From a virus (taxonomy: Duplodnaviria; Caudoviricetes): 64,000 nucleotides of DNA. The stretch is taken from positions 14,357 through 78,356 of IMG/VR virus record IMGVR_UViG_3300007171_000061, one strand, 5' to 3'. The notes below the pieces were generated by a model that was not told where the DNA came from, did no database searches, and worked only from the letters and a program-made list of their open reading frames with translations. This document shows, in pieces, positions 1 to 64,000 of this stretch (position 1 is its first letter; each line of letters starts with the position of its first letter). The translations under genes were made by a program, and so were the position numbers.

Positions 1-861
1 ACTACCCAATACACCAACAGGAGTATAACGCTTTGCATCATAGAAATTGCGAATAAATTCATCTTGCTTACCTTCTTCAAGATAAGTGTTAGGGTCTTTA
101 TATCGCATGTGCATAATCTTAACTTTACCTTTTGGCAAAGCCTTGACTACATCTTCTGTTGCTTCTTTACCAGCTTTGTCATTATCATAACAAACAATGA
201 TGTTATCAAAACTATCAAAGAAACGATACTGCGCTGCGATTTGTTTATGTGAGTTAGCACCTGTAGTTGGTGATACTACAGCCATTTCATAATCACCATT
301 GCGACTTTTATTGTAATCAGCAAACATCTGATATGCAGATAGTGCATCAAGCTCACCTTCAGTGATCAGAATGTACTTGCCGCCACGGTTAAACTTAAAC
401 TGCATGAACAATTCACAGTCAGCACCTGTTCGACCTTTGGAATAAAAATTCTTTGGTACTTCACGGATTTTATATCCTACGATTTGACCGTCTTGTGTGG
501 TTGGGTAATACTGCTCTTCAACTTCACCGTCATCATCATACGCATACCGTACACCAAAAGGTTTTGTAGTTTCATCTTTTAATCCACGGAAACCCTTACC
601 AGCTACACCAGTTACGGATTTAATCTCTGCATTTTCATCTGGTGTCATTGCAGGTTTACCACTTGGTTTAACTTCCATACTCTTTTCTTCCTTTGCTGTT
701 GATCTTACTTTGGTTGTCTTCTTAGGGTTTAACTCCTTGAATTCACTAGACGGTACTGTATGTTCACAGACAAAGCAATGTGAAGAGCCACCTTCGTATA
801 CTGCCTTACCATCTGAGCTACCGCACTTATCGCAATTTGTATGCTTGATGAATGCTGCCAT
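1..861 (-). CDS. T7 gp4-like DNA primase(-helicase), N-terminal part; runs off the left edge
   Basis: ATG at 861 gives MAAFIKHTNCDKCGSSDG...HCFVCEH (Zn-binding domain), then TOPRIM motifs EGELDA and YDNDKAG; frame open to position 1; absent from the ORF track. Confidence 0.9.
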   Translation of the reverse strand, partial: MAAFIKHTNCDKCGSSDGKAVYEGGSSHCFVCEHTVPSSEFKELNPKKTTKVRSTAKEEKSMEVKPSGKPAMTPDENAEIKSVTGVAGKGFRGLKDETTKPFGVRYAYDDDGEVEEQYYPTTQDGQIVGYKIREVPKNFYSKGRTGADCELFMQFKFNRGGKYILITEGELDALSAYQMFADYNKSRNGDYEMAVVSPTTGANSHKQIAAQYRFFDSFDNIIVCYDNDKAGKEATEDVVKALPKGKVKIMHMRYKDPNTYLEEGKQDEFIRNFYDAKRYTPVGVLGS

Positions 862-869
862 TTTACTCC

Positions 870-1889
870 TTATTCATTTTTCAGTAACCAAGAATTTGAG
901 ATTGACTTAAAGCTACGATCATGCACAGTATTGCTCTTGAATACAACACCTTCACGATTGCTACCATTTAGCAAAGATTTACCTTCTGCAAAATCCAAGA
1001 TAGACTGAATACTTTGTTCTTTAATATCAGTAGATTCTGCAATAATTGGTACATGTTTCAAACCAATACGTTCACACGCTGCTTTAAGCTGCACAGGCAA
1101 AATGTATTGCCCCGTATGAGTATTGTACATGTCGTACACATAGAAGTCAAGCTGTGTTTTGTACTGATTACCTTGGATGCCTTCACCAATCATTTCACCT
1201 TGAATAGCCATGCCCTTCATAAAATTGCGGCGCATAACATCTTCAATCTGAAACTTACGTGCTACTTTCCAGAATGAATTTGCTTCGTCTTCTTTCAGAT
1301 CAAGATTGCGTGAGCATACGTGAAATACGTCTTCATCGTCAAGATAGAAAGTGCAAGATGAACCATCAAGTTTTTCTGTAATAGACCAAGTGTCAAGCAT
1401 GAGTTCATCGAACTGTTTACTTAAGTTTTGAATACGCTCTTGATCAGTCTTTGGTACTAACGAAGGAAAATTGCCTCGTGCCATACCAGCGAGTTGAGCA
1501 TTCATTGGGCGTTCCCACTTTAGGATGCCAAGATGTTCTGTAAGGTCCAATCCTTCCGCAACAAGATGACCAGCACCTTTGATTGTATCCTCTGGAATCG
1601 GCAGCAACAAACCTTGTGAGAGTTGACCACGTAGTTTTACTGTACGTAGACGTTCACCTTTTACACCTTCAAATTCCCTTGGCTCTTTGCCTTTGGATAG
1701 GAATGGTGCTAATTCTGTTGGAATCCATGCATCAATTTCTACGTAACAAGCGAGTGAATCAACTTGAAATTCACCCTTCTTAACTACCACTTTCCAACCA
1801 TCGACTACAGCTACTTCAATAGCGTCTGCACCTTCGATTGGTTCAATAGCTGCAATCTTACGAATCGTTGCTAATTTTCGTTCTGTCAT
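870..1889 (-). CDS. RNA ligase (DRB0094/Rnl2-like) with N-terminal OB-type extension
   Basis: Motif I TEKLDGSS, GEMIG, REGVVFK, FKSISN; N-terminus IEPIEGADAIEVAVVDGWKVVVKKGEF. Confidence 0.85.
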   Translation of the reverse strand: MTERKLATIRKIAAIEPIEGADAIEVAVVDGWKVVVKKGEFQVDSLACYVEIDAWIPTELAPFLSKGKEPREFEGVKGERLRTVKLRGQLSQGLLLPIPEDTIKGAGHLVAEGLDLTEHLGILKWERPMNAQLAGMARGNFPSLVPKTDQERIQNLSKQFDELMLDTWSITEKLDGSSCTFYLDDEDVFHVCSRNLDLKEDEANSFWKVARKFQIEDVMRRNFMKGMAIQGEMIGEGIQGNQYKTQLDFYVYDMYNTHTGQYILPVQLKAACERIGLKHVPIIAESTDIKEQSIQSILDFAEGKSLLNGSNREGVVFKSNTVHDRSFKSISNSWLLKNE

Positions 1890-1905
1890 AACTTCTCCTT
1901 TTCTG

Positions 1906-2181
1906 TTATTTGAAATATCTAACTCTAGATAAATAAAGCTGATGAACTTCAGGTTCTAGATCACAGTGGAAATAAATTCTCCAATACTCTCGACCCATGA
2001 GTTTTTCTCGTGCATTTGTACAAGTCTGAAAGCATATCACAAAATCTTCAGTTTCAACTTCAAGATTTCTGTAGCTAAATTTTGTAAAAGAAAGTTCTTC
2101 TGTTGCTTTCGTAAAAGCTTCCGTAGCTTCTACTTGTGTTGCATACACATTTAGTATTGGAAGTTTCCGGCGTTGCATCAC
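1906..2181 (-). CDS. hypothetical protein
   Basis: 91 aa ORF overlapping the ligase stop; co-oriented. Confidence 0.6.
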   Translation of the reverse strand: MMQRRKLPILNVYATQVEATEAFTKATEELSFTKFSYRNLEVETEDFVICFQTCTNAREKLMGREYWRIYFHCDLEPEVHQLYLSRVRYFK

Positions 2182-3083
2182 AAATCATCTTTATGCCGGA
2201 TACCGACAAGAACGGGAAAGCGTGGTACATTATACCCGTTTCCAACATCAAAATACTTAACCTTTGCAAGTTGACCCATCAGTGTTTCCCTGCGTTCCCA
2301 CAAGTCCTCACGGATAGCATCAGTCATACCGCTACCACAACTGAACGTATCGCCTTTAGAGGTGCATAGAATCAACGATCCCATAGTGTCTAAGGCTACC
2401 ATACCATCCTTAGCTGTAGAGCGTGCTGTACGCCCTAATTCATTGGTCTTTGCTTCATTGGTGTTGGTGTACTTAGGCTCCCAACCGATGATTTCAAATT
2501 CATTGTCAACAAAGCGTTTTACTTTTTGTAGCTCAGGATTCTTTGTGCCAGATCGACCGCATTTGTATTTAGCATTTGGATCATGAAGCATGATACCTTC
2601 AGCACCTTGCGCCAGCATCTTAGCTTCAAATTCATCTATGTCTGAATCTTCCCATACAGGTAAATGCTCTAGTACTTCTACTCTAAAGGGTAGTGCATCT
2701 CTTCTTTGCAATTCAATCAAACGAGCATAACGCTCAAGCCAATTAGCAGTAGGATGCCAGCGATCAAATACCCAAAAGGTAAAGTTGGGTTCACCTTCAA
2801 TACGCATAACGCCAGAGGTACTTTGGTTAAATACATCAGGTGCATTCTTATCACCTACGATAAGCTCACCGTCCATACCATCTAGCATTTCCCAATGGTG
2901 TTTAACATAAGCTTGAATGCTCAGGTTAGGAATGCGCTTAAGGCTTCGGGTGTAAGCTACACCACCAAATACAATGCAGCGAATACCATCAAGCTTTTCA
3001 GACATGTAGAGATTATCTGGTTGTGTCTTTACTTTTGTTTGTTCGATTGCGAGTTGTGGTTTAAAACCTTCAGGTATAGTCAT
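2178..3083 (-). CDS. lig: ATP-dependent DNA ligase
   Basis: SEKLDGIRC, DGELI, EGIML, KVKRF, C-terminal OB with RFPV. Confidence 0.93.
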   Translation of the reverse strand: MTIPEGFKPQLAIEQTKVKTQPDNLYMSEKLDGIRCIVFGGVAYTRSLKRIPNLSIQAYVKHHWEMLDGMDGELIVGDKNAPDVFNQSTSGVMRIEGEPNFTFWVFDRWHPTANWLERYARLIELQRRDALPFRVEVLEHLPVWEDSDIDEFEAKMLAQGAEGIMLHDPNAKYKCGRSGTKNPELQKVKRFVDNEFEIIGWEPKYTNTNEAKTNELGRTARSTAKDGMVALDTMGSLILCTSKGDTFSCGSGMTDAIREDLWERRETLMGQLAKVKYFDVGNGYNVPRFPVLVGIRHKDDL

Positions 3084-3307
3084 ACTTCAATCTCCTTAAT
3101 TACTTTGCGTGATTTCTTAAAGTTTTTGTTTCTAAGATAGTCTCTTGCTAGTTGTTGCATTGCACTTTCTGCGCGATCTAACTCATTTCGAATATGATGA
3201 GTTTGCCAAAAGAGAGTATACGGAATTTTTGATTGTACAAAATATTTGGTTTCCCATATGTCGTACCAGTTACTGTACACTGACTTTTCAAGGATGCGAA
3301 ATTTCAT
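3080..3307 (-). CDS. hypothetical protein
   Basis: 75 aa ORF, 4-nt overlap with the ligase start. Confidence 0.6.
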   Translation of the reverse strand: MKFRILEKSVYSNWYDIWETKYFVQSKIPYTLFWQTHHIRNELDRAESAMQQLARDYLRNKNFKKSRKVIKEIEV

Positions 3308-3433
3308 CGTGCTACCACCTGCAATATCATATTAATACCTTGGATAACCATCTGCTGTTCCATAGGGTTCAACTGATGCCAATTGCGATTGTCACCAAAC
3401 TTAGCTGCTACTGCAGTCCAAAACTTTTCTACA

Positions 3434-3862
3434 TCACTCATGATTTTCTCCTAAAGTTAGAGTACCTGTTCTCAGCACCAATTCTTTCTTGAATAGCATC
3501 TCAACGAAATTACCTTTAATCTGCTTCTGAGTCTCAAGTATAGCATGAATATGATCAGTTGTCATATCGCACAAAGGAATATAAATTCCATCAGGTAGGT
3601 GCTCAAAGTTCTTACCATAGCTCTTCCACACGAAAGCTTCACGCACTACATGAAATGGATCACTTAGGTATACCGTCAAGTCTTCTGCTGGTGTTGTATT
3701 AATGCTACGGCGCAAGTAGTCGTTACCACCATCTACAATGTACATTTCACCAGTGAACTTATCTAAGTGCTGTACATAGTCATGCCTGTGATAGCTACGC
3801 AAGTAAGTACCATCAGGTGTCATGATTGCATTACGGATGATAATATCAGTCATCGTTGTCAT
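3434..3862 (-). CDS. conserved phage hypothetical protein
   Basis: 142 aa; SYHRHDYV...VDGGNDYLRR segment typical of a phage family. Confidence 0.65.
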   Translation of the reverse strand: MTTMTDIIIRNAIMTPDGTYLRSYHRHDYVQHLDKFTGEMYIVDGGNDYLRRSINTTPAEDLTVYLSDPFHVVREAFVWKSYGKNFEHLPDGIYIPLCDMTTDHIHAILETQKQIKGNFVEMLFKKELVLRTGTLTLGENHE

Positions 3863-3998
3863 TCCATATTTCTACAAGTTCAGGATCATGTGCAGTTGGA
3901 TCAAAGCATTGCATTGCTCGTTTGATAGCTTCCTCTGAATTGCACACATCATCAATGACAAGTGTTTCTTCGACTTTGATAGTTACATAATAGATCAT
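3846..3998 (-). CDS. small hypothetical protein (50 aa)
   Basis: MIYYVTIKVEETLVIDD...; read manually, fills the gap between neighbours. Confidence 0.5.
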   Translation of the reverse strand: MIYYVTIKVEETLVIDDVCNSEEAIKRAMQCFDPTAHDPELVEIWNDNDD

Positions 3999-4001
3999 GG
4001 T

Positions 4002-4283
4002 TTACCCTTTCAAGTTAAAAGCTGCGGTTAATACTACACGAGCATCTTCAATGAGTTCTTCACTGTAATACTTCCATTGATCACTCTGATCTATATTGCA
4101 GGTTTCAGCTACACGATTACACAAAGCTTTAGCACCAGCAATAATCTGCTCTTGTGTAGGTTGACCACCTACCAATGCACCTACCAATGCTTCCAACCTA
4201 TCATTACGGGCACGTAACAGACGGTTCTCTTGCTCTAGTTCATCAATTGCATTTTGCATGCGTTCTTCTGCGATATCACTCAT
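4002..4283 (-). CDS. hypothetical protein, short coiled coil
   Basis: ORF track; tight operon packing. Confidence 0.6.
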   Translation of the reverse strand: MSDIAEERMQNAIDELEQENRLLRARNDRLEALVGALVGGQPTQEQIIAGAKALCNRVAETCNIDQSDQWKYYSEELIEDARVVLTAAFNLKG

Positions 4284-4519
4284 AGTTTCTCCTTTGTTAG
4301 ATATTTATTAGCAAAATATTTATAAGCCTCAAATGCAATTCTATCCATCCAAATAGTTACATTTGTAGTACTATTTATGTTTTCAATCCAACGTCTAGTT
4401 ATAACTCTAAGAGTGCAGTCACCGATAAAACCATCATTAGAAAATTTTTCATGATCTAGAATTATTGCTCTAAACTCATTTTCAGTTATAGAAGACAAGA
4501 ACTCGTTCCAGCTAATCAT
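4280..4519 (-). CDS. hypothetical protein
   Basis: ORF track; 4-nt overlaps on both sides. Confidence 0.6.
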   Translation of the reverse strand: MISWNEFLSSITENEFRAIILDHEKFSNDGFIGDCTLRVITRRWIENINSTTNVTIWMDRIAFEAYKYFANKYLTKEKL

Positions 4520-4782
4520 AGTTTCTCCATTTTAATATTACGTAAAGAAGGACTTTTATGCATTTGCATCAGATACCAGCTTGCACTTTTATCATCACAA
4601 GCATAAGTACGATTTGAGATTGTACCATCACTTTTGACTTCTTGCCAACTTAGACGAACATTTTTAACGTCTGTTTTCTTAAAGGTCTTCATTGTGTCTG
4701 TTCTCCGGTGTAGCTGCAGTGAATCGCTTGTGAATGATGTTCCAAGCTTCGTAGTTAACTTGCATTGTAGCAGATAAATCAC
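4516..4782 (-). CDS. hypothetical protein (true start probably internal, MKTFKK near 4692)
   Basis: ORF track; upstream part overlaps the next gene. Confidence 0.5.
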   Translation of the reverse strand: MIYLLQCKLTTKLGTSFTSDSLQLHRRTDTMKTFKKTDVKNVRLSWQEVKSDGTISNRTYACDDKSASWYLMQMHKSPSLRNIKMEKL

Positions 4783-5056
4783 GAAAAGCTAAGTTCTTGA
4801 TCTTTAATACATCATTGCGCTTATTCCAGATAAACTGCCAATCTGTAGTACTATCTGCATATTCTAAAGCTTGCTCATGTGTATACTCAGGTACTCTTCG
4901 CATTCTACACAAAGAAAATTTTGTCTGTTTGATATAGTAGTGATAGAAATTCTTTTTGGTTTGCTCTTTAGCTTTCTTTAAAGATTCTAAGTACTCACAA
5001 CAAAGAGTAAAGATAACCTCTGCTGGAACGTTTGTTGTTACTTCTGGTGTACTCAT
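4679..5056 (-). CDS. hypothetical protein
   Basis: ORF track; operon packing. Confidence 0.6.
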   Translation of the reverse strand: MSTPEVTTNVPAEVIFTLCCEYLESLKKAKEQTKKNFYHYYIKQTKFSLCRMRRVPEYTHEQALEYADSTTDWQFIWNKRNDVLKIKNLAFRDLSATMQVNYEAWNIIHKRFTAATPENRHNEDL

Positions 5057-5352
5057 GATCCCATCCCTTCTGATCCTAGTGGTTTGTAGATTGTGTTGCG
5101 AGTGATAATTGTACCGTCAAAAAGAACTTTCTGTACACTTGATGTTCTTACATTGCTACAATTACCTAAAGCTGGATGACCGATGACGTACTGCAGATGA
5201 GCTACTTGATGTTCACCCCATTGAGAGAACTGAGGTGTACCGATGTAGTATACCTCTGGTTTCTCTTGTACTTCAAGCTTTACCTTTGGGATGCACCCAT
5301 GTTGCATGCAATGATTTACTGTTTCGCATTCATCACAAATAACTCTATTCAT
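5053..5352 (-). CDS. hypothetical protein with N-terminal CxxC..HC..C motif
   Basis: ICDECETVNHCMQHGC; GGAG RBS upstream; first gene of the leftward operon. Confidence 0.6.
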   Translation of the reverse strand: MNRVICDECETVNHCMQHGCIPKVKLEVQEKPEVYYIGTPQFSQWGEHQVAHLQYVIGHPALGNCSNVRTSSVQKVLFDGTIITRNTIYKPLGSEGMGS

Positions 5353-5410
5353 AAATACTCCTTTAACGTTTGATGATTCATTTCGCTCATACCTGCATTG
5401 TACAGCAGAT

Positions 5411-5506
5411 TTACCTAATGTTAACCTAAGATCAACCTGAGTTCAACCTTGAGACGAACCCTTCGACTATACCCTTCGCTAACCCCCGTAACCCCCTTGA
5501 TGACCT
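5411..5506. repeat. helically phased ACC(T/C) imperfect repeat, about 9 copies
   Basis: First C of the motif at 5414, 5425, 5436, 5447, 5459, 5472, 5483, 5492, 5504. Confidence 0.6.
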
Positions 5507-5571
5507 GAATTGTATCAACTTCCGCAACTCTTGTCAAGCCCCTATCTGCAAAATAATTTAAAAAATATTTG

Positions 5572-5632
5572 TTGCATTGAGCAAAAGCTGTGCTACAGTA
5601 GAGCCTTCAATCAACAACCGAAAGGAAGCAAC
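5572..5632 (+). promoter_or_regulatory. sigma70-like promoter plus CAACAAC leader and RBS
   Basis: TTGCAT-16-TACAGT with TG extension, then TCAACAAC and AAAGGA before ATG 5633. Confidence 0.6.
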
Positions 5633-6058
5633 ATGCTGCTAAAATCTGAATTTGTACACATGGTCAATCATCTAGGTCTTGAAGATGGTGAACTAGCTCT
5701 AGCTGAAATTGTGTGGGAGAAAGCTGAACGAGCAATGCAAGGTAAACCAGTACAGGAAGCTAAGTTGCTAAAGAGTGAAGTGTTTACTCGCAATGAGAAT
5801 CCTAATGCTCTAACACAAGCGGAACTGCAGATGCTAACAGATGGTCTAGCTGGTGTACTTGCAGGTGATGAGCGTCAACTCAACCTGTTGAAGATTCGTA
5901 TTGATCAGTGCTGGAATAAAAGTAACCCGGATGACAAAGATAGTGAACCATATTTTGATATGATGAATCAGTATCGCAATAACCAGCGCAAGATCAAGAA
6001 AGCACACAAAGCTCTTGCACATATCCAACACAAGCTTAAAAAGCAGATGGGGCGCTAA
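5633..6058 (+). CDS. hypothetical protein
   Basis: ATG 5633 with AAAGGA RBS; upstream extension in the track is probably non-coding. Confidence 0.65.
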   Translation: MLLKSEFVHMVNHLGLEDGELALAEIVWEKAERAMQGKPVQEAKLLKSEVFTRNENPNALTQAELQMLTDGLAGVLAGDERQLNLLKIRIDQCWNKSNPDDKDSEPYFDMMNQYRNNQRKIKKAHKALAHIQHKLKKQMGR

Positions 6059-6059
6059 A

Positions 6060-6404
6060 TTGACACGCAAACGCTATGAAATTGTTGCAACCTGCTTTGA
6101 TCGCAAAGGTAGAGTGCTTGGTACAGGTGTAAATGATTACAGCCGTAGTCATCCATTGGCAAAGCACTTTGCTATAGTAGCTGGTGAATCAGAACAAAAA
6201 GATAAAGTGCATGCTGAACTAGCTGCTGTACTAGCATCTGGTCGCAAGAATATTCATAGTATTTTTGTGCAACGCTTTCATAATAATGGCACAATGGCAG
6301 TAGCTGCACCATGTCCTACTTGCAAAGCTATGCTCAAAGGTTTTGGTGTTAAGATCGTGCGTTATACACATCCAGAGGGAATTAAGGAGTATCAAGTTGG
6401 CTGA
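6060..6404 (+). CDS. short cytidine-deaminase-like Zn protein
   Basis: HAE...PCPTC signature; TTG start after the upstream stop. Confidence 0.8.
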   Translation: MTRKRYEIVATCFDRKGRVLGTGVNDYSRSHPLAKHFAIVAGESEQKDKVHAELAAVLASGRKNIHSIFVQRFHNNGTMAVAAPCPTCKAMLKGFGVKIVRYTHPEGIKEYQVG

Positions 6405-6834
6405 TCAAAAACAATTAGATGAAACCTACATGGGTACTGCCTTACTTCATGCAAGGCTATCCAAAGCGAAAAGAGCGCAGGTAGGAGCCGTTTTAGTTAC
6501 TAGTCAAGGGGTTACCCTCACTGGTTACAACGGTACTCCTAGAGGGCTTCCTAATGAGTGTGAAGATACTTACTGGGATGCAAATCATGGTGACTATCTG
6601 GTAACAAAACCCGAAGTAATTCATGCTGAACTCAACTGCATCTTAAAAGCTGCTCGTGAAGGCGTAAGCTGTATTGGTGCTACAATGTATGTTACTCTAT
6701 CACCTTGTGTACCTTGCGCTGCTATGATGATTCAAGCTGATGTAAAACGCTTGGTGTACAAAGATTTGTATCGTGATCAAGGTGGCACTGATTTGTTGCA
6801 ACGTGCAGGTATTTTGGTAGAATGTTATGCTTAG
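6397..6834 (+). CDS. dCMP deaminase
   Basis: VGAV, GYNG, HAELN, PCVPC; AAGGAG RBS before TTG 6397. Confidence 0.9.
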   Translation: MADQKQLDETYMGTALLHARLSKAKRAQVGAVLVTSQGVTLTGYNGTPRGLPNECEDTYWDANHGDYLVTKPEVIHAELNCILKAAREGVSCIGATMYVTLSPCVPCAAMMIQADVKRLVYKDLYRDQGGTDLLQRAGILVECYA

Positions 6835-7036
6835 ATGGTCGGGTACAATCTTCTACATGATCGGCATGCTGCTAACTGCACTAAATATTTTTCCATTGAA
6901 TTTAATCTTTGGTGCAATTGGTGGTATACTCTGGTGTATCGTAGGCTTTAACTATAAAGATAAAGCTCTAATTTTAGTGGAAGCTGCTTCTGCAGCTATC
7001 TATTTGTTTGGTCTTTTACATTGGTGGATAAAATGA
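6827..7036 (+). CDS. small membrane protein (about 3 TM)
   Basis: Almost entirely hydrophobic 69 aa. Confidence 0.7.
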   Translation: MLRWSGTIFYMIGMLLTALNIFPLNLIFGAIGGILWCIVGFNYKDKALILVEAASAAIYLFGLLHWWIK

Positions 7037-7557
7037 AAGGAAATGATGTGACTAAAATTATTGCTGAACTTGAAACTAGGCTTGCAAATAAACGCAAAAA
7101 GTATGAGCAAGTTACAAAACTTGTAGAGTTACTACCAATGTTTAAAGATCGTATTATCAGCAATGAAATTACTGGTGATCGCTTTGAAGAGTTAGCTTCG
7201 CACTATAAGGGTGTGTACTTTGCATGGGGTATCAATCTAGGTGTAAACGAGCCTACAAATTATGAAGGTGAATATAAAGATCAACTGCATGTAAGTGTAT
7301 ACTGCAATTGCATCAGTATGTTTGGTGAAGACTTGTATAATTACGCCAACAGGACAATGCACGAAGCAATGAAAGATGTACCAATGTTTCACAACGATGC
7401 TATGAACAGTACATTTTATTTTGAACCACATCAAGTTGAACATGGTTTAGATACCATTGTTGCGTGGTACAATGAAGTTAAAGCTAAAGGTGATGCAATC
7501 TTGAAGCAAAAACGCAAAGAAGAACTTGAGCGTCAACTTAAAGAATTGGAGAATTGA
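7033..7557 (+). CDS. hypothetical protein with terminal coiled coils
   Basis: ORF track; ATG 7033 overlaps the upstream stop. Confidence 0.65.
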   Translation: MKGNDVTKIIAELETRLANKRKKYEQVTKLVELLPMFKDRIISNEITGDRFEELASHYKGVYFAWGINLGVNEPTNYEGEYKDQLHVSVYCNCISMFGEDLYNYANRTMHEAMKDVPMFHNDAMNSTFYFEPHQVEHGLDTIVAWYNEVKAKGDAILKQKRKEELERQLKELEN

Positions 7558-7558
7558 A

Positions 7559-7720
7559 ATGAGCAATCTATGGTTTAATATTCGTTTTGGAGCTAGGCAT
7601 TTCCAACTTACAAATGACTGGAAGTTTTCATTCAGCGTTAACCCGCACTGGATTGAGAATAAACCTGAGAAATTCTTTGAGGTTTATTGTATGTTTGGTG
7701 TACAGGTTTATTCAGCATGA
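7559..7720 (+). CDS. hypothetical protein
   Basis: MSNLWFNIRFG; operon packing. Confidence 0.55.
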   Translation: MSNLWFNIRFGARHFQLTNDWKFSFSVNPHWIENKPEKFFEVYCMFGVQVYSA

Positions 7721-8226
7721 ACGAAAATATTAAAGCTGGCGCTGATATCCATGCTGGTGATGGTGGATATAGCGAAGGTACAAAAGAAGGTTATGAAGCA
7801 TTTGTTAAAGCTCGTAACGCATCTAGAGGTAAACCTACTTTGTATCTAATCCGTGGTGTACCCGGAAGTGGTAAATCTACTTTTGCACAATCTCTATTAG
7901 ATAGTCGTGTAGTACAACGTGTGTATGAAGCTGACGATTATTTCATTCAAAATGGTGTATATCAGTTTGATCCCACACAACTTGAGCAAGCACACAATCA
8001 ATGCAAACGTAATACTTGGCTGGCGCTGTATGAAGGTTTGTCAGTAGCTGTATCAAATACATCTTGTGCTGAATGGGAAGTTGAAACTTATGCTACAATT
8101 GCAAAAGAGACTGAAGCTAACTTCGTGAGTATCATCCTTGAAAATCGTCACGGTGGTAAAAATATTCACGGTTGTCCTGATGTTAAAGTCGAACAGATGA
8201 AAAGGAAATTCCATGTTAAGCTATGA
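7717..8226 (+). CDS. P-loop polynucleotide kinase-like protein (AAA_33 type)
   Basis: LIRGVPGSGKST, EADDYF, VSNT, HGCP. Confidence 0.85.
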   Translation: MNENIKAGADIHAGDGGYSEGTKEGYEAFVKARNASRGKPTLYLIRGVPGSGKSTFAQSLLDSRVVQRVYEADDYFIQNGVYQFDPTQLEQAHNQCKRNTWLALYEGLSVAVSNTSCAEWEVETYATIAKETEANFVSIILENRHGGKNIHGCPDVKVEQMKRKFHVKL

Positions 8227-9103
8227 TCAACAAATGCAACTAGTCAACCGTGGTCTTGCTACTCTTAAAAACGATGGTAAGTACACTACTTTCAAGTACG
8301 CTCGTAAGGCAATGTACGAATATCTATGGTATAAAGTACCTGATCTACTCGAATGTAGAGGTCATGTATATTGCAATAGCACAAAAGAACTTGTACAAGC
8401 TGCTCCACGCAAAAGCTTCAATTATCTTGAGCGCAATTACTGGAAAGATATGCCTTTGGATACTCCAGTTGAAATGTATAAGAAAGTCAATGGTTTCATG
8501 GCTTGTGTTACTTTGCATAACGATGAAATTATTGTATCTACTACGGGTACAACTACTAGTGATTATGCAAAGTGGGCTAAAGAATTAGTCCTTCAAAATT
8601 GGCATTATTACGACATGGTGATTGCACCTGATGTTACTACACTATTTGAAGTTGTAGTACCACAAGACCCTCACATTGTGCAAGAGCGTGAAGGTTTGCA
8701 TCTACTTGGTGTACGTGAGAAAGCAAACGGTAACTTTCATCCAATGGGTGCTAATGCACGTTGTACACTAGAGCAAGCATTAGAAATCGCAAAGCATGAC
8801 CGTGGTGAAGGCTTTATGATGTATGCTTTACAAGCTGATGGTACTTACAATTACAACGAGTGCTGTAAACTAAAGACTGATTACTACATTGGTAAAAAGA
8901 AGTTAATGTGTATGACAGCAAAGAACATTGAAATAATGTATAAAGATGTGCATCACTTTAAATCTGAGTTATCTAAAATGTGGTACACTGCTGCAAAATT
9001 CATTGTGAAAGATTTCAATAAAGATGCTTGGTTAAATTCTACAGATCAAGAACGTAGACTAATCCTTGATAACTTTAGATGGAATGAACATGCAGGGTCA
9101 TAA
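8213..9103 (+). CDS. T4 Rnl1-like RNA ligase
   Basis: LLECRG, KSFNY, motif I KKVNGF, LFEVV, EGF, KLKTDYY. Confidence 0.8.
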   Translation: MLSYDQQMQLVNRGLATLKNDGKYTTFKYARKAMYEYLWYKVPDLLECRGHVYCNSTKELVQAAPRKSFNYLERNYWKDMPLDTPVEMYKKVNGFMACVTLHNDEIIVSTTGTTTSDYAKWAKELVLQNWHYYDMVIAPDVTTLFEVVVPQDPHIVQEREGLHLLGVREKANGNFHPMGANARCTLEQALEIAKHDRGEGFMMYALQADGTYNYNECCKLKTDYYIGKKKLMCMTAKNIEIMYKDVHHFKSELSKMWYTAAKFIVKDFNKDAWLNSTDQERRLILDNFRWNEHAGS

Positions 9104-9284
9104 CTTCAACAGAACGCTACACGCCAAAGGTATGTTTGTATACTGTGGTCGTTGTGGCTTGATTCGTCTTGGTAATAGAGCAACTGAAAAGCAGATTAAC
9201 AAAGCTTGTGTTGGCGCTCGTGAACTAGAAGACGAAGAGTATCTTAAAATCAAAGGACAAATGAAAGGTAACAATGCAAGATAA
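9090..9284 (+). CDS. small CxxC hypothetical protein
   Basis: YCGRCGL motif. Confidence 0.6.
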   Translation: MQGHNFNRTLHAKGMFVYCGRCGLIRLGNRATEKQINKACVGARELEDEEYLKIKGQMKGNNAR

Positions 9285-9537
9285 AATCAAACTATTAGCA
9301 CAAGAAGCTGGTTTCTGTTTCTTTTCACCAGAAGAAGACGAAGATGAACCCATTGATTGGTCCTGTGACTATGAACAGGAGTTTAAAGTATTTGCTGATT
9401 TGCTGCAGAAACAAACTCGCAAAGAAACAGTTAAAGAAATTGTAAGTTTACTCAAAGAATTGCACGAGATTAGTAAAAGCAGACATAATCTGTATTTGTG
9501 TACAGCTAACTTAATCGAAGAAGATTTTAAGGAATGA
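9274..9537 (+). CDS. hypothetical protein
   Basis: ORF track; operon packing. Confidence 0.6.
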   Translation: MQDKIKLLAQEAGFCFFSPEEDEDEPIDWSCDYEQEFKVFADLLQKQTRKETVKEIVSLLKELHEISKSRHNLYLCTANLIEEDFKE

Positions 9538-9538
9538 T

Positions 9539-9760
9539 ATGATAAACGCTGAAATACTTGAGATTCACCGAATTAGTAAAGCTTTTCAAGCTACAGAACT
9601 TGGTGCTTTGTTCAATAAGTTTACTCGGTTACATGCTCGTGCTTGGCAACTGGATAGTACTGATTATCATCGTTCACAAGATAAGGCATGGAAAGAATTA
9701 GAACCAGTTGAAAAAGAACTACGTGCTAAACTCATGGAAATTGCAGGAGTTAAAGTATGA
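9539..9760 (+). CDS. hypothetical protein
   Basis: ORF track; operon packing. Confidence 0.6.
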   Translation: MINAEILEIHRISKAFQATELGALFNKFTRLHARAWQLDSTDYHRSQDKAWKELEPVEKELRAKLMEIAGVKV

Positions 9761-9942
9761 AGTATTATCCGATTAAAACACCAAACGATGACCCGTACAT
9801 TACTATAGTTGACAATGAAGATAATACATTTTGTTTTAAAATTGATAGATACAAAAATGTACTTGTGTGGTGCGATAAACGAGCAATACCTGATATGATT
9901 AGAATTTTACAGGAGATAAATATATATGCGAATTTTCACTAG
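9757..9942 (+). CDS. hypothetical protein
   Basis: ORF track; overlaps both neighbours. Confidence 0.55.
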   Translation: MKYYPIKTPNDDPYITIVDNEDNTFCFKIDRYKNVLVWCDKRAIPDMIRILQEINIYANFH

Positions 9943-10495
9943 TGATCTACATCATGAACACAAACGAATTGTAGAATTTACAAATCGAGGTGTAGACACA
10001 ACACAAGAAAATCATACTGACTGGTTGATAAGTCTGTGGAATGAAAATGTAAACCCCGGTGATCTTGTATATCACTTGGGAGATTTTTCATTTGCTAAGA
10101 ACTATGATAGCATTGCTTCATTTACCGAAAAATTAAATGGTCAAAAGATTTTTATTAAAGGTAATCATGATAGGCGTGAAAACTTAGATCAACTTGTAAA
10201 AGATAATTTGATTTCAGCATGGTATGACTATAAGGAAATTAAGATTGTAGACAAGTATGTTATACTATTTCACTTTCCTATTTCAAGCTGGCATCGTCAA
10301 GGTTACGGTGCATTGCATCTTCATGGTCATTGTCATGGAAATCACAAAGATAATAAAGGTAAAATGCTTGACGTAGGTTTAGATTCCGCATATAATATCT
10401 TTAAAGAACACTGTTTCTTTACTGAGTATGATATTGAAGAGTTAACAAAATCGAAAGAAACATACATTTCTGATCACCACAAAGAAAGGCTATAA
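9926..10495 (+). CDS. calcineurin-like metallophosphoesterase
   Basis: SDLH, GD, KGNHD, HFP, HGHCH. Confidence 0.9.
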   Translation: MRIFTSDLHHEHKRIVEFTNRGVDTTQENHTDWLISLWNENVNPGDLVYHLGDFSFAKNYDSIASFTEKLNGQKIFIKGNHDRRENLDQLVKDNLISAWYDYKEIKIVDKYVILFHFPISSWHRQGYGALHLHGHCHGNHKDNKGKMLDVGLDSAYNIFKEHCFFTEYDIEELTKSKETYISDHHKERL

Positions 10496-11167
10496 ATGCA
10501 CAAAATCGAAGATTACACCACCGCAAAGCTAATTGCTTACTCACAAGCTACCGAAGAGTTTAAAGGGCAATTTAAGACGATTAAAGACCTTGTGGCCTAC
10601 TGCGCTAGGGTATCTAACCCAAGCAATCAACTCAATATGGAAACTTCAGATAAGTTGATTAGTTATCTATTAAAGCACAAGCACTTTAGTCCCTTTGAAA
10701 TGGCAAGTGCAACTATTGAGATTGAAACAACTCGTGATATTGCACGACAGCTATTACGTCACCGTAGTTTTACATTTCAGGAGTTTAGCCAACGCTATGC
10801 AGACCCCACGAAGGACTTGACGTTTGTAACTCGTGAAGCACGACTGCAAGACCCCAAAAATCGTCAGAACTCTGTTATTACTGAGAATCTAGCATTGCAA
10901 TCGCTATGGGAGAACTACCAGAATAAAGTAATCGAAACTGCACAAAATGCTTATGCTTTCGCTATTGCCAATGGTATCGCTAAAGAGCAAGCTCGTGCTG
11001 TTCTACCAGAGGGTTGCACTATGTCTCGTTTGTACGTACAAGGAACAATTCGCAGCTTCATTCACTACATTGAAGTGCGTAAGGCTAACGGTACTCAGCT
11101 AGAACATATTGTACTGGCGCAGAAAGTAGCACAAGCTATTTCACAGGTATTTAAGCATGATTTCTGA
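10496..11167 (+). CDS. thyX: flavin-dependent thymidylate synthase
   Basis: CARVS, HFSPFE, RHRSFTFQEFSQRY signature, EQARAVLP. Confidence 0.95.
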   Translation: MHKIEDYTTAKLIAYSQATEEFKGQFKTIKDLVAYCARVSNPSNQLNMETSDKLISYLLKHKHFSPFEMASATIEIETTRDIARQLLRHRSFTFQEFSQRYADPTKDLTFVTREARLQDPKNRQNSVITENLALQSLWENYQNKVIETAQNAYAFAIANGIAKEQARAVLPEGCTMSRLYVQGTIRSFIHYIEVRKANGTQLEHIVLAQKVAQAISQVFKHDF

Positions 11168-11408
11168 TATTGATGTAAAAGACTGGGTGATGCTCACAGA
11201 ACCTTTAAAACTTGAGCAGTTAAAAGAAGGTGACATATTCAGTTTATTTGGTGACAGTCGCATGTACAAAGTCCAGCATGTTCTACTGGACATTGCATAC
11301 GCTGAAACTGCAGAAATTTGGAACGCATTGGTATTTCCTAGAACTTTGGAGGTATTCCCTTGGGTGATAAACAAAAACGTAAATCAAAGCAGTACAAACA
11401 ACTGCTGA
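11157..11408 (+). CDS. hypothetical protein
   Basis: ORF track. Confidence 0.55.
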   Translation: MISDIDVKDWVMLTEPLKLEQLKEGDIFSLFGDSRMYKVQHVLLDIAYAETAEIWNALVFPRTLEVFPWVINKNVNQSSTNNC

Positions 11409-11686
11409 AAATGACAGCACAATCTTCAGGTTACTATGAATATGAAGTAGAAGATGTAGTTAGGCATCTAATAGGTAATATTCAAGTATTACTTGCCGAA
11501 GGTACAGATGTAAAGCTTCGTGGTCTTGGTACGATGCGTGTAAAAAAGATGCATGTATCCCGTATGTTTTCTACAGAAGGTGAAAAAGTGTGGTACACTG
11601 CTTATAGATTGTCAGTTGCATCTGATACTCTTTTACAGCAACATCTAAAGGAACATTATGCAGAACCAACAGAACCCGACCAATGA
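11360..11686 (+). CDS. HU/IHF-like DNA-binding protein
   Basis: VVRHL...LAEGTDVKLRGLGTMRVK; GGAGG RBS before TTG. Confidence 0.75.
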   Translation: MGDKQKRKSKQYKQLLKMTAQSSGYYEYEVEDVVRHLIGNIQVLLAEGTDVKLRGLGTMRVKKMHVSRMFSTEGEKVWYTAYRLSVASDTLLQQHLKEHYAEPTEPDQ

Positions 11687-11810
11687 TGCTTGGCCTTTCG
11701 CTTTCGTCAATGGTGAAAGAACACAAGCATCAGAAGAACTCATGGATTCCAAACAGTACAACACCAAAGATGTATTTTCTACAGATGACTACGAAGAGGC
11801 AATGTTTTGA
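11658..11810 (+). CDS. small hypothetical protein (50 aa)
   Basis: MQNQQNPTNDAWPF...; AAGGA RBS; read manually. Confidence 0.5.
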   Translation: MQNQQNPTNDAWPFAFVNGERTQASEELMDSKQYNTKDVFSTDDYEEAMF

Positions 11811-12256
11811 GTGAAGCAATTAAGAACTTTCGATTAATTAGTATTGACAAAATTCTTACTAATAAAAAGCTTCCCAATTGGGTACTCAAGGCTGCTTTCG
11901 AGGTCAAGCACTCTGGATTTCTACCTGCTGGTGAGTACTTTGAAAAACTAGATGATGTTGAAGTCTACGAAATGGCAAGTGCTTTAGAGTACATTCATAC
12001 TGCTAACTTTCAGCAATTCAATGTACTATCTCAGCAAGCAGAAGAAGATTTGCAGAGTTTATCTTTGTTGTGCTTTATCTTGGCTTTAGGCGAAGGTGAA
12101 ATAGAAGTTGATCATGAGAGTCTTTCTTCTATGCTACAATACTTGTTCTTGCTGGTGAGCATCGAAGGCTTGCACCGAGAAGGTAAAGTAGAAGTTATCC
12201 GTGAGCATTACAGTTTGTTTGGTGGTGATAAACCAGTCGTAAGAGAAAAGAGGTAA
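11807..12256 (+). CDS. hypothetical protein
   Basis: ORF track. Confidence 0.6.
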   Translation: MSEAIKNFRLISIDKILTNKKLPNWVLKAAFEVKHSGFLPAGEYFEKLDDVEVYEMASALEYIHTANFQQFNVLSQQAEEDLQSLSLLCFILALGEGEIEVDHESLSSMLQYLFLLVSIEGLHREGKVEVIREHYSLFGGDKPVVREKR

Positions 12257-12258
12257 AT

Positions 12259-12735
12259 ATGAAAGTAAATATTGGACGTTATCCAAAAGGTGATAAACAA
12301 CGCAAGATTAATATACAGATTGACCCTTGGGATACATGGAGCGCAGACCATACGCTGGCGCTGATTATTGTACCATTGCTGCAGAAAATGAAAGATGATA
12401 AACAAGGGTCACCTAATGTAGACGATGTTGATGTTCCTGAGCATCTGCGTAGTAATGCAGCACCAGCTAAAGCGAACGATTGGGATACCGATATCTATTG
12501 GCATCCACGATGGGAGTATGTGCTGAATGAAATGCTATGGGCTATGCAACAGATTGCTTCAAATAATGAAGATGATGAAAAATTCTATGATCATTCTGAA
12601 GTTGACGAATCTAAAGGTGTAATGGAGCAAATGAAGGCAGTCAAAATTGATATGGAAGGTTTGAGAGCACATCAAGCTCGTATTCAAAAAGGTTGCGAAC
12701 TGTTTGGTAAATATTTTCAAGCACTATGGAGTTAA
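12259..12735 (+). CDS. conserved phage hypothetical protein
   Basis: DTWS.D.TLA.II.P.L...W.YVL.EM.WA...G.ELFGKY pattern widespread in large phages. Confidence 0.7.
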   Translation: MKVNIGRYPKGDKQRKINIQIDPWDTWSADHTLALIIVPLLQKMKDDKQGSPNVDDVDVPEHLRSNAAPAKANDWDTDIYWHPRWEYVLNEMLWAMQQIASNNEDDEKFYDHSEVDESKGVMEQMKAVKIDMEGLRAHQARIQKGCELFGKYFQALWS

Positions 12736-12737
12736 AT

Positions 12738-12986
12738 ATGCATAAAACATTTGAAGAATTAGAACGATTGGCGTATATAAATAATCTAACTGGTATTGCT
12801 AAACTTTATGCTCAACTTGATGATAATGAACGTGATGAATATGAAATTGAAAAACTGAAAAGTGAAATTGATTATCTAGAAATGGATACCAATTATCATG
12901 AACGCAATTCTGAAGCTTTGGAGAGAAGAGTTGAAGAACTTGAAAATAAACTTGAAAAAATTGCAGCCATCATCACGTATGATTGA
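12738..12986 (+). CDS. hypothetical coiled-coil protein
   Basis: ORF track; GGAG RBS. Confidence 0.6.
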   Translation: MHKTFEELERLAYINNLTGIAKLYAQLDDNERDEYEIEKLKSEIDYLEMDTNYHERNSEALERRVEELENKLEKIAAIITYD

Positions 12987-13110
12987 AAAAAATTGATGTA
13001 CAATCGCTATACTCTGAGGGTGATCTGGAGTATGTTACAGAAGAGGACAGCTATCAGGTGTTGCAATCATTTGATGGTTGGCATGAATATAATTTTGAAA
13101 GGAACGAAGA

Positions 13111-13302
13111 ATGACAGAACAAGAATTTCGCCAACAACTAGACGCACTAGTAACTACAGCAATCCGTGAGATTGGTGCAGGTGCAGTCTATGGTCATCTA
13201 TCTACTGTAAAACAATTCACAGAAGTAGTATATGATAGCAATATCGTCAACTATCTGCAGAGTTTGCAAGTTAAAGCTGAAGAAAAAGGTAGTTTAAAAT
13301 GA
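13111..13302 (+). CDS. hypothetical protein
   Basis: AAAGGA RBS. Confidence 0.6.
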   Translation: MTEQEFRQQLDALVTTAIREIGAGAVYGHLSTVKQFTEVVYDSNIVNYLQSLQVKAEEKGSLK

Positions 13303-13469
13303 CGCTAGATGACTTCCATGTTGGTATTCAGCAGCTATTCTTTCAAGCAAATCAAGCAGGTTTAGATATTGGTGATATCTATCATGTGCTAGATGGTCAG
13401 AAGATTATCGCTGAAACAATTTTAAAATTATCAATTGAAAATGCTTACAAAGAAAGGTTTAGTTTATGA
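13299..13469 (+). CDS. small hypothetical protein (56 aa)
   Basis: ATGA overlap; read manually. Confidence 0.5.
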   Translation: MTLDDFHVGIQQLFFQANQAGLDIGDIYHVLDGQKIIAETILKLSIENAYKERFSL

Positions 13470-13597
13470 AATACGTAGTAAAATTTACAAATGGTTACTG
13501 GAAATGCTTTGATACTTATAAATATGAGGATGTTTCCATGCATGGACTTAAAAGTGATGCTGACAAAGCTTGTTTTCGGATGAACAATCAGCGTTAA
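13466..13597 (+). CDS. small hypothetical protein (43 aa)
   Basis: ATGA overlap; ends before a terminator. Confidence 0.45.
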   Translation: MKYVVKFTNGYWKCFDTYKYEDVSMHGLKSDADKACFRMNNQR

Positions 13598-13604
13598 GCA
13601 GCAA

Positions 13605-13634
13605 TACCCTAGTTCACTCTAGGGTTTTCTTTCG
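13605..13634 (+). terminator. rho-independent terminator
   Basis: CCCTAG/CTAGGG hairpin plus T-run. Confidence 0.7.
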
Positions 13635-13655
13635 TTTTACATCTAGGAGAATCAA

Positions 13656-13820
13656 ATGGAAAAAGATACAGAAGTTCTAATCATGCGGAATACTACAGTG
13701 AATCGTTTGTACGATCTGGTAGTGGTAAATTATTTTGAAGAAACTGTAGAATTCATCGTAAAGGGTGTACAATACGATCAAGCTGTAGCAATGATGCTAG
13801 AGCTTGAAGAAGCAAACTAA
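13656..13820 (+). CDS. small hypothetical protein (54 aa)
   Basis: AGGAG RBS; read manually. Confidence 0.5.
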   Translation: MEKDTEVLIMRNTTVNRLYDLVVVNYFEETVEFIVKGVQYDQAVAMMLELEEAN

Positions 13821-13835
13821 AGACAAGGAAAGATC

Positions 13836-13988
13836 ATGTCACAAGGTTCATTTTTGCAAAACAACAAACGCACTAAACGCAAGTTTGATGATGGAGGGTT
13901 TGAAGACGATTTGAAACCAACTAAGAAGCAAAAGAATAAAAAGGATTTTAGTAAGCAACGTGAGCAAAAGCGTGGAGAATTTGTATGA
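13836..13988 (+). CDS. small basic protein (50 aa)
   Basis: AAGGA RBS; K/R-rich; read manually. Confidence 0.5.
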   Translation: MSQGSFLQNNKRTKRKFDDGGFEDDLKPTKKQKNKKDFSKQREQKRGEFV

Positions 13989-14206
13989 ATACAATACTTA
14001 CAGAACTTGCCACGAAAGCTAAAGTTGAGCACTGCATTAGTCATGTTCGATTGCAAGCTTTCGCTGAGTTGATTGTCAGAGAAACCATTAATCAAATGTG
14101 CATTCAAATGCTAGAGCATGGAGATGATCAAAGTAACAATCCTGTGTTTTATAAGGCAATTGAAGCAACTGAAAAGCATCTTGGAGTAAACAATGCAACT
14201 AATTAA
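13985..14206 (+). CDS. hypothetical protein
   Basis: ORF track; GGAG RBS. Confidence 0.6.
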   Translation: MNTILTELATKAKVEHCISHVRLQAFAELIVRETINQMCIQMLEHGDDQSNNPVFYKAIEATEKHLGVNNATN

Positions 14207-14729
14207 ACGCTGGTTGACTTACCTTGCTATATTCTTTGTAGCAATATGGGTTGTAGATCAATACCGTGAGTACAATCAGCTAAAAGAACTTGAAGAAGTA
14301 CGCAGGGATTTGATTCGTCAAGAGAAGGAAGCTGATAAAAACTGCCTCAAGAATGCACTGTACTATGAAGCACGTAGTGAAGGTAAGCTTGGTATTCTTG
14401 CTGTAGCTTCTGTGATCGAAAACCGCAAGCAGCATCCAGCTTATCCTAGTAGCTACTGTGGTGTGATTCAACAGCATAAACAATTCAGCTACACGATGGA
14501 AGGTAGACCTGATGTAGAAGCTATAGAACAGCGTTTGAGGGCATCTGATAGAGCAGCATATGCACAGATATCAGAAGTAGCTGATAAGATGCTAGAAGGG
14601 CGATTTGAACCCCTGTTACCATCTAATGTATTGCACTACGCTACAGTAAAAATAAACAATGCTTGGACTAAAACAAAGAAAGTGTATGCTACAATTGGCA
14701 ACCATCGTTTTTATAAAGAAAAGAACTAA
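14193..14729 (+). CDS. SleB-like cell wall hydrolase (Hydrolase_2) with N-terminal TM anchor
   Basis: CLKNALYYEARSEG, VIENR, CGVIQQHKQFS, IGNHRFY. Confidence 0.9.
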   Translation: MQLIKRWLTYLAIFFVAIWVVDQYREYNQLKELEEVRRDLIRQEKEADKNCLKNALYYEARSEGKLGILAVASVIENRKQHPAYPSSYCGVIQQHKQFSYTMEGRPDVEAIEQRLRASDRAAYAQISEVADKMLEGRFEPLLPSNVLHYATVKINNAWTKTKKVYATIGNHRFYKEKN

Positions 14730-14879
14730 ATGTTTAGACTGATAGCAAAAGCACTTGGTGAAAAAAGTGGCAATACTGATGAAGAAGCTAACAAAATTGC
14801 TTGGATTCGCATAGTACTTATGCTACAAGCTATTGCTACAAACGCATTCATTGTTGCTGGTGTTCTGCACAAATGGTGA
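14730..14879 (+). CDS. small conserved phage membrane peptide (49 aa)
   Basis: AKALGEKSG..D.EA..IAWIR followed by a hydrophobic helix. Confidence 0.6.
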   Translation: MFRLIAKALGEKSGNTDEEANKIAWIRIVLMLQAIATNAFIVAGVLHKW

Positions 14880-14895
14880 GACAATAACCTTTATT

Positions 14896-14926
14896 TCCCT
14901 GTGGGTATATCCTACAGGGATTTTTT
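14896..14926 (+). terminator. rho-independent terminator
   Basis: TCCCTGTGGG/CCTACAGGGA hairpin plus T6. Confidence 0.75.
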
Positions 14927-14968
14927 GTTGTACAATCAAGGCTCACAAACCAACTGATGGAGTTTAAG

Positions 14969-15406
14969 ATGCAAAAGATTCAAGCTGTTACTCGTGGTGC
15001 TACTTCTGACGGTGAAACCCGTGATTGCACTGTTCGTGCTCTGAGCAATGCTTCTGGTATGCACTATGACAATGCACACGCTTTGCTTAAGAAACACGGT
15101 AGGAAAGATCGCCGTGGTGCTTTCTTCACTACAATGCTCAAGGCTTACACGGAAGCTGGCTTCGTTCTGGATGCTGTGCATGGTACAACAGTTTCTGCTC
15201 GTTGTGCTGCACGTATTGCTAAACGCCAAGCTCAAGATGGTGTTACACTGGCAAAGTTGCTTCCTAAGCTTGCTTTCGGTGAGTACATCGTGAACACCAC
15301 TGGTCATGCAGTTGCAGTTGTCAACGGTAAGATCATTGATACCTTCGATAACCCTGCAGGTAAGCGAGTGGTTGCCGTGTTTAAGAGACTGAATGAATTT
15401 GCATAA
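14969..15406 (+). CDS. conserved phage hypothetical protein
   Basis: DCTVRALSNASG...GHAVAVVNG..IDT pattern; GGAG RBS. Confidence 0.7.
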   Translation: MQKIQAVTRGATSDGETRDCTVRALSNASGMHYDNAHALLKKHGRKDRRGAFFTTMLKAYTEAGFVLDAVHGTTVSARCAARIAKRQAQDGVTLAKLLPKLAFGEYIVNTTGHAVAVVNGKIIDTFDNPAGKRVVAVFKRLNEFA

Positions 15407-15414
15407 GATAACAC

Positions 15415-15443
15415 TTGATTCTTCATCAAATATCTAATATAAT
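15415..15443 (+). promoter_or_regulatory. sigma70-like promoter for the HNH gene
   Basis: TTGATT-17-TATAAT. Confidence 0.65.
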
Positions 15444-15530
15444 TATAAATAGAATAGTTGAGGATTAATTACCCTCAATGACAAGCCTCGATTCATCACC
15501 GAGGTTTTCTTATTTATATTATGATGAATC

Positions 15531-16085
15531 TTGATGGAGATTAAAATGTATAAGAAGTGCAGTAAGTGCAAAAAGAGTAGATTGTATAGTCAATTTAGCA
15601 AGAACAGAAGTGCCAAAGATGGTCGCCAGAACCAATGTAAGATTTGTGTGAAGCATCGTATTGAAGCTAACAAAGAACAAATTGCTATAAAAAAGAAGCA
15701 ATATTATGAAGACAATAAAGAACAGCGATTGGACTATAGAAAGCAATACGCTGAATGCAATAAAGAACAAATTACTCAGTATCAAAAGCATTACAGAAAA
15801 CAATACTGTAAAACCAACTCTGCAAAGATAAATGCTCATGCTGCCAAACGTAGAGCTATTAAACTTCGAGCTACACCTCAATGGTTAACTAAAGAGCATT
15901 TTTTAGAAATTGAAGACTTATTTATCTGCGCTAAAATGTTCAGACTTTATACAGGTCAAGAATACCATGTCGATCATATAATACCACTAAAAGGTAAGAA
16001 TGTTTGCGGTTTACATGTACCGTGGAATTTACAAATTCTGGAAGCTTCGGAGAATATTCGCAAATCAAATAAACTGTTGCAATAA
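15531..16085 (+). CDS. HNH homing endonuclease with N-terminal CxxC Zn motif
   Basis: KKCSKCKK...CKIC; YHVDHIIPL...CGLHVPWNLQIL. Confidence 0.9.
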   Translation: MMEIKMYKKCSKCKKSRLYSQFSKNRSAKDGRQNQCKICVKHRIEANKEQIAIKKKQYYEDNKEQRLDYRKQYAECNKEQITQYQKHYRKQYCKTNSAKINAHAAKRRAIKLRATPQWLTKEHFLEIEDLFICAKMFRLYTGQEYHVDHIIPLKGKNVCGLHVPWNLQILEASENIRKSNKLLQ

Positions 16086-16093
16086 AACGACAA

Positions 16094-16126
16094 ACCCTAG
16101 GTAAACTCCTAGGGTATTTTTTTTTT
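16094..16126 (+). terminator. rho-independent terminator
   Basis: CCCTAGG/CCTAGGG hairpin plus long T-run. Confidence 0.75.
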
Positions 16127-16199
16127 TACCAACATGTGTTGCAACAGAAAAGTTGTGCTATAATACAGACTTCAACAACACAACTGAAAGGAACTTCAA

Positions 16200-16463
16200 A
16201 TGCAAAGCTCTAAAATTTTCGCCTCCATGATCGACAACTCCAATGGTAAGATGGTCACTGTGACTTTCATCAAACAAGATGGTAGCACACGAGTTCTTAA
16301 TGGTCGTTTGGGTGTAAAGAAGTATCTCAAGGGTGGTAAACCCAATGTCAATACCAATGAATACATCAGCATCTATGATGTGCAAAACAAAGGTTATCGT
16401 AGCATCAACCGCAATACAATCATTGGTTTGCGTATGCAAGGTATTGAAGCTGTTGCTGTTTGA
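16200..16463 (+). CDS. SH3/WYL-like beta-barrel phage protein
   Basis: VTFIKQDGSTRVLNGRL...YDVQNKGYRSI; own promoter and RBS. Confidence 0.65.
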   Translation: MQSSKIFASMIDNSNGKMVTVTFIKQDGSTRVLNGRLGVKKYLKGGKPNVNTNEYISIYDVQNKGYRSINRNTIIGLRMQGIEAVAV

Positions 16464-16474
16464 TTGGAGTTAGC

Positions 16475-16711
16475 ATGAAATTTGAACGCAATAAACATCT
16501 GTCAGTAACTGCACGTAAAGGACTCATTAAAGGTCTTACTAAGGTTGCTGAGTTGTATTTCAACGGTGAGTATGTCCAATATGTTGCACATCCTGATAAA
16601 GTAAACATTGGTTGTGGTATTTGTAAAGCATTGCATGATCTTCAGTTTTTTCATTCATATGATGCTATGCAAGAATTGATGCAAGAAACAAATGAATATT
16701 CATATGGTTAA
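16475..16711 (+). CDS. hypothetical protein
   Basis: GGAG RBS. Confidence 0.55.
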   Translation: MKFERNKHLSVTARKGLIKGLTKVAELYFNGEYVQYVAHPDKVNIGCGICKALHDLQFFHSYDAMQELMQETNEYSYG

Positions 16712-16803
16712 TATGTAGACACACCAAAAGATTGGGAATCAAGAGCTAATATGTGTTTATTTCTGGTAGAATATCTGAAGGATACAATCAAAAAGGAGAA
16801 AGC

Positions 16804-17145
16804 ATGAAAGAATATACAATCGCTGAAATCTTGCATTACGCTGCAGATAAGAAACTTGCCAGTAAAGAAGAGCAGTGCTGGAATCGTGGTGGAACTAAAG
16901 AGAAGTTCTCATGCTGTGCTGTAAGTCAAACTGTATGGGAACTTTGGAATAAAGATGAGATTGTATCCGAAGGTGAGCGTGATGAACTTATCAGTCGTTG
17001 CTCTGAGGGTTTGAAAGCTATGGGTTGCCCTACAGATTCAATGGATGCTTTCAATGATCGTGGTGAATTTAGTGTAAAAAATCAACAAGCTCGATACGCA
17101 TGGTTGAAATTTGCTGCTATAATTGCAGAGGAACAAGGTGTATGA
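16804..17145 (+). CDS. hypothetical protein
   Basis: AGGAG RBS before ATG 16804. Confidence 0.6.
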   Translation: MKEYTIAEILHYAADKKLASKEEQCWNRGGTKEKFSCCAVSQTVWELWNKDEIVSEGERDELISRCSEGLKAMGCPTDSMDAFNDRGEFSVKNQQARYAWLKFAAIIAEEQGV

Positions 17146-17267
17146 GTAGCAAACGTAAAAAGCTCAAGCAACGAAACTATCTGGTTGCTATTGTGATGCG
17201 TAAAGCTGTACGAAAGCACATTGATCGTAAACGCAAGGCTAAAAACAAAGGGTATGACAATGAATAG
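17142..17267 (+). CDS. small highly basic peptide (41 aa)
   Basis: MSSKRKKLKQRNYLV...; ATGA overlap; read manually. Confidence 0.5.
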   Translation: MSSKRKKLKQRNYLVAIVMRKAVRKHIDRKRKAKNKGYDNE

Positions 17268-17499
17268 AATCACCTACAATTCTTTCAACGGTAAGTTCTT
17301 CTATGAGATGACAAAGCCTGAGCTAGAGCATTGCATGGAAGTCATCAAGACTCAAATTGATGCTTACTCTGCAAGTATTTCAGGTATTTGTATCTCAGAT
17401 CAAGAACGTCAGCAAGAGCGTTGGAATGCATACCAGAATGCAAACTACAACTTAACCAAATTACTAGAAGGAGAAAATCATGGAATTAGTATTAGCTAA
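17260..17499 (+). CDS. hypothetical protein
   Basis: ORF track. Confidence 0.55.
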   Translation: MNRITYNSFNGKFFYEMTKPELEHCMEVIKTQIDAYSASISGICISDQERQQERWNAYQNANYNLTKLLEGENHGISIS

Positions 17500-17677
17500 A
17501 GAAAATGCAGATGGTAGTGCAGTATTTACCATTGATATGACACCAGAGGAAACACGAGCATTTGTATTGCTTGGGATTAAGACAGCGATTCTAGCGGGTA
17601 TTGAGGATGCTAAAGCTTGGGATGGTACTGCTGATCTTGAAGAGCTACAGCAAGAGAACCAAGGTCTATCTGATTGA
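17480..17677 (+). CDS. hypothetical protein
   Basis: AAGGAG RBS. Confidence 0.6.
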   Translation: MELVLAKENADGSAVFTIDMTPEETRAFVLLGIKTAILAGIEDAKAWDGTADLEELQQENQGLSD

Positions 17678-17749
17678 AATATTTGCTGTAGTTTGCGTTT
17701 GAAGTGATTTTCTCGTGTATAATTACTTCATCAACAACTGGAGAACTAT

Positions 17750-18001
17750 ATGAAATGCAACTACAACGCTGGCTCAAACTTTGATCGTCAGGGTCAATGG
17801 GTTATTGCTAAATACCTCGATAGCGCATGGGTTACTGGTATCGTGCAAGAAACTCGTGTAAAATACGGTGGTAAAGTGCAGCACAGTATCTTGAGTGATT
17901 CGCCTACATACATCGGTGAAGAGTTGCGTGAAGTTGGTTGTACTTTTCTAGTAGAAGAAGAATTTGTAACAGAGGCTCAAGCTTTAAATTTTGTGCTATA
18001 A
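17750..18001 (+). CDS. hypothetical protein
   Basis: Own TATAAT, CAACAAC leader and GGAG. Confidence 0.6.
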   Translation: MKCNYNAGSNFDRQGQWVIAKYLDSAWVTGIVQETRVKYGGKVQHSILSDSPTYIGEELREVGCTFLVEEEFVTEAQALNFVL

Positions 18002-18033
18002 TTGAATCCTCAACAACACAACAGGAGTTCCAA

Positions 18034-18255
18034 ATGATCACTAAATCAGACGCAATCAAAATCGTTAAAGCAATCGTTGCTGGTGCTAATCGTGAAAAAA
18101 ATCAATACGCTGAAGCTGGTGTACGTTTTCATGTAAACGGTGCATTGGTATATGCTTTGGATAACCTTTGGTACGATGTATTTAGTGCTAAACTGCGTGA
18201 AGCATTTGATTTTGATAGAGAAAATTTTTACAAAGTTGTGTGGGAATTGACGTAA
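18034..18255 (+). CDS. hypothetical protein
   Basis: Own TATAAT, CAACAAC leader and AGGAG. Confidence 0.6.
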   Translation: MITKSDAIKIVKAIVAGANREKNQYAEAGVRFHVNGALVYALDNLWYDVFSAKLREAFDFDRENFYKVVWELT

Positions 18256-18300
18256 ACTGCTGTATAATCTAGTCATCAGCAACAAACCAAGGAAACAATC

Positions 18301-18723
18301 ATGGCTTACGTTACAGAAGAAATCATCACTAAGGCTCGTACTGCTCTGAAAGCACTCAATAAAGAGTACGGTGTAAAAGCTACTCTGAGTGGCAAAGGAA
18401 GTAGCAGCTTGTGCTTGACTATTGCAGAAGGTAGTATTGACTTTATCGGTAATTACTGCTCTACTGTTAAGAATAAATGCATACTCCGTGATATTGATCA
18501 AACAATTACTTGGGTTCAACGTGAACAAAACGTAAGCGTTAACCAGTACTATCTTGACAGTTCATTCTCAGGTGTTGCTCTGGAGTATCTGGAGAAAGCC
18601 AAAGCTATCATGTATGCTGATCATTGGGACAAGTCAGATATAATGGCTGATTATTTTCACTGCGCATACTACGTTGATATGCGAGTTGGAAGTTATAAGA
18701 AAGGTTATAAATTGGTAAAATAA
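18301..18723 (+). CDS. conserved phage hypothetical protein
   Basis: MAYV...VNQYY...WDKSDIMADYFHCAYY..M.VG pattern. Confidence 0.7.
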   Translation: MAYVTEEIITKARTALKALNKEYGVKATLSGKGSSSLCLTIAEGSIDFIGNYCSTVKNKCILRDIDQTITWVQREQNVSVNQYYLDSSFSGVALEYLEKAKAIMYADHWDKSDIMADYFHCAYYVDMRVGSYKKGYKLVK

Positions 18724-18734
18724 GATGAAGTACT

Positions 18735-18761
18735 ACCCGAGATTAATTTCTCGGGTTTTTT
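18735..18761 (+). terminator. rho-independent terminator
   Basis: ACCCGAGA/TCTCGGGT hairpin plus T-run. Confidence 0.75.
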
Positions 18762-18815
18762 GCTTTAACTTTTACTTTTTGCTGGAAGATTAAATCGTAG
18801 AAATTTTGCTGCAAT

Positions 18816-18873
18816 TTTTTGCAAAAACCCGCTTTGGGTATTCTTTTTGAAAAAGCCGTTTTGGTAATTCTTT
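18816..18873. repeat. two imperfect ~29-bp direct repeats
   Basis: tttttgcaaaaacccgctttgggtattcttt and tttttgaaaaagccgttttggtaattcttt. Confidence 0.6.
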
Positions 18874-18910
18874 GAGCAAAGACCTAAACTTAATCCGCTG
18901 TGCGACCGAG

Positions 18911-18980
18911 CAGTCACAAACCATACCGTTCAGTCACAAAATGAACGATACAGTCACAAAATGAACGGATCAGTCACCAA
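18911..18980. repeat. four CAGTCACAAA-core repeats at exact 20-bp period (iteron-like)
   Basis: Copies at 18911, 18931, 18951 and 18971 (last is CAGTCACCAA), followed by an A-run. Confidence 0.9.
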
Positions 18981-18991
18981 AAAAAAAAAAG

Positions 18992-19059
18992 TTATACACA
19001 TATTGTCAGTCTTATATAAGAGTAAAATTGTGGATAACTAGCACTAGTGGTGTGGATAA
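18992..19059. promoter_or_regulatory. cluster of three DnaA-box matches
   Basis: TTATACACA 18992-19000; TGTGGATAA (reverse complement TTATCCACA) at 19029-19037 and 19051-19059. Confidence 0.65.
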
Positions 19060-19168
19060 CTTTTTCTAAGGGGATAGTACCAGCGACAAGGAAAACGGCT
19101 AAAAAGCGGGTTTAAAGCGATTCTAAGGGCATGGGTTTTTATACAGTGTGCATTTTATCGGTGTAATA

Positions 19169-19185
19169 TTGGCACGATTTATGCT
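19169..19185 (+). promoter_or_regulatory. sigma54 (-24/-12)-like site
   Basis: TTGGCACGATTTATGCT; GG and GC separated by 10 nt. Confidence 0.4.
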
Positions 19186-19457
19186 ACTCGCGTGCGCGTG
19201 CGTTATTTATTATGAGAGAATTCTAGCTTGGAAACCAAAGTATTCATTTAATAAAATGCAAATTATTTTCTAGGTGTTTACCCTAATAAATGCCAAAATG
19301 AATACTGAATCACTATATCGGGGGGTTTTTAGGTGTATAATCAAGGCTTACAATCAATCGGGGTTGTAAGGGTAAACGAAAGTTTACAGTTCTTTAAAAA
19401 TTGAGAGTTTTCTATAATGTATGCAAATAAAAGTATACATTACCCCAAAACTCACAA

Positions 19458-19679
19458 ATGAAAGTATTCAAAATGAAATTATCAATTGACTATATGAGAA
19501 AATCAATCAAAGATAATCAGTTGGATTATGTTACGATTAAATCAATTAGTGAAATGGATTATAATAAGATTAGTCTGATTATCGCATTATCAACGGGTTT
19601 TGCCCCATGTTCTGACGATATATATAATCTCACACAATCTTATACTAATGAAACTGGAGATAATCAAAATGGATTATGA
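19458..19679 (+). CDS. hypothetical protein (GATC-free block)
   Basis: ORF track. Confidence 0.55.
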   Translation: MKVFKMKLSIDYMRKSIKDNQLDYVTIKSISEMDYNKISLIIALSTGFAPCSDDIYNLTQSYTNETGDNQNGL

Positions 19680-19824
19680 GAATATAAAGAATCAAGTATA
19701 TAGTGCGACAATGCAAGCACTATATAATCGGGTAGATTATACGATTATCGGATTTAATACAACTCTGGATTATCTGATTATCTGGGATAATAATGGCAAA
19801 TGTAATATCAAATGGAGAAAATGA
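19669..19824 (+). CDS. hypothetical protein (GATC-free block)
   Basis: GGAGA RBS before ATG 19669. Confidence 0.55.
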   Translation: MDYENIKNQVYSATMQALYNRVDYTIIGFNTTLDYLIIWDNNGKCNIKWRK

Positions 19825-19981
19825 TTATGACAAAATCAGAATTTATTGATAGCGTATTATTTGCTTTATTTATTATTGCACCAGTATTCATTTATTGGAG
19901 ATAAAATTATCTGATAATATATTGATTTATTTTCAGTATATTATCGGGCTAATTTTGGCCGATTTTTGATAAACTATTATC

Positions 19982-20218
19982 ATGCAAAACAATCTTTTCG
20001 TTTCCACTCAATTTGTCACTTTGAAATCACTTGAAAATAACCCGCCTAAAATCGGGCAGTGGATTATGATTGACGGAAATCAGCGCGGGCAATATATGGG
20101 CAAAACCCGCGCCGGGGTCATCGTTGTTCGATATCAGAATGGAAAATTCGGAAGCAAAGCCGACACAAAATCAAATCATTACTTGCGTCAATTTGCCAAA
20201 GTTAATGGCGCAAAATAA
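19982..20218 (+). CDS. hypothetical protein (GATC-free block)
   Basis: ORF track. Confidence 0.6.
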   Translation: MQNNLFVSTQFVTLKSLENNPPKIGQWIMIDGNQRGQYMGKTRAGVIVVRYQNGKFGSKADTKSNHYLRQFAKVNGAK

Positions 20219-20246
20219 CCCGATAGTATAAACTGGAGAAAATCTA

Positions 20247-20483
20247 ATGATTATCGCAATTTATAACCATGAATATGGTAATGCTGTAAGGGCATTTTCC
20301 ACAATTGAATCAGCCAATGAATGGAAAGATTCTATTGCAAATGATTACTGGAATGATGTTTTTACAAGTGATACTCCAAAACCAGATACAAATATAGGTG
20401 ACGCTTATTTTACGCTCATGATTGATTATGTTGGGTACAATGAATCATTTGAAATTATCGAAAATATCACAATCGAAAGTTAA
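20247..20483 (+). CDS. acidic hypothetical protein (GATC-free block)
   Basis: GGAGA RBS; D/E-rich. Confidence 0.6.
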   Translation: MIIAIYNHEYGNAVRAFSTIESANEWKDSIANDYWNDVFTSDTPKPDTNIGDAYFTLMIDYVGYNESFEIIENITIES

Positions 20484-20487
20484 TACC

Positions 20488-20700
20488 ATGAAAACCCCAC
20501 GAAATAACCCGCGTATTATTTTGACAGTTTCTGGCGATAATATCACCGCAAAAGGCGTTTTTATAGATTATCGTGATAATATTCATTCATTCACAAAATC
20601 ATTTTCTGATGAAAATCAAGCAATGGATTATTTGCACAATATGCGAGAAAATGAAAATAAAGAATTTTCTATTCAAGTTAATCGAATAAATTGGAAATAA
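20488..20700 (+). CDS. hypothetical protein (GATC-free block)
   Basis: ATG 20488 just after the upstream stop. Confidence 0.55.
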   Translation: MKTPRNNPRIILTVSGDNITAKGVFIDYRDNIHSFTKSFSDENQAMDYLHNMRENENKEFSIQVNRINWK

Positions 20701-20725
20701 TACACAATCAACCGGAGATTATAAA

Positions 20726-21079
20726 ATGTCAGCTTTCATTTGTTCAGACTTGCATTTCAGTATTATCGCTTATTCAATTGAAGGATTAAACCCTTCGGTT
20801 AACCCTCAGGAATTAGCCGATAAACTGAAAAAAATCAATATTGAATCGGTCGATTTTAGGTACAAAACAAGAACACGCAAAACAAAATGTAAATTGACGC
20901 ATGATAAAAACAACTATTCTACCGCCGATATTATCCGGCTAATCCAATGCTGGAGTTATCAGTCATGCGAAGACGGATATTCTCTTGATTTTCTAATGAT
21001 GGATTCTTTTTTGTTGTCGCATTTTGATAATGAAGACATTAGATTTGCAAGCAATATATCGGATAAATGGAGTATTTAA
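20726..21079 (+). CDS. conserved early-region hypothetical protein
   Basis: MSAFI.S..H...N.ESV..RY...CWSYQSCE pattern; GGAGA RBS. Confidence 0.65.
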   Translation: MSAFICSDLHFSIIAYSIEGLNPSVNPQELADKLKKINIESVDFRYKTRTRKTKCKLTHDKNNYSTADIIRLIQCWSYQSCEDGYSLDFLMMDSFLLSHFDNEDIRFASNISDKWSI

Positions 21080-21081
21080 TT

Positions 21082-21195
21082 ATGAGAATCACTTATCTCT
21101 ATTTTTGTACCCTCGGGGGAATTGCAGGCGGCAAAGTTTACAAGCGTGAGCACCACAATGGCAGTTTTGTTTATTACACCTACCACCTCTTATAG
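21082..21195 (+). CDS. small hypothetical protein (37 aa)
   Basis: GGAG RBS; MRITYLYFCTLGG...; read manually. Confidence 0.45.
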   Translation: MRITYLYFCTLGGIAGGKVYKREHHNGSFVYYTYHLL

Positions 21196-21202
21196 AATCA
21201 AA

Positions 21203-21853
21203 ATGGTAAAAATTAGCGTTACATCAAAACTCGACGGAATCAAATCCTGGTCACTGCAAGCCCTAGACACTTGCCCTGGCAGCATTGAATCGCCCGGCGT
21301 ATTAGTTGCAGCTTGCAGCGGTTGTTATGCCACAACGGGCAATTATCGCTACCCTAACGTTAAAGCCCCGCGATTGGACAATAAAGAGGACTGGCAGCGT
21401 TTAGACTGGGTTAGCGACATGGTGCAAGCATTGCAGGATTCTAGGTTTTTCCGTTGGTTTGATTCAGGCGATATGTACTCGCTTGGACTAGCCGAGAAAA
21501 TCCTAGAAGTGATAAAGCTAACCCCGTGGTGTAAGCATTGGGTCCCAACCCGAATGCATAAATTCCCGAAGTTCCTGCAGGTCTTGCAAAGCATGAAAGC
21601 ACAACCGAATGCCAGCGTGAGATTCTCAAGCGACAGCATAAGCGGGGGTTACACTGCAGGGTTACACGGGAGCACGATAACCGCCAGCAACGAACCCGCC
21701 GATGTACCTGCAGGGGTTACACTCTGCAGAGCCTATGAGCACGAAGGCAAATGCAGCGGGTGCAGAGCTTGTTGGTCAAAAGAGGTTGACGTTATAGCAT
21801 ACCCTGCCCACGGTGTAAAAATGAAAAAAATCATTAAAATAAGCAAGGGTTAA
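21203..21853 (+). CDS. GP88-like Cys-rich protein (putative Fe-S/metal enzyme)
   Basis: SWSL...TCPG...CSGCYA, FRWFDSGD, WVPTR, RFSSD, CRAY...CSGCRACW. Confidence 0.75.
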   Translation: MVKISVTSKLDGIKSWSLQALDTCPGSIESPGVLVAACSGCYATTGNYRYPNVKAPRLDNKEDWQRLDWVSDMVQALQDSRFFRWFDSGDMYSLGLAEKILEVIKLTPWCKHWVPTRMHKFPKFLQVLQSMKAQPNASVRFSSDSISGGYTAGLHGSTITASNEPADVPAGVTLCRAYEHEGKCSGCRACWSKEVDVIAYPAHGVKMKKIIKISKG

Positions 21854-21857
21854 TTAT

Positions 21858-21977
21858 ATGCATATAAAAGACATTTTCATTTTTCTGTTTTCAGTGTATG
21901 TTTTTTTGTGGGTTTGCATTTTGGGGGTAATGGCAACAGCAATTATCCGGTATAAAATCCAGCAAATTCTCGCATGA
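21858..21977 (+). CDS. single-TM micro-protein (39 aa)
   Basis: MHIKDIFIFLFSVYVFLWVCILGVMATAIIRYKIQQILA; read manually. Confidence 0.5.
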   Translation: MHIKDIFIFLFSVYVFLWVCILGVMATAIIRYKIQQILA

Positions 21978-21984
21978 TGTAAAC

Positions 21985-22023
21985 AGGGGTTGACCTTCAC
22001 GGGTTGACCCCCCTTTTTTTTTT
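21985..22023 (+). terminator. rho-independent terminator closing the GATC-free block
   Basis: GGGGTTGACC/GGTTGACCCC wobble hairpin plus T10. Confidence 0.7.
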
Positions 22024-22549
22024 GTTCTGATGTTTAAACCGAACGCCAGCGACAGCGACAACAGCAAAACACGCAACAGATCAAAACAGCAAAAAAAAAA
22101 AAATCGACTCCCTACCGTTTATACGCTTAGTGATTTTTTGTGATGTAATGACAGCTAATACCAAAAAATTCAAACCCAAAATGCATACAATAGATGCTAA
22201 CGCATAGTGAAACGAAAGGAATACCAGATATTTTAAAATCGTAGTATATCCAACCCTTACCCAGTGCTGGCCTATCAAGCACCCATGACTTACAGCAAAT
22301 AAAATCCACACATGCATCCCGTAAGTTTTAACCCTAACAAGACACTAACAATTGCTTCCAAAGCTGTTATCAGTACTCTGACACCCTCAAGAAGCTGCTT
22401 AAAACTGCTGTAGACAGCCTTAAATAGCACTCAGGATACCAACTACTAGTTATACTCAATATTGGCTTCTAGAGGCTTTAAACCCTTTGATATTTACCAA
22501 AAGAAAAAACCCCAAGGCTGTTAAACCAAGGGGTTGTAAATTTTAATTT

Positions 22550-23209
22550 TTATTTTTTAAGCTTCGTACTCTTAGCTTCAGCTTTAGCTTTCTTTTCCTG
22601 AAGTTCTGCTCTAAGCTCTAACCTTCGGATAATCTCTTCAGCATCAAACCAAAGCTCTTTACCCATAATAACTTCTTCAAGTTCTTTATCGGTTAGAAAG
22701 TCCTTGTATACGCTACCCATGAGATTGCGAACTTGCTTATCTACGAATGAAGCATGAGAGATAACATCCGACTGCTTACCAAAAGCTCCAAACGTAGCAG
22801 AGTGAACCATCATTGTAGCGTAAGGTGATACACTAATGCTCGGTGATGCCAGTGCAATCAAAGAAGCTGCACTAGCTGCTACACCTTCAATTTCAGCGTG
22901 TACATCTGCGTCAGTATTTTCAATAGCGTTGATAATAGCAATTGCACCATCCAGTTGACCACCGTAGCTATTAATCTTAAGGAGTAAAAGATCACCTTCA
23001 CCTAAAGAATCAACTGCTTGTAGCATCGTGCGATAATACTTAGCTTCTCTGATATTTTCATCTAGGTATACTTTAACACAACGATTTGTTTTGGTACTCT
23101 CAAAATAAGTTAAATGCTGCAGCGATCCACGTACAGTAACTTCATCATCATCATCATCGTCATTACGAGTCATCTTGGTATAATTCTTATAATTACTTAC
23201 GTTTTGCAT
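22550..23209 (-). CDS. clpP: ClpP-family protease
   Basis: INSYGG (catalytic Ser), AASAAS, MMVH, ELWF.AEE. Confidence 0.85.
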   Translation of the reverse strand: MQNVSNYKNYTKMTRNDDDDDDEVTVRGSLQHLTYFESTKTNRCVKVYLDENIREAKYYRTMLQAVDSLGEGDLLLLKINSYGGQLDGAIAIINAIENTDADVHAEIEGVAASAASLIALASPSISVSPYATMMVHSATFGAFGKQSDVISHASFVDKQVRNLMGSVYKDFLTDKELEEVIMGKELWFDAEEIIRRLELRAELQEKKAKAEAKSTKLKK

Positions 23210-23972
23210 TGGTTACTCCTTTGGTATTAAATTCATCAATTACACTGTTTTTCGTATATTCAGCTAAAATCTCATCTTCAAAAGCAATAACGAACTCTTT
23301 AGTCAATCCGCTGCGAACAACATGCTCTCTACTGAAGGTAGTAAAGCTGCAATCATTGATGTTGTACTTTACACAAATCTTCTCTAAGTACGTCAGTCCA
23401 TCCATGCCTTTTTTAACATCAGTTTGTGGACCTGTGTTATCACCGCAAAAGATAATCTGAGAATCGTTACCTACACGAGTAGTTAATGCTTGAATCTCCG
23501 GTACAAACAAATTCTGACTTTCATCTACAATAATGATGCTATCATTCCAGCTTCTACCTCGAATAGTCTCTAGGCTACAAATCTCAATGGTTTTATTCTT
23601 TAGATGAATCTCTGTAGTTGCTTTACCAAGATAATCCTCAAAGTAATCAATCATCTGTTGGTAAAAAGGAAGTAACTTCTCTTCTGCTGTTCCCGGTAAG
23701 AAACCAATACTTCTACCAGCCAACGGTTGATATGCACGAATCAATACAACTTTCTTAATATCACCATAATGCAATTTCTTAGCTGCATGATGAATAGCTA
23801 ACAAAGTTTTACCAGTACCTGCACTACCACGAGCTACAACCAAAGTATTATACTTCAGAGCTTCCAGTAATTCTTGCTGTTTATCGTTCATTGCATGTAA
23901 AACGGGGAATTGACTGCGCTGGAACTTCTCTTTTTGCACACGTTGTGATTGTACTTTTTGATTTCTTTTCAT
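23193..23972 (-). CDS. phoH: PhoH-like ATPase
   Basis: GSAGTGKT, GFLPG...K..P, IRGRS, DESQN, GD..Q.D, VRS. Confidence 0.93.
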   Translation of the reverse strand: MKRNQKVQSQRVQKEKFQRSQFPVLHAMNDKQQELLEALKYNTLVVARGSAGTGKTLLAIHHAAKKLHYGDIKKVVLIRAYQPLAGRSIGFLPGTAEEKLLPFYQQMIDYFEDYLGKATTEIHLKNKTIEICSLETIRGRSWNDSIIIVDESQNLFVPEIQALTTRVGNDSQIIFCGDNTGPQTDVKKGMDGLTYLEKICVKYNINDCSFTTFSREHVVRSGLTKEFVIAFEDEILAEYTKNSVIDEFNTKGVTNAKRK

Positions 23973-24009
23973 ATTATCCTTTCTATACTACTTTAGGATT
24001 TTGCTAATA

Positions 24010-24201
24010 TTAAAATTTTGCAATTCTTTTCTGTAAAATACCAGCATAAACCATCATAGAATAATACTGCATTTTTAATAATTCTTGCTCATCAATATCG
24101 AGTGAATCAAAAATTTTATTTGTAAAAAACATATAAAGTGCTTTAGCTTTATCATTTAAAGCATCATATTCGTCAATTACTCTTTGTTGATGTGGCTGCA
24201 T
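24010..24201 (-). CDS. crAss001_48-like small protein
   Basis: MQPHQQRVIDEY..L..K...Q...M..Y..IL..RI pattern. Confidence 0.6.
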   Translation of the reverse strand: MQPHQQRVIDEYDALNDKAKALYMFFTNKIFDSLDIDEQELLKMQYYSMMVYAGILQKRIAKF

Positions 24202-24235
24202 AAATTTCCTATATTATGTTTATAATTAAATACTA

Positions 24236-24499
24236 TCAGGTATTATCTTTTGGTTTACGACCTCGTTTAACTTCAGTATTAACTTCTGCATTATCTTGAG
24301 TAACAACTTCAGTGTGTTGTTGTACAATTTCTTTTGGTTTATCTTCAGCTTTAACCATACCAGTGACTAGCATTGAGCCGAATGCAATAGGTGCATTTTC
24401 ATTAGATTCAAAATCAAAGCGCCAACCCTCTAAAATAGCTTGTTGCGTTTTATCGCAAAATTCAAACAGGCTGTAAGTTTCAATTCTTTTAGTTTCCAT
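24236..24499 (-). CDS. hypothetical protein
   Basis: AGGAG RBS; C-terminal KRGRKPK. Confidence 0.6.
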   Translation of the reverse strand: METKRIETYSLFEFCDKTQQAILEGWRFDFESNENAPIAFGSMLVTGMVKAEDKPKEIVQQHTEVVTQDNAEVNTEVKRGRKPKDNT

Positions 24500-24537
24500 A
24501 AAATCTCCTTGTTAAAATTACATTGTACCACAAAAAA

Positions 24538-25347
24538 TTAAGATTGCAACCTCAAAGATAAAACTTCTTGTTGTTTATTTGCATACCATTCATTTGCCAA
24601 TCTCCAAGCCTCATCTTTACCATATTTATTGTAAGAGAAAAATTTAGAGATTCGTTTATATTTTTCAACAGATACTCTGGCAAGAGCGCCATTTTGCATT
24701 TCCCTTATGTTGTTATGACCAGATGTGTTCCTAGAAGATAAACCATTGTTGTTGAGTGACTTATTTTTTAAAGAGTTAGTCTCTTTGGTTACACATTCAA
24801 GATTTTCAATGCTGTTATTTGTTCTATCGTTATCTTTATGATTAATTACTAAATTTTCATCTTGCAAATCATTGAATAAAAACCAAACAATTCTATGTGC
24901 AAGAAATATTTTTCCATTTACCTGAACTCTGTAATAATTGTCTGCAGATGAGTGCCAACCTGCAATATCACCTTCACGACATTTACTAAAAGGCACATTA
25001 ATCTTCCAAGTAAGAAAACTAGGAGATGCTGGATCATATTGTAATTTTGAACGGATATCTTCTAAGTCAATGATTTTTGTTCTTGAATTAGATAGTTTAT
25101 TTACTAGTTTCCAATCCAATGGAGGATTATTTATATAATAATGTTCTAACTCTAAGGCATCCTCTTCAGATAAATTTTCTGCAAGTTTATCAACCTGAAC
25201 ACCTCCTGAATCTGACAAGCACTCATCGTATTTAGAACCTCTACCTGAAAAACGCAAAGCTCTTGGACCACTACCTTTTCCAATATAGAAAACGACACCA
25301 TCTGATACTCTTCTGTGAGTATATACGTAAAAATTATTATTTTGCAT
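24538..25347 (-). CDS. homing endonuclease: GIY-YIG-like + HNH + AP2-like domains
   Basis: FYVY...FYIGKG.G.R; LAHRIVW...INHKDNDRTNNSIENL; RNTSGHNNI..W.LA; own TTGACT-17-TACAAT promoter. Confidence 0.8.
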   Translation of the reverse strand: MQNNNFYVYTHRRVSDGVVFYIGKGSGPRALRFSGRGSKYDECLSDSGGVQVDKLAENLSEEDALELEHYYINNPPLDWKLVNKLSNSRTKIIDLEDIRSKLQYDPASPSFLTWKINVPFSKCREGDIAGWHSSADNYYRVQVNGKIFLAHRIVWFLFNDLQDENLVINHKDNDRTNNSIENLECVTKETNSLKNKSLNNNGLSSRNTSGHNNIREMQNGALARVSVEKYKRISKFFSYNKYGKDEAWRLANEWYANKQQEVLSLRLQS

Positions 25348-25692
25348 AAGTACCTTTGTTGTTGGATAAGGTTCCATTGTAGCATGTTCTAGTTGGAAAG
25401 TCAAGGTTTATTTAAGTCAACTAAAATATTTTGTAAAAGTACTTGACAAACGCTAATTTGTGTGATACCCTATAGAATACATAAGTATATAACATAGGTT
25501 ATTACATTAGTTAGTACCTATATTGTAATATACGTTATAATCTGCATTAACTCTATATTTAGTACTTATATAAGTATATCTAATAGTAACTACCGATGTT
25601 AACATTAAATGTACTAGTAAGTTAGTTAGGTAGTAAGTAAGAGATATAAATAACTTAAGATTAATATAGGTTATAATATAGATTCTATTCAC

Positions 25693-25726
25693 AGTAGTTA
25701 ACGTTAACTACTTAGATTATAATCTA
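25693..25726. repeat. two abutting perfect palindromes in an AT-rich intergenic region
   Basis: AGTAGTTAACGTTAACTACT (25693-25712) and TAGATTATAATCTA (25713-25726). Confidence 0.85.
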
Positions 25727-26016
25727 TATTAATAATCTATATTATCGGCAATAGTTTTATTATTTTATTTAATTAAAACATGCAGCTTGGTTCGCTCTAG
25801 CCGCGAGGCTTTCTTGCAGAAGGCTTGTTGAACTTGTACTAAAGCTGCTCAGTTAAAACCTTCAGCAAAGCCCCTAGAAGCTTCTGCAAGCTGTCAATTT
25901 TAAGTAGTCTAGGGCTAGGTAGCCTGAAGGCATGAAACGAGCATATAGAGCGTTTCAATCAATCTTCATGTTTGTTGTACAAGAGATTAAAAGGTCAACT
26001 TTAGGAAAGTATATTT

Positions 26017-26499
26017 ATGCAAGTAAAAGATTTAATTGATTATGACATATTAACTGGTGACTTCTTTATATTGAAGAACAATATTAAATACCGCAAGATA
26101 TTTCCAGATGAAGATGGTTATATTGTATTTTATAAAGACAATAAGAGAATTAAATTTAAAGCAAATAAAGTAGCAATTGAGTTGGTACAAAATATTATTG
26201 TACAAAAAGATAAAGTTGTACTGCATAAAAACTTAGATGAAACAGATTACAGATATTGTAACTTAAAGCTAATATCTAAAAAGACACACAATGCAATAAA
26301 GGAAGCTCATCGCAACTTATCTGGATATTTGAAACTACAGCCTCATCAAAAGGACATGTTCTGTTATGTACTCATCTGGAAAGAAAACGGTAAGGATAGA
26401 GTCCTAGTTGTACAAGATATTGTAATAGCGAAAAGAATGTACAATAAACTGCAGTTAAAGTACGCTAAGATTTTAAGTAAATACTGTGTGTTTGACTAA
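26017..26499 (+). CDS. degenerate HNH-like protein
   Basis: DYDILTG...DGY...KANKVA...LHKNLDETDYRYCNL follows the HNH_3 layout with eroded catalytic residues. Confidence 0.55.
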   Translation: MQVKDLIDYDILTGDFFILKNNIKYRKIFPDEDGYIVFYKDNKRIKFKANKVAIELVQNIIVQKDKVVLHKNLDETDYRYCNLKLISKKTHNAIKEAHRNLSGYLKLQPHQKDMFCYVLIWKENGKDRVLVVQDIVIAKRMYNKLQLKYAKILSKYCVFD

Positions 26500-26514
26500 A
26501 CATTGATATTACGC

Positions 26515-26543
26515 TTGAAATATCTACTTTTCTATGATATAAT
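26515..26543 (+). promoter_or_regulatory. sigma70-like promoter
   Basis: TTGAAA-17-TATAAT with TG extension. Confidence 0.7.
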
Positions 26544-26549
26544 CAAGCA

Positions 26550-26800
26550 TCTATGTAAATTAAACTTCTAGTCTTTAGTAAATCGTTGTATTAAGCGCAA
26601 CGACCCTGCTTATGACATTATATGGTTTAAACCTGCTGGATACAAACCTTTGTATGTTCGCTTGTGTACCCGTTTACTCCTTTCAGTCATAAGTATTTCA
26701 GTACAAGCTGGATAAGTAACCAGCACTAATTTCGCTTTGCTAAATTCGTAAAGCACTAACAATAGTATCTCATTGTAGACAAATCTACAGTGATTGTCCA
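26550..26800 (+). ncRNA. candidate structured RNA / long leader
   Basis: Five or six predicted helices directly behind a promoter; no convincing + ORF. Confidence 0.3.
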
Positions 26801-26817
26801 TAATGGCTAACAAAAAG

Positions 26818-27036
26818 AATAATACAACTATGAACTGCATTACATGCAACCGTTACTTCAAGCAAAACGTTTTCAACAAGAGTGCTGAATGCGAAGACTG
26901 CTTAGATCGTGCTTTCTTGGATTTAGATTCAGAAGTACAAGTTGACGTAGACTTACTAAGGAATCCTTCTGGTAAGACTAGTCCTGTATTCTATGACAGG
27001 GATGATCCTGAAATGGACTGCAGAGATTCTATCTGA
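26818..27036 (+). CDS. CxxC...CxxC Zn-ribbon hypothetical protein
   Basis: CITC...CEDC; start uncertain (26794-26830). Confidence 0.55.
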   Translation, partial: NNTTMNCITCNRYFKQNVFNKSAECEDCLDRAFLDLDSEVQVDVDLLRNPSGKTSPVFYDRDDPEMDCRDSI

Positions 27037-27065
27037 AGTGATAATAACGAAAAGAGCATAAGCTC

Positions 27066-27094
27066 TTGACAGATAGTAAAACTGCTGTTACAAT
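27066..27094 (+). promoter_or_regulatory. consensus sigma70 promoter for the tRNA cluster
   Basis: TTGACA-17-TACAAT with TG extension. Confidence 0.8.
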
Positions 27095-27102
27095 AGTTTA
27101 TC

Positions 27103-27178
27103 GCTGAAGTAGCTCATCTGGTAGAGCAACGGTTTTGTACTCCGTAGGTGGTGGGTTCAAGTCCTACCTTCAGCACCA
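27103..27178 (+). tRNA. tRNA-Thr(UGU)
   Basis: Cloverleaf, loop TTTGTAC, GTTCAA T-loop, encoded CCA. Confidence 0.9.
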
Positions 27179-27199
27179 AGTTTAACAGATTGGAGTCTT

Positions 27200-27613
27200 A
27201 TGAAAAAGTGTTATCGCTGTGAGTGCATAAAATCAGAGCAAGATTTCAACAAAAGTAAGTCAAGAAAAGATGGTTTACAATCTGTCTGTCGAGATTGCTC
27301 AAAAATATTAAACAATACAGGATATAAAGAAAATCCTAATCGTTCTAAGTCTGTAAAAGATAATAGAGATAAAGTTAAATCTCACAATAAAAGACTATTA
27401 AATAAATATAAAAGTATTTGTGGTTGTAAATTTTGTCAAGAAAAAGAACCTGTTTGTTTAGATTTCCACCATCTTGATCCAAGTGTTAAAGAGGATAATT
27501 TGTCTAGAATGTTAACAAATTCTTCCGATAAACTAAAACAAGAAATACGAAAATGTATAGTTCTTTGTTCAAATTGTCATAGAAAATTACACGCAAATAT
27601 CTTGACTCTTTAA
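27200..27613 (+). CDS. HNH endonuclease inserted in the tRNA cluster
   Basis: KKCYRC..CRDC; CKFC...LDFHHLDP...C.VLCSNCHRKLH. Confidence 0.85.
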   Translation: MKKCYRCECIKSEQDFNKSKSRKDGLQSVCRDCSKILNNTGYKENPNRSKSVKDNRDKVKSHNKRLLNKYKSICGCKFCQEKEPVCLDFHHLDPSVKEDNLSRMLTNSSDKLKQEIRKCIVLCSNCHRKLHANILTL

Positions 27614-27698
27614 TAACGTGTATTCCGCAACTACGTTAAAAGTTCGGCTGCTCAATCGCCAACGGAAAGAGCGTAAGGTCACAGTTGGAAGAATTTAT

Positions 27699-27777
27699 TC
27701 CACAGAACCCGAGCTAGGTGCATGGGCTTGACTGTTAATCAATGGTTAGCTGAGTTCGAATCTCAGATGTGGAGCCA
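27699..27777 (+). tRNA. tRNA-Asn(GUU), slightly atypical
   Basis: Loop CTGTTAA, T-arm CTGAG-TTCGAAT-CTCAG, G73, CCA; G7-A66 mismatch. Confidence 0.8.
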
Positions 27778-27782
27778 ATCAC

Positions 27783-27826
27783 GGGCGGGATAGGTGAGGT
27801 AATGCATCATTGAAGACTGTCCACCA
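27783..27826 (+). pseudogene. 44-nt tRNA-like remnant
   Basis: GGGCGG...CTGTCC-A-CCA acceptor-like stem with no T-arm. Confidence 0.3.
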
Positions 27827-27830
27827 ATTT

Positions 27831-27920
27831 AGAAGTATGGTCGAGTGGCTTATGGCAATGGTTTGCTAAACCATCGGTGGCGAAAGCTGCCCACAGGTTC
27901 GAATCCTGTTACTTCTGCCA
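27831..27920 (+). tRNA. tRNA-Ser(GCU)
   Basis: AGAAGTA/TACTTCT stem, loop TTGCTAA, long variable arm, CCA. Confidence 0.92.
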
Positions 27921-27927
27921 GTATTAC

Positions 27928-28001
27928 AGCGGGTAGGGTGGTCACCACTGCAGTTTCATATGCTCGCAGCATCACTGGTTCGAATCCAGTACCCGCATCC
28001 A
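27928..28001 (+). tRNA. tRNA with CAU anticodon (Met/fMet/Ile2 unresolved), atypical
   Basis: Loop TTCATAT, T-arm CTGG-TTCGAAT-CCAG, 1:72 mismatch, minimal D-loop, CCA. Confidence 0.7.
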
Positions 28002-28030
28002 TTCGCTATTCGCAAATAGCAAACAATTTA

Positions 28031-28115
28031 GGAGTAGCCGCCGTAATGGTATGGCAGGGGATTGTAAATCCTCCGACTTAGGTCACAGTAGGTTCGATCC
28101 CTACCTGCTCCACCA
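28031..28115 (+). tRNA. tRNA-Tyr(GUA)
   Basis: GGAGTAG/CTGCTCC stem, loop TTGTAAA, variable arm, CCA. Confidence 0.92.
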
Positions 28116-28290
28116 CAGACCTACCTTGGGTCCGAAGTCACCTCGGTTTTAGGCGTCCCTCGAATCTGTTGCGAGGTAACATGAAGTGTAGAAGCTTCAG
28201 GTGAGTACCGCCAAGTACTCATGCAAAGGACACAGCGTATTATCTGCGGTAGATACGAAAAGGCTACCCCGCAATCGTAAGCGGGACTAA
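28116..28290 (+). ncRNA. candidate multi-helix ncRNA downstream of tRNA-Tyr
   Basis: Predicted four-way junction plus two further hairpins; GC-richer than flanks; no ORF. Confidence 0.4.
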
Positions 28291-28380
28291 TACATTAACA
28301 ACTAGGTTAGCTCCCGAAAAGAGTGCAAGTCTACACTCCTGTTGTTAATATTTCATTAGACAATGTAGAAAGACACTACT

Positions 28381-28943
28381 ATGAACAAAGAATATTTATC
28401 AGAATACTTTTATTATGATTCATCCAGTCAAGTTGTTTGAGATGGAAAGTCTGGAATGGTCAGAAAAATCATTCAAAAAGACATTCTGGAGATGTTGCGG
28501 GACACATTTCAACGCCCGATGTTAATAATCCAGATTATAAAAGATATAAAGTCTGTTTGTATAATAAAGAATACTTAGTTCATAGATTAATTTTGATTCT
28601 GCATGATATTGATCCTTCCAATCTTGCCGTGAATCATATAAATTGTGATCCACTTGATAACCGTATTGAAAACTTAGAAGTTTGTACAAGTAGAGAAAAT
28701 AATACACGTAAGAAATCTCATACATTGGACATGATGCAATCAAACAATACTTCTGGTGTTCTTGGTGTTAGAGAAACAGTAGTAGTTAGACCTTCAGGTA
28801 AAATTGACTACTATGCACATGCTTTCGTAAAAGCTGATGGTGAGTGTTTTCAGAAGAAATTCAACTACGCAAAATATGGAAAAGAAAAAGCTTGGCAGTT
28901 AGCCAAGGAATTTAGAGAAAATACATTTAAGGATTTATTATGA
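28381..28943 (+). pseudogene. HNH-AP2 homing endonuclease with a frameshift near 28428
   Basis: MNKEYLSEYFYYDSSS then TGA 28438-40; the other frame continues CLRWK...VHRL..NHINCD..DNRIENL..NNTSGVLGV. Confidence 0.75.
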
Positions 28944-29284
28944 CCTTTAAAAAGGGCGAGAGTGGCAATTACAAAGGCCGACCCAAGAATCAATCACTAT
29001 TGGATAAACCTACTAACCGTTCATTAAAAGAACGTGAACTAATTACATTGTTACGTAAGATTAAACCTCAGATTGCTGACGCTATTATCACTGCTGCTCA
29101 GATCATGAAGAATGAAGAAGCTAGTCATCAAAACCAACTAAAAGCGGCAACCATCCTTTTGGATAACTATCGCAGATTAGTTTTGGACGTATATGACGGT
29201 GAAGAAAAAGCTGATGATGAAGGTACGGAGATTCAACAGCACAATGCTCCTGTGTTTAGTCTCAAGGTAGTTAACGAAGAATAA
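28940..29284 (+). CDS. putative terminase small subunit
   Basis: FKKGESGN.KGRP motif; directly upstream of TerL. Confidence 0.7.
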   Translation: MTFKKGESGNYKGRPKNQSLLDKPTNRSLKERELITLLRKIKPQIADAIITAAQIMKNEEASHQNQLKAATILLDNYRRLVLDVYDGEEKADDEGTEIQQHNAPVFSLKVVNEE

Positions 29285-29294
29285 TAAGGATATT

Positions 29295-30764
29295 ATGGCA
29301 GAACAAATTACAATAGCACCTGCATCGAAAAAACAAGAGATGTTTTTGAACAGTGATGCGACCATTACTTTAGCTGGTGGTGCTGCTGGTTCTGGTAAAA
29401 CATATACATCTTTGCTTATCGCTTTGAAGTTCATGCAGCACCCTAGAGCAACAGGTGTAATCTTTCGTAGAACTTCTAAGATGCTTACTGCTCCCGGTTC
29501 AATATGGCATGAAGCAGTGCATTTATACACAAGCATTTATCCTAATCTAAGAATTAGAAGTAGAGAACTTGAGTTAGTGTTTCCAAATGGTGCATTGCTA
29601 AAGTTTTCTCATATGCAGCACGCAACCAATATGTACGATCACAAGGGTGGTCAATACTCATTAGTTATTTTCGATGAAGCAACTGACTTTGATGAAGAGA
29701 TGGTTGTATATCTACTATCTCGTATGCGTAATGCCTATGTCGATTATAAACCACAGATGTTTATGATGACTAACCCTGATTATAACTCATTTTTAAGATC
29801 GTGGATTGAAGACTATTATCTTGATCCAAATACAGGTATTCCTCTTCCAGAAAAAACTGGTCATCAGCGTTATTTCTTTCGTCAAGGTAACACCATGCTT
29901 TGGTATAACACCTTAGAGGAAGCTGAAGCTGCTCATGGTAAAGGTGATGAATCTGGTATTTCTTCATTTACTTTCATTGGTGCTACCTGCCGTGATAATC
30001 CACCACTACTTAAAGCACAGCCTGATTATATCAGTCGATTAATGTCATTACCTAGAGTAGAGCGTGAAAGACTATTGGATGGTTCATGGTTTGCTCGTCA
30101 AGAATCTGCTGGTCTATTTAAACGTGAATGGGTTGGTTTAGTCGATCATGCTAACGGTAGAGCAAGAAAAAGAATCCGAGCATGGGACTTTGCGTTTAGT
30201 AAACCTTCTGAGCAATACCCTAATCCTGACTGGACTCGTGGTGTTTTAATCTCAAAAGACCCTAACAATTTATACACTGTAGAAGATGTAGTATCCATCA
30301 GAGATAGAGTACACGAAGTAGAAAAGCTAGTATTTGAAACAGCTTTGCATGATGGTCAAGATGTAATTATCAGCATCCCATTGGACCCTGCTGCAGCCGC
30401 TGGTGCTTATGCCAAGGACTTACAACGCAAGTTAGCTGAGATGGGTTTTAGCGTAAAGCTTACAAAGCCAGTTAAATCCAAGATCACTCGTTTTGCTCCA
30501 TTTTCAAGTATAGCACAAGCTGGCTTCGTAAATGTAGTTAAAGCTAACTGGAATAAAGATTTCTTTGATGAACTTGAAGTTTTCGATGGTGACCCTAAGA
30601 AGAAAGACGATCAGGTTGACTGCTGTTCAGATGCAATGCTTTTATTAAACAAAGATACACAACTACCAGTTTTTTCACTACCGGATTTTACAGGTAGTAA
30701 CCCATTTGATGGAAGCATTACAGGTTCCAACATTCCTACTTTTCACAGTTCAATAGTTTCATAA
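29295..30764 (+). CDS. terL: terminase large subunit
   Basis: GGAAGSGKT, FDEA, MTNP, RAWD, DDQVD. Confidence 0.95.
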   Translation: MAEQITIAPASKKQEMFLNSDATITLAGGAAGSGKTYTSLLIALKFMQHPRATGVIFRRTSKMLTAPGSIWHEAVHLYTSIYPNLRIRSRELELVFPNGALLKFSHMQHATNMYDHKGGQYSLVIFDEATDFDEEMVVYLLSRMRNAYVDYKPQMFMMTNPDYNSFLRSWIEDYYLDPNTGIPLPEKTGHQRYFFRQGNTMLWYNTLEEAEAAHGKGDESGISSFTFIGATCRDNPPLLKAQPDYISRLMSLPRVERERLLDGSWFARQESAGLFKREWVGLVDHANGRARKRIRAWDFAFSKPSEQYPNPDWTRGVLISKDPNNLYTVEDVVSIRDRVHEVEKLVFETALHDGQDVIISIPLDPAAAAGAYAKDLQRKLAEMGFSVKLTKPVKSKITRFAPFSSIAQAGFVNVVKANWNKDFFDELEVFDGDPKKKDDQVDCCSDAMLLLNKDTQLPVFSLPDFTGSNPFDGSITGSNIPTFHSSIVS

Positions 30765-30779
30765 TCAAAGGAGCCGTTA

Positions 30780-32255
30780 ATGGCACGTAAATCACAAAAT
30801 AAAACCGTACAAAAAGCAGTAGATGATACGCCGGAACGTTTCAAGTTGAGTGAATCAGGATATTTAGGTTTGAATGTTTTCAATGGTGTATCCAACGATG
30901 AACTCAAACGCGAATTAAACTTCCCGAACAGCATTAATACTTATAAGCAAATGTCTTATCACAGTACTATTAATGCAGCTTTGACATTGTACGAAAACTT
31001 AATCGGTAAAGTCGATTGGAGCTTTAAACCAATCAAAGATGCTACGGATGAAGAACTAAGACAAGCCAAGCTAATCAATGAAATGATGCATGACCTTACT
31101 GATCAAAACTGGTCAGAGTTTATCTCAGAAGCACTATCTGCTAATATGTACGGTTTCTCAGTGCATGAAAAAGTATACCGCAGAAGACTAAAAGCCAATG
31201 GTTCAAAGTACAACGATGGTGTTATCGGCTGGAAAAAGCTTCCGATTCGCAATCAAGAGACTATTGAAAAGTTCATCTTCAGCGAAGACGGTAACGAAGT
31301 AAGAGGTGTAAAGCAAAACCTTTCCGCTGTCTCTGACGTTTACAATCGCTACTCTAGTCGTACAAATAACGAAGTGATTCTACCTCGCAGCAAGATCATG
31401 CTATTTCGCGCAGGTAAACACAAAGGTGATCCTTTCGGTAAATCCATGCTTCGTGATGCGTATCTAGCTTGGAGATTCCTAAGTGTAATCGAAGAGATTG
31501 AAGCAAACGGTGTAGCTAAGGATTTAGCTGGTCTACCAGTACTAAAGCTTCCTCCGCAGTATCTTTCTTCAGATGCATCTCCTGAACAAAAGGCAATTCG
31601 TGCTTACTACGAAAACGTAATGCGCAACTTGCAGCTAAATCAGCAATCAGCTTTGATTCTACCACAAGCACACGATCCTGATTCAAAGCAGCCGATGTTT
31701 GAACTAGAATTGCTATCCTTAAATGGTAGCAAAGCAATGGATACTTCCAAGATTAAAGAATACTACAAGAATCTAATCTTAACATCTTTATTTGCTGATA
31801 TTCTAGTACTAGGTCAATCCGGTGGTGGTTCTAACGCTTTAGGTCAAGTTAAAAACTCCCTATCTGCTGCTGCTGCTGAAACAATGCTTCGCAAGATTCG
31901 TGATGTAATTAACGAAGATTTGATTAAACAAACTTATGAGTTAAATGGTTGGGATACTTCTAGAATGGGTAAAATCGACTTTGATAATCTAGAATCTGAA
32001 GACCTAGAATCATTCTCCAAAGCTGTTCAGCGTTTCGCTAGTACTTCTGTTATTGAAGTTGATCGTGCTGTACTCAATAGAGTTCGTGAATCAATTGGTG
32101 TAGATGCTCTACCTCAAGACATGGAACCTGACAAAGAGAAACTACCCGCTATGACTTCCAGAAGTGGCGATGGTTTTAAGACAGCAGGTGAAGGTACAGC
32201 AACTAGTCCTTCCGGTAACGATACCAGTTCTGGTAACCTAGAGAATGCTGCGTGA
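30780..32255 (+). CDS. portal protein
   Basis: 491 aa after TerL; GFSVHEKVY, DPFGKSMLR, DLAGLP. Confidence 0.88.
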   Translation: MARKSQNKTVQKAVDDTPERFKLSESGYLGLNVFNGVSNDELKRELNFPNSINTYKQMSYHSTINAALTLYENLIGKVDWSFKPIKDATDEELRQAKLINEMMHDLTDQNWSEFISEALSANMYGFSVHEKVYRRRLKANGSKYNDGVIGWKKLPIRNQETIEKFIFSEDGNEVRGVKQNLSAVSDVYNRYSSRTNNEVILPRSKIMLFRAGKHKGDPFGKSMLRDAYLAWRFLSVIEEIEANGVAKDLAGLPVLKLPPQYLSSDASPEQKAIRAYYENVMRNLQLNQQSALILPQAHDPDSKQPMFELELLSLNGSKAMDTSKIKEYYKNLILTSLFADILVLGQSGGGSNALGQVKNSLSAAAAETMLRKIRDVINEDLIKQTYELNGWDTSRMGKIDFDNLESEDLESFSKAVQRFASTSVIEVDRAVLNRVRESIGVDALPQDMEPDKEKLPAMTSRSGDGFKTAGEGTATSPSGNDTSSGNLENAA

Positions 32256-32637
32256 CGAGCCATGCGAGACAAAGCTCTTGCAGGATAAAATCGCTGCCTT
32301 ATATTGGTTGCATTTAAAAGATGACACTGACGTATTTACACAAGGATACGTTGGTGTTACTACTCGCTTGATTGAAATCAGATTCAAAGAACATTGTAGT
32401 AAATATGTAAATTCTTACAATCCTTACAACCCTTTGCATTTAGCTTTTGATAAATATGGTTTAGAAAATATAATTAAAACCAGACTTTGTGTATGTGATG
32501 TGAAGCAAGCTTACGAATTAGAAAGAACATTTCGACCATTTGAATACATGGGTTGGAATACTGTAGAAGGTGGTAAGTTATCACCACAGGTTATACAAAT
32601 AATGCATAGGAGAAAACATGCCGTACTCAAAAAGTAA
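32245..32637 (+). CDS. GIY-YIG-like endonuclease (short)
   Basis: LYW...GYVGVT...RFKEH...E...GWN...GG; overlaps both neighbours. Confidence 0.7.
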   Translation: MLRDEPCETKLLQDKIAALYWLHLKDDTDVFTQGYVGVTTRLIEIRFKEHCSKYVNSYNPYNPLHLAFDKYGLENIIKTRLCVCDVKQAYELERTFRPFEYMGWNTVEGGKLSPQVIQIMHRRKHAVLKK

Positions 32638-32839
32638 TCCACCTCAGTGGGCATCTAAGAAATCAGAAGCCGTACAAACTGTAGCAATTGATGTTTTCAA
32701 TCAGACTCTAAAAGATACTGGTTCTGAAGAAAAAGCTCGTATCGCTTCCTTAGCTGCAATGAAAAATGCAGAAGAAGCTAACAAGAAAAATAAAGTAAAG
32801 AAATCCGTAGAAGATATCATTAAAAGTAAATACACTTGA
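32618..32839 (+). CDS. ChaB-like protein
   Basis: MPYSKSNPP...AIDVFN...EEKARIA. Confidence 0.55.
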   Translation: MPYSKSNPPQWASKKSEAVQTVAIDVFNQTLKDTGSEEKARIASLAAMKNAEEANKKNKVKKSVEDIIKSKYT

Positions 32840-32864
32840 ATTAATATCAAATCTATGATATAAT
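32836..32864 (+). promoter_or_regulatory. sigma70-like promoter followed by a GC hairpin
   Basis: TTGAAT-17-TATAAT; CCCCGG/CTCGGGG at about 32877-32895. Confidence 0.65.
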
Positions 32865-32921
32865 AGTTTACAAATGCCCCGGCTCATGCTCGGGGTTATT
32901 GTTGTTTATAAAGGAGAGAAT

Positions 32922-33185
32922 ATGCAATGGTCTGCAGATAATGTCCCAACTGCCATTCAAGGTAAATCTTTAAAATTAAGGGAATTATTCGCAAAAGTAG
33001 CCAATGCTTCTCTAGACAAAGGTTTCTCAAAAGAAGAATCAATCTTCGCTGGAACTAACGCAGTAAAAATAGAAGAACGTAAAAATCAACCTGCTAAAGA
33101 AAAGAAACCAAAAGTCCCATCACATGTATCTTCACTGAGAAGTTACACAAATCCCTTTGATGTAGTAAGTCAAATCAATTTATAA
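32922..33185 (+). CDS. second ChaB-like protein
   Basis: MQWSADNVP...RELFAKVANASL; AAAGGAG RBS. Confidence 0.5.
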   Translation: MQWSADNVPTAIQGKSLKLRELFAKVANASLDKGFSKEESIFAGTNAVKIEERKNQPAKEKKPKVPSHVSSLRSYTNPFDVVSQINL

Positions 33186-33198
33186 ATAGGAAATAATA

Positions 33199-33555
33199 AT
33201 GCAACCAGCACATATTGATCTGGATGTTTATAAAGGTTCTACCTTTGTTAAAATCATCCAATGGAAAACAGGAACGCCTCCTGTAGCAGTTAATCTTACT
33301 GGTTGTACTGCTAGAATGCAAATTAGAAAAGCAGTAAACGATACCGTTGTATTGGATACTCTTACTACAGAAAATTCTAAGCTAGTAATTCATGAACCTT
33401 TAAATGGTAAATTTAAAATTGTAATCCCTGCTGTTGTTTCTAGTGCTTATCTTTTTACAAGTGCAGTTTATGACTTAGAAATCGTCTTTACTGATGGAAC
33501 AGTAACTAGAGTAATTGAAGGTTGTCTTACTGCAGCACCGGAGGTGACTAGATGA
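33199..33555 (+). CDS. BppU-N / T5 p132 (LtfC)-like beta-sandwich, fibre anchor
   Basis: NLTGCTARMQIR...AVYDLEI...TRVIEG. Confidence 0.6.
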   Translation: MQPAHIDLDVYKGSTFVKIIQWKTGTPPVAVNLTGCTARMQIRKAVNDTVVLDTLTTENSKLVIHEPLNGKFKIVIPAVVSSAYLFTSAVYDLEIVFTDGTVTRVIEGCLTAAPEVTR

Positions 33556-33830
33556 CAACTGAAGTTATTGTAGAAACAGTCTACGATACTATCATTGTAG
33601 ATGATTCATCGGATACCATTTTAGTAGAAACTCCCGGTCTTGTTACTGTAATTACTGCAGCAGAACAAGGTCCACCCGGACCATCAGGTATTCAAAACAT
33701 CAGCGATGCTTTTGATGTAGATTCCACTAATAAAATAGAAGGTTCAGTTCTAGTTTATTCTACTCAGAATCAAAAATGGGTAGCAACTACCCAACTCGAA
33801 AACCAGAATGTTGAATCTGGACATTATTAA
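33552..33830 (+). CDS. small virion-associated protein
   Basis: EQGPPGPSG; GSVLVY...KW typical of fibre-linker proteins. Confidence 0.55.
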   Translation: MTTEVIVETVYDTIIVDDSSDTILVETPGLVTVITAAEQGPPGPSGIQNISDAFDVDSTNKIEGSVLVYSTQNQKWVATTQLENQNVESGHY

Positions 33831-33843
33831 TTAAGGAAAAATT

Positions 33844-36126
33844 ATGGCTTCTATTGTAAGAATTAAACGTTCTGAAACTGGTGGTAATCCAGCTACGCTT
33901 GGACAAGGTGAGTTAGCTTATTCAGCTTTGACAGATAACGGCTCAAACGGTGGTGATCGCTTATACATTGGTATGGGTACTGAAACAGCAGGTAATGCTG
34001 TTAATCACGTTGTCATCGGTGGTAAATACTTCACTGATAAATTAGACCATACTCCCGGTACTTTGACTGCAAATTCTGCAATCATTGTAGGTGTTGATAG
34101 TAAGATTGATAATTTAAAAGTAGACAATTTAGATATTGATGGTAATACAATCAGTTCAACTAATGCTAATGGTAACATTACTCTTGCTCCAAACGGTTCA
34201 GGTTCCGTAGTATTAGATGGTCAAAACTGGCCTCAAACATCCGGTACAAATGGTCAATATCTACAAACAAATGGTAGCGGTCAAACTGCTTGGAGTACTT
34301 TACCTCCTAGTGACTTTACAATCGCTGGTGATACAGGTACTGATTTGTTCAGCACTGGTGGTACACTAAACTTCATTGGTGTAGACCCAATTGATACTGC
34401 TATTACAAACGATACAGTAACCATTTCAATCAAAGATGCTTCCAGTACCAACAAAGGTGCAGCTTCTTTTAATAACATTGACTTCAGCGTAACCGCTGGC
34501 GCTGTAAGTATTAACAGCGAAGCTATTCAAGATATCGTTGGTGCAATGGTTAATACCAATACTGAAACAGGTATTGCTGTAACTTATGACGATGTAAATG
34601 GTAAATTAGACTTTGCAGTAAATAACCCCGTCATTACTATTTCAGGTGACGTAGACGGTAGTGCTACAATGACAAACCTAGGTAACACAACTATTGCTGT
34701 TACTCTAGATACAGTAAACTCCAACATAGGTACATTCGGTTCAGCTTCATCTGTTCCTGTATTTACTGTAAATGCTAAAGGTTTGGTTACTGCCATATCC
34801 ACTGCAGGTATTTCTACTTCCTTTACAATCGCTGCTGATACTGGTGCTCCTGATGTTTTCAACAACGGTGAGACACTCTTTATCGTAGGTGGTGAAGGTA
34901 TTGATACTACCATCAGCGGTGCTACAAATACAATCACAATTAGTGCTGAAGACGCTAGTACAACCAATAAAGGTATTGCAACTTTTAACGCAGCAAACTT
35001 CGCTGTAACTTCTGGTGATGTTATCATCAAAGATGCTGGTGTAACTAACGCCAAGCTTGTTAACTCCAGTGTAACAATAGGTACTTCAAACGTAGCTCTA
35101 GGTGGTACAATCACTTCTTTAGCTGGTTTAGGTGAAGTACAAGTCGATAATATCAACGTTAATGGTAACTCAATCACAGCGACCGATGTAAACGGTAGTG
35201 TAGTGTTAGTTCCTAATGGTAATGGTGTAGTTGACGTAACTGATTCTCGTATTACTGGTGTAGCTGCCCCTATTAACGCAACAGATGCTGCAAACAAGGC
35301 TTACGTAGATAATGCGATTACTGGTTTAACCTTCAAAGATGCTGTAAACTTACTAGCTAACACAAACGTTGCCTTAACAGGTTCAAGCGGTACTTTAGTT
35401 ATTGATGGTCATGCTCAATTAGTTGCTGCCGATAGTGGTTACCGCATTTTGTTGATTGGTCAAACTACTGGTTCACAAAATGGTATTTATACTTATTCTG
35501 ATAACGGTACTACTTATACGTTGACTCGTAGTTCAGATGCTGATACATACCAAGAGCTACAAGGCGCTGCAGTATTCGTTCTAGAAGGTAATGTTTACGC
35601 TCAAACAGGTTGGACTGAAACTAACTATACTCTAACAAGTTTCGCAGGTCAAACATGGGTACAGTTCTCAGGTTCTGGTGCTTATGTAGCTGGTCAAGGT
35701 TTGATCTTAACTGGCACTACTTTTGACGTAGGTGCTGGTTCAGGTATTACTGTTACTGCAAACGCTGTTAGTCTTTCAGCTTCAGTAGCTGGTGATGGTC
35801 TAACACACTCTGCTGGTGTTATTAACGCAGTAGGTACAGCTAATAGAATTTCAGTAAGTGCTGATGCAATTGATATTGCTTCTACATATGTTGGTCAAAC
35901 AAGCATTACTACATTGGGCACAATCTCAACAGGTACTTGGTCTGCTGATACGATTGCTACTACCAAAGGTGGTACAGGCTTGACAACTTACGCTACTGGT
36001 GATATACTATACGCTAATGGTACTAATAGTTTAGCTAAACTAACAATTGGTGCTAATGGTAAAGTATTGCAGGTAAATGGTAGCGGTGTTCCAGTTTGGG
36101 CCGATATTGACGGTGGTACATACTAA
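33844..36126 (+). CDS. long Thr/Gly/Asn-rich fibre-like structural protein
   Basis: RIKRS...P..L..GELAY head, internal duplicated module, DAANKAYVD, C-terminal DIDGGTY. Confidence 0.7.
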   Translation: MASIVRIKRSETGGNPATLGQGELAYSALTDNGSNGGDRLYIGMGTETAGNAVNHVVIGGKYFTDKLDHTPGTLTANSAIIVGVDSKIDNLKVDNLDIDGNTISSTNANGNITLAPNGSGSVVLDGQNWPQTSGTNGQYLQTNGSGQTAWSTLPPSDFTIAGDTGTDLFSTGGTLNFIGVDPIDTAITNDTVTISIKDASSTNKGAASFNNIDFSVTAGAVSINSEAIQDIVGAMVNTNTETGIAVTYDDVNGKLDFAVNNPVITISGDVDGSATMTNLGNTTIAVTLDTVNSNIGTFGSASSVPVFTVNAKGLVTAISTAGISTSFTIAADTGAPDVFNNGETLFIVGGEGIDTTISGATNTITISAEDASTTNKGIATFNAANFAVTSGDVIIKDAGVTNAKLVNSSVTIGTSNVALGGTITSLAGLGEVQVDNINVNGNSITATDVNGSVVLVPNGNGVVDVTDSRITGVAAPINATDAANKAYVDNAITGLTFKDAVNLLANTNVALTGSSGTLVIDGHAQLVAADSGYRILLIGQTTGSQNGIYTYSDNGTTYTLTRSSDADTYQELQGAAVFVLEGNVYAQTGWTETNYTLTSFAGQTWVQFSGSGAYVAGQGLILTGTTFDVGAGSGITVTANAVSLSASVAGDGLTHSAGVINAVGTANRISVSADAIDIASTYVGQTSITTLGTISTGTWSADTIATTKGGTGLTTYATGDILYANGTNSLAKLTIGANGKVLQVNGSGVPVWADIDGGTY

Positions 36127-36142
36127 ATCAATTATGATTCAT

Positions 36143-36169
36143 GGGCGGTTTTTACCGCCCTTTTCTTTT
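36143..36169 (+). terminator. rho-independent terminator
   Basis: GGGCGGT/ACCGCCC hairpin plus T-run. Confidence 0.8.
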
Positions 36170-36189
36170 ACCTTTGTTAAGGATTGCAG

Positions 36190-38787
36190 ATGGCAAGCAA
36201 GATTATATTAAAGAAGTCATCAGTAGCTGCTAAAGCTCCTGTTGCTGGCGATTTAGATTTCGGTGAGTTAGCGATTAATTATACTGACAGTAAATTATAT
36301 TTCAAGAAAGCTGATGGCTCCATTGATGCTTTTTCAAGTGCTGCAGCTTCTGCTCCAGTTACTTCTGTTGGTGGTAACATCGGAGCAGTTACTGATGCAC
36401 AACTACTTGCTTCTATTAAAAACGTAGATGGCACTGGTAGTGGTCTAGATGCAGATTTTCTAGATGGTTTAAATGCTTCAGCTTTTTATCTTGCAAGTAA
36501 TCCAAACGGTTATACAAGTAATACAGGTACAGTAACTTCTGTAGGTGCTACTGCTCCTTTGGTTAGCTCTGGTGGCAATACGCCTTCAATCTCTATTCCT
36601 GCTGCCAATTCAACTACTAACGGTTTTATGTCTAGTGCATATGCTAGCAAGCTTGATGGTATTGCTGCAGGTGCGCAAGTTAACGTAGCTACAAACTTAG
36701 CACAAGGTACACGCACAACTACAGCAGTACCAGTTACTAGTTCTACAGGTACAACAGCAACTTTAGATTCAGCTACTACACTTCTAGCTGGAGTTATGTC
36801 TGCTGCAGATAAAAGCAAGCTTGATGGTATTGCTGCAGGTGCTACTGCTAATACAGGTACTGTGACCAGTGTTGCAACATCTGGTACTGTTAGCGGTTTA
36901 ACGCTTACAGGTGGTACAATAACTACAAGTGGTACAATTACTTTGGGTGGTACACTCTCTGCTGGTATTGCTAACATAAGCGATGCTCATCGTTGGTGGA
37001 ATAACTTTGGTGATAATCATAGTACCAGAACTGCTTTTGATACAACTTCTCCTTCATATAATTTTGGATGGAGATATGTTCAAGGATCAACCAATGGTCC
37101 CGGTACGGGTGGTAATCAGTTCTACTCTTTATATACTGGATTAGGCAATGAGTATCCCGCTACAGGTGCAGGTTCATATGGTATGTTCATGGCAATTGAT
37201 CGTGATAGTACTACACCATATCTTTCAATTAGATACAACGAGAATAATTCATTAAGTACTTGGAGAAGAATTAGCGCAGGTCGAGCAGATAATTGGACTA
37301 CAGCTAGAACTCTAACAGTAGGTAACACTGGTAAATCCGTTGATGGTAGTGCAAACGTAGCTTGGTCATTAGCTGAAATTGGTGCTTATGCTGCAAGTAA
37401 TCCAAGTGGTTATACAACTAACACGGGTACTGTAACATCTGTGGGTGGTACAGGTGGTTATGGGGGTTTAACTTTAAGCGGAACCGTAACTACTTCTGGT
37501 AACTTAACTTTAGGTGGGACTCCAACAGGTACTTGGCCTATTAGTGTAAGTGGTAACGCAGCTACGGCTACAAACGCAACAAATCTAACGGGTACTACCA
37601 CAAGCAGTATCCCAACATCTGCACTGGCTACTGGCACTGCCAACTCAACCACGTTTCTTCGTGGGGATCGTACTTGGGGAACCATTTCAGCAGGTGCTCC
37701 CGGGGGTTCAACCACGCAGGTGCAGTTTAACAATGCCGGGGCTTTCGGTGGCGATACAGGGCTGACATACAACTCAGCAACTAAAACGCTGACAATTTCG
37801 GGTATTCCATACTCAAACGGTGCCACTAGAAGCTTTACAAACACTGAAATTGCAATCGGAGTTGATGCGCTGGCAAATGCAACTACTGCCTCCAATCAAA
37901 TTGCAATTGGTAATTTTGCACTAAACGCTTCTACATCAGGTTCTTCCAACACGGCAGTCGGTTCTAGCGCTTTACAGTCAAACACTACAGGTTCCAGCAA
38001 TGTTGCACTTGGTTCTAGTGCATCTAGATTTAATACAACCGGAATCAACAACGTTAGTGTTGGTCTCTCTGCTGGTGAGGCAAACCAAGTAGGTTCAAAT
38101 AATACAGCGATCGGTCGTTACGCATTATCGTCTTGTCCGGGTTACAGTAATACTGCAATCGGTTCCGGTGCTGGATCGTTCATTAATGACGCAACATTAA
38201 ACTACGAAAACACGGCAGTTGGTCGCGATGCACTTTCAAACGGTCGCATTTTCAACTGTGCAGTTGGGTTTCAAGCTTTAGGTGGTTCGCATACCGGAAG
38301 CTCGAACACGGCAGTTGGGCATCGGGCTGGTGTAAATGTAACAAGTGGCACTAATAATGTACTTATTGGAAGAGACGCAGGTACGGACGCTGTTCGTAAT
38401 GTTACAACTGGTGCTAATAATATTGTAATTGGAAATAACAGTAGTGCAACCGCACACATTAAAATTGCATGGACAGTCACATCTGATGCCAGAGATAAAA
38501 CTTCTTTTGCGCCTGTACCCCACGGTTTGGCTTTTGTTAATGCTTTAACACCAACAGCGTACCAGTTTCGTGTCTCCCGTGAGGACGAAACGCCTTCTGG
38601 CCCAATTCGTTACGGGTTTAAAGCACAAGATATTCTTGCTCTGGAAGGTGACAATCCAATTATTATTGATAACAAAGACCCTGAAAATCTAAAGTATAAC
38701 CAAGACTCAATGATTGCTGTGCTGCTTAACGCAATTAAGGAGCTTGATGCAAAATTTGAGGCATATAAAGCAGCGCATCCAGATTAA
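36190..38787 (+). CDS. tail/head fibre with YadA-like repeats and C-terminal intramolecular chaperone (peptidase S74)
   Basis: GELAINY.D.KLYFK head; DAD.LDG; G..NTAVG repeats; TSDARDK...YGF.AQ. Confidence 0.85.
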   Translation: MASKIILKKSSVAAKAPVAGDLDFGELAINYTDSKLYFKKADGSIDAFSSAAASAPVTSVGGNIGAVTDAQLLASIKNVDGTGSGLDADFLDGLNASAFYLASNPNGYTSNTGTVTSVGATAPLVSSGGNTPSISIPAANSTTNGFMSSAYASKLDGIAAGAQVNVATNLAQGTRTTTAVPVTSSTGTTATLDSATTLLAGVMSAADKSKLDGIAAGATANTGTVTSVATSGTVSGLTLTGGTITTSGTITLGGTLSAGIANISDAHRWWNNFGDNHSTRTAFDTTSPSYNFGWRYVQGSTNGPGTGGNQFYSLYTGLGNEYPATGAGSYGMFMAIDRDSTTPYLSIRYNENNSLSTWRRISAGRADNWTTARTLTVGNTGKSVDGSANVAWSLAEIGAYAASNPSGYTTNTGTVTSVGGTGGYGGLTLSGTVTTSGNLTLGGTPTGTWPISVSGNAATATNATNLTGTTTSSIPTSALATGTANSTTFLRGDRTWGTISAGAPGGSTTQVQFNNAGAFGGDTGLTYNSATKTLTISGIPYSNGATRSFTNTEIAIGVDALANATTASNQIAIGNFALNASTSGSSNTAVGSSALQSNTTGSSNVALGSSASRFNTTGINNVSVGLSAGEANQVGSNNTAIGRYALSSCPGYSNTAIGSGAGSFINDATLNYENTAVGRDALSNGRIFNCAVGFQALGGSHTGSSNTAVGHRAGVNVTSGTNNVLIGRDAGTDAVRNVTTGANNIVIGNNSSATAHIKIAWTVTSDARDKTSFAPVPHGLAFVNALTPTAYQFRVSREDETPSGPIRYGFKAQDILALEGDNPIIIDNKDPENLKYNQDSMIAVLLNAIKELDAKFEAYKAAHPD

Positions 38788-38869
38788 TAATCCAGATGTA
38801 GCAAAGATGTTAGAATCTAATTAATTTAAGATTAAATCAAGTGCAATTATATACTATTTATTATTGTAC

Positions 38870-38898
38870 TTGATTTTCTAATAAAAATATGGTATAAT
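38870..38898 (+). promoter_or_regulatory. sigma70-like promoter of the head operon
   Basis: TTGATT-17-TATAAT with TG extension. Confidence 0.7.
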
Positions 38899-38925
38899 TA
38901 TGTTTAAATACATTTATAATAAGAG

Positions 38926-39726
38926 GTGAGCATGAAAATAGTAAATAAAGCTAAAAGTTTTGCTCCCACAGATGCAATGCGAAATAATGCAAAGCGTGGA
39001 TTAGCACTGCGAGAGAAATATAATCGTGGTGGACTGGACGCTTCACAAGCTAAAAGCGAAGGTGTAGGTTCTGGTGTAGCTAGAGCAAGGGATATCATCA
39101 ATGGTAATTTGAGCTTAGATACAGTTAAACGTATGTATGCTTTCTCTAGTAGGCACGAAAAGAATTACAACCCTAAGAAGAAAATGCCTGACGGTGGACC
39201 TACTGCTGGTACTATCGCTTGGTTGCTTTGGGGTGGCTCTGCTGGTTTAGCGTTTGCTAGACGAGTATTAAAACAAGAAGAAATCTTAAAGAGTTATATC
39301 AAAGAGATTACAGATGAAGAAGTAAATGCAGAAGATCAACTACCGGGAGTAAAACTTCCGATTACAAAAGCAGTTGATGAAGAATTAAAGCAAGCTACAT
39401 TTATTGTAATGGTTCCAGAAGAAATTGATGCTCACGGTGATATAACCAGTGAAGCTGAAGTTCGTAAAGCTTGTCATAACTTTAATAAGTACAGTATGAA
39501 AGCTAACTTATTTCATTTAGTTGAAACTGACACGTTTGAATTCTGCGAAAGTTACTGCTGCCCAACTGACTTTGTATTGGGTGATAAATTCGTAAAAAAG
39601 GGCACTTGGTTAGCTACTATTCAATCCTTAGATGATAATCTTTGGGAATTAATCAAGTCTGGTGAAATTAATGGTTTGAGTATTGGTGCTTTAGCATCTG
39701 TCGAATCAATCGAAGAGGATGAATAA
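38926..39726 (+). CDS. XkdF-like prohead protease with an extra N-terminal domain
   Basis: KAVDEELKQAT..V.VPEEIDAHGD...KKGTW...GEINGLSIG. Confidence 0.8.
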   Translation: MSMKIVNKAKSFAPTDAMRNNAKRGLALREKYNRGGLDASQAKSEGVGSGVARARDIINGNLSLDTVKRMYAFSSRHEKNYNPKKKMPDGGPTAGTIAWLLWGGSAGLAFARRVLKQEEILKSYIKEITDEEVNAEDQLPGVKLPITKAVDEELKQATFIVMVPEEIDAHGDITSEAEVRKACHNFNKYSMKANLFHLVETDTFEFCESYCCPTDFVLGDKFVKKGTWLATIQSLDDNLWELIKSGEINGLSIGALASVESIEEDE

Positions 39727-40949
39727 TGGCAACACAACGTAAAGCTAAAAGAAAACTGTCTGATATTAGTTTTGAAAAAGAAGGTGCTCATGTGGCTCTT
39801 ACAAGTAAAAGTCAAGGTGGTCCCGCTAATACACACGACTATGCTTTGGTGCTAAAAAGCAACAAGTTCAGTGAAGAATTCGTAGAGAAAATGCAACAAG
39901 TTCGTGTCACTATGGAACTACCTGATTTCCTACGCAAGTTCTTTGGAATGTACGGTGATGAAGTTGAAATTCTAGCTCGCATGATGGGCTACGAGAAGCC
40001 TGAGTCTGAAGACTACTCTGAACCTATGGAAAGCTACGAAGATTATATTCAATCTAAGATGGAAGCTTTTGAGATTCTAAAGTCTGCTCACGAAGCTGAA
40101 AGTCTAGCTGACGTATTATCTGCTCTAGATGAAACAGAATATTTAGCAATACTCAACGATCAACAGCGTGTGGAAAAAGCATTTGAAGAATTAGAAAAAG
40201 CTTACAAACCAAAAGAGGGTGACATGGTGCAATGGAACTCCAGTGGTGGTAAAGCTACTGGTAAAGTTACCAAGATTGTAAGCAACGGTTCAATGTCTGT
40301 TCCAGATACAAATTTTACTTTAAATGGTACAGAAGAGAATCCTGCTGTAATGATTAAATTATATAGAGATGGTGAACCTACCGATGTAATGGTTGGTCAC
40401 AAAGCTGGTACTCTAAGCAAAGTACAAAAGTCTCTAACACAAGAATCTGCACCTGCTGCTTCCGCAGACGGTAATGATACCTCAACAAACGCTGGCGTTG
40501 AGAATATTGAAGGGGTGTCTACCTCTGTTAACAAAGAAGAATTGGAGAAATCTAAGATGGAAGACGAAGTAAAAGTCGAAACCGTTGAGAAAGCTCAATT
40601 TGAACTTGTACAAAAAGCTCTAGATGAGCAAAAAGTACAACTACAAAAAGCTCTTGAGACAATCGCTCAATTTGAAGCTGAGAAAAAAGAAGCTATCAAT
40701 AAAGCGAAAACTGAAAAAGTTAAAGCTATCGTTAAAGACGAAAGCAAAGTAGAAGCAATCGCCAAGGCTGCTCTATCTCTAGAATCTGATGATGATTTCA
40801 ATGCGTTCCTAGATGCTATGCAAGCTATGGTAACTACTGTTGAAACATCTGAGATGTTCGTAGAAAAAGGTGCTTCAACTCAAGAAGAACCCGCTGTTAA
40901 AGAATCTGCTGTGGCAAAATTACTTAAAGCCAAGCAAGTAACTAAGTAA
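39726..40949 (+). CDS. capsid scaffold-like protein with internal Hva1/TUDOR (DUF2945)-like insert
   Basis: AHVAL N-terminus; KEGDMVQWNSSGGKATGKV; acidic coiled-coil C-terminus. Confidence 0.65.
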   Translation: MATQRKAKRKLSDISFEKEGAHVALTSKSQGGPANTHDYALVLKSNKFSEEFVEKMQQVRVTMELPDFLRKFFGMYGDEVEILARMMGYEKPESEDYSEPMESYEDYIQSKMEAFEILKSAHEAESLADVLSALDETEYLAILNDQQRVEKAFEELEKAYKPKEGDMVQWNSSGGKATGKVTKIVSNGSMSVPDTNFTLNGTEENPAVMIKLYRDGEPTDVMVGHKAGTLSKVQKSLTQESAPAASADGNDTSTNAGVENIEGVSTSVNKEELEKSKMEDEVKVETVEKAQFELVQKALDEQKVQLQKALETIAQFEAEKKEAINKAKTEKVKAIVKDESKVEAIAKAALSLESDDDFNAFLDAMQAMVTTVETSEMFVEKGASTQEEPAVKESAVAKLLKAKQVTK

Positions 40950-40966
40950 TATAAAAGGAAATTAAA

Positions 40967-41362
40967 ATGCCACTAATCGCAACAGAAGCAAAACGTCTTT
41001 CTAACGTTGTCAAACAAGAACTCTTCCCTGAGTCTGCATACTGCCGTGTAGTAGTAACCTATAACGGTACTGCTGGTACTCTAGTTCCCGGTACTGTTCT
41101 CGGTAAGGTCACCTCTGGCGGCAAGTACAAGATTGCTGTACAAACTGCTACCGATGGTTCAGAAGTTGCTGACGCTATCGTAATGGTTGAGCAAGCTGTA
41201 CCTGCTACCACTGATACCAAGGTTCTATGCCTAGTTCGTGGTCCTGCTATCGTATCTAAGGACGGTCTAGTTCTAGATGCTACATACAACCTCGATGCTG
41301 AGAAAGCTGCTGTATACGCTGCTCTAGAAGCCAAGGGTATTCTCTGCAACGATGCAGTCTGA
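40967..41362 (+). CDS. head decoration protein
   Basis: GTVLGKVT.GGKY...DGSE.A..I; precedes MCP. Confidence 0.85.
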   Translation: MPLIATEAKRLSNVVKQELFPESAYCRVVVTYNGTAGTLVPGTVLGKVTSGGKYKIAVQTATDGSEVADAIVMVEQAVPATTDTKVLCLVRGPAIVSKDGLVLDATYNLDAEKAAVYAALEAKGILCNDAV

Positions 41363-41399
41363 TACTAAGATTACCGAACAATAAAACAAGGAAATTATA

Positions 41400-42413
41400 A
41401 TGCAAACTCGTAGTTTTGAAAAACCATTTGAGCTAGTCGATTACACAGAAGAACTACTCTTAGTTCCCAATAAATGGGGTCTAATCAACGAACTAGGTCT
41501 ATTCGGTGAAGAAGGCGTAGCTCAACACAGCGTTACCGTTGAATCCAGCGAAGGTACACTAGGTCTAGTTACCGACAAAGTTCGTGGTGAGCGCAACAAC
41601 GTAGCCAAGAGCGATACTCGTGCTCTACGTTCATTCGCTATTCCGCACTTCCCAATGGATGATGCTGTTAAGCCAGAAGATGTACAAGGTAAACGTGCTT
41701 ACGGTTCCGCTGATCAAGCTGAAACTGAAGCCGCTGTTATCGCTCGTAAGCTAGAGCGCATCCGTATGAACCACTCAGTAACTCTAGAAGCTGCTCGTGC
41801 CTTCGCTATTACCAACGGCGCTATCTACGCTCCTAACGGTACAGTGTCAGGTAACTTCTACACTGATTTCGGTATCACACGCAAGTCCATCGACTTCGTA
41901 CTAGGTACTTCCACCACTGACCTAAACGCTAAGTCAGAAGAAGGTATTGCTCACATTCAAGACACCATCCAAAGCGGTGAAGTCGTTAGCAACATCATCG
42001 TATTGTGCTCACCAGCTTTCTTCGGCAAGCTAATCAACCACGCTACTGTCAAAGAAGCTTACAAGTACTACACCAGCACTCAAGAGCCTTTACGTAACCG
42101 TCTAGGTTCCGGTGTATATCGCCGTTTCGTACACGGTGGTGTTGAGTACATCGAATACCGTGGTTCATACAACGGTACTGCTCTAATCCCTGCTGGCGAA
42201 GCTTACATGCTACCACAAGGTACTGCTGACATGTTCAAAACTTACTTTAGCCCTGCTAACAAGTTCAGCCATGTTAACACCATTGGTGAGCAAGCTTATG
42301 TATTCACTTACCGTGATCCAAAAGACAGCGAAATTCAGATTCAATCAGAAGCTAACTTCTTGAACTTGATTCGCCGCCCACAAGCTGTTATTCAGCTAAC
42401 CACTTCTAACTAA
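41400..42413 (+). CDS. major capsid protein (lambda gpE-like)
   Basis: 337 aa, strong codon bias, IPHFP.DD, position after the decoration gene. Confidence 0.9.
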   Translation: MQTRSFEKPFELVDYTEELLLVPNKWGLINELGLFGEEGVAQHSVTVESSEGTLGLVTDKVRGERNNVAKSDTRALRSFAIPHFPMDDAVKPEDVQGKRAYGSADQAETEAAVIARKLERIRMNHSVTLEAARAFAITNGAIYAPNGTVSGNFYTDFGITRKSIDFVLGTSTTDLNAKSEEGIAHIQDTIQSGEVVSNIIVLCSPAFFGKLINHATVKEAYKYYTSTQEPLRNRLGSGVYRRFVHGGVEYIEYRGSYNGTALIPAGEAYMLPQGTADMFKTYFSPANKFSHVNTIGEQAYVFTYRDPKDSEIQIQSEANFLNLIRRPQAVIQLTTSN

Positions 42414-42431
42414 TCGTTAGATAATTAGATT

Positions 42432-42450
42432 GCCCCTTCGGGGGCTTTCT
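42432..42450 (+). terminator. terminator after MCP
   Basis: GCCCC-TTCG-GGGGC plus TTT. Confidence 0.75.
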
Positions 42451-42527
42451 AACATTAGTCTTGCGTTGTAACATTGCTTATGTTAGAATACAGAATTAAT
42501 GTTAGAAATAGTAAAGGACACATTATG

Positions 42528-42929
42528 ACAATTCATGCACTTAGAATCGAACTAGGAGATACATCACCTGAATTTCCAATCATGAGTGATGATGAGTATA
42601 ATTACTTTTTAAGTAAACACGATTGGAACATTCGTAGAGCTTCTATGGATGCAGCTAAAAGTATCATGCTTAAGCTTTCAATGCGTACTGATGAAACAGT
42701 CGATATTTTTTCAATTAAGGGTTCTAGTGCAGCTAAGAACTATATGTCAGCTTTACAACTCTTTATCAAGAATCCTGATTTAAACGCTCTTTATGACAAA
42801 GTACAGGGTTATGCGGGAGGGGTATCAAAGAGTGATATGCAAGCCAATGATGCTAATTTAGATAACAACATCGTAAAAGACCCTCAAGCTGAAACCTTCA
42901 CTTACCGTCCTAGTTCATTCGGTATTTAA
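42528..42929 (+). CDS. head-tail adaptor
   Basis: LRIELGD...MSDDEY.YFL; position. Confidence 0.65.
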   Translation, partial: TIHALRIELGDTSPEFPIMSDDEYNYFLSKHDWNIRRASMDAAKSIMLKLSMRTDETVDIFSIKGSSAAKNYMSALQLFIKNPDLNALYDKVQGYAGGVSKSDMQANDANLDNNIVKDPQAETFTYRPSSFGI

Positions 42930-42943
42930 GCCAAGGAAATACT

Positions 42944-43300
42944 ATGGATAAATACTTAGCAATAGCACTAAGGGCAATTAATACTCACGGTAAAACTTGC
43001 AGTTATACTATTGTAACTGAAGGTACTTATAATATTGAAACAGGTAGCACAACAAATACAGAAACTTCGCATTCTGTAAAGATGTACAAGAAACACATTA
43101 GAGCTAATCAATATAACTTCCCAAATATGATCGGAAGAGATTCTGCTTTGTTTTATCTAGCTAATAATAATTTAAGTTTTGTACCTGTAGTTAAAGATAA
43201 GATTACTTTTGACAGTGTTACTTATACTGTAGATTCTATTACAGAACATGCTGCTGATGGTCTTGTGATTTTATACAAGATTCTGACCATAAAGGGTTAA
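42944..43300 (+). CDS. head closure protein
   Basis: Position; beta-rich 118 aa. Confidence 0.6.
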   Translation: MDKYLAIALRAINTHGKTCSYTIVTEGTYNIETGSTTNTETSHSVKMYKKHIRANQYNFPNMIGRDSALFYLANNNLSFVPVVKDKITFDSVTYTVDSITEHAADGLVILYKILTIKG

Positions 43301-43302
43301 TC

Positions 43303-43830
43303 ATGCAAATAGCTTGTGATACTTCAAAACTAGAAGAAAGCCTAAAGAAGTTCCATGAAGAAGCTGTTCGTAAGATGCAAGGTATGGTCAGCATGTTCTC
43401 ATACTGGGTAACTTGGGAAGCTATTGAAAATACACCAATGGGTGAAGTAACAGAAGCCAATCAGTGGTTATATAACTTACCTTCACGTTCAAGAGTGTTA
43501 CCTCCAGAAGCGGGTTCTGCTAAAGGTGGTTGGACAATATCATTTAATGGTCCTACGAGAATCATTTTTCCTGAACGTGCTACAGATGAAAATGCACAAA
43601 ACATAAAGAGTAATGCAGACATTGCCAGTGAAAAATATAAGCTTGGTGATACTGTTTTTATTATGAACAGTGTTAGATATGTTGCTTCTGAAGGTTGGAC
43701 ATTACCTAAGTTCGGATCACTTGAAGGTGGTTATTCATCGCAAGCACCAAACGGTATTATGGAACCTACATTACATGCCATCTATGGTATATATCGTTCA
43801 GACCTAAAATCATACTATGAGGCAAGTTAA
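43303..43830 (+). CDS. neck/tail completion protein (HK97 gp10-like)
   Basis: NTP.G...NSVRYV...LE.GYS.QAP.G. Confidence 0.65.
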   Translation: MQIACDTSKLEESLKKFHEEAVRKMQGMVSMFSYWVTWEAIENTPMGEVTEANQWLYNLPSRSRVLPPEAGSAKGGWTISFNGPTRIIFPERATDENAQNIKSNADIASEKYKLGDTVFIMNSVRYVASEGWTLPKFGSLEGGYSSQAPNGIMEPTLHAIYGIYRSDLKSYYEAS

Positions 43831-44237
43831 TGGCAATTATAGAAATTAAAAGAGCAGCCGAAAGAAAACTAAACGCATTAACTCCTGTGGTTACAACAGC
43901 ATGGGAAGGTGTTAGTTTTAATCCACCAGATGGTTTATACCAAAGAGTGCAATTTACTATTCAAACTCCAGATGATCCTGTGCTTGGTACGGGCTTTCAC
44001 AGAGAACGAATGACAATGCAGGTATTTATTGTTGGTGCTGCAAACAAAGGAACTTCGGAAGTTATTAACCGTGCTGAGTTAATCAGAGCGCATTTCGCAA
44101 AAGGTTTAGTACTTCAAGAAGGTGATGTAAAGATTCATGTGCTCAGGACACCACAAGTTGCTGGTACTACTGTTGTATCCGAAAGAGTGATTTGTCCGGT
44201 TCTAATTGAATTGGTAGCTGAAGTTTACTCTTATTGA
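43830..44237 (+). CDS. tail terminator
   Basis: AWEGVSF.PP...G.G...I.AHF.KG; position. Confidence 0.65.
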   Translation: MAIIEIKRAAERKLNALTPVVTTAWEGVSFNPPDGLYQRVQFTIQTPDDPVLGTGFHRERMTMQVFIVGAANKGTSEVINRAELIRAHFAKGLVLQEGDVKIHVLRTPQVAGTTVVSERVICPVLIELVAEVYSY

Positions 44238-44301
44238 ATACGGTTGCTGAACCTAAATCAGAACATTTGCAAATGTAAAAATTTAAATTAAGGAAAATAT
44301 T

Positions 44302-45507
44302 ATGGCAATCTCAAAAGGTACATCAAAAGTCGTAGCCTACAAAAAAGAAAGTCAGTGGGGAAATTTAGCTGGTTCCACTGGTGGTAAACTACTTCGCCGT
44401 GTCACTGCTAGTTTCAACCTAGTAAAAGAAGCTTACGAATCAGGTGAAATTCGTACTGATCGTCAAATTGCAGACTTTCGCCACGGTGTTCGTTCTGCAG
44501 AAGGTAGTTTAAATGCTGAACTATCCCCTGCATCATACGCTGATTTCATGGGTTCTATTGTAGGTCGTGATTTTGCTACCGTTACGTTAGGTTCCGCTGC
44601 TCAAATTACAGTCACTGTTGTTGGTACAACATACACTCTAGTTCGTGCCACTGGTTCTTTCTTGACAGGTGGTATCAAAGTTGGTATGGTTATTCGCGCT
44701 GCAGGTTTGACAACCACTGCTGATAACGGCAAGAACTTACTTGTTGCTTCCGTAACCGCTACAAACGTTGTTGTTGTACCTCTAAATGGTTCTACAATGA
44801 CAGCACAAGGTACAGCCTCAAGTGTAACTTTGACTTCTCCTGGTAAGAGCACTTTCGTTCCTGCTGATGGTCACACTGATCAATCATACACTGTAGAAGA
44901 ATTTTACGCTGACATTGCTCAATCTGAAGTTTATACAGGTATGAAGTTGAACAGCATGGCTGTACAATTACCTGCCACCGGATTAACTACTGTTGACTTT
45001 GGTTTTGCTGGTAAAGACCTAACGCAATCTGGTACTACTCAATACTTTACTTCACCTACTGCTCAGAATGCCAACGGTATCTTTGCTGCTGTAAACGGTG
45101 TTATGCTTGTTGACGGTGCTCCTGTTGCACTAGTAACTTCTGCTGACTTCTCAGTGGAACGTGCTACTGAAAACGCAACTGCTGTAGGTTCTAACTCTGT
45201 AGCTGAGATTTTCACTGGTCGTATTCGTGTTACTGGTAACATAAGTGTTTACTTCCAAGATGCTGCTTTCCGTACTTACTTTGATGCTGAAACTCCAGTA
45301 TCTATCGTATTGACATTGACTACAGATAACTCAGCCAATTCAGACTTTGTAACATTTACAATGCCTAAAGTTAAGCTTGGTAGTTTTACCCGTGACGATG
45401 GCGAGCTAGGAATCATCGCCTCAGCAAGCTTTCAAGCTCTGTTGAATAACGATGGTACTACTGGTTTACCAACAAGTACTATTCAAATTCAAGACTCAGC
45501 CGCTTGA
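44302..45507 (+). CDS. major tail tube protein
   Basis: 401 aa; S.EIR.DRQ..D.R.G; no sheath gene nearby. Confidence 0.85.
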   Translation: MAISKGTSKVVAYKKESQWGNLAGSTGGKLLRRVTASFNLVKEAYESGEIRTDRQIADFRHGVRSAEGSLNAELSPASYADFMGSIVGRDFATVTLGSAAQITVTVVGTTYTLVRATGSFLTGGIKVGMVIRAAGLTTTADNGKNLLVASVTATNVVVVPLNGSTMTAQGTASSVTLTSPGKSTFVPADGHTDQSYTVEEFYADIAQSEVYTGMKLNSMAVQLPATGLTTVDFGFAGKDLTQSGTTQYFTSPTAQNANGIFAAVNGVMLVDGAPVALVTSADFSVERATENATAVGSNSVAEIFTGRIRVTGNISVYFQDAAFRTYFDAETPVSIVLTLTTDNSANSDFVTFTMPKVKLGSFTRDDGELGIIASASFQALLNNDGTTGLPTSTIQIQDSAA

Positions 45508-45566
45508 CTTTAAGTTAACTAACTGATATAATCCCTACTGGTTAACACTGGTGGGGATTTTATTTT
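45504..45566 (+). terminator. terminator with an embedded promoter for the downstream endonuclease
   Basis: TTGACT-17-TATAAT (45504-45532) overlapping the ATCCC..GGGGAT hairpin plus T-run. Confidence 0.6.
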
Positions 45567-46235
45567 ATGTACTACGTATATTTACACAAGAAATTAAACG
45601 GTGAAGTTTTCTATGTCGGTAAAGGGAAAGGTGATCGTGCTTACTCTAAACACAATAGGAATCCTCATTGGGAGAACGTTGTAAAGAAGCACGGCTTTAC
45701 TACCGAAATTGTACTTGCTAATTTACAAGAGTGGTATGCTTTTGAGTTAGAAAAAGATTTGATATCATACTATGGTTTAAAGTCCGAGGGAGGAACACTT
45801 GTCAATGTAGTTTCAGGTGGTGGAGGTAATGGTAATTACGTTCTTACTGAAGAAGATCGAAAGTTAATTTCGCAGAAAAACTCAGGAAACGGCAATGGTC
45901 GTGATGATAAGAATGTTTATAATTTTCTAAGAATACACGATGGTGAAACTTTCACAGGAACTCGTCAGTCATTTACTGATGAATACAATATCGTAGTTTC
46001 GGATTTATTTAAATCAAAGATTATGACTGTACTTGGATGGTGTTTATTAGAGAATCTTGATAAGGTAAAGAAACCTAAGTGTGATTTAACAGAATATACT
46101 TTTCAACACACCGATGGTTCAGTTGTGACCGCTACTAGAAGAGACTTCAAGAAAATTACAGGCATTGAGTCTAAAACTCTATTCAAATCAAAAGCAGATA
46201 AGACTGTAAAAGGTTGGAGCGTTACCCGAGGCTAA
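45567..46235 (+). CDS. GIY-YIG-like homing endonuclease with C-terminal repeats
   Basis: YYVY...FYVGKG...R...E..LI..YG...LVN...GG. Confidence 0.75.
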   Translation: MYYVYLHKKLNGEVFYVGKGKGDRAYSKHNRNPHWENVVKKHGFTTEIVLANLQEWYAFELEKDLISYYGLKSEGGTLVNVVSGGGGNGNYVLTEEDRKLISQKNSGNGNGRDDKNVYNFLRIHDGETFTGTRQSFTDEYNIVVSDLFKSKIMTVLGWCLLENLDKVKKPKCDLTEYTFQHTDGSVVTATRRDFKKITGIESKTLFKSKADKTVKGWSVTRG

Positions 46236-46265
46236 TACCCTTGGGTTTTTCTTTATTTGCACCTC

Positions 46266-46294
46266 TTGATTTATCTTAAAAAATATGCTATAAT
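46266..46294 (+). promoter_or_regulatory. sigma70-like promoter
   Basis: TTGATT-17-TATAAT with TG extension. Confidence 0.7.
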
Positions 46295-46327
46295 CAGTAC
46301 TTCATTAACAATAGAAAGGAAACTATT

Positions 46328-46741
46328 ATGAAATTTGATTTAGCAAAACATAATTATACAGAGATTGCAGAAGCTGGTTACGAATTCGAACTAAAGCTTC
46401 CCGGTACAGGCGAAGGTACTGGAGTATTTATTACTGTACGTGGTGATCAATCCAAGACCGTAAAAGCATTTGGTCGTAAAAAGTACAGTGAGTTTAAGCT
46501 ACGTGAACAACAGGCTAAACGCAGAGGTAAAGAAGTTGAAGACATGACACTAGAAGAAGCTGAAGAACTAAGTGTAGAGTCTGCTATCGTGCGTGTTATC
46601 GGTTGGAAGAACATCACTGAAAATGGTAAAGAAGTAACTTTCACAAAAGAAAATGCAGAACGTATCTTCAAAGAATATTCTTGGATTAAAGACCAAGTGA
46701 TGGAGGAAGCGGGTCAACTGCTAAACTTTCGATGCGAGTGA
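46328..46741 (+). CDS. tail assembly chaperone (G-like)
   Basis: Between the tube and tape measure genes; ends LLNFRCE. Confidence 0.8.
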   Translation: MKFDLAKHNYTEIAEAGYEFELKLPGTGEGTGVFITVRGDQSKTVKAFGRKKYSEFKLREQQAKRRGKEVEDMTLEEAEELSVESAIVRVIGWKNITENGKEVTFTKENAERIFKEYSWIKDQVMEEAGQLLNFRCE

Positions 46742-47120
46742 ATTAAATGATGCTGTAGCTTTTGCTAAACAAGAGTTTGAACTTGGTAGAAGATCAGGTA
46801 GTTCAGGTAGCCTTCGTGATCAGTTAAATTCCGTATGGAGACAAACTGGTATAAAACCCAAAGAATTAGAAGAGCTTAAAGAATTACCTGATAGTTGTAG
46901 TCAAGTATGGAAATGGTTCATTGATCTTAATAATTCAAGATCATCGAATGGTTTTGGAGTCAATCCTATATCATATTCAGATATCAAAGCGTATATTGAT
47001 TTAATTGACATTGAAATTGAAGATTGGGAACTTGATTTAATTAAACGTTTCGATCATGAAGCGTTAAACTCATACGCAAAAGAAGCAGAGCAAGAGCGCA
47101 AGAAAGCCTCTAAGAAATAA
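46725..47120 (+). CDS. tail assembly chaperone extension (T-like), ATG-less, reached by frameshift
   Basis: Open frame 46725-47120 with no ATG; W.WF.DL..SR..GFG..PISY.DI.AY. Confidence 0.75.
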   Translation, partial: TFDASELNDAVAFAKQEFELGRRSGSSGSLRDQLNSVWRQTGIKPKELEELKELPDSCSQVWKWFIDLNNSRSSNGFGVNPISYSDIKAYIDLIDIEIEDWELDLIKRFDHEALNSYAKEAEQERKKASKK

Positions 47121-47122
47121 AA

Positions 47123-47162
47123 GTAGCTTTGGTTTACTTCGGTAAATCAGAGCTTCTATATT
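47123..47162 (+). terminator. hairpin/terminator before the tape measure gene
   Basis: AGCTTTGGTTTAC-TTCG-GTAAATCAGAGCT. Confidence 0.6.
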
Positions 47163-47217
47163 TGTGAATCTGCATGGTTTATAAATATAGAATTGCCTTT
47201 ATAACAGGAGAAATGCT

Positions 47218-50200
47218 ATGGATTTAGCAGAATTAAAGTTCGTAGTTGATACGAAAGAATTGGAAACTGCAGCTACTAGAGTTGCGGAATTAGGTACAGC
47301 CGTATCTAAATTAAATAAGCCGATGCAAGATTTATCTAAGGAATCTGCAAAGAGCAACAAAGAATTGTCCAAAGCTGAAGAAGCTGCTGCAAAAGCTGCT
47401 CTAGCGCAATTAAAGCTTCAGCAAGCGCAGGAAAAATCTACAGATAGCATTGGCAAGTCTGCGTCTGTATTAGAGCGTCAAAACCTCATTCTCGGCTACA
47501 TGGCAACAGGTCTATCAAAAGGACAATCGTCTTACATGGCTACAGCCAAAGCTGCTGGTGCGCTGGATGATGAACTTGAGCAATTAGAAACAACATTAAA
47601 ACTTCAACGTACTCTAATCGGTGGTGATCCATTTGATAAGAGTATTGGTTTGATGCAAAAGCTTCAAAATGAGTATAAGATAACAACTGAAGTAAGTAAT
47701 CTTTTCAATAAGAATTTAGGTTTAACTGAAAAGCAAATGGTTGATCTTGCTCGTGAAAAAGAAAGATTAATTGCTTTGTATAGTATTGAAGGCAGAAGCT
47801 TAGATGGTCTTGCTGCAGAATACGATCAGTTGATTCAAAAGAGTGTAAAAGTTAATCAAGCTAATGATGCTCGTACGGCAAGTATGAAAGCTCAAATTAA
47901 AGCACAGGATGATGCAACTAGAGCCAATGCTTATCTTGCAAAAGAAATGGAACGTGTTAATCGCTTGAATTCTGAAGGTACAGAAGTTACTAGTGCAACA
48001 AACAATAAACTGATTCGTTTTGAACAAGAGTTAAGAAAATCAGGTTTAACTGCATCAGAACAAGCATCTAAGCTTGCATTATATCGTAATGAATTATTAG
48101 CTACACAAAAAGCTGCAGGTAACCGTCAAGTCGATTATCTCTCAAGAGCTTTAGGTCCACAGATTACCGACATTGCCGTTGGTTTAGCTACAGGTCAAGC
48201 ACCTTTAACTATCTTGTTACAACAAGGTGGTCAGTTACGAGATCAGTTTGCTTTGGCTGGTGTTGCTAGTTCCGAAATGGGTAAGATGCTTATCCAAGCT
48301 AGTAAATCAATGGTTACCAGCATTAAAGATGTTGGTATGGCGATTGGTCAAGTATTTGTCAGTGCTATCACTGGTTCAGGTAAAGCTATTGCCAATTTTG
48401 GTATGCAAATTACTGGTACTTCTGCTTTACTCGATGTTTTTAACGCCAAGTTAATTGCTGTAGCAGGTGCAAATAGTTTACTTGTTAGAAGCTTTGCTTT
48501 CCTTGGTGCTGCATTTACTGCTTTGATTGGTACAACAGTTTTTGCTGCTATTGCTGCTTTCACAATGTTTGTTGTTTCAATCGGTAAAGTAATTAAAGAA
48601 GAAAACGAACTAAACCGTGCATTAAATCTTACTGGTGCAGCTATGGGTCTTAATTTGAACATGGCTTATGATGCTGCTAGAAGTATGCAGCAATTTGGTG
48701 TTAGTACTGGTACTACATTAACTGTTCTTACTGAAATGTCTAAGATCGGTGGTTTAAGTTCTAGGAGTTTACAAACTATTGCTACTACAGCTAGTGCATT
48801 AAAAACAGCTTTTAATATTCCTATTGCAGATACAGTAAAGCAGTTTAAAGAACTACAGGAAAAACCCACAGAGTCTTTAACTAAGTTAGCTAAGCAATTA
48901 GGTACAATTCCTCTTGAAGTTCTAAAGCAAGTCGATGCTTACGAACGTGCTGGTAATAGTATAAAAGCTGCTCAACTTGCAACTGAAACATACGCTAAAG
49001 CAGGTAAGGATGCAGCGGATAAAACTGTAGAAAATTTTGGCACAATTACTAGATTGGGTATATCTCTTGGTAAGATTTGGAATAAGACTTGGGAATCAAT
49101 CATGGGTATTGGTCGTAGAGATACCAATGAAGAACAGATTTCTAAACTTAGTGAAAGATTGTCGAAACTATTGGCAGCGCAAGACCCTCGTCAGATTGCT
49201 GCTAGAAAACCAATGGTTGATGCAACTATTGCTGAAATAAAAGCTATAGCACTTCAAGTTGCTGCTGAAAAAGAATTAGAAGAACAACGTGATAAAAATG
49301 CAGCAGATGCAGAAAAGTTTGCCGACGATAAAAAGAAACGTGACGAAGCTGCAAAGAAAGCCATCAAGGATAAACAAGATGCTGAGAAAGCATTTGCTGA
49401 TGAACTAAAGAGAGCTAAAGAGTTTTACAATGCTCAAGTCGGTGCAGTTAATAATTTAACCAAAGCTGAACTAGCATTGCAAAAAGTTAAAGAAAGCGCA
49501 GGTTTTAAAGCTGGTTCTCCTGAAGGTAGAAAGCAAATTGAGCAATTCTATGAACAAGCAAAAGCTAACGAATTGTTAGTTAAAGCTGAAAGAGACAGAG
49601 CTGCTCAAATGTCTGTAATTAATAGATTGGAAGGTAGAGTAAGTTTCTTAGGTGAAGATTACTATAATACGATGAAGATTCTAGATGAAGCTTTTATTGA
49701 TGGTAATGTTTCACTTGAGCAATATGCCGAACTCTTAAACAAACTATATCAGGGTACACCTCAAGCAAGAGCTTTTGCAAGCATTCAAGCGGAACAAGTT
49801 AGAGCTACTGCAGAACTTCAAGCACAATTAGCTGATGCTGATATGCAATCTGATATGCGTTTTAAAACAGAAAATGAAAAAGCGCAAATCAGAAGTCTGT
49901 CTCAGTTTAGAAAGAAAACAGCAGAAGCTGATGCCATCTTAGCTAAACAACTTGAAGATGCTAGACTTAGATTAACAGATGAAAATCTTGAAAAAGCAAA
50001 AGCTGGTTATGAAGAAGAAGCTAGACTCAGAAAACAACTTGCTCAAAGAACATACGATGAACAGCAGTTTTTGTTAAGTGATTCTGGTAGACAACAACTA
50101 GCGTATGCTAAAGCATTTGAAGACTTATTCAAAGGTATGGGTGATGCTATTGTAGATTTTGCACTAACAGGTAAAACATCATTTGGCGATATGGTACAAT

Positions 50201-50718
50201 CTATTCTTGTTGGTCTAATCAAGATGCAAGTCCAAATGCAAATGATGGGGTTGTTTAACGCAATGGGTGGTGGTAAAGGTATCATGTCATCTTTGACAGC
50301 AGCCTTCACAGGTACTCCTACACCTTCAGCTAAAGGTAACGTGTTTAACGGTGGTTCTATACAAGCATTCGCTAAAGGTGGTACTTTCACAAACGGTATT
50401 GTAAGCGCACCAACGATGTTTAACATGGGTCTAATGGGTGAGGCTGGACCTGAAGCTATCATGCCTTTACGTAGGGGCTCTGATGGTTCCTTGGGTGTTG
50501 CTGCTACAGGTGGTTCTGGTGGTAATGTATCTGTACAAGTTATCAACAACAGTAACGCACAAGCTACAACAAATGAAAGCGTTGACTCAAAAGGTAACCG
50601 CAAGATTGAAGTTGTAATCGGTGAAATGACTGCTGGTGAAATTTCTCGCAGTGGTAGTTCTTCTCAGAAATCTATTCGTTCAACATTTGGTATTCAACCT
50701 CAATTAATTAGGAGATAA
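47218..50718 (+). CDS. tail tape measure protein (lambda H-like)
   Basis: 1166 aa helical; PQITDI..GL.TGQ.P...LQQGGQL; FAKGG...GE.GPEAI. Confidence 0.92.
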   Translation: MDLAELKFVVDTKELETAATRVAELGTAVSKLNKPMQDLSKESAKSNKELSKAEEAAAKAALAQLKLQQAQEKSTDSIGKSASVLERQNLILGYMATGLSKGQSSYMATAKAAGALDDELEQLETTLKLQRTLIGGDPFDKSIGLMQKLQNEYKITTEVSNLFNKNLGLTEKQMVDLAREKERLIALYSIEGRSLDGLAAEYDQLIQKSVKVNQANDARTASMKAQIKAQDDATRANAYLAKEMERVNRLNSEGTEVTSATNNKLIRFEQELRKSGLTASEQASKLALYRNELLATQKAAGNRQVDYLSRALGPQITDIAVGLATGQAPLTILLQQGGQLRDQFALAGVASSEMGKMLIQASKSMVTSIKDVGMAIGQVFVSAITGSGKAIANFGMQITGTSALLDVFNAKLIAVAGANSLLVRSFAFLGAAFTALIGTTVFAAIAAFTMFVVSIGKVIKEENELNRALNLTGAAMGLNLNMAYDAARSMQQFGVSTGTTLTVLTEMSKIGGLSSRSLQTIATTASALKTAFNIPIADTVKQFKELQEKPTESLTKLAKQLGTIPLEVLKQVDAYERAGNSIKAAQLATETYAKAGKDAADKTVENFGTITRLGISLGKIWNKTWESIMGIGRRDTNEEQISKLSERLSKLLAAQDPRQIAARKPMVDATIAEIKAIALQVAAEKELEEQRDKNAADAEKFADDKKKRDEAAKKAIKDKQDAEKAFADELKRAKEFYNAQVGAVNNLTKAELALQKVKESAGFKAGSPEGRKQIEQFYEQAKANELLVKAERDRAAQMSVINRLEGRVSFLGEDYYNTMKILDEAFIDGNVSLEQYAELLNKLYQGTPQARAFASIQAEQVRATAELQAQLADADMQSDMRFKTENEKAQIRSLSQFRKKTAEADAILAKQLEDARLRLTDENLEKAKAGYEEEARLRKQLAQRTYDEQQFLLSDSGRQQLAYAKAFEDLFKGMGDAIVDFALTGKTSFGDMVQSILVGLIKMQVQMQMMGLFNAMGGGKGIMSSLTAAFTGTPTPSAKGNVFNGGSIQAFAKGGTFTNGIVSAPTMFNMGLMGEAGPEAIMPLRRGSDGSLGVAATGGSGGNVSVQVINNSNAQATTNESVDSKGNRKIEVVIGEMTAGEISRSGSSSQKSIRSTFGIQPQLIRR

Positions 50719-50721
50719 TCT

Positions 50722-51087
50722 ATGGCGTATACTTACATTTGGCCTACAAGCCTACCGCAAAGACCGCTAAGTAATTACTCTGAAACTATAGGCGTTATGG
50801 TCATGCGAACTCAACCTGACCTTGGACCTGCAAAACAACGCAGAAGAGCAAAGCGCCCTGATACATTGAATGTACAATTCGATATGTCTACAGCACAAGT
50901 TGAGACTCTGCGTTCTTTTATTCAAGACACATTACGTGGTACTACACGTTTCGGTTTCACACATCCTAGAACACTGGAGGTTGTTGAAGTCAGGGTTGTA
51001 CCACAAGGTGACGGTGCTATGTATACTACGAGTTATTTGCTACCTAATTACTGGCAAGTGTCTTTACAATTGGAGGTATTACCTTGA
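50722..51087 (+). CDS. distal/minor tail protein
   Basis: WP..LP...R...GPAKQRRR; follows the tape measure gene. Confidence 0.7.
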   Translation: MAYTYIWPTSLPQRPLSNYSETIGVMVMRTQPDLGPAKQRRRAKRPDTLNVQFDMSTAQVETLRSFIQDTLRGTTRFGFTHPRTLEVVEVRVVPQGDGAMYTTSYLLPNYWQVSLQLEVLP

Positions 51088-51605
51088 GTCGTTTAACATC
51101 AATGTCACCAAATGCTTTAAAAGCAGTATTTTCTCCAGATGCTGATGACGACTTAATCATCTTGCTAACCATCTATAATCCTTTGAATGAATCTGAGGTT
51201 ATAGCTAGGTTAGCAGATGGTTTTACTAAGCGCATCTCTGAAACTGAAGACGATGTATTATATGGTGTAACGAGCAATGGTTTTGACTACACCTTTCTTC
51301 CAATGGAAATTTCATTACCTTCTGAGGATGAAGCTCAAGCTCCACGTTGCTCAATTGTAATGCACGATGTTACGAGATATTTAACTCCTGTAATTCGTAC
51401 AATTACTGCACCTCCAAGAATTAAATTAGAATTGGTGCTTACTAAAACTCCAGATGTAGTAGAAGTTTCTTTTAATGATTTCTACATTAACAACTTCAGT
51501 TATAATGCAGATTCTGTTACTGCTGACTTAACAATGATTGACTATGAGAGAGAACCTTTCCCAATGCACTCATTTACTCCGAGGTATTTTCCCGGAATGT
51601 TCTAA
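51084..51605 (+). CDS. minor tail protein (DUF1833-like)
   Basis: F.P..I.LP...EP.P...FTP..FPG.F. Confidence 0.75.
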   Translation: MSRLTSMSPNALKAVFSPDADDDLIILLTIYNPLNESEVIARLADGFTKRISETEDDVLYGVTSNGFDYTFLPMEISLPSEDEAQAPRCSIVMHDVTRYLTPVIRTITAPPRIKLELVLTKTPDVVEVSFNDFYINNFSYNADSVTADLTMIDYEREPFPMHSFTPRYFPGMF

Positions 51606-51614
51606 AGGAATATT

Positions 51615-54600
51615 ATGAATTTTGAAAAATATATTGGTATTCCTTACGCTGAAAAAGGTAGGGATGAAACTGGTGCTGATTGTTGGGGATTGGTGCGTCT
51701 AGTTTATAAGAATGAATTAAATATTGATCTTCCAAGTTTTAACGCAGAGTATGAAACTTCAGATAACGAACGTCTAGAAGAATTGTTTGCCCAATACAAA
51801 GAAGGTTGGGGACTTGTAGATACACCAGAAATAGGTGATGTTGTAATCTTTAGAGTGTTTGGTTATGAATCACATATTGGTATTTGTATTAGTGATAACA
51901 AATTCTTACATGTGCGTGAATCAAGAGATGCTGTAGTTGAATCTTTAGATAATCCTAAATGGTCTAAACGTATTACTGGTTTTTACAAATATTCTGAACA
52001 GAAAAATGCAATATTAAACACAATACCTCATCCGTTAAAAACTGAACGATACACTTTAACTGTTGTTCCCGGTACTACTGTAACTGAACTTGTTTTAGAT
52101 ATCAGTGCTAAATATGATATTGCACCTGAACTAAAAAGCAGAATTAGTATCATGTTGAATGGTAAGTTAGTACCTCAAGAAGAATGGTCTACTACAATTA
52201 TCAAACAATCTGATGTTATTGAATATCGTGCTGTTCCCGGTAAGGATGTATTAAGAACTGTAGCTATTTTAGCTTTGGCCTACTATGCTCCTGTATTGGC
52301 AAGTAAGGCTTGGGTTGCAGCAGGTGGTGTTACATTGGGTGTAAATCTTGGTGCTGTGGTATATTATGGTGCATATGCAGCGACAATGCTTGTTGGTAGT
52401 GCTTTAATTAACGCTGTTGCTCCTATTAGACCTCCTGTAATGGGTAACCAGAATAATCCGGGTACTGCTGAACGTCAATTAATGGTCAACGGTGGTGCTA
52501 ATAGATTAAACCCATATGGTGCAATTCCGGTTGTACTAGGTAAAGTACGTATGACACCAACTTTAGGTAGTCAGAACTTTCTAACCTATGAAAATGAACG
52601 TGACAGTTATTTGTCCATGTTACTTGTTTGGGGTTATGGTCCATTATCTATTGATGATAATTCATATAAAATTGGTGAAGTTCCATTATCTAATTTTACT
52701 GATGTAGTTAAAATTAACGATGATCGCATTACTGAATTAAGTGCAGGTAGAAAAAGAGATTTTGATTCTATCTATGGTAAAGATGTAACACAAGTTAATA
52801 CTCAGGTTGAATTAGTTTGCGATGGTAACCCTGAAGGAGTTATCTCAGAATATGTACAAGAACCAATATATCAATATGATTACGAAACAGGTCATAATGT
52901 AATTGTTGGTTACAACAGTGTACCTGTATATCAATCTGTACCTCCCGGTCCTTGGTTTGAGGCTTCAACTACTGATCCAACAACTTCAGTTACACTTGCT
53001 TTGCACTTTCCACAAGGTCTTAGATATATCAAAGCTAAAGGTGATGGTGCTGGTGATTCTTTCCCTGTTGCTGTTACTTTTAGAGCAGAATTCTCTACCG
53101 ACAATGGTGTTACATGGCCTACGAATAACGTTTTTATTATTGGTGGCGATTCAGTTAAAAGAGATGCTTTTACTTTCACAAAAACTTTTCATACAAATTC
53201 TCAAAGATTGATTGTGAGAGTTCGTAGAGAGACAGGTGACAATGTTGAAGATAATCCAGATAGAAGATATTATTTTACTTCTATACTTCAGAATGTAACT
53301 TTTTTCAATGATAATCAAAAACCTGCTATTGATCCTGTTGGTTCTAAGATTGCGAAGACTGCTTTTAGGATTAAAGCTACTGATCAACTCAATGGTAGTA
53401 TTGAGGGTATCAGTGCAATTGTACAAACTTATGCTAAAATCTGGAATGGTACAGCTTGGGTAGATGGTGTTACAAGTAACCCTGCTGCTTTGATGCGTTA
53501 TATACTAGAACATCCAGCTAATCCACGTAGAGTTACAAACGCTGCATCACAGATCAACCTAACACAATTGCAGTATTTCTATAACTACTGCCAAGCTAGA
53601 GGGTTTGAGTACAATGGTGTAATGGGTGAAGCCCGTAGCGTATTAGAAGTTATCCGTGATATTTGTGCTGCTGGTAGAGCCAGTCCTGCACTGATTGATG
53701 GTAAATGGACAGTAGTAATTGACGAAGTTAAACCTAATATAATTCAGCATTTTACACCACACAATAGTTGGAACTTTGAAGGTGTCAAAGCTTTACCTAA
53801 GCGTCCAGATGGTTTACGTGTAACTTATTATGATCAAGATTCTGATTATCAAGAATCTGAAATCATTGTATATGACATTGGTAAGACTTCAACTAATTCT
53901 AGTTTATTTGAAAGTATTACACTTCCGGGTGTAACTAAGAAATCACTTGTGATTGATCATGCTCGTTGGCATATGGCACAAATGAAGCTTAGACCTGAAG
54001 TTTATACTTTAGATTCTGATCTGGAATATTTAGTCTGCAATCGTGGTGATCGTGTAAAAGTAATGCATGATGTACCAATGTGGGGTTTAGGTTCTGGTCG
54101 TATTAAAAACAGATTGTCAGCTACTCAGTTTGAGTTAGACGAAGATGTACCCATGCAAGCTGGTGTACAATACACTATTCGAGTTCGTAGTAAAACAGGG
54201 AGTTCAATAACAAGAACAGTTGTTGCAAAACCATCCGATGGTTACTATTCTGTTGTTGAAGTTACAGCGAGTACATTGCAGTCTGAAGTTGATGTATTAG
54301 ATTTATTTTTATTTGGTGAGATTAATCAAGAATCACAAGATTTGATGGTTTTGAGTATTGAACCAACTACGAATAACAATGCTAGAATCACTTTGGTTGA
54401 TTATGGTGTGACACCCGAATATAACATCTTTGCAGATTACATAAATTTGAGTGCAGCTACTGTATTTGAATCTCAGATTACTTTACCTCCTACACTACAA
54501 GTACAAAGTTTTAGTGATAAAGTTCCATTAATTACAGGTTTTGTAAGTGATGAATCTGTAATGGAAAGAGTATCTAAAGGTATTTTTAAATACAACATTA

Positions 54601-56591
54601 ACGTAGCTTATTTCAACGCTTCGCAGTTACCTGATATAGTTGAGTCTGTTGAAGTACAATACGATTTGATTAATTCCACAACAGGGGTTAACTTTCGTTC
54701 GGTATTTGTACCATATCAAAACAGTTCAGCAAACATTACTGATGTAAAAGAAGGTGAAACTTACAAAGTAAGAATGCGATATATTGGTCGTAATGGTAAG
54801 GTTGGTAATTGGTCTGAATACAGCGATCACACTGTAGTTGGTAAAACTAATCCACCATCACAAGTTCAGGGCTTTACAGTAACTGCAGACAAATCAAGTG
54901 GTCAGCTATTGCTTTCATGGATAGCTAACGTTGAGCTTGATACAACCACTTATGAAATTCGTACACAAGACAGTTCTTGGGGCACTGAAAGTGTAAATAG
55001 AATTTTCTATGGTGATAGTACTAAAGCTTTTGCAAGATATCCTGCAAATGGTTCTACTACGTTTTATATTCGTGCTGTTGATAGTTCAGGTAACTATAGT
55101 TTAGTTTCTACTTTAGTGAGCTTCAGTCCTGTGAGTGTACCTAACATCACAGATATTGTACATTCATATGCGGATACCGCTTTGACCAGTGCAACTGTAA
55201 CATTGAGTTGGAATGATGTGACCAATAGTCAGTTTGATGTAGCATTTTATGAATTAACTTATAATGGTGTAACTCGTACAGTAAAAGCTAATAGTATTAC
55301 TTTACCTGCTGATTGGGTTGGCAATCGCACCTTTACGGTTAAGACTGTAGACATTCATGGTAACAAATCATCTGGTTATTCTGAAGCTATTGCTAAGGTT
55401 GCACCAAATCCACCAACAGACATAAGAACACAAGTTGTAGATAACACTGTGATGCTATACTGGACATTGCCTGTCAGAACATCACTACCTATTGATCACA
55501 TCTTAATTAAGAAAGGTCAAGAATGGGATACAGCTACTGTTCTAGGTGATAAAAAGGGCGAATTCACAACAATCAACGAAAGTACTGGTGGTAATTTCAC
55601 TTACTGGTTAGCCTCTGTTGATACTGAAGGTGTTCAAAGCACCCCTGTTTCTATAACTACATTAGTTTCTGAACCTCCTGATTTCGTATTTCACGGTAAG
55701 TTTAATAGTAATTTTAGCGGTACAAAATCTTCAGCTACATTCGATGGTTCAGTATTGGCTTTACCTATAAATATTGTTGAAACATTTGAACAGCATTTTA
55801 CAACTAGGGGGTGGGCAAGTCCACAAGCTCAGGTTAATGCAGGTTTTCCAATCTTTATTCAACCTACGACCAACAGTGGTTTTTATGAAGAGGTTTTTGA
55901 TTTTGGTCAACCGCTGGCTTCCAGTCGTGTGTTATTAACTTACGTTGGTGAAGCAATTGCTGGTTCACCTATAGTTGTACCAAAGATTAGTTTATCTCTT
56001 GACAACTCTACTTATGTGGATTATAATGGGGTAAATGATGTATTTGGATTAAACTTCAGATATGTAAAAATTAGAATTACAGTAACAGGTGTTCCCACGA
56101 ACATTGGTTTGTATGAAATTCGACAATTATCTGTCAGACTTGATGCTAAACTAAAGAACGATGCAGGATCAGTATCGGCTGTTTCAACAGATGCTCTTGG
56201 TACTATTGTAAACTTTAACAAAGAATTTATTGATGTACAAAGCGTGACTGTTTCACCTTCAGCTACTACACCTGTAATTCCTGTATATGATATTAAAGAT
56301 ACTTTTGTTTCTGGTACATATTCAGTTGTTTCCGGTGTTTGTACAGTAAATATTAGCAATCATGGTATGATTAGTGGACAAAATATAAAATTGTTCATAA
56401 ATTCAGGTTCTGGAAATTCAGATGTTTACAGTATAACAACTCATACGACTGATAGTTTTACGGTTAACATGTTAGTAGCTAACACAAGTGGTAGTTGCTC
56501 GATGTACCCTCAATCTTTTAGAGTTTATTTATTCAACAATTCTGGCGTAAGAGTAAGCGCAAATGCTTCTTGGGCTATCAAAGGATATTAA
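51615..56591 (+). CDS. fused NlpC/P60 + tail-tip assembly + host-specificity J-like protein with Fn3 domains
   Basis: DCWGLV...HIG (NlpC/P60), G.IPVVLG, SNPA, Fn3 repeats. Confidence 0.88.
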   Translation: MNFEKYIGIPYAEKGRDETGADCWGLVRLVYKNELNIDLPSFNAEYETSDNERLEELFAQYKEGWGLVDTPEIGDVVIFRVFGYESHIGICISDNKFLHVRESRDAVVESLDNPKWSKRITGFYKYSEQKNAILNTIPHPLKTERYTLTVVPGTTVTELVLDISAKYDIAPELKSRISIMLNGKLVPQEEWSTTIIKQSDVIEYRAVPGKDVLRTVAILALAYYAPVLASKAWVAAGGVTLGVNLGAVVYYGAYAATMLVGSALINAVAPIRPPVMGNQNNPGTAERQLMVNGGANRLNPYGAIPVVLGKVRMTPTLGSQNFLTYENERDSYLSMLLVWGYGPLSIDDNSYKIGEVPLSNFTDVVKINDDRITELSAGRKRDFDSIYGKDVTQVNTQVELVCDGNPEGVISEYVQEPIYQYDYETGHNVIVGYNSVPVYQSVPPGPWFEASTTDPTTSVTLALHFPQGLRYIKAKGDGAGDSFPVAVTFRAEFSTDNGVTWPTNNVFIIGGDSVKRDAFTFTKTFHTNSQRLIVRVRRETGDNVEDNPDRRYYFTSILQNVTFFNDNQKPAIDPVGSKIAKTAFRIKATDQLNGSIEGISAIVQTYAKIWNGTAWVDGVTSNPAALMRYILEHPANPRRVTNAASQINLTQLQYFYNYCQARGFEYNGVMGEARSVLEVIRDICAAGRASPALIDGKWTVVIDEVKPNIIQHFTPHNSWNFEGVKALPKRPDGLRVTYYDQDSDYQESEIIVYDIGKTSTNSSLFESITLPGVTKKSLVIDHARWHMAQMKLRPEVYTLDSDLEYLVCNRGDRVKVMHDVPMWGLGSGRIKNRLSATQFELDEDVPMQAGVQYTIRVRSKTGSSITRTVVAKPSDGYYSVVEVTASTLQSEVDVLDLFLFGEINQESQDLMVLSIEPTTNNNARITLVDYGVTPEYNIFADYINLSAATVFESQITLPPTLQVQSFSDKVPLITGFVSDESVMERVSKGIFKYNINVAYFNASQLPDIVESVEVQYDLINSTTGVNFRSVFVPYQNSSANITDVKEGETYKVRMRYIGRNGKVGNWSEYSDHTVVGKTNPPSQVQGFTVTADKSSGQLLLSWIANVELDTTTYEIRTQDSSWGTESVNRIFYGDSTKAFARYPANGSTTFYIRAVDSSGNYSLVSTLVSFSPVSVPNITDIVHSYADTALTSATVTLSWNDVTNSQFDVAFYELTYNGVTRTVKANSITLPADWVGNRTFTVKTVDIHGNKSSGYSEAIAKVAPNPPTDIRTQVVDNTVMLYWTLPVRTSLPIDHILIKKGQEWDTATVLGDKKGEFTTINESTGGNFTYWLASVDTEGVQSTPVSITTLVSEPPDFVFHGKFNSNFSGTKSSATFDGSVLALPINIVETFEQHFTTRGWASPQAQVNAGFPIFIQPTTNSGFYEEVFDFGQPLASSRVLLTYVGEAIAGSPIVVPKISLSLDNSTYVDYNGVNDVFGLNFRYVKIRITVTGVPTNIGLYEIRQLSVRLDAKLKNDAGSVSAVSTDALGTIVNFNKEFIDVQSVTVSPSATTPVIPVYDIKDTFVSGTYSVVSGVCTVNISNHGMISGQNIKLFINSGSGNSDVYSITTHTTDSFTVNMLVANTSGSCSMYPQSFRVYLFNNSGVRVSANASWAIKGY

Positions 56592-56594
56592 AAT

Positions 56595-57548
56595 ATGGCA
56601 GATCATTTAAAGCCAACGATTACGAGTATTTACTCTAACTTCGTTACTGAAATGGATGCGAGATTTGATGATTTAGCGGTGGGGTTAGACCCTGCCGCTA
56701 CTACAGCAAGTAACGTACCTACTAATTCAATTAGATGGAGTAGTGCAAGTAACAAATGGCAAAAATACAATGGTGCAGCGTGGAATGATTTATCTACACT
56801 GTATTCAATTAATATATCAGGTAATGCTGCAACTGCAACAAATGGTGTAGTTACCACGGGTTCTTATGCAAATCCTGCATGGATTACTTCGTTAGCTGGT
56901 TCTAAAATAACTGGTGATATCTCAGGTAATGCAGGTACTGCAACAAGACTACTAAATTCTAGAAACATCAACGGTGTAGCATTTGATGGTACTGCAGCTA
57001 TTAGTGTCAACTTAAACAACAACGTTACATTTAATAACAGTGGTTCAGGTGGTGTGTCTGGGAGTAGTTTTAACGGTAGTACTGCTTTAACAATAAGTCA
57101 TAACACAGTTGGTGCTCCTAGTATAACTGGTGCTAATGCATCTGGTACTTGGGGTATTAATATTACGGGTAATGCTGCTACAGCTACTACAACTTCAGGT
57201 GTAAGTAATGGTACATATTCAGGTACTATTGATTTTACAGGTTCACATAGAGCAGGTATTACGGCTGTACCTGTTTTAGACATTAACACCTCATCTGGTA
57301 ATTATTTTACTAAAACCATTAGTGCAAATAGTATTTTTACATTTAGTAATGCACCCACAAGTAGGGTTTATTCTTTCACATTAGAATTAACACATACTTC
57401 TGGATCGGTCACATTTCCAAGTTCAGTTCGTTGGCCTAACGATTCTGCACCAACTTTAACAACAGGTAGAACACACTTGTTGATGTTTGTTACTGATGAT
57501 GCAGGTACTAGATGGCGTGGTGCTGTTCTTGCAAACTATCAAAATTAA
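56595..57548 (+). CDS. tail fibre / adaptor
   Basis: I.GNA.TAT repeats, R.INGV.FDG; C-terminal adaptor-type domain. Confidence 0.75.
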   Translation: MADHLKPTITSIYSNFVTEMDARFDDLAVGLDPAATTASNVPTNSIRWSSASNKWQKYNGAAWNDLSTLYSINISGNAATATNGVVTTGSYANPAWITSLAGSKITGDISGNAGTATRLLNSRNINGVAFDGTAAISVNLNNNVTFNNSGSGGVSGSSFNGSTALTISHNTVGAPSITGANASGTWGINITGNAATATTTSGVSNGTYSGTIDFTGSHRAGITAVPVLDINTSSGNYFTKTISANSIFTFSNAPTSRVYSFTLELTHTSGSVTFPSSVRWPNDSAPTLTTGRTHLLMFVTDDAGTRWRGAVLANYQN

Positions 57549-57557
57549 GGATGTAGA

Positions 57558-59324
57558 ATGGATTTAATATCACAGATGCTCATGGCAGGTGCTAGTTTAA
57601 ACATTCCCGGATTATCTTGGAGTAATGTAACAAATACATCTGTAAGAAATATACTTGATATGATATGGGATGGTTCCAGATTCGTTGCAATAACTACTAA
57701 TGCCACCGTTATAACAAGTACAGACGGTATTACTTGGACAACTTTGATAACTAATCTTGGTAATGATAATTTGTTATTATCAAGTATAGCTTGGTCTGGT
57801 TCTCGATATGTTATTACAACTTCTTCTGTTTCTAGAATATTTACCAGTACTGATGGTATAAATTGGACAACAATAACCATTTCACCAAATAATACACTTG
57901 ATAGAGTGAGATGGTTAAATAACTTATTTATTGCTACGGGTTCTAATGGTATTATCTGGACAAGTTCTGATGGTGTTACTTGGAATAGTAGAAGTAGTGG
58001 TACTACTGAAAACTTAGATGGTGACATTTCATCGAACGGTAGTATTTTTGTAATTGTTGGTAGATTTACGATATTAACAAGTCCAGATGGAATTACTTGG
58101 ACCAGTCGAGCAACCGCGCTCATAAGCAGTCGTACATTACCAGATGTAATCTGGACAGGTAGCTTATTTATTACAATAGCTTCGAATGAAGTACTGACAA
58201 GTCCAGATGGAATTACTTGGACCGTCAGGACTCTACCTTCTGGTTTTTTTTCTGGTGACAGATTGGCAACATCTGGTTCACTGACGATTGCTACAAACAT
58301 ATCAGGAGATTTTATAACAAGTACAGACGGAATTACTTGGCAACACTCTTCACGCTTTTCAGGTAATACTAGAAAAAGAGCAGTGTTGTGGCTAAATGGA
58401 AGTTTTTATGCAGCAGGTACAGATGTTTCCATAAGCACAGATGGTGTTAATTGGAATATCATAACAGGTGAACATTTGACTTCTGTAATTTGGACAGGTA
58501 CACAATATCTTGTTACAGCTAGTAATGGTTTTGTTTTTGTCGGTAGTGACTTGCAAAACTTAACTAGAAGAAAAACAAGCACAGATAGACTACTCACTAG
58601 TGTTGCTTGGAATGGTAGTATATTCGTTGCAGTCGGTATATTTACAACAGGTCAAACAAATTGTACAATATTGACTAGTCCTGACGGTATTACTTGGACA
58701 AATAGAACTACACCTACACCTGTTGTTGATCTTAATAACATTATATGGGAGCAGAATCTGTTTGTTGCAGTTGGAAATCAAGGTACAGTTTTAACTAGTC
58801 CTGACGGTATTACTTGGACAAGAAGATCAATAGGATTTAGTAGCCCGAACATGGTTTCTGTAATTTGGACAGGTACACAATTTGTTGCATCATCCACTGA
58901 TCAATTTATAAGTGTAAGTACAAATGGTTTGACATGGACAACTACACAACCTTCTACTCTGATAGGTTTTGGTATGAGATCAATAATCTGGACAGGTGCT
59001 CAGTTCATAATTGTTGGTGACGATGCTAACCGTATTTTTTATAGTAGTGATCTTGTTACATGGACTTCTAATTCCATCCTTCAACAGTTACAATCTATTG
59101 CAAAATCTCCAGATTTGATAATTGCTGTAGGTGCAACAGAGAGTATTGGTCTTACTCCTTGGAGTTCACTTGCTGGTACTTCTTCAATTTTCACAACTCA
59201 AGATAATGGTACAACATGGGTTGCTCGTACAATACCGCCTGACCTTGCGCCTTTATCAAGTGTAATTTGGACAGGTACACAATTTGTTGCAGTAGGTTCT
59301 TATGGTAGAATCAGTATAAGTTAA
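57558..59324 (+). CDS. repeat beta-propeller receptor-binding protein (BNR/Asp-box like)
   Basis: About a dozen T(S)xDGITW repeats alternating with V.W.G..FV.VG. Confidence 0.75.
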   Translation: MDLISQMLMAGASLNIPGLSWSNVTNTSVRNILDMIWDGSRFVAITTNATVITSTDGITWTTLITNLGNDNLLLSSIAWSGSRYVITTSSVSRIFTSTDGINWTTITISPNNTLDRVRWLNNLFIATGSNGIIWTSSDGVTWNSRSSGTTENLDGDISSNGSIFVIVGRFTILTSPDGITWTSRATALISSRTLPDVIWTGSLFITIASNEVLTSPDGITWTVRTLPSGFFSGDRLATSGSLTIATNISGDFITSTDGITWQHSSRFSGNTRKRAVLWLNGSFYAAGTDVSISTDGVNWNIITGEHLTSVIWTGTQYLVTASNGFVFVGSDLQNLTRRKTSTDRLLTSVAWNGSIFVAVGIFTTGQTNCTILTSPDGITWTNRTTPTPVVDLNNIIWEQNLFVAVGNQGTVLTSPDGITWTRRSIGFSSPNMVSVIWTGTQFVASSTDQFISVSTNGLTWTTTQPSTLIGFGMRSIIWTGAQFIIVGDDANRIFYSSDLVTWTSNSILQQLQSIAKSPDLIIAVGATESIGLTPWSSLAGTSSIFTTQDNGTTWVARTIPPDLAPLSSVIWTGTQFVAVGSYGRISIS

Positions 59325-59335
59325 GGATAAAAAAA

Positions 59336-59779
59336 ATGTACGCATTAATAAATAAAAATAAATTTTTAAGATGGGTTGATTTAAAAAAAGAATACCCTAG
59401 CACTTGTTTTCCTCATCCAATAACACCTTCAGATTTACCAGAAGGTGTTGTAATTGTTGAAATGTCTCCACAACCGGAAAATTCGGATAAAACTAAGATT
59501 GTTGAGAAGAGTTTGACTCCGTTATTTGAAAACGGAACATGGAAGCTTTCATACAACATCAGAGATATGAACCAGGAGGAACTTGAGAGATTAAAACAAT
59601 CTGAAGCTTCTAATATCAGACTAATTCGTGATGAATTGTTAAAACAAAGTGATTGGACTCAGTTCGATGATTCACCTGTTGATAAAAATTTATATACAAC
59701 TTATCGACAAAATCTCAGAGACATTACAAAACAAGAAAGTTTTCCCCTTAGTGTAATGTGGCCTAATAAACCAGATTAA
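59336..59779 (+). CDS. tail fibre assembly chaperone
   Basis: R..RDELL..SDWTQ..D.P...YRQ.LRDI..Q..FP..V.WP. Confidence 0.85.
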   Translation: MYALINKNKFLRWVDLKKEYPSTCFPHPITPSDLPEGVVIVEMSPQPENSDKTKIVEKSLTPLFENGTWKLSYNIRDMNQEELERLKQSEASNIRLIRDELLKQSDWTQFDDSPVDKNLYTTYRQNLRDITKQESFPLSVMWPNKPD

Positions 59780-59786
59780 ATAATCC

Positions 59787-59853
59787 TTGATTATAATCAA
59801 TACTGATGGTATAATATATCATTATCGTAGGTCACCTTCGGGTGGCCTATTTT
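59787..59853 (+). promoter_or_regulatory. promoter immediately followed by a terminator hairpin upstream of lysis genes
   Basis: TTGATT-17-TATAAT (59787-59815); TAGGTCACC-TTCG-GGTGGCCTA plus TTTT (59828-59853). Confidence 0.65.
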
Positions 59854-59885
59854 CGTTATATCTTAAGTAGTTTGAAAGTAGTAGT

Positions 59886-60113
59886 ATGAGTGAACAAATT
59901 GAACATAGAGTAATTAAACTAGAACTAAGAGTAGAAGATCATGCTGAAGAACTAAAGAAACTACAGGATATTTCTACCGATCTACGCAATTCCTTAACTG
60001 GTATAGAAAAGACATTGAACCAAATTAAATATCTAGCAACAGGTGCGGTAGTTGTTATCCTAGCGCAATCAATGGGTATTACTAGCGTATTAAAAATGTT
60101 TATAGGTATGTAA
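59886..60113 (+). CDS. coiled-coil plus C-terminal TM protein (XhlA-like / lysis accessory)
   Basis: Heptad N-terminus, hydrophobic C-terminus; start of the lysis cassette. Confidence 0.6.
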   Translation: MSEQIEHRVIKLELRVEDHAEELKKLQDISTDLRNSLTGIEKTLNQIKYLATGAVVVILAQSMGITSVLKMFIGM

Positions 60114-60114
60114 T

Positions 60115-60321
60115 ATGAAACTATACGACAACTGGAAACAAATAGTAAAGAAAGCTTGGAGTATCAGATTCATTATACTAGCTGGTTTACTATCAGGTGC
60201 AGAAGTAATACTGCCATTGTTTTCCAATTACTTTGATAGAGGTGTATTTGCTACGTTCAGTTTTATTGCTGTATCTGCTGCTTTTGTAGCAAGAATAGTA
60301 GCTCAGAAAGACGTAACATGA
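60115..60321 (+). CDS. holin
   Basis: Two TM segments; KL..NWK....AWS.R pattern; precedes the endolysin. Confidence 0.7.
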   Translation: MKLYDNWKQIVKKAWSIRFIILAGLLSGAEVILPLFSNYFDRGVFATFSFIAVSAAFVARIVAQKDVT

Positions 60322-60797
60322 AAACTAAAACAAGAACTGTTGTTGCTGCACTGGTGTTATCTGCTGGTGGTTTAATTGGTATTGCATCACACGAAGGTTA
60401 CAGAGGTGAAGCTTACATACCAGTACCCGGAGATGTACCTACAATCGGTTTTGGCAGCACAACTAATAGTGATGGTAGTAGGGTAGCCATGACACAAAGA
60501 ACCAACCCTGTAGCGGCTTTAAAACGCCTTGGTGAGCATGTTGAAGTATTTGAAGAAGCTGTTAAACGCTGCGCTCCTGTACCAATGCACCAGTATGAGT
60601 TTGATGCTTACGTATCTCTTACTTATAATATCGGTGGTAGAGCTTTCTGCAATAGTACTTTAGCTAAGAAGTTAATAGCTTATGACTATGAAGGTGCTTG
60701 CAAAGAGATATTACGATGGGATAAGTTCAAAGGTAATGCTTTACCGGGATTAACTAAAAGAAGAGTTGATGAGTACAATATCTGTATAGGAAAGTAA
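60318..60797 (+). CDS. endolysin, GH24 lysozyme with SAR-type N-terminus
   Basis: HEG...GDVPTIGFGST triad; GL..RR..E; hydrophobic VVAALVLSAGGLIGI. Confidence 0.92.
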   Translation: MKTKTRTVVAALVLSAGGLIGIASHEGYRGEAYIPVPGDVPTIGFGSTTNSDGSRVAMTQRTNPVAALKRLGEHVEVFEEAVKRCAPVPMHQYEFDAYVSLTYNIGGRAFCNSTLAKKLIAYDYEGACKEILRWDKFKGNALPGLTKRRVDEYNICIGK

Positions 60798-60798
60798 T

Positions 60799-61278
60799 AT
60801 GCAAACAATATTAATAAAAATTGGTATTGTATTAGCTGTAGTTGCAAGTTTGTATTTTGTGCATGCATGGAAAGTTAATACTGCAGTAAATAAAGCTGTA
60901 GCTGAACAAATTGCAATACAAACTAAGAAAATACAAGAACTTGAGATTAAAAGCTTAAAAGCCGAATCCGAACTAAAAGATAAAGTGCAAACTATCAAAG
61001 GAGAAAAAGATGCTCAAATCAAAGCTATTGATCGTAAGTACAGTACTACTATTGCAAGCTTGCGCAGTCGCCCCGAAAGAAGTACCTCAAGCAATCCTAC
61101 CACAAGTACCTGTAATGCAGAAAGCCCCCAAGGAGCTACTGGAAAAGAACTATATCGAGATGATGCAGAATTTCTTGCAAGGTTTGCTAGAGATGCAGAA
61201 GAAATAAAGACTCATTTACTCGCTTGCTATCAGCAGTATGATACTGTTAAAGATCAGCTAGATAATTATCGAAAATAA
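60799..61278 (+). CDS. i-spanin (Rz-like)
   Basis: N-terminal TM plus coiled coil after the endolysin. Confidence 0.75.
   Translation: MQTILIKIGIVLAVVASLYFVHAWKVNTAVNKAVAEQIAIQTKKIQELEIKSLKAESELKDKVQTIKGEKDAQIKAIDRKYSTTIASLRSRPERSTSSNPTTSTCNAESPQGATGKELYRDDAEFLARFARDAEEIKTHLLACYQQYDTVKDQLDNYRK
61010..61207 (+). CDS. o-spanin (Rz1-like lipoprotein) embedded in the i-spanin
   Basis: Signal peptide with lipobox LQA-C, Pro-rich mature part, alternative frame inside Rz. Confidence 0.7.
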   Translation: MLKSKLLIVSTVLLLQACAVAPKEVPQAILPQVPVMQKAPKELLEKNYIEMMQNFLQGLLEMQKK

Positions 61279-61279
61279 G

Positions 61280-61324
61280 AAAACCCTCCAAAGGATTCCA
61301 TAAGGTTTCACTTGGAGGGTTTTG
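61280..61324. terminator. bidirectional terminator between convergent operons
   Basis: AAAACCCTCCAA/TTGGAGGGTTTT. Confidence 0.7.
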
Positions 61325-61760
61325 TCATTTCAGAAATAAAAATATCAAGATTAAGATTGTGTTTCAATATATACTTGTGAGTGTTTTTAATAAGAACTTC
61401 CATTCGTAAATTATTTATAGTTTTTGCTTTTCTTTTTCCATGTAATACATTATCATCTTGTGAACACCATTCAAGATTATCAATAGAATAATTCAAACTA
61501 TTGTGATCTTTATGATTTACATTTGGTAAATTTTTAGGATTGTCAATAAAATGCAAAGCAATTAGTCTGTGGATATACTTCTTATGTGATCTTCCATTTT
61601 TATATAAATCAACACCAACATAGTTACCGTATTTCCAATGTTTTAAAAATTTATCTTTTCTATTTGCAGAATTACCAATAGATAAAACCCTACCTGTAGA
61701 TGAAATCTTATAGATGCCTTCAAAACCTATAATGTCTTTCCAAATTTCAACATCTTCCAT
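61308..61760 (-). CDS. NUMOD4-HNH homing endonuclease
   Basis: EIWKDI.GFEG.Y.IS..GRV; IHRL.A.HF...VNHKD....N....NLEW. Confidence 0.9.
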   Translation of the reverse strand: MEDVEIWKDIIGFEGIYKISSTGRVLSIGNSANRKDKFLKHWKYGNYVGVDLYKNGRSHKKYIHRLIALHFIDNPKNLPNVNHKDHNSLNYSIDNLEWCSQDDNVLHGKRKAKTINNLRMEVLIKNTHKYILKHNLNLDIFISEMTKPSK

Positions 61761-61815
61761 TCTTACTCCTTATTAGAGGTACTCGGTATTGAGTACCTCT
61801 TTTTACGTCTGTAAT

Positions 61816-62058
61816 TTAAGCTACAAACTCTTTCAATTGTTCAGCACTCATATAACCAGACCTGCGTTTCATCACTTGATTGTCACTCATGAGAAGTACA
61901 GTTGGTACACCACGAATATCATACTCAGTTGTAGCTGTAGGGTCAGCATCAATATCTACTGTTTCCACTGGAATACCTAAATCGGTATTCTGGATTGTTT
62001 TCTTGAGTTGTTGACAAGGATTGCACCAGTGGGCGCTAAAGATTACTAGTTTTTTCAT
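61816..62058 (-). CDS. thioredoxin
   Basis: WCNPC active site, cis-Pro VPT. Confidence 0.9.
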   Translation of the reverse strand: MKKLVIFSAHWCNPCQQLKKTIQNTDLGIPVETVDIDADPTATTEYDIRGVPTVLLMSDNQVMKRRSGYMSAEQLKEFVA

Positions 62059-62497
62059 TTGTTTCCTTTAAATAATTAATTGCATTTATTAAAATATCTA
62101 TATTATCTTTTGCCATACCAAGCATTGAATTACATGACCTGCATAACAGACCCCGTATTGCATTTGTTGTATGGCAATGATCTACATATAAATATCCATG
62201 TGTATTTTCATCTTGATGTATGTGACAAATCTTACAACAATGATTTTGCTGCTCCAACATTTCTAAATATTGATCTTTAGTTAGATTATATTTATTACCA
62301 ATCATCCACCAACGATTCGAATCGGCCTTTTTGTCTCTATTTACAGCAAACCATTTATCATTGTATAGTTTTTGACAGGATTTACAACCAGCTTTCTTAC
62401 CATCTTTTGAATGTTTGTAATTTGAAAATTCACTTAGTGGTTTTATCTCATTACATCTGGTGCATTGTTTACTTAGCCCAAACATCCTGCCAATCAC
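62036..62497 (-). CDS. Endonuclease VII-family homing endonuclease
   Basis: C.IC...VDHCHTT..IRGLLC..CN..LG. Confidence 0.88.
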   Translation of the reverse strand: MIGRMFGLSKQCTRCNEIKPLSEFSNYKHSKDGKKAGCKSCQKLYNDKWFAVNRDKKADSNRWWMIGNKYNLTKDQYLEMLEQQNHCCKICHIHQDENTHGYLYVDHCHTTNAIRGLLCRSCNSMLGMAKDNIDILINAINYLKETNEKTSNL

Positions 62498-63440
62498 CTG
62501 TTAAAGCACCCTTAGCATAATCAGTTACTCGCTGCTCAAAGAAGTTACTATGAGTAGTACCAAGCATACCATCAACCCAAGGTAACGGATTCTTTTTAAT
62601 CTTGAAGATACCTTTCAAACCTAGCGCAATCAATCTACGATCTGCAATATAACGAATGTATAATTTAACTTCTTCTTTAGTCAGTCCTTGCATTTCATTT
62701 ACACCAAAAGCTAAATCAATGAACTTATCCTCTAGGTCAACCATTGTTTGTGCAATAGTATACAACTGTGATTTTAGTTCATCAGTCCAGATGTGTTTGT
62801 TCTCTTTTACAAACTCTCTGAATAGTTTAATCATACTTTCTGTATGTAGTGATTCATCAACTTGACTCCAAGCAATAATCTGACCCATACCCTTCATTTT
62901 ACCAAAACGAGTAAAGTTTAATAGCATCACGAACGAACTAAACAATTGCATACCTTCTGTGAAAGCACTGAATACAGCCACTTGTTGTGCTACTGAATTT
63001 TCATCCATTGCAATAAATGATTCAATATACTCATGTTTAGCTTTCATTTCTTCATACTGTAAGAATTCATTGTATGTAGTTTCAGGCATACCCAATGTTT
63101 CAATCAGGTGAGAGTATGCAGCTACGTGAATAGCCTCTCGTGCAGCAAAGCTTGATAGCATCATTCGTACTTCAGGTGCAGGAAAGTTCGGTAAGTAATT
63201 GGTTACATATGCACCCGCTACATCAATATCACCTTGTGTAAAGAACCGAAAGATGTGTGTTAAGAATTGCTTTTCGCTTTCCGTAAGCTTATTCTTCCAA
63301 TCGTTAACATCCTCAATCATTGGTACTTCAGTGTGTAACCAATGCATCTTTTCAGACATTAAGAATGCATCATATGCCCAAGGGTAGCTAAACGGTTTGA
63401 AGTAATTTCGCTGATCTGTAAGTTTTAATTTAGTTTTCAT
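62469..63440 (-). CDS. nrdB: ribonucleotide reductase class Ia beta subunit
   Basis: FFTQGD, EAIH, EGMQLFSSF, DESLH, NFFE. Confidence 0.95.
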   Translation of the reverse strand: MKTKLKLTDQRNYFKPFSYPWAYDAFLMSEKMHWLHTEVPMIEDVNDWKNKLTESEKQFLTHIFRFFTQGDIDVAGAYVTNYLPNFPAPEVRMMLSSFAAREAIHVAAYSHLIETLGMPETTYNEFLQYEEMKAKHEYIESFIAMDENSVAQQVAVFSAFTEGMQLFSSFVMLLNFTRFGKMKGMGQIIAWSQVDESLHTESMIKLFREFVKENKHIWTDELKSQLYTIAQTMVDLEDKFIDLAFGVNEMQGLTKEEVKLYIRYIADRRLIALGLKGIFKIKKNPLPWVDGMLGTTHSNFFEQRVTDYAKGALTGDWQDVWAK

Positions 63441-63489
63441 TTATATCCTTTAAATAGAAAGAGACTGCCGAAGCAGCCTCTATTATACA

Positions 63490-64000
63490 TCAACCTTCAC
63501 AAGCTAAACAAGTTTCATTGTTAACCAATGCTGACATATCGATTTCATCCTCAATTCGTTTGCGTTCAACCTTTTGACCAACTTTATCTGCTTTACGTAG
63601 TTTAGAACTACGAACGTAATATAAAGATTTCAATCCTTGTTTCCAAGCTTGAAAGTGAACAGCATGTAAATACTTTACACTAACATCTGGTCTAAAGAAT
63701 AAATTTGTACTAATCGCTTGATCTACAAACTGTTGCCTATCAGAAGTCTGTTCAATAATCCAACGCTGATCAATTTCAGCAGCAGTTTTGAATACATCTT
63801 TGGTGTACTGATCCATCCATTCAAGATTTTGCACAGAACCATCATCTGCAATAATACTTGCCCATGTATCATCATACCAAGATTCTTCGTGTTTCAACGC
63901 TTCTTCTTTAATAATCTTATCTAAGAATCTGTTCTTATTTAAAAATGCACCAGAAGTGGTATCTTGACGATATGCATTCGCTGAATAAGGTTCAATACTT
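63490..64000 (-). CDS. nrdA: ribonucleotide reductase class Ia alpha subunit, C-terminal part; enters from the right edge
   Basis: SIEP, DQA.S.NLF, GLKSLYY, terminal CLAC. Confidence 0.93.
   Translation of the reverse strand, partial: SIEPYSANAYRQDTTSGAFLNKNRFLDKIIKEEALKHEESWYDDTWASIIADDGSVQNLEWMDQYTKDVFKTAAEIDQRWIIEQTSDRQQFVDQAISTNLFFRPDVSVKYLHAVHFQAWKQGLKSLYYVRSSKLRKADKVGQKVERKRIEDEIDMSALVNNETCLACEG

Follow-up and report, generated by a model that had tools for sequence, protein, structure and literature searches.

A GATC-free block with the features of a probable exchangeable accessory-gene cassette in a DC31-like siphophage

Organization of the locus

The window analyzed here is a stretch of 64,000 nucleotides taken from a 78,356-bp source record, a linear contig (G000) without end repeats, whose ends lie away from the block described below. 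By sequence similarity the phage is a freshwater Limnohabitans-type, DC31-like siphophage; Limnohabitans phage DC31 matches a 7-kb query from it with 84% identity over 56% of the query. In the block, a terminator that closes the upstream array is followed by a 700-bp untranslated region, roughly ten small ORFs, a gene of the GP88 family and a strong terminator (Table 1), and these elements may form a single transcription unit. The cluster that converges on the block from the minus strand comprises a small ORF followed by ClpP-like, PhoH and HNH genes.

Table 1. Features of the block and its edges (positions in the 64-kb window;., both strands)
Feature	Position	Strand	Remarks
Intrinsic terminator	18735..18764	+	Closes the upstream rightward gene array; 8-pair stem, then T-run
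Four CAGTCAC(A/C)AA units	18911..18980	+	Exact 20-bp period; at the position of three plus-strand DnaA boxes in relatives
A12 homopolymer	18979..18990	+	
DnaA-box group	18992..19059	.	TTATACACA on the plus strand, one mismatch; two perfect TTATCCACA, minus strand (19029, 19051)
Untranslated leader, presumed promoter	19060..19457	+	Conserved; 85-88% identity to DC31 and G002
ORF1	19458..19679	+	73 aa; hydrophobic-Asp-Tyr motif three times; no family; 92% identity to DC31 homologue
ORF2	19669..19824	+	51 aa; overlaps ORF1 stop codon; GGAG RBS; no family; 96% identity to DC31
ORF3	19821..19904	+	27 aa; hydrophobic peptide
AT-rich hairpin and spacer	19910..19981	+	Module junction
ORF4	19982..20218	+	78 aa; the only small ORF found in 9/9 close relatives
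ORF5	20247..20483	+	78 aa; nearly unique, a single 64%-identical relative in viral contigs
ORF6	20488..20700	+	70 aa; homologues in L004 and G003 (60-64%), G004 and G005 (42-45%)
ORF7	20726..21079	+	117 aa; no family; homologues in L004 and G003 (65%), G004 and G005 (37-39%)
ORF8	21082..21195	+	37 aa; no relatives found in searches
GP88-family gene (PF17338)	21203..21853	+	216 aa from ATG; open frame from 21122; GC 0.48-0.49
ORF10	21858..21977	+	39 aa; hydrophobic peptide
Strong intrinsic terminator	21986..22023	+	11-pair stem, then C6T10
A13 run (T13 on minus strand)	22091..22103	-	3' end of the converging minus-strand cluster

The initial annotation had placed a repeat/DnaA element at one edge and a terminator with homopolymer runs at the other, and both are present (18911-19059; 21986-22103, with C6T10 and A13 runs). 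In the left-edge element, clustered consensus DnaA boxes adjoin an AT-rich tract and repeats, and the two minus-strand boxes are the only perfect DnaA boxes in the window. In other relatives the equivalent spacer carries three to eight perfect boxes at 9 of 11 loci and none in L005 and L012; in the eight closer relatives these are the sole perfect boxes of the locus. The array probably serves as an origin or a control site that depends on DnaA. No replication initiator gene was identified, and from the sequence an origin function appears equally possible as an injection-stop role similar to that of phage T5. A strongly conserved array of perfect DnaA boxes is of interest in a virulent phage that encodes a primase-helicase of its own; the T5 injection-stop region is the one comparable case found. 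A promoter search of the block returned weak sigma-70-like matches at chance frequency.

The initial count of about ten small co-oriented ORFs stands, but their ribosome-binding sites are not uniform, as had been supposed, since a clear GGAG precedes just five of them. Pfam and PHROGs searches assigned the block ORFs to GP88/DUF7227 and to PHROGs that lack annotation, and to no family with a known function. ORF4 matches phrog_21585 weakly and has small SH3-like proteins (e.g., KilR and R67 DHFR) as its language-model neighbours, a predicted likeness to be taken as a lead only. The nearest homologues of the block ORFs outside the group are 33-64% identical and reside in contigs that contain GATC; those with ORF5 or ORF7 homologues carry 0.6-1.9 sites per kb and are never GATC-free. 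No donor genome for the cassette was identified. We infer an accessory role for the cassette genes, e.g., in host interaction or anti-defence.

The GP88-family gene matches PF17338 with an E-value of 8.7e-28 (98.2 bits; gathering cut-off 24.4), as do all 59 of its aligned relatives. Pfam describes no function for GP88 (PF17338) or DUF7227, and the GP88 family counts more than 1,900 representative clusters. The conserved cysteines are C24, C38 and C41 (C-x13-C-x2-C) together with C-terminal C175, C184, C187 and C190; this pattern does not include the canonical CxxxCxxC motif of radical SAM enzymes, and PF04055 (radical SAM) is matched by none of the 59 aligned members. The structure model (pLDDT 96.9) gave no Foldseek match at E <= 0.001, and in VIA-align the 18 best rows were all radical SAM enzymes, at Z-scores of only 4.7-6.6. 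The predicted fold would be closest to the radical-SAM enzymes, and this putative link, with the C-x13-C-x2-C triad, is what the window gene adds as a structural lead to a large, uncharacterised phage family.

Foreign-looking composition and mosaic gene content among relatives

The block had been described as compositionally alien, and it is indeed the strongest tetranucleotide outlier of the phage genome, ranking first among 301 sliding 3.1-kb windows (chi2 2142 versus a median of 396). The higher frequency of CG and CCC/GGG seen at first reading was found again, with CGGG and CGCG enriched as well. GGT provides 7-25% of the glycine codons in the block versus 76-82% in early and late core genes, and GCT 10-15% of the alanine codons versus 52-57%. 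AG/CT steps are low in the cassettes of all nine relatives (0.26-0.57), independent of GC content. The foreign codon usage and the retained dinucleotide signature point to horizontal acquisition and exchange with no adaptation to the phage. An origin of the cassette by horizontal transfer, which had been named as the alternative explanation, agrees with these codon data.

Comparison with relatives reveals a mosaic. Positions 18990-19963 show an 85% DNA match to DC31 and positions 19964-22192 show none; since DC31 homology stops at 19963/19964, the hairpin and spacer at this point are taken as a module junction. ORF1 and ORF2 are 92-96% identical to their DC31 counterparts, and ORF4, ORF6 and ORF7 only 60-83% identical to those of L004 and G003. 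Mapped by gene family across nine relatives, the locus keeps ORF140, the spacer, ORF4 and the ClpP-PhoH genes, and its small ORFs alternate. Three forms of the last cassette gene occur in these relatives, every one of them GP88 or DUF7227. Contig ends fall within the 3.3-kb region in 5 of the 8 metagenomic relatives (5 of 9 relatives in all), where 0.63 would be expected (P about 5e-4). They are scattered in the cassette at relative positions 847-3101, outside the 22.0-22.5 kb interval in which a terminus had been predicted, and one of them coincides with a 63-bp tandem-repeat array. The source record and that of DC31 are unbroken at the cassette; the publication on DC31 describes a circular assembly without mapped termini (PMC12195039).

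We consider it likely that the 3.1-kb block is a fast-evolving accessory-gene cassette of the 'moron' or hyperplastic-region kind. Small-ORF cassettes that vary between close relatives occur in lambdoid and T4-like phages. Similar to these regions, the block holds small ORFs of no assigned function, with swapped content between conserved flanks, atypical composition and codon usage, its own terminator and module junctions in intergenic spacers; it differs from them in adjoining a conserved DnaA-box array, in its GP88/DUF7227-type last gene and in the existence of two GATC-free cassette types. The cassette closes the long rightward array of small genes, with the upstream operon stopped by its terminator. 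After the DnaA-box region the small ORFs are packed tightly, ORF4 being kept and the others swapped between relatives; the string always terminates in a GP88/DUF7227-type gene, with the strong terminator facing the converging ClpP/PhoH cluster. Read in this way the block is an ordinary, if well-marked, accessory cassette, and its GATC gap should not be cited in favour of a novel way of entry.

GATC content of the block and of related phages

The GATC-free stretch reported initially exists: between the sites at 18968 and 22079 there is no other, and neither the window nor the full record has a longer gap than these 3111 bp. The preceding 2.6 kb, for which at least nine sites had been claimed, contains ten. 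GAT is common in the block, as stated, with 67 copies followed by T, A or G and never by C. The claim of a significant depletion fares less well. For a maximal gap of at least 3111 bp genome-wide, P is 0.10 under uniform placement, 0.06-0.11 under Markov models and 0.15 under a codon-aware synonymous shuffle. Within the block the codon-aware model expects 3.6-4.0 sites, with a P(0) of 0.01-0.02 that is post hoc because the block was defined by the gap itself. Depletion also extends beyond GATC to CATC and GATG: of the 40 CAT copies in the block 2 precede a C (versus 25% genome-wide), and GATG is reduced about 3.5-fold. A further gap of 2982 bp lies at 48744-51726, two such long gaps in one genome having a P of 0.006 under uniform placement. 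The wider 7.9-kb domain 18968-26905 holds 4 sites versus 11.6 expected (nominal genome-scan P about 0.01). Over the whole genome GATC is moderately under-represented (observed/expected 0.59).

The lack of GATC would mainly be a by-product of AT-rich coding in which Asp-Tyr (GAT-TAT) and Ile-Ile (ATT-ATC) are frequent, joined by a general loss of G or C beside GAT and ATC and by the genome-wide under-representation; chance and possibly descent from a GATC-avoiding gene pool would contribute further.

The GATC depletion, for which exposure of first-entering DNA had been proposed, is not conserved at this locus, as 4 of the 9 relatives (G001, G003, L004 and L010) carry GATC at near-normal density in this cassette or in homologous genes. 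The same proposal relied on protective proteins made later, and no gene of the phage matches PF02086 or PF01555, as a Dam-type or N6/N4 methyltransferase able to shield the remaining genome would. The DC31-type cassette, non-homologous at the same locus, contains 0 sites versus 3.3 expected (P 0.01 in an a priori test). The GATC-free state thus recurs in one independent cassette type, whereas three other types contain GATC. Because the DC31-type cassette is GATC-free and the 18968-26905 domain GATC-poor, a real local pressure or a common GATC-avoiding ancestry may lie behind the region. Two more distant relatives are almost or entirely devoid of the site: G004 (83 kb) has 0 GATC versus 249 expected genome-wide, and G005 (70 kb) has 3 versus 194. 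CCGG is the other word purged in both. Judged by these two genomes, GATC-directed restriction is a real pressure in the clade, and a clade with members fully purged of GATC and CCGG offers a natural system in which to study restriction-site avoidance and how recombination spreads it.

G004 and G005 carry ORF4, ORF6 and ORF7 homologues at the same locus, which lends some weight to a mosaic ancestry in which AT-rich cassettes of the window and DC31 types were recombined in from GATC-avoiding phages, the GATC-free patch being inherited and not locally selected. The mosaic structure of the block, its foreign codon usage and the pair of long gaps agree with this explanation, and so does a GATC-free state that follows the cassette type instead of the locus. 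Yet, the G004/G005 homologues are only 37-45% identical, more distant than some core genes, the nearest homologues (L004, G003) contain GATC, contigs with outside ORF5/ORF7 homologues are GATC-poor at best, and CCGG, with five copies, is not avoided in the block. We regard this ancestry as rather unlikely.

Comparison with the T5 leading end and with fixed-end phages

The initial annotation interpreted the block as a T5-like first-step-transfer (FST) region. What stands of this is a foreign-looking unit of its own with small genes of no assigned function, and a real precedent; what does not is the genome-level significance of the GATC gap, its conservation and the presence of A1, A2 or dmp. 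In T5-like phages about eight DnaA boxes occupy an untranslated injection-stop region beside the pre-early genes, paired in inverted repeats with a 52-bp spacer (bioRxiv 10.1101/866236), and the left terminal repeat of T5, with the EcoRI-free FST region, has no GAATTC. The block resembles this arrangement in having untranslated DNA with repeats and several DnaA boxes next to small genes that are transcribed away from it, and in lacking a restriction site (EcoRI in T5, GATC here). It differs in its size (3 kb versus 10 kb), in a site avoidance that is not conserved among relatives and in its boxes, three on the plus and two on the minus strand as opposed to inverted-repeat pairs. Neither a terminal repeat nor a genome end is evidenced at the block. 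A tblastn search with 15 proteins of the T5 left terminal repeat against the whole genome found no A1, A2 or dmp homologues (best E 0.19).

A second comparison is provided by the large terminase subunit (TerL), which is 46.6% identical to that of Pakpunavirus. In Pakpunavirus K8 and Adele the genome ends are fixed and carry direct repeats of 1.2 kb (PMC4773840, PMC12846349), and the K8 repeat is situated at the junction between plus-strand small genes of no assigned function and a minus-strand ClpP-like cluster, upstream of tRNAs and TerL. As TerL groups with fixed-end phages whose repeats lie at an analogous junction, a genome end near the block is possible by analogy. The likeness of the window's phage to Pakpunavirus (PaP1, K8, Adele) comprises the related TerL and the plus-strand small-gene array that meets a minus-strand ClpP-like cluster on the upstream side of the tRNAs and TerL. 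In contrast, Pakpunavirus members are 92-kb myoviruses and the window's phage, a siphovirus, measures 76-78 kb; its nucleotide-metabolism cluster runs the other way, and no relationship links the K8 repeat gene to GP88.

A T5-like leading-end module would have fixed ends, with one terminus at the convergent junction near 22.05 kb, and the block would enter first. The DnaA array, 3 kb inward, would stop injection by binding DnaA at the membrane, the small ORFs would be pre-early genes for host takeover or anti-restriction that read towards the end, and GATC would be purged from DNA exposed ahead of any protection. Besides the T5 precedent and the Pakpunavirus-type TerL and convergent junction, it is favoured by a topology that matches T5, whose dmp, A1 and A2 genes read towards the terminus, by two independent AT-rich cassette types without GATC, by GP88 homologues near record ends in several isolates and by the restriction pressure that G004 and G005 attest. 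Against it, A1, A2 and dmp homologues are absent, GATC is present in the cassette of four relatives, and CCGG, the companion word purged in G004/G005, occurs in the block. Contig breaks avoid the predicted interval, one being explained by the tandem repeat, and the two unbroken records, the gene order unlike that of K8 and a codon usage resembling recent foreign DNA and not an adapted core early module argue in the same direction. Since the absence of GATC is only weakly beyond chance and is not kept in relatives, a role as "first-entering DNA" is not shown, and we judge this module very unlikely. It is just as improbable that DC31-like freshwater siphophages have fixed ends at the convergent junction near 22 kb, a T5-style pause of injection at the conserved DnaA array and a small, exchangeable leader cassette, poor in restriction sites and expressed ahead of the entry of the remaining genome; this would be an FST that evolved without A1/A2 outside Tequintavirus. 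If the termini do lie at the junction, the T5 analogy would be directly testable in the cultivable pair DC31 and Limnohabitans sp. DCL3.

Finally, a pure sampling accident, in which the block is ordinary phage DNA with nothing distinctive, is viable for GATC alone (P 0.06-0.15 genome-wide under four null models) but hardly probable, being contradicted by the top outlier rank and distinct codon usage of the block, by its hypervariability among relatives and by the repeated absence of GATC in a second cassette type.

Gene layout around the GATC-free block

The IMG/VR virus record (78,356 bp), of which the window spans 14357-78356, is 100% complete according to CheckV. Its closest isolate is the long-tailed Limnohabitans phage DC31 (PQ492658, 76 kb), which was reported as a circular assembly with termini unmapped in that report. 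The initial annotation had singled out the stretch between the GATC sites at 18968 and 22079 as a T5-like first-step-transfer or pre-early region. We consider it probable that this block is instead a horizontally exchanged accessory cassette adjoining a conserved array of DnaA boxes, which is the best-supported reading of the data. The elements described for its edges, a repeat/DnaA element at one side and a terminator with homopolymer runs at the other, are both present. The ten or so small ORFs between them are there as well, yet the uniform GGAG(A) ribosome-binding sites attributed to them are not, as a clear GGAG precedes five of the ten only.

Features of the window around the GATC-free block
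Feature	Position in the window	Strand	Remarks
Leftward genes	1-5 kb	-	
Long rightward array	5.5-21.85 kb	+	mostly small genes
Conserved 140-aa ORF	18301-18723		
Terminator	18735-18764		closes the upstream array
Untranslated region			700 bp, following the terminator at 18735-18764; CAGTCAC repeats, A12 run, DnaA boxes
CAGTCAC(A/C)AA units			four, period 20 bp, inside the untranslated region
DnaA boxes			one near-consensus and two perfect, in the untranslated region
Counterpart of the relatives' DnaA-box array	18911-19059		
Small ORFs			about ten, downstream of the untranslated region; several abutting or overlapping
GP88-family gene	21203-21853		last sizeable block gene; PF17338, E 8.7e-28
3' edge of the block			strong terminator (11-pair stem + C6T10) and A13 run, facing the converging cluster
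Short converging cluster	22.08-25.4 kb	-	small ORF, ClpP-like protease, PhoH, HNH endonuclease
HNH endonuclease gene	24538-25404	-	phrog_99 and related
HNH endonuclease gene	26017-26499	+	phrog_99 and related
HNH endonuclease gene	28437-28943	+	phrog_99 and related
Genes beyond the converging cluster	TerL (large terminase subunit) at 29295		tRNAs, HNH gene, TerL, portal, structural genes

Composition and the missing GATC sites

The block is compositionally alien, as had been proposed: its tetranucleotide deviation ranks first among 301 sliding 3.1-kb windows (chi2 2142 versus a median of 396). CGGG, GGGG, CGCG and CCC/GGG are 2- to 8-fold enriched and GATTAT and ATTATC about 10-fold, while TGCT, GCTG, AGCT, TGGT and TACT are depleted. 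Core genes, both early (array at 5-19 kb) and late (29-61 kb), encode Gly as GGT in 76-82% and Ala as GCT in 52-57% of cases and also favour ACT and GTA, whereas the block genes use GGT for 7-25% of Gly and GCT for 10-15% of Ala, preferring GGC, GGG and GCC. This codon usage explains the extra CG, CCC and GGG as well as the missing TGCT, AGCT and TGGT. The GATTAT excess results from hydrophobic-Asp-Tyr motifs (IDY, LDY, MDY, VDY), two or three of which occur in each of ORF1, ORF2, ORF5 and ORF6 (19458-20700; block ORFs are numbered in order); these four may form a family of small repeat proteins. The block is heterogeneous, since GC is 0.24-0.43 per ORF in its AT-rich small-ORF part but 0.48-0.49 in GP88. 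A purged vocabulary was considered and rejected: no word besides GATC is absent, and the pattern is a codon-usage shift with an approximately 2-fold depletion of AG/CT and AC/GT.

The window contains 149 GATC sites and the genome 185, ten of them in the 2.6 kb preceding the block, and the 3111-bp gap between 18968 and 22079 is the longest in the genome. The next one, 2982 bp at 48744-51726, falls in and after an ORF of 1166 aa (47218-50718); two gaps this long in one genome have a P of 0.006 under uniform placement. The initial annotation took GATC avoidance as a signature of first-entering DNA, which fails both the codon-aware test that it had itself proposed and the comparison with relatives: uniform placement yields a gap of 3111 bp or more somewhere in the genome in 10% of cases, Markov simulations do so in 6-11% and codon-aware synonymous shuffles in 15%. 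A local synonymous-codon shuffle, which preserves the proteins and the codon usage of the block itself, gives 3.6-4.0 expected sites and none in 1-2% of trials, a post hoc figure because the gap itself defined the block. The naive expectation of 12.4 (GAT x ATC / AT) is misleading, as the source of the numerous GAT and ATC copies is small AT-rich proteins with Asp-Tyr (GAT-TAT) and Ile-Ile (ATT-ATC) pairs.

None of the 67 GAT trinucleotides in the block is followed by C, but C follows CAT in only 2 of 40 cases as well (25% over the genome), and GATG is depleted about 3.5-fold. G and C are thus avoided in general on either side of the AT core, and GATC, which lies outside the block's ten most depleted 4-mers, is not singled out. 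Other GP88 genes contain a mean of two GATC sites and 13 of 80 contain none, making their absence from the copy in the block unremarkable. Over the whole genome GATC occurs at 0.59 of expectation. A wider domain (18968-26905) that includes AT-rich HNH genes holds 4 sites versus 11.6 expected (P about 0.01 in a genome scan). The stretch in which the three HNH genes bracket the terminase gene and the tRNA cluster is AT-rich (GC 0.30-0.32) and GATC-poor. Searches of the genome for Dam (PF02086) and N6/N4 (PF01555) methyltransferases gave no match.

Cassette variation among relatives and the question of a genome end

Thirteen loci were recovered via the conserved 140-aa ORF. ORF4 is kept in all nine close relatives, the remaining small ORFs form alternative sets, and the last cassette gene exists in three diverged forms, each belonging to GP88 or DUF7227. 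Positions 18990-19963 of the window are 85% identical to DC31 (92-96% for the ORF1 and ORF2 proteins), whereas 19964-22192 has no DNA match in DC31 and resembles the relatives L004 and G003, with a protein identity of just 60-83%. The window's own cassette is therefore a mosaic. Among the relatives the GC content of the cassette ranges from 0.26 to 0.57, with fewer AG/CT steps than in the flanks in all of them. The cassette of G001 (L003 end / L024 start, relative positions 1900-3400) and L010, with a GC of 0.53-0.57 in a 37% GC phage, is even more obviously a foreign insert than that of the window.

GATC counts differ between cassette types. The AT-rich type of DC31, L005, L007 and L008 is likewise GATC-free (the DC31 gap measures 4.9 kb), and the four non-homologous genes of DC31, one independent replicate, contain no site versus 3.3 expected (P 0.01, codon-aware test). 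The cassettes of G001, G003, L004 and L010 carry 3-8 sites, some of them in ORF4 and ORF7 homologues; avoidance is therefore a trait of some cassette types and not of the locus. Descent from a gene pool that avoids GATC is an unlikely and partial explanation of the missing sites. In its favour, two distant relatives within the clade are nearly GATC-free, G004 (L125-L129, 83,214 bp) with none versus 249 expected and G005 (L130-L133, 69,573 bp) with 3 versus 194, and they also avoid CCGG (17 versus 85 and 6 versus 64 expected, respectively). Restriction sites have clearly been purged genome-wide in these two, hence GATC-directed restriction is a real pressure in the clade, and recombination could spread GATC-free patches. 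However, their homologues are just 37-45% identical, the block does not avoid CCGG (five copies), and homologues of ORF5, ORF7 and GP88 on viral contigs are distant or reside in GATC-containing genomes. The foreign acquisition offered as an alternative by the initial annotation fits the codon usage; a donor was not found among these homologues.

A leading-end function as in T5 is a long shot. The precedent itself is sound: the left terminal repeat of T5 lacks EcoRI sites, transcription of its pre-early genes (dmp, A1 and A2) runs towards the end, and all T5-like phages have an injection-stop region with about eight DnaA boxes (10.1101/866236). A single point still speaks for the idea: TerL is 46.6% identical to Pakpunavirus terminases, and the 1.2-kb direct terminal repeat of phage K8 was mapped experimentally to a junction, upstream of tRNAs and TerL, between a plus-strand array of small unknown genes and a minus-strand cluster containing a ClpP-like gene (PMC4773840). 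This topology partially resembles that of the 22-kb junction, yet the nucleotide-metabolism cluster is oriented oppositely in K8. The gene in the K8 terminal repeat proved unrelated to GP88 on comparison. GP88 homologues tend to lie near record ends in several isolates (CRP-2, CRP-4, CRP-603, CRP-113, CRP-125, CRP-171, AM24), which is no more than suggestive. Against the T5 analogy, no homologue of T5 pre-early proteins was found in the genome (best E 0.19), and evidence for an end at the block is absent.

Of the relatives' eight metagenomic contigs, five terminate within the 3.3-kb cassette region (0.63 expected, P about 5e-4). Their ends are scattered over relative positions 847-3101; one falls in an array of 63-bp tandem repeats, and a second in an overlap of 111 bp inside a GC-rich gene. 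Strain-level variability and repeats fit this pattern better than one fixed end. The 63-bp array (L006 end / L025 start, G003), at which this 80-kb contig breaks, separates the ORF7 homologue from the DUF7227 gene and accounts for the 'direct terminal repeat' flag of the contig.

The DnaA-box array and the block genes

Next to the proposed accessory cassette, the untranslated spacer after the 140-aa ORF carries 3-8 perfect TTATCCACA boxes in 9 of 11 other relatives' loci and none in L005 and L012. The array lies about 600-1200 bp past the ORF homologue in L001 (DC31), L003, L006 and L008-L011. Its usual layout is three boxes on the first strand and then two on the opposite one. In the window, the four CAGTCAC repeats take the place of the three plus-strand boxes; in G001 the array is partly inverted. 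The two perfect boxes are the only ones in the whole 64-kb window, and in the eight closer relatives the array likewise holds the only perfect boxes in 10-20 kb of locus; L011 (G004) has a fourth one elsewhere. A comparison of the spacer with the remainder of the genome, made to find a dispersed motif or repeated promoter shared by the two, returned chance 11-mers only. The phage encodes its own primase-helicase, and DnaA may serve an origin, an injection pause or titration here.

Beyond GP88, Pfam and PHROG searches assigned no family to the block ORFs, save a weak match of ORF4 to phrog_21585 (unknown function), shared with DC31 gene F13, and a sub-threshold match of ORF1 to DUF483 (E 0.075). 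For ORF4, the language model places small SH3-like proteins, KilR and R67 DHFR among them, closest of the named neighbours; with a score of 0.84, below the trust threshold, this likeness is a lead only. For ORF7, the language model gave no usable neighbours and an exact-protein look-up in contigs gave no match.

GP88 is a very large family: 1,941 representative clusters match at E <= 0.001, and over 500 viral contigs carry members of 70-77% identity. A literature search on GP88, PF17338 and DUF7227 returned nothing relevant, and its function is not described. Foldseek with the GP88 model gave nothing significant, and the GP88 profile had no match among PDB sequences. An alignment of 59 members (A1) shows invariant C24, C38, R84, G89, D90, N136, C175, C184, C187 and C190 and a near-invariant C41, forming the motifs C-x13-C-x2-C and C-x8-C-x2-C-x2-C. 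In the case of the confident AlphaFold model (m45b0aaace6a2, pLDDT 96.9), the top 18 structure matches are all radical-SAM enzymes, among them PFL-activating enzyme, QueE, lipoyl synthase and viperin, at Z-scores of just 4.7-6.6. From the predicted fold we infer that GP88 may be a minimal radical-SAM-like enzyme whose C-x13-C-x2-C triad is non-canonical.
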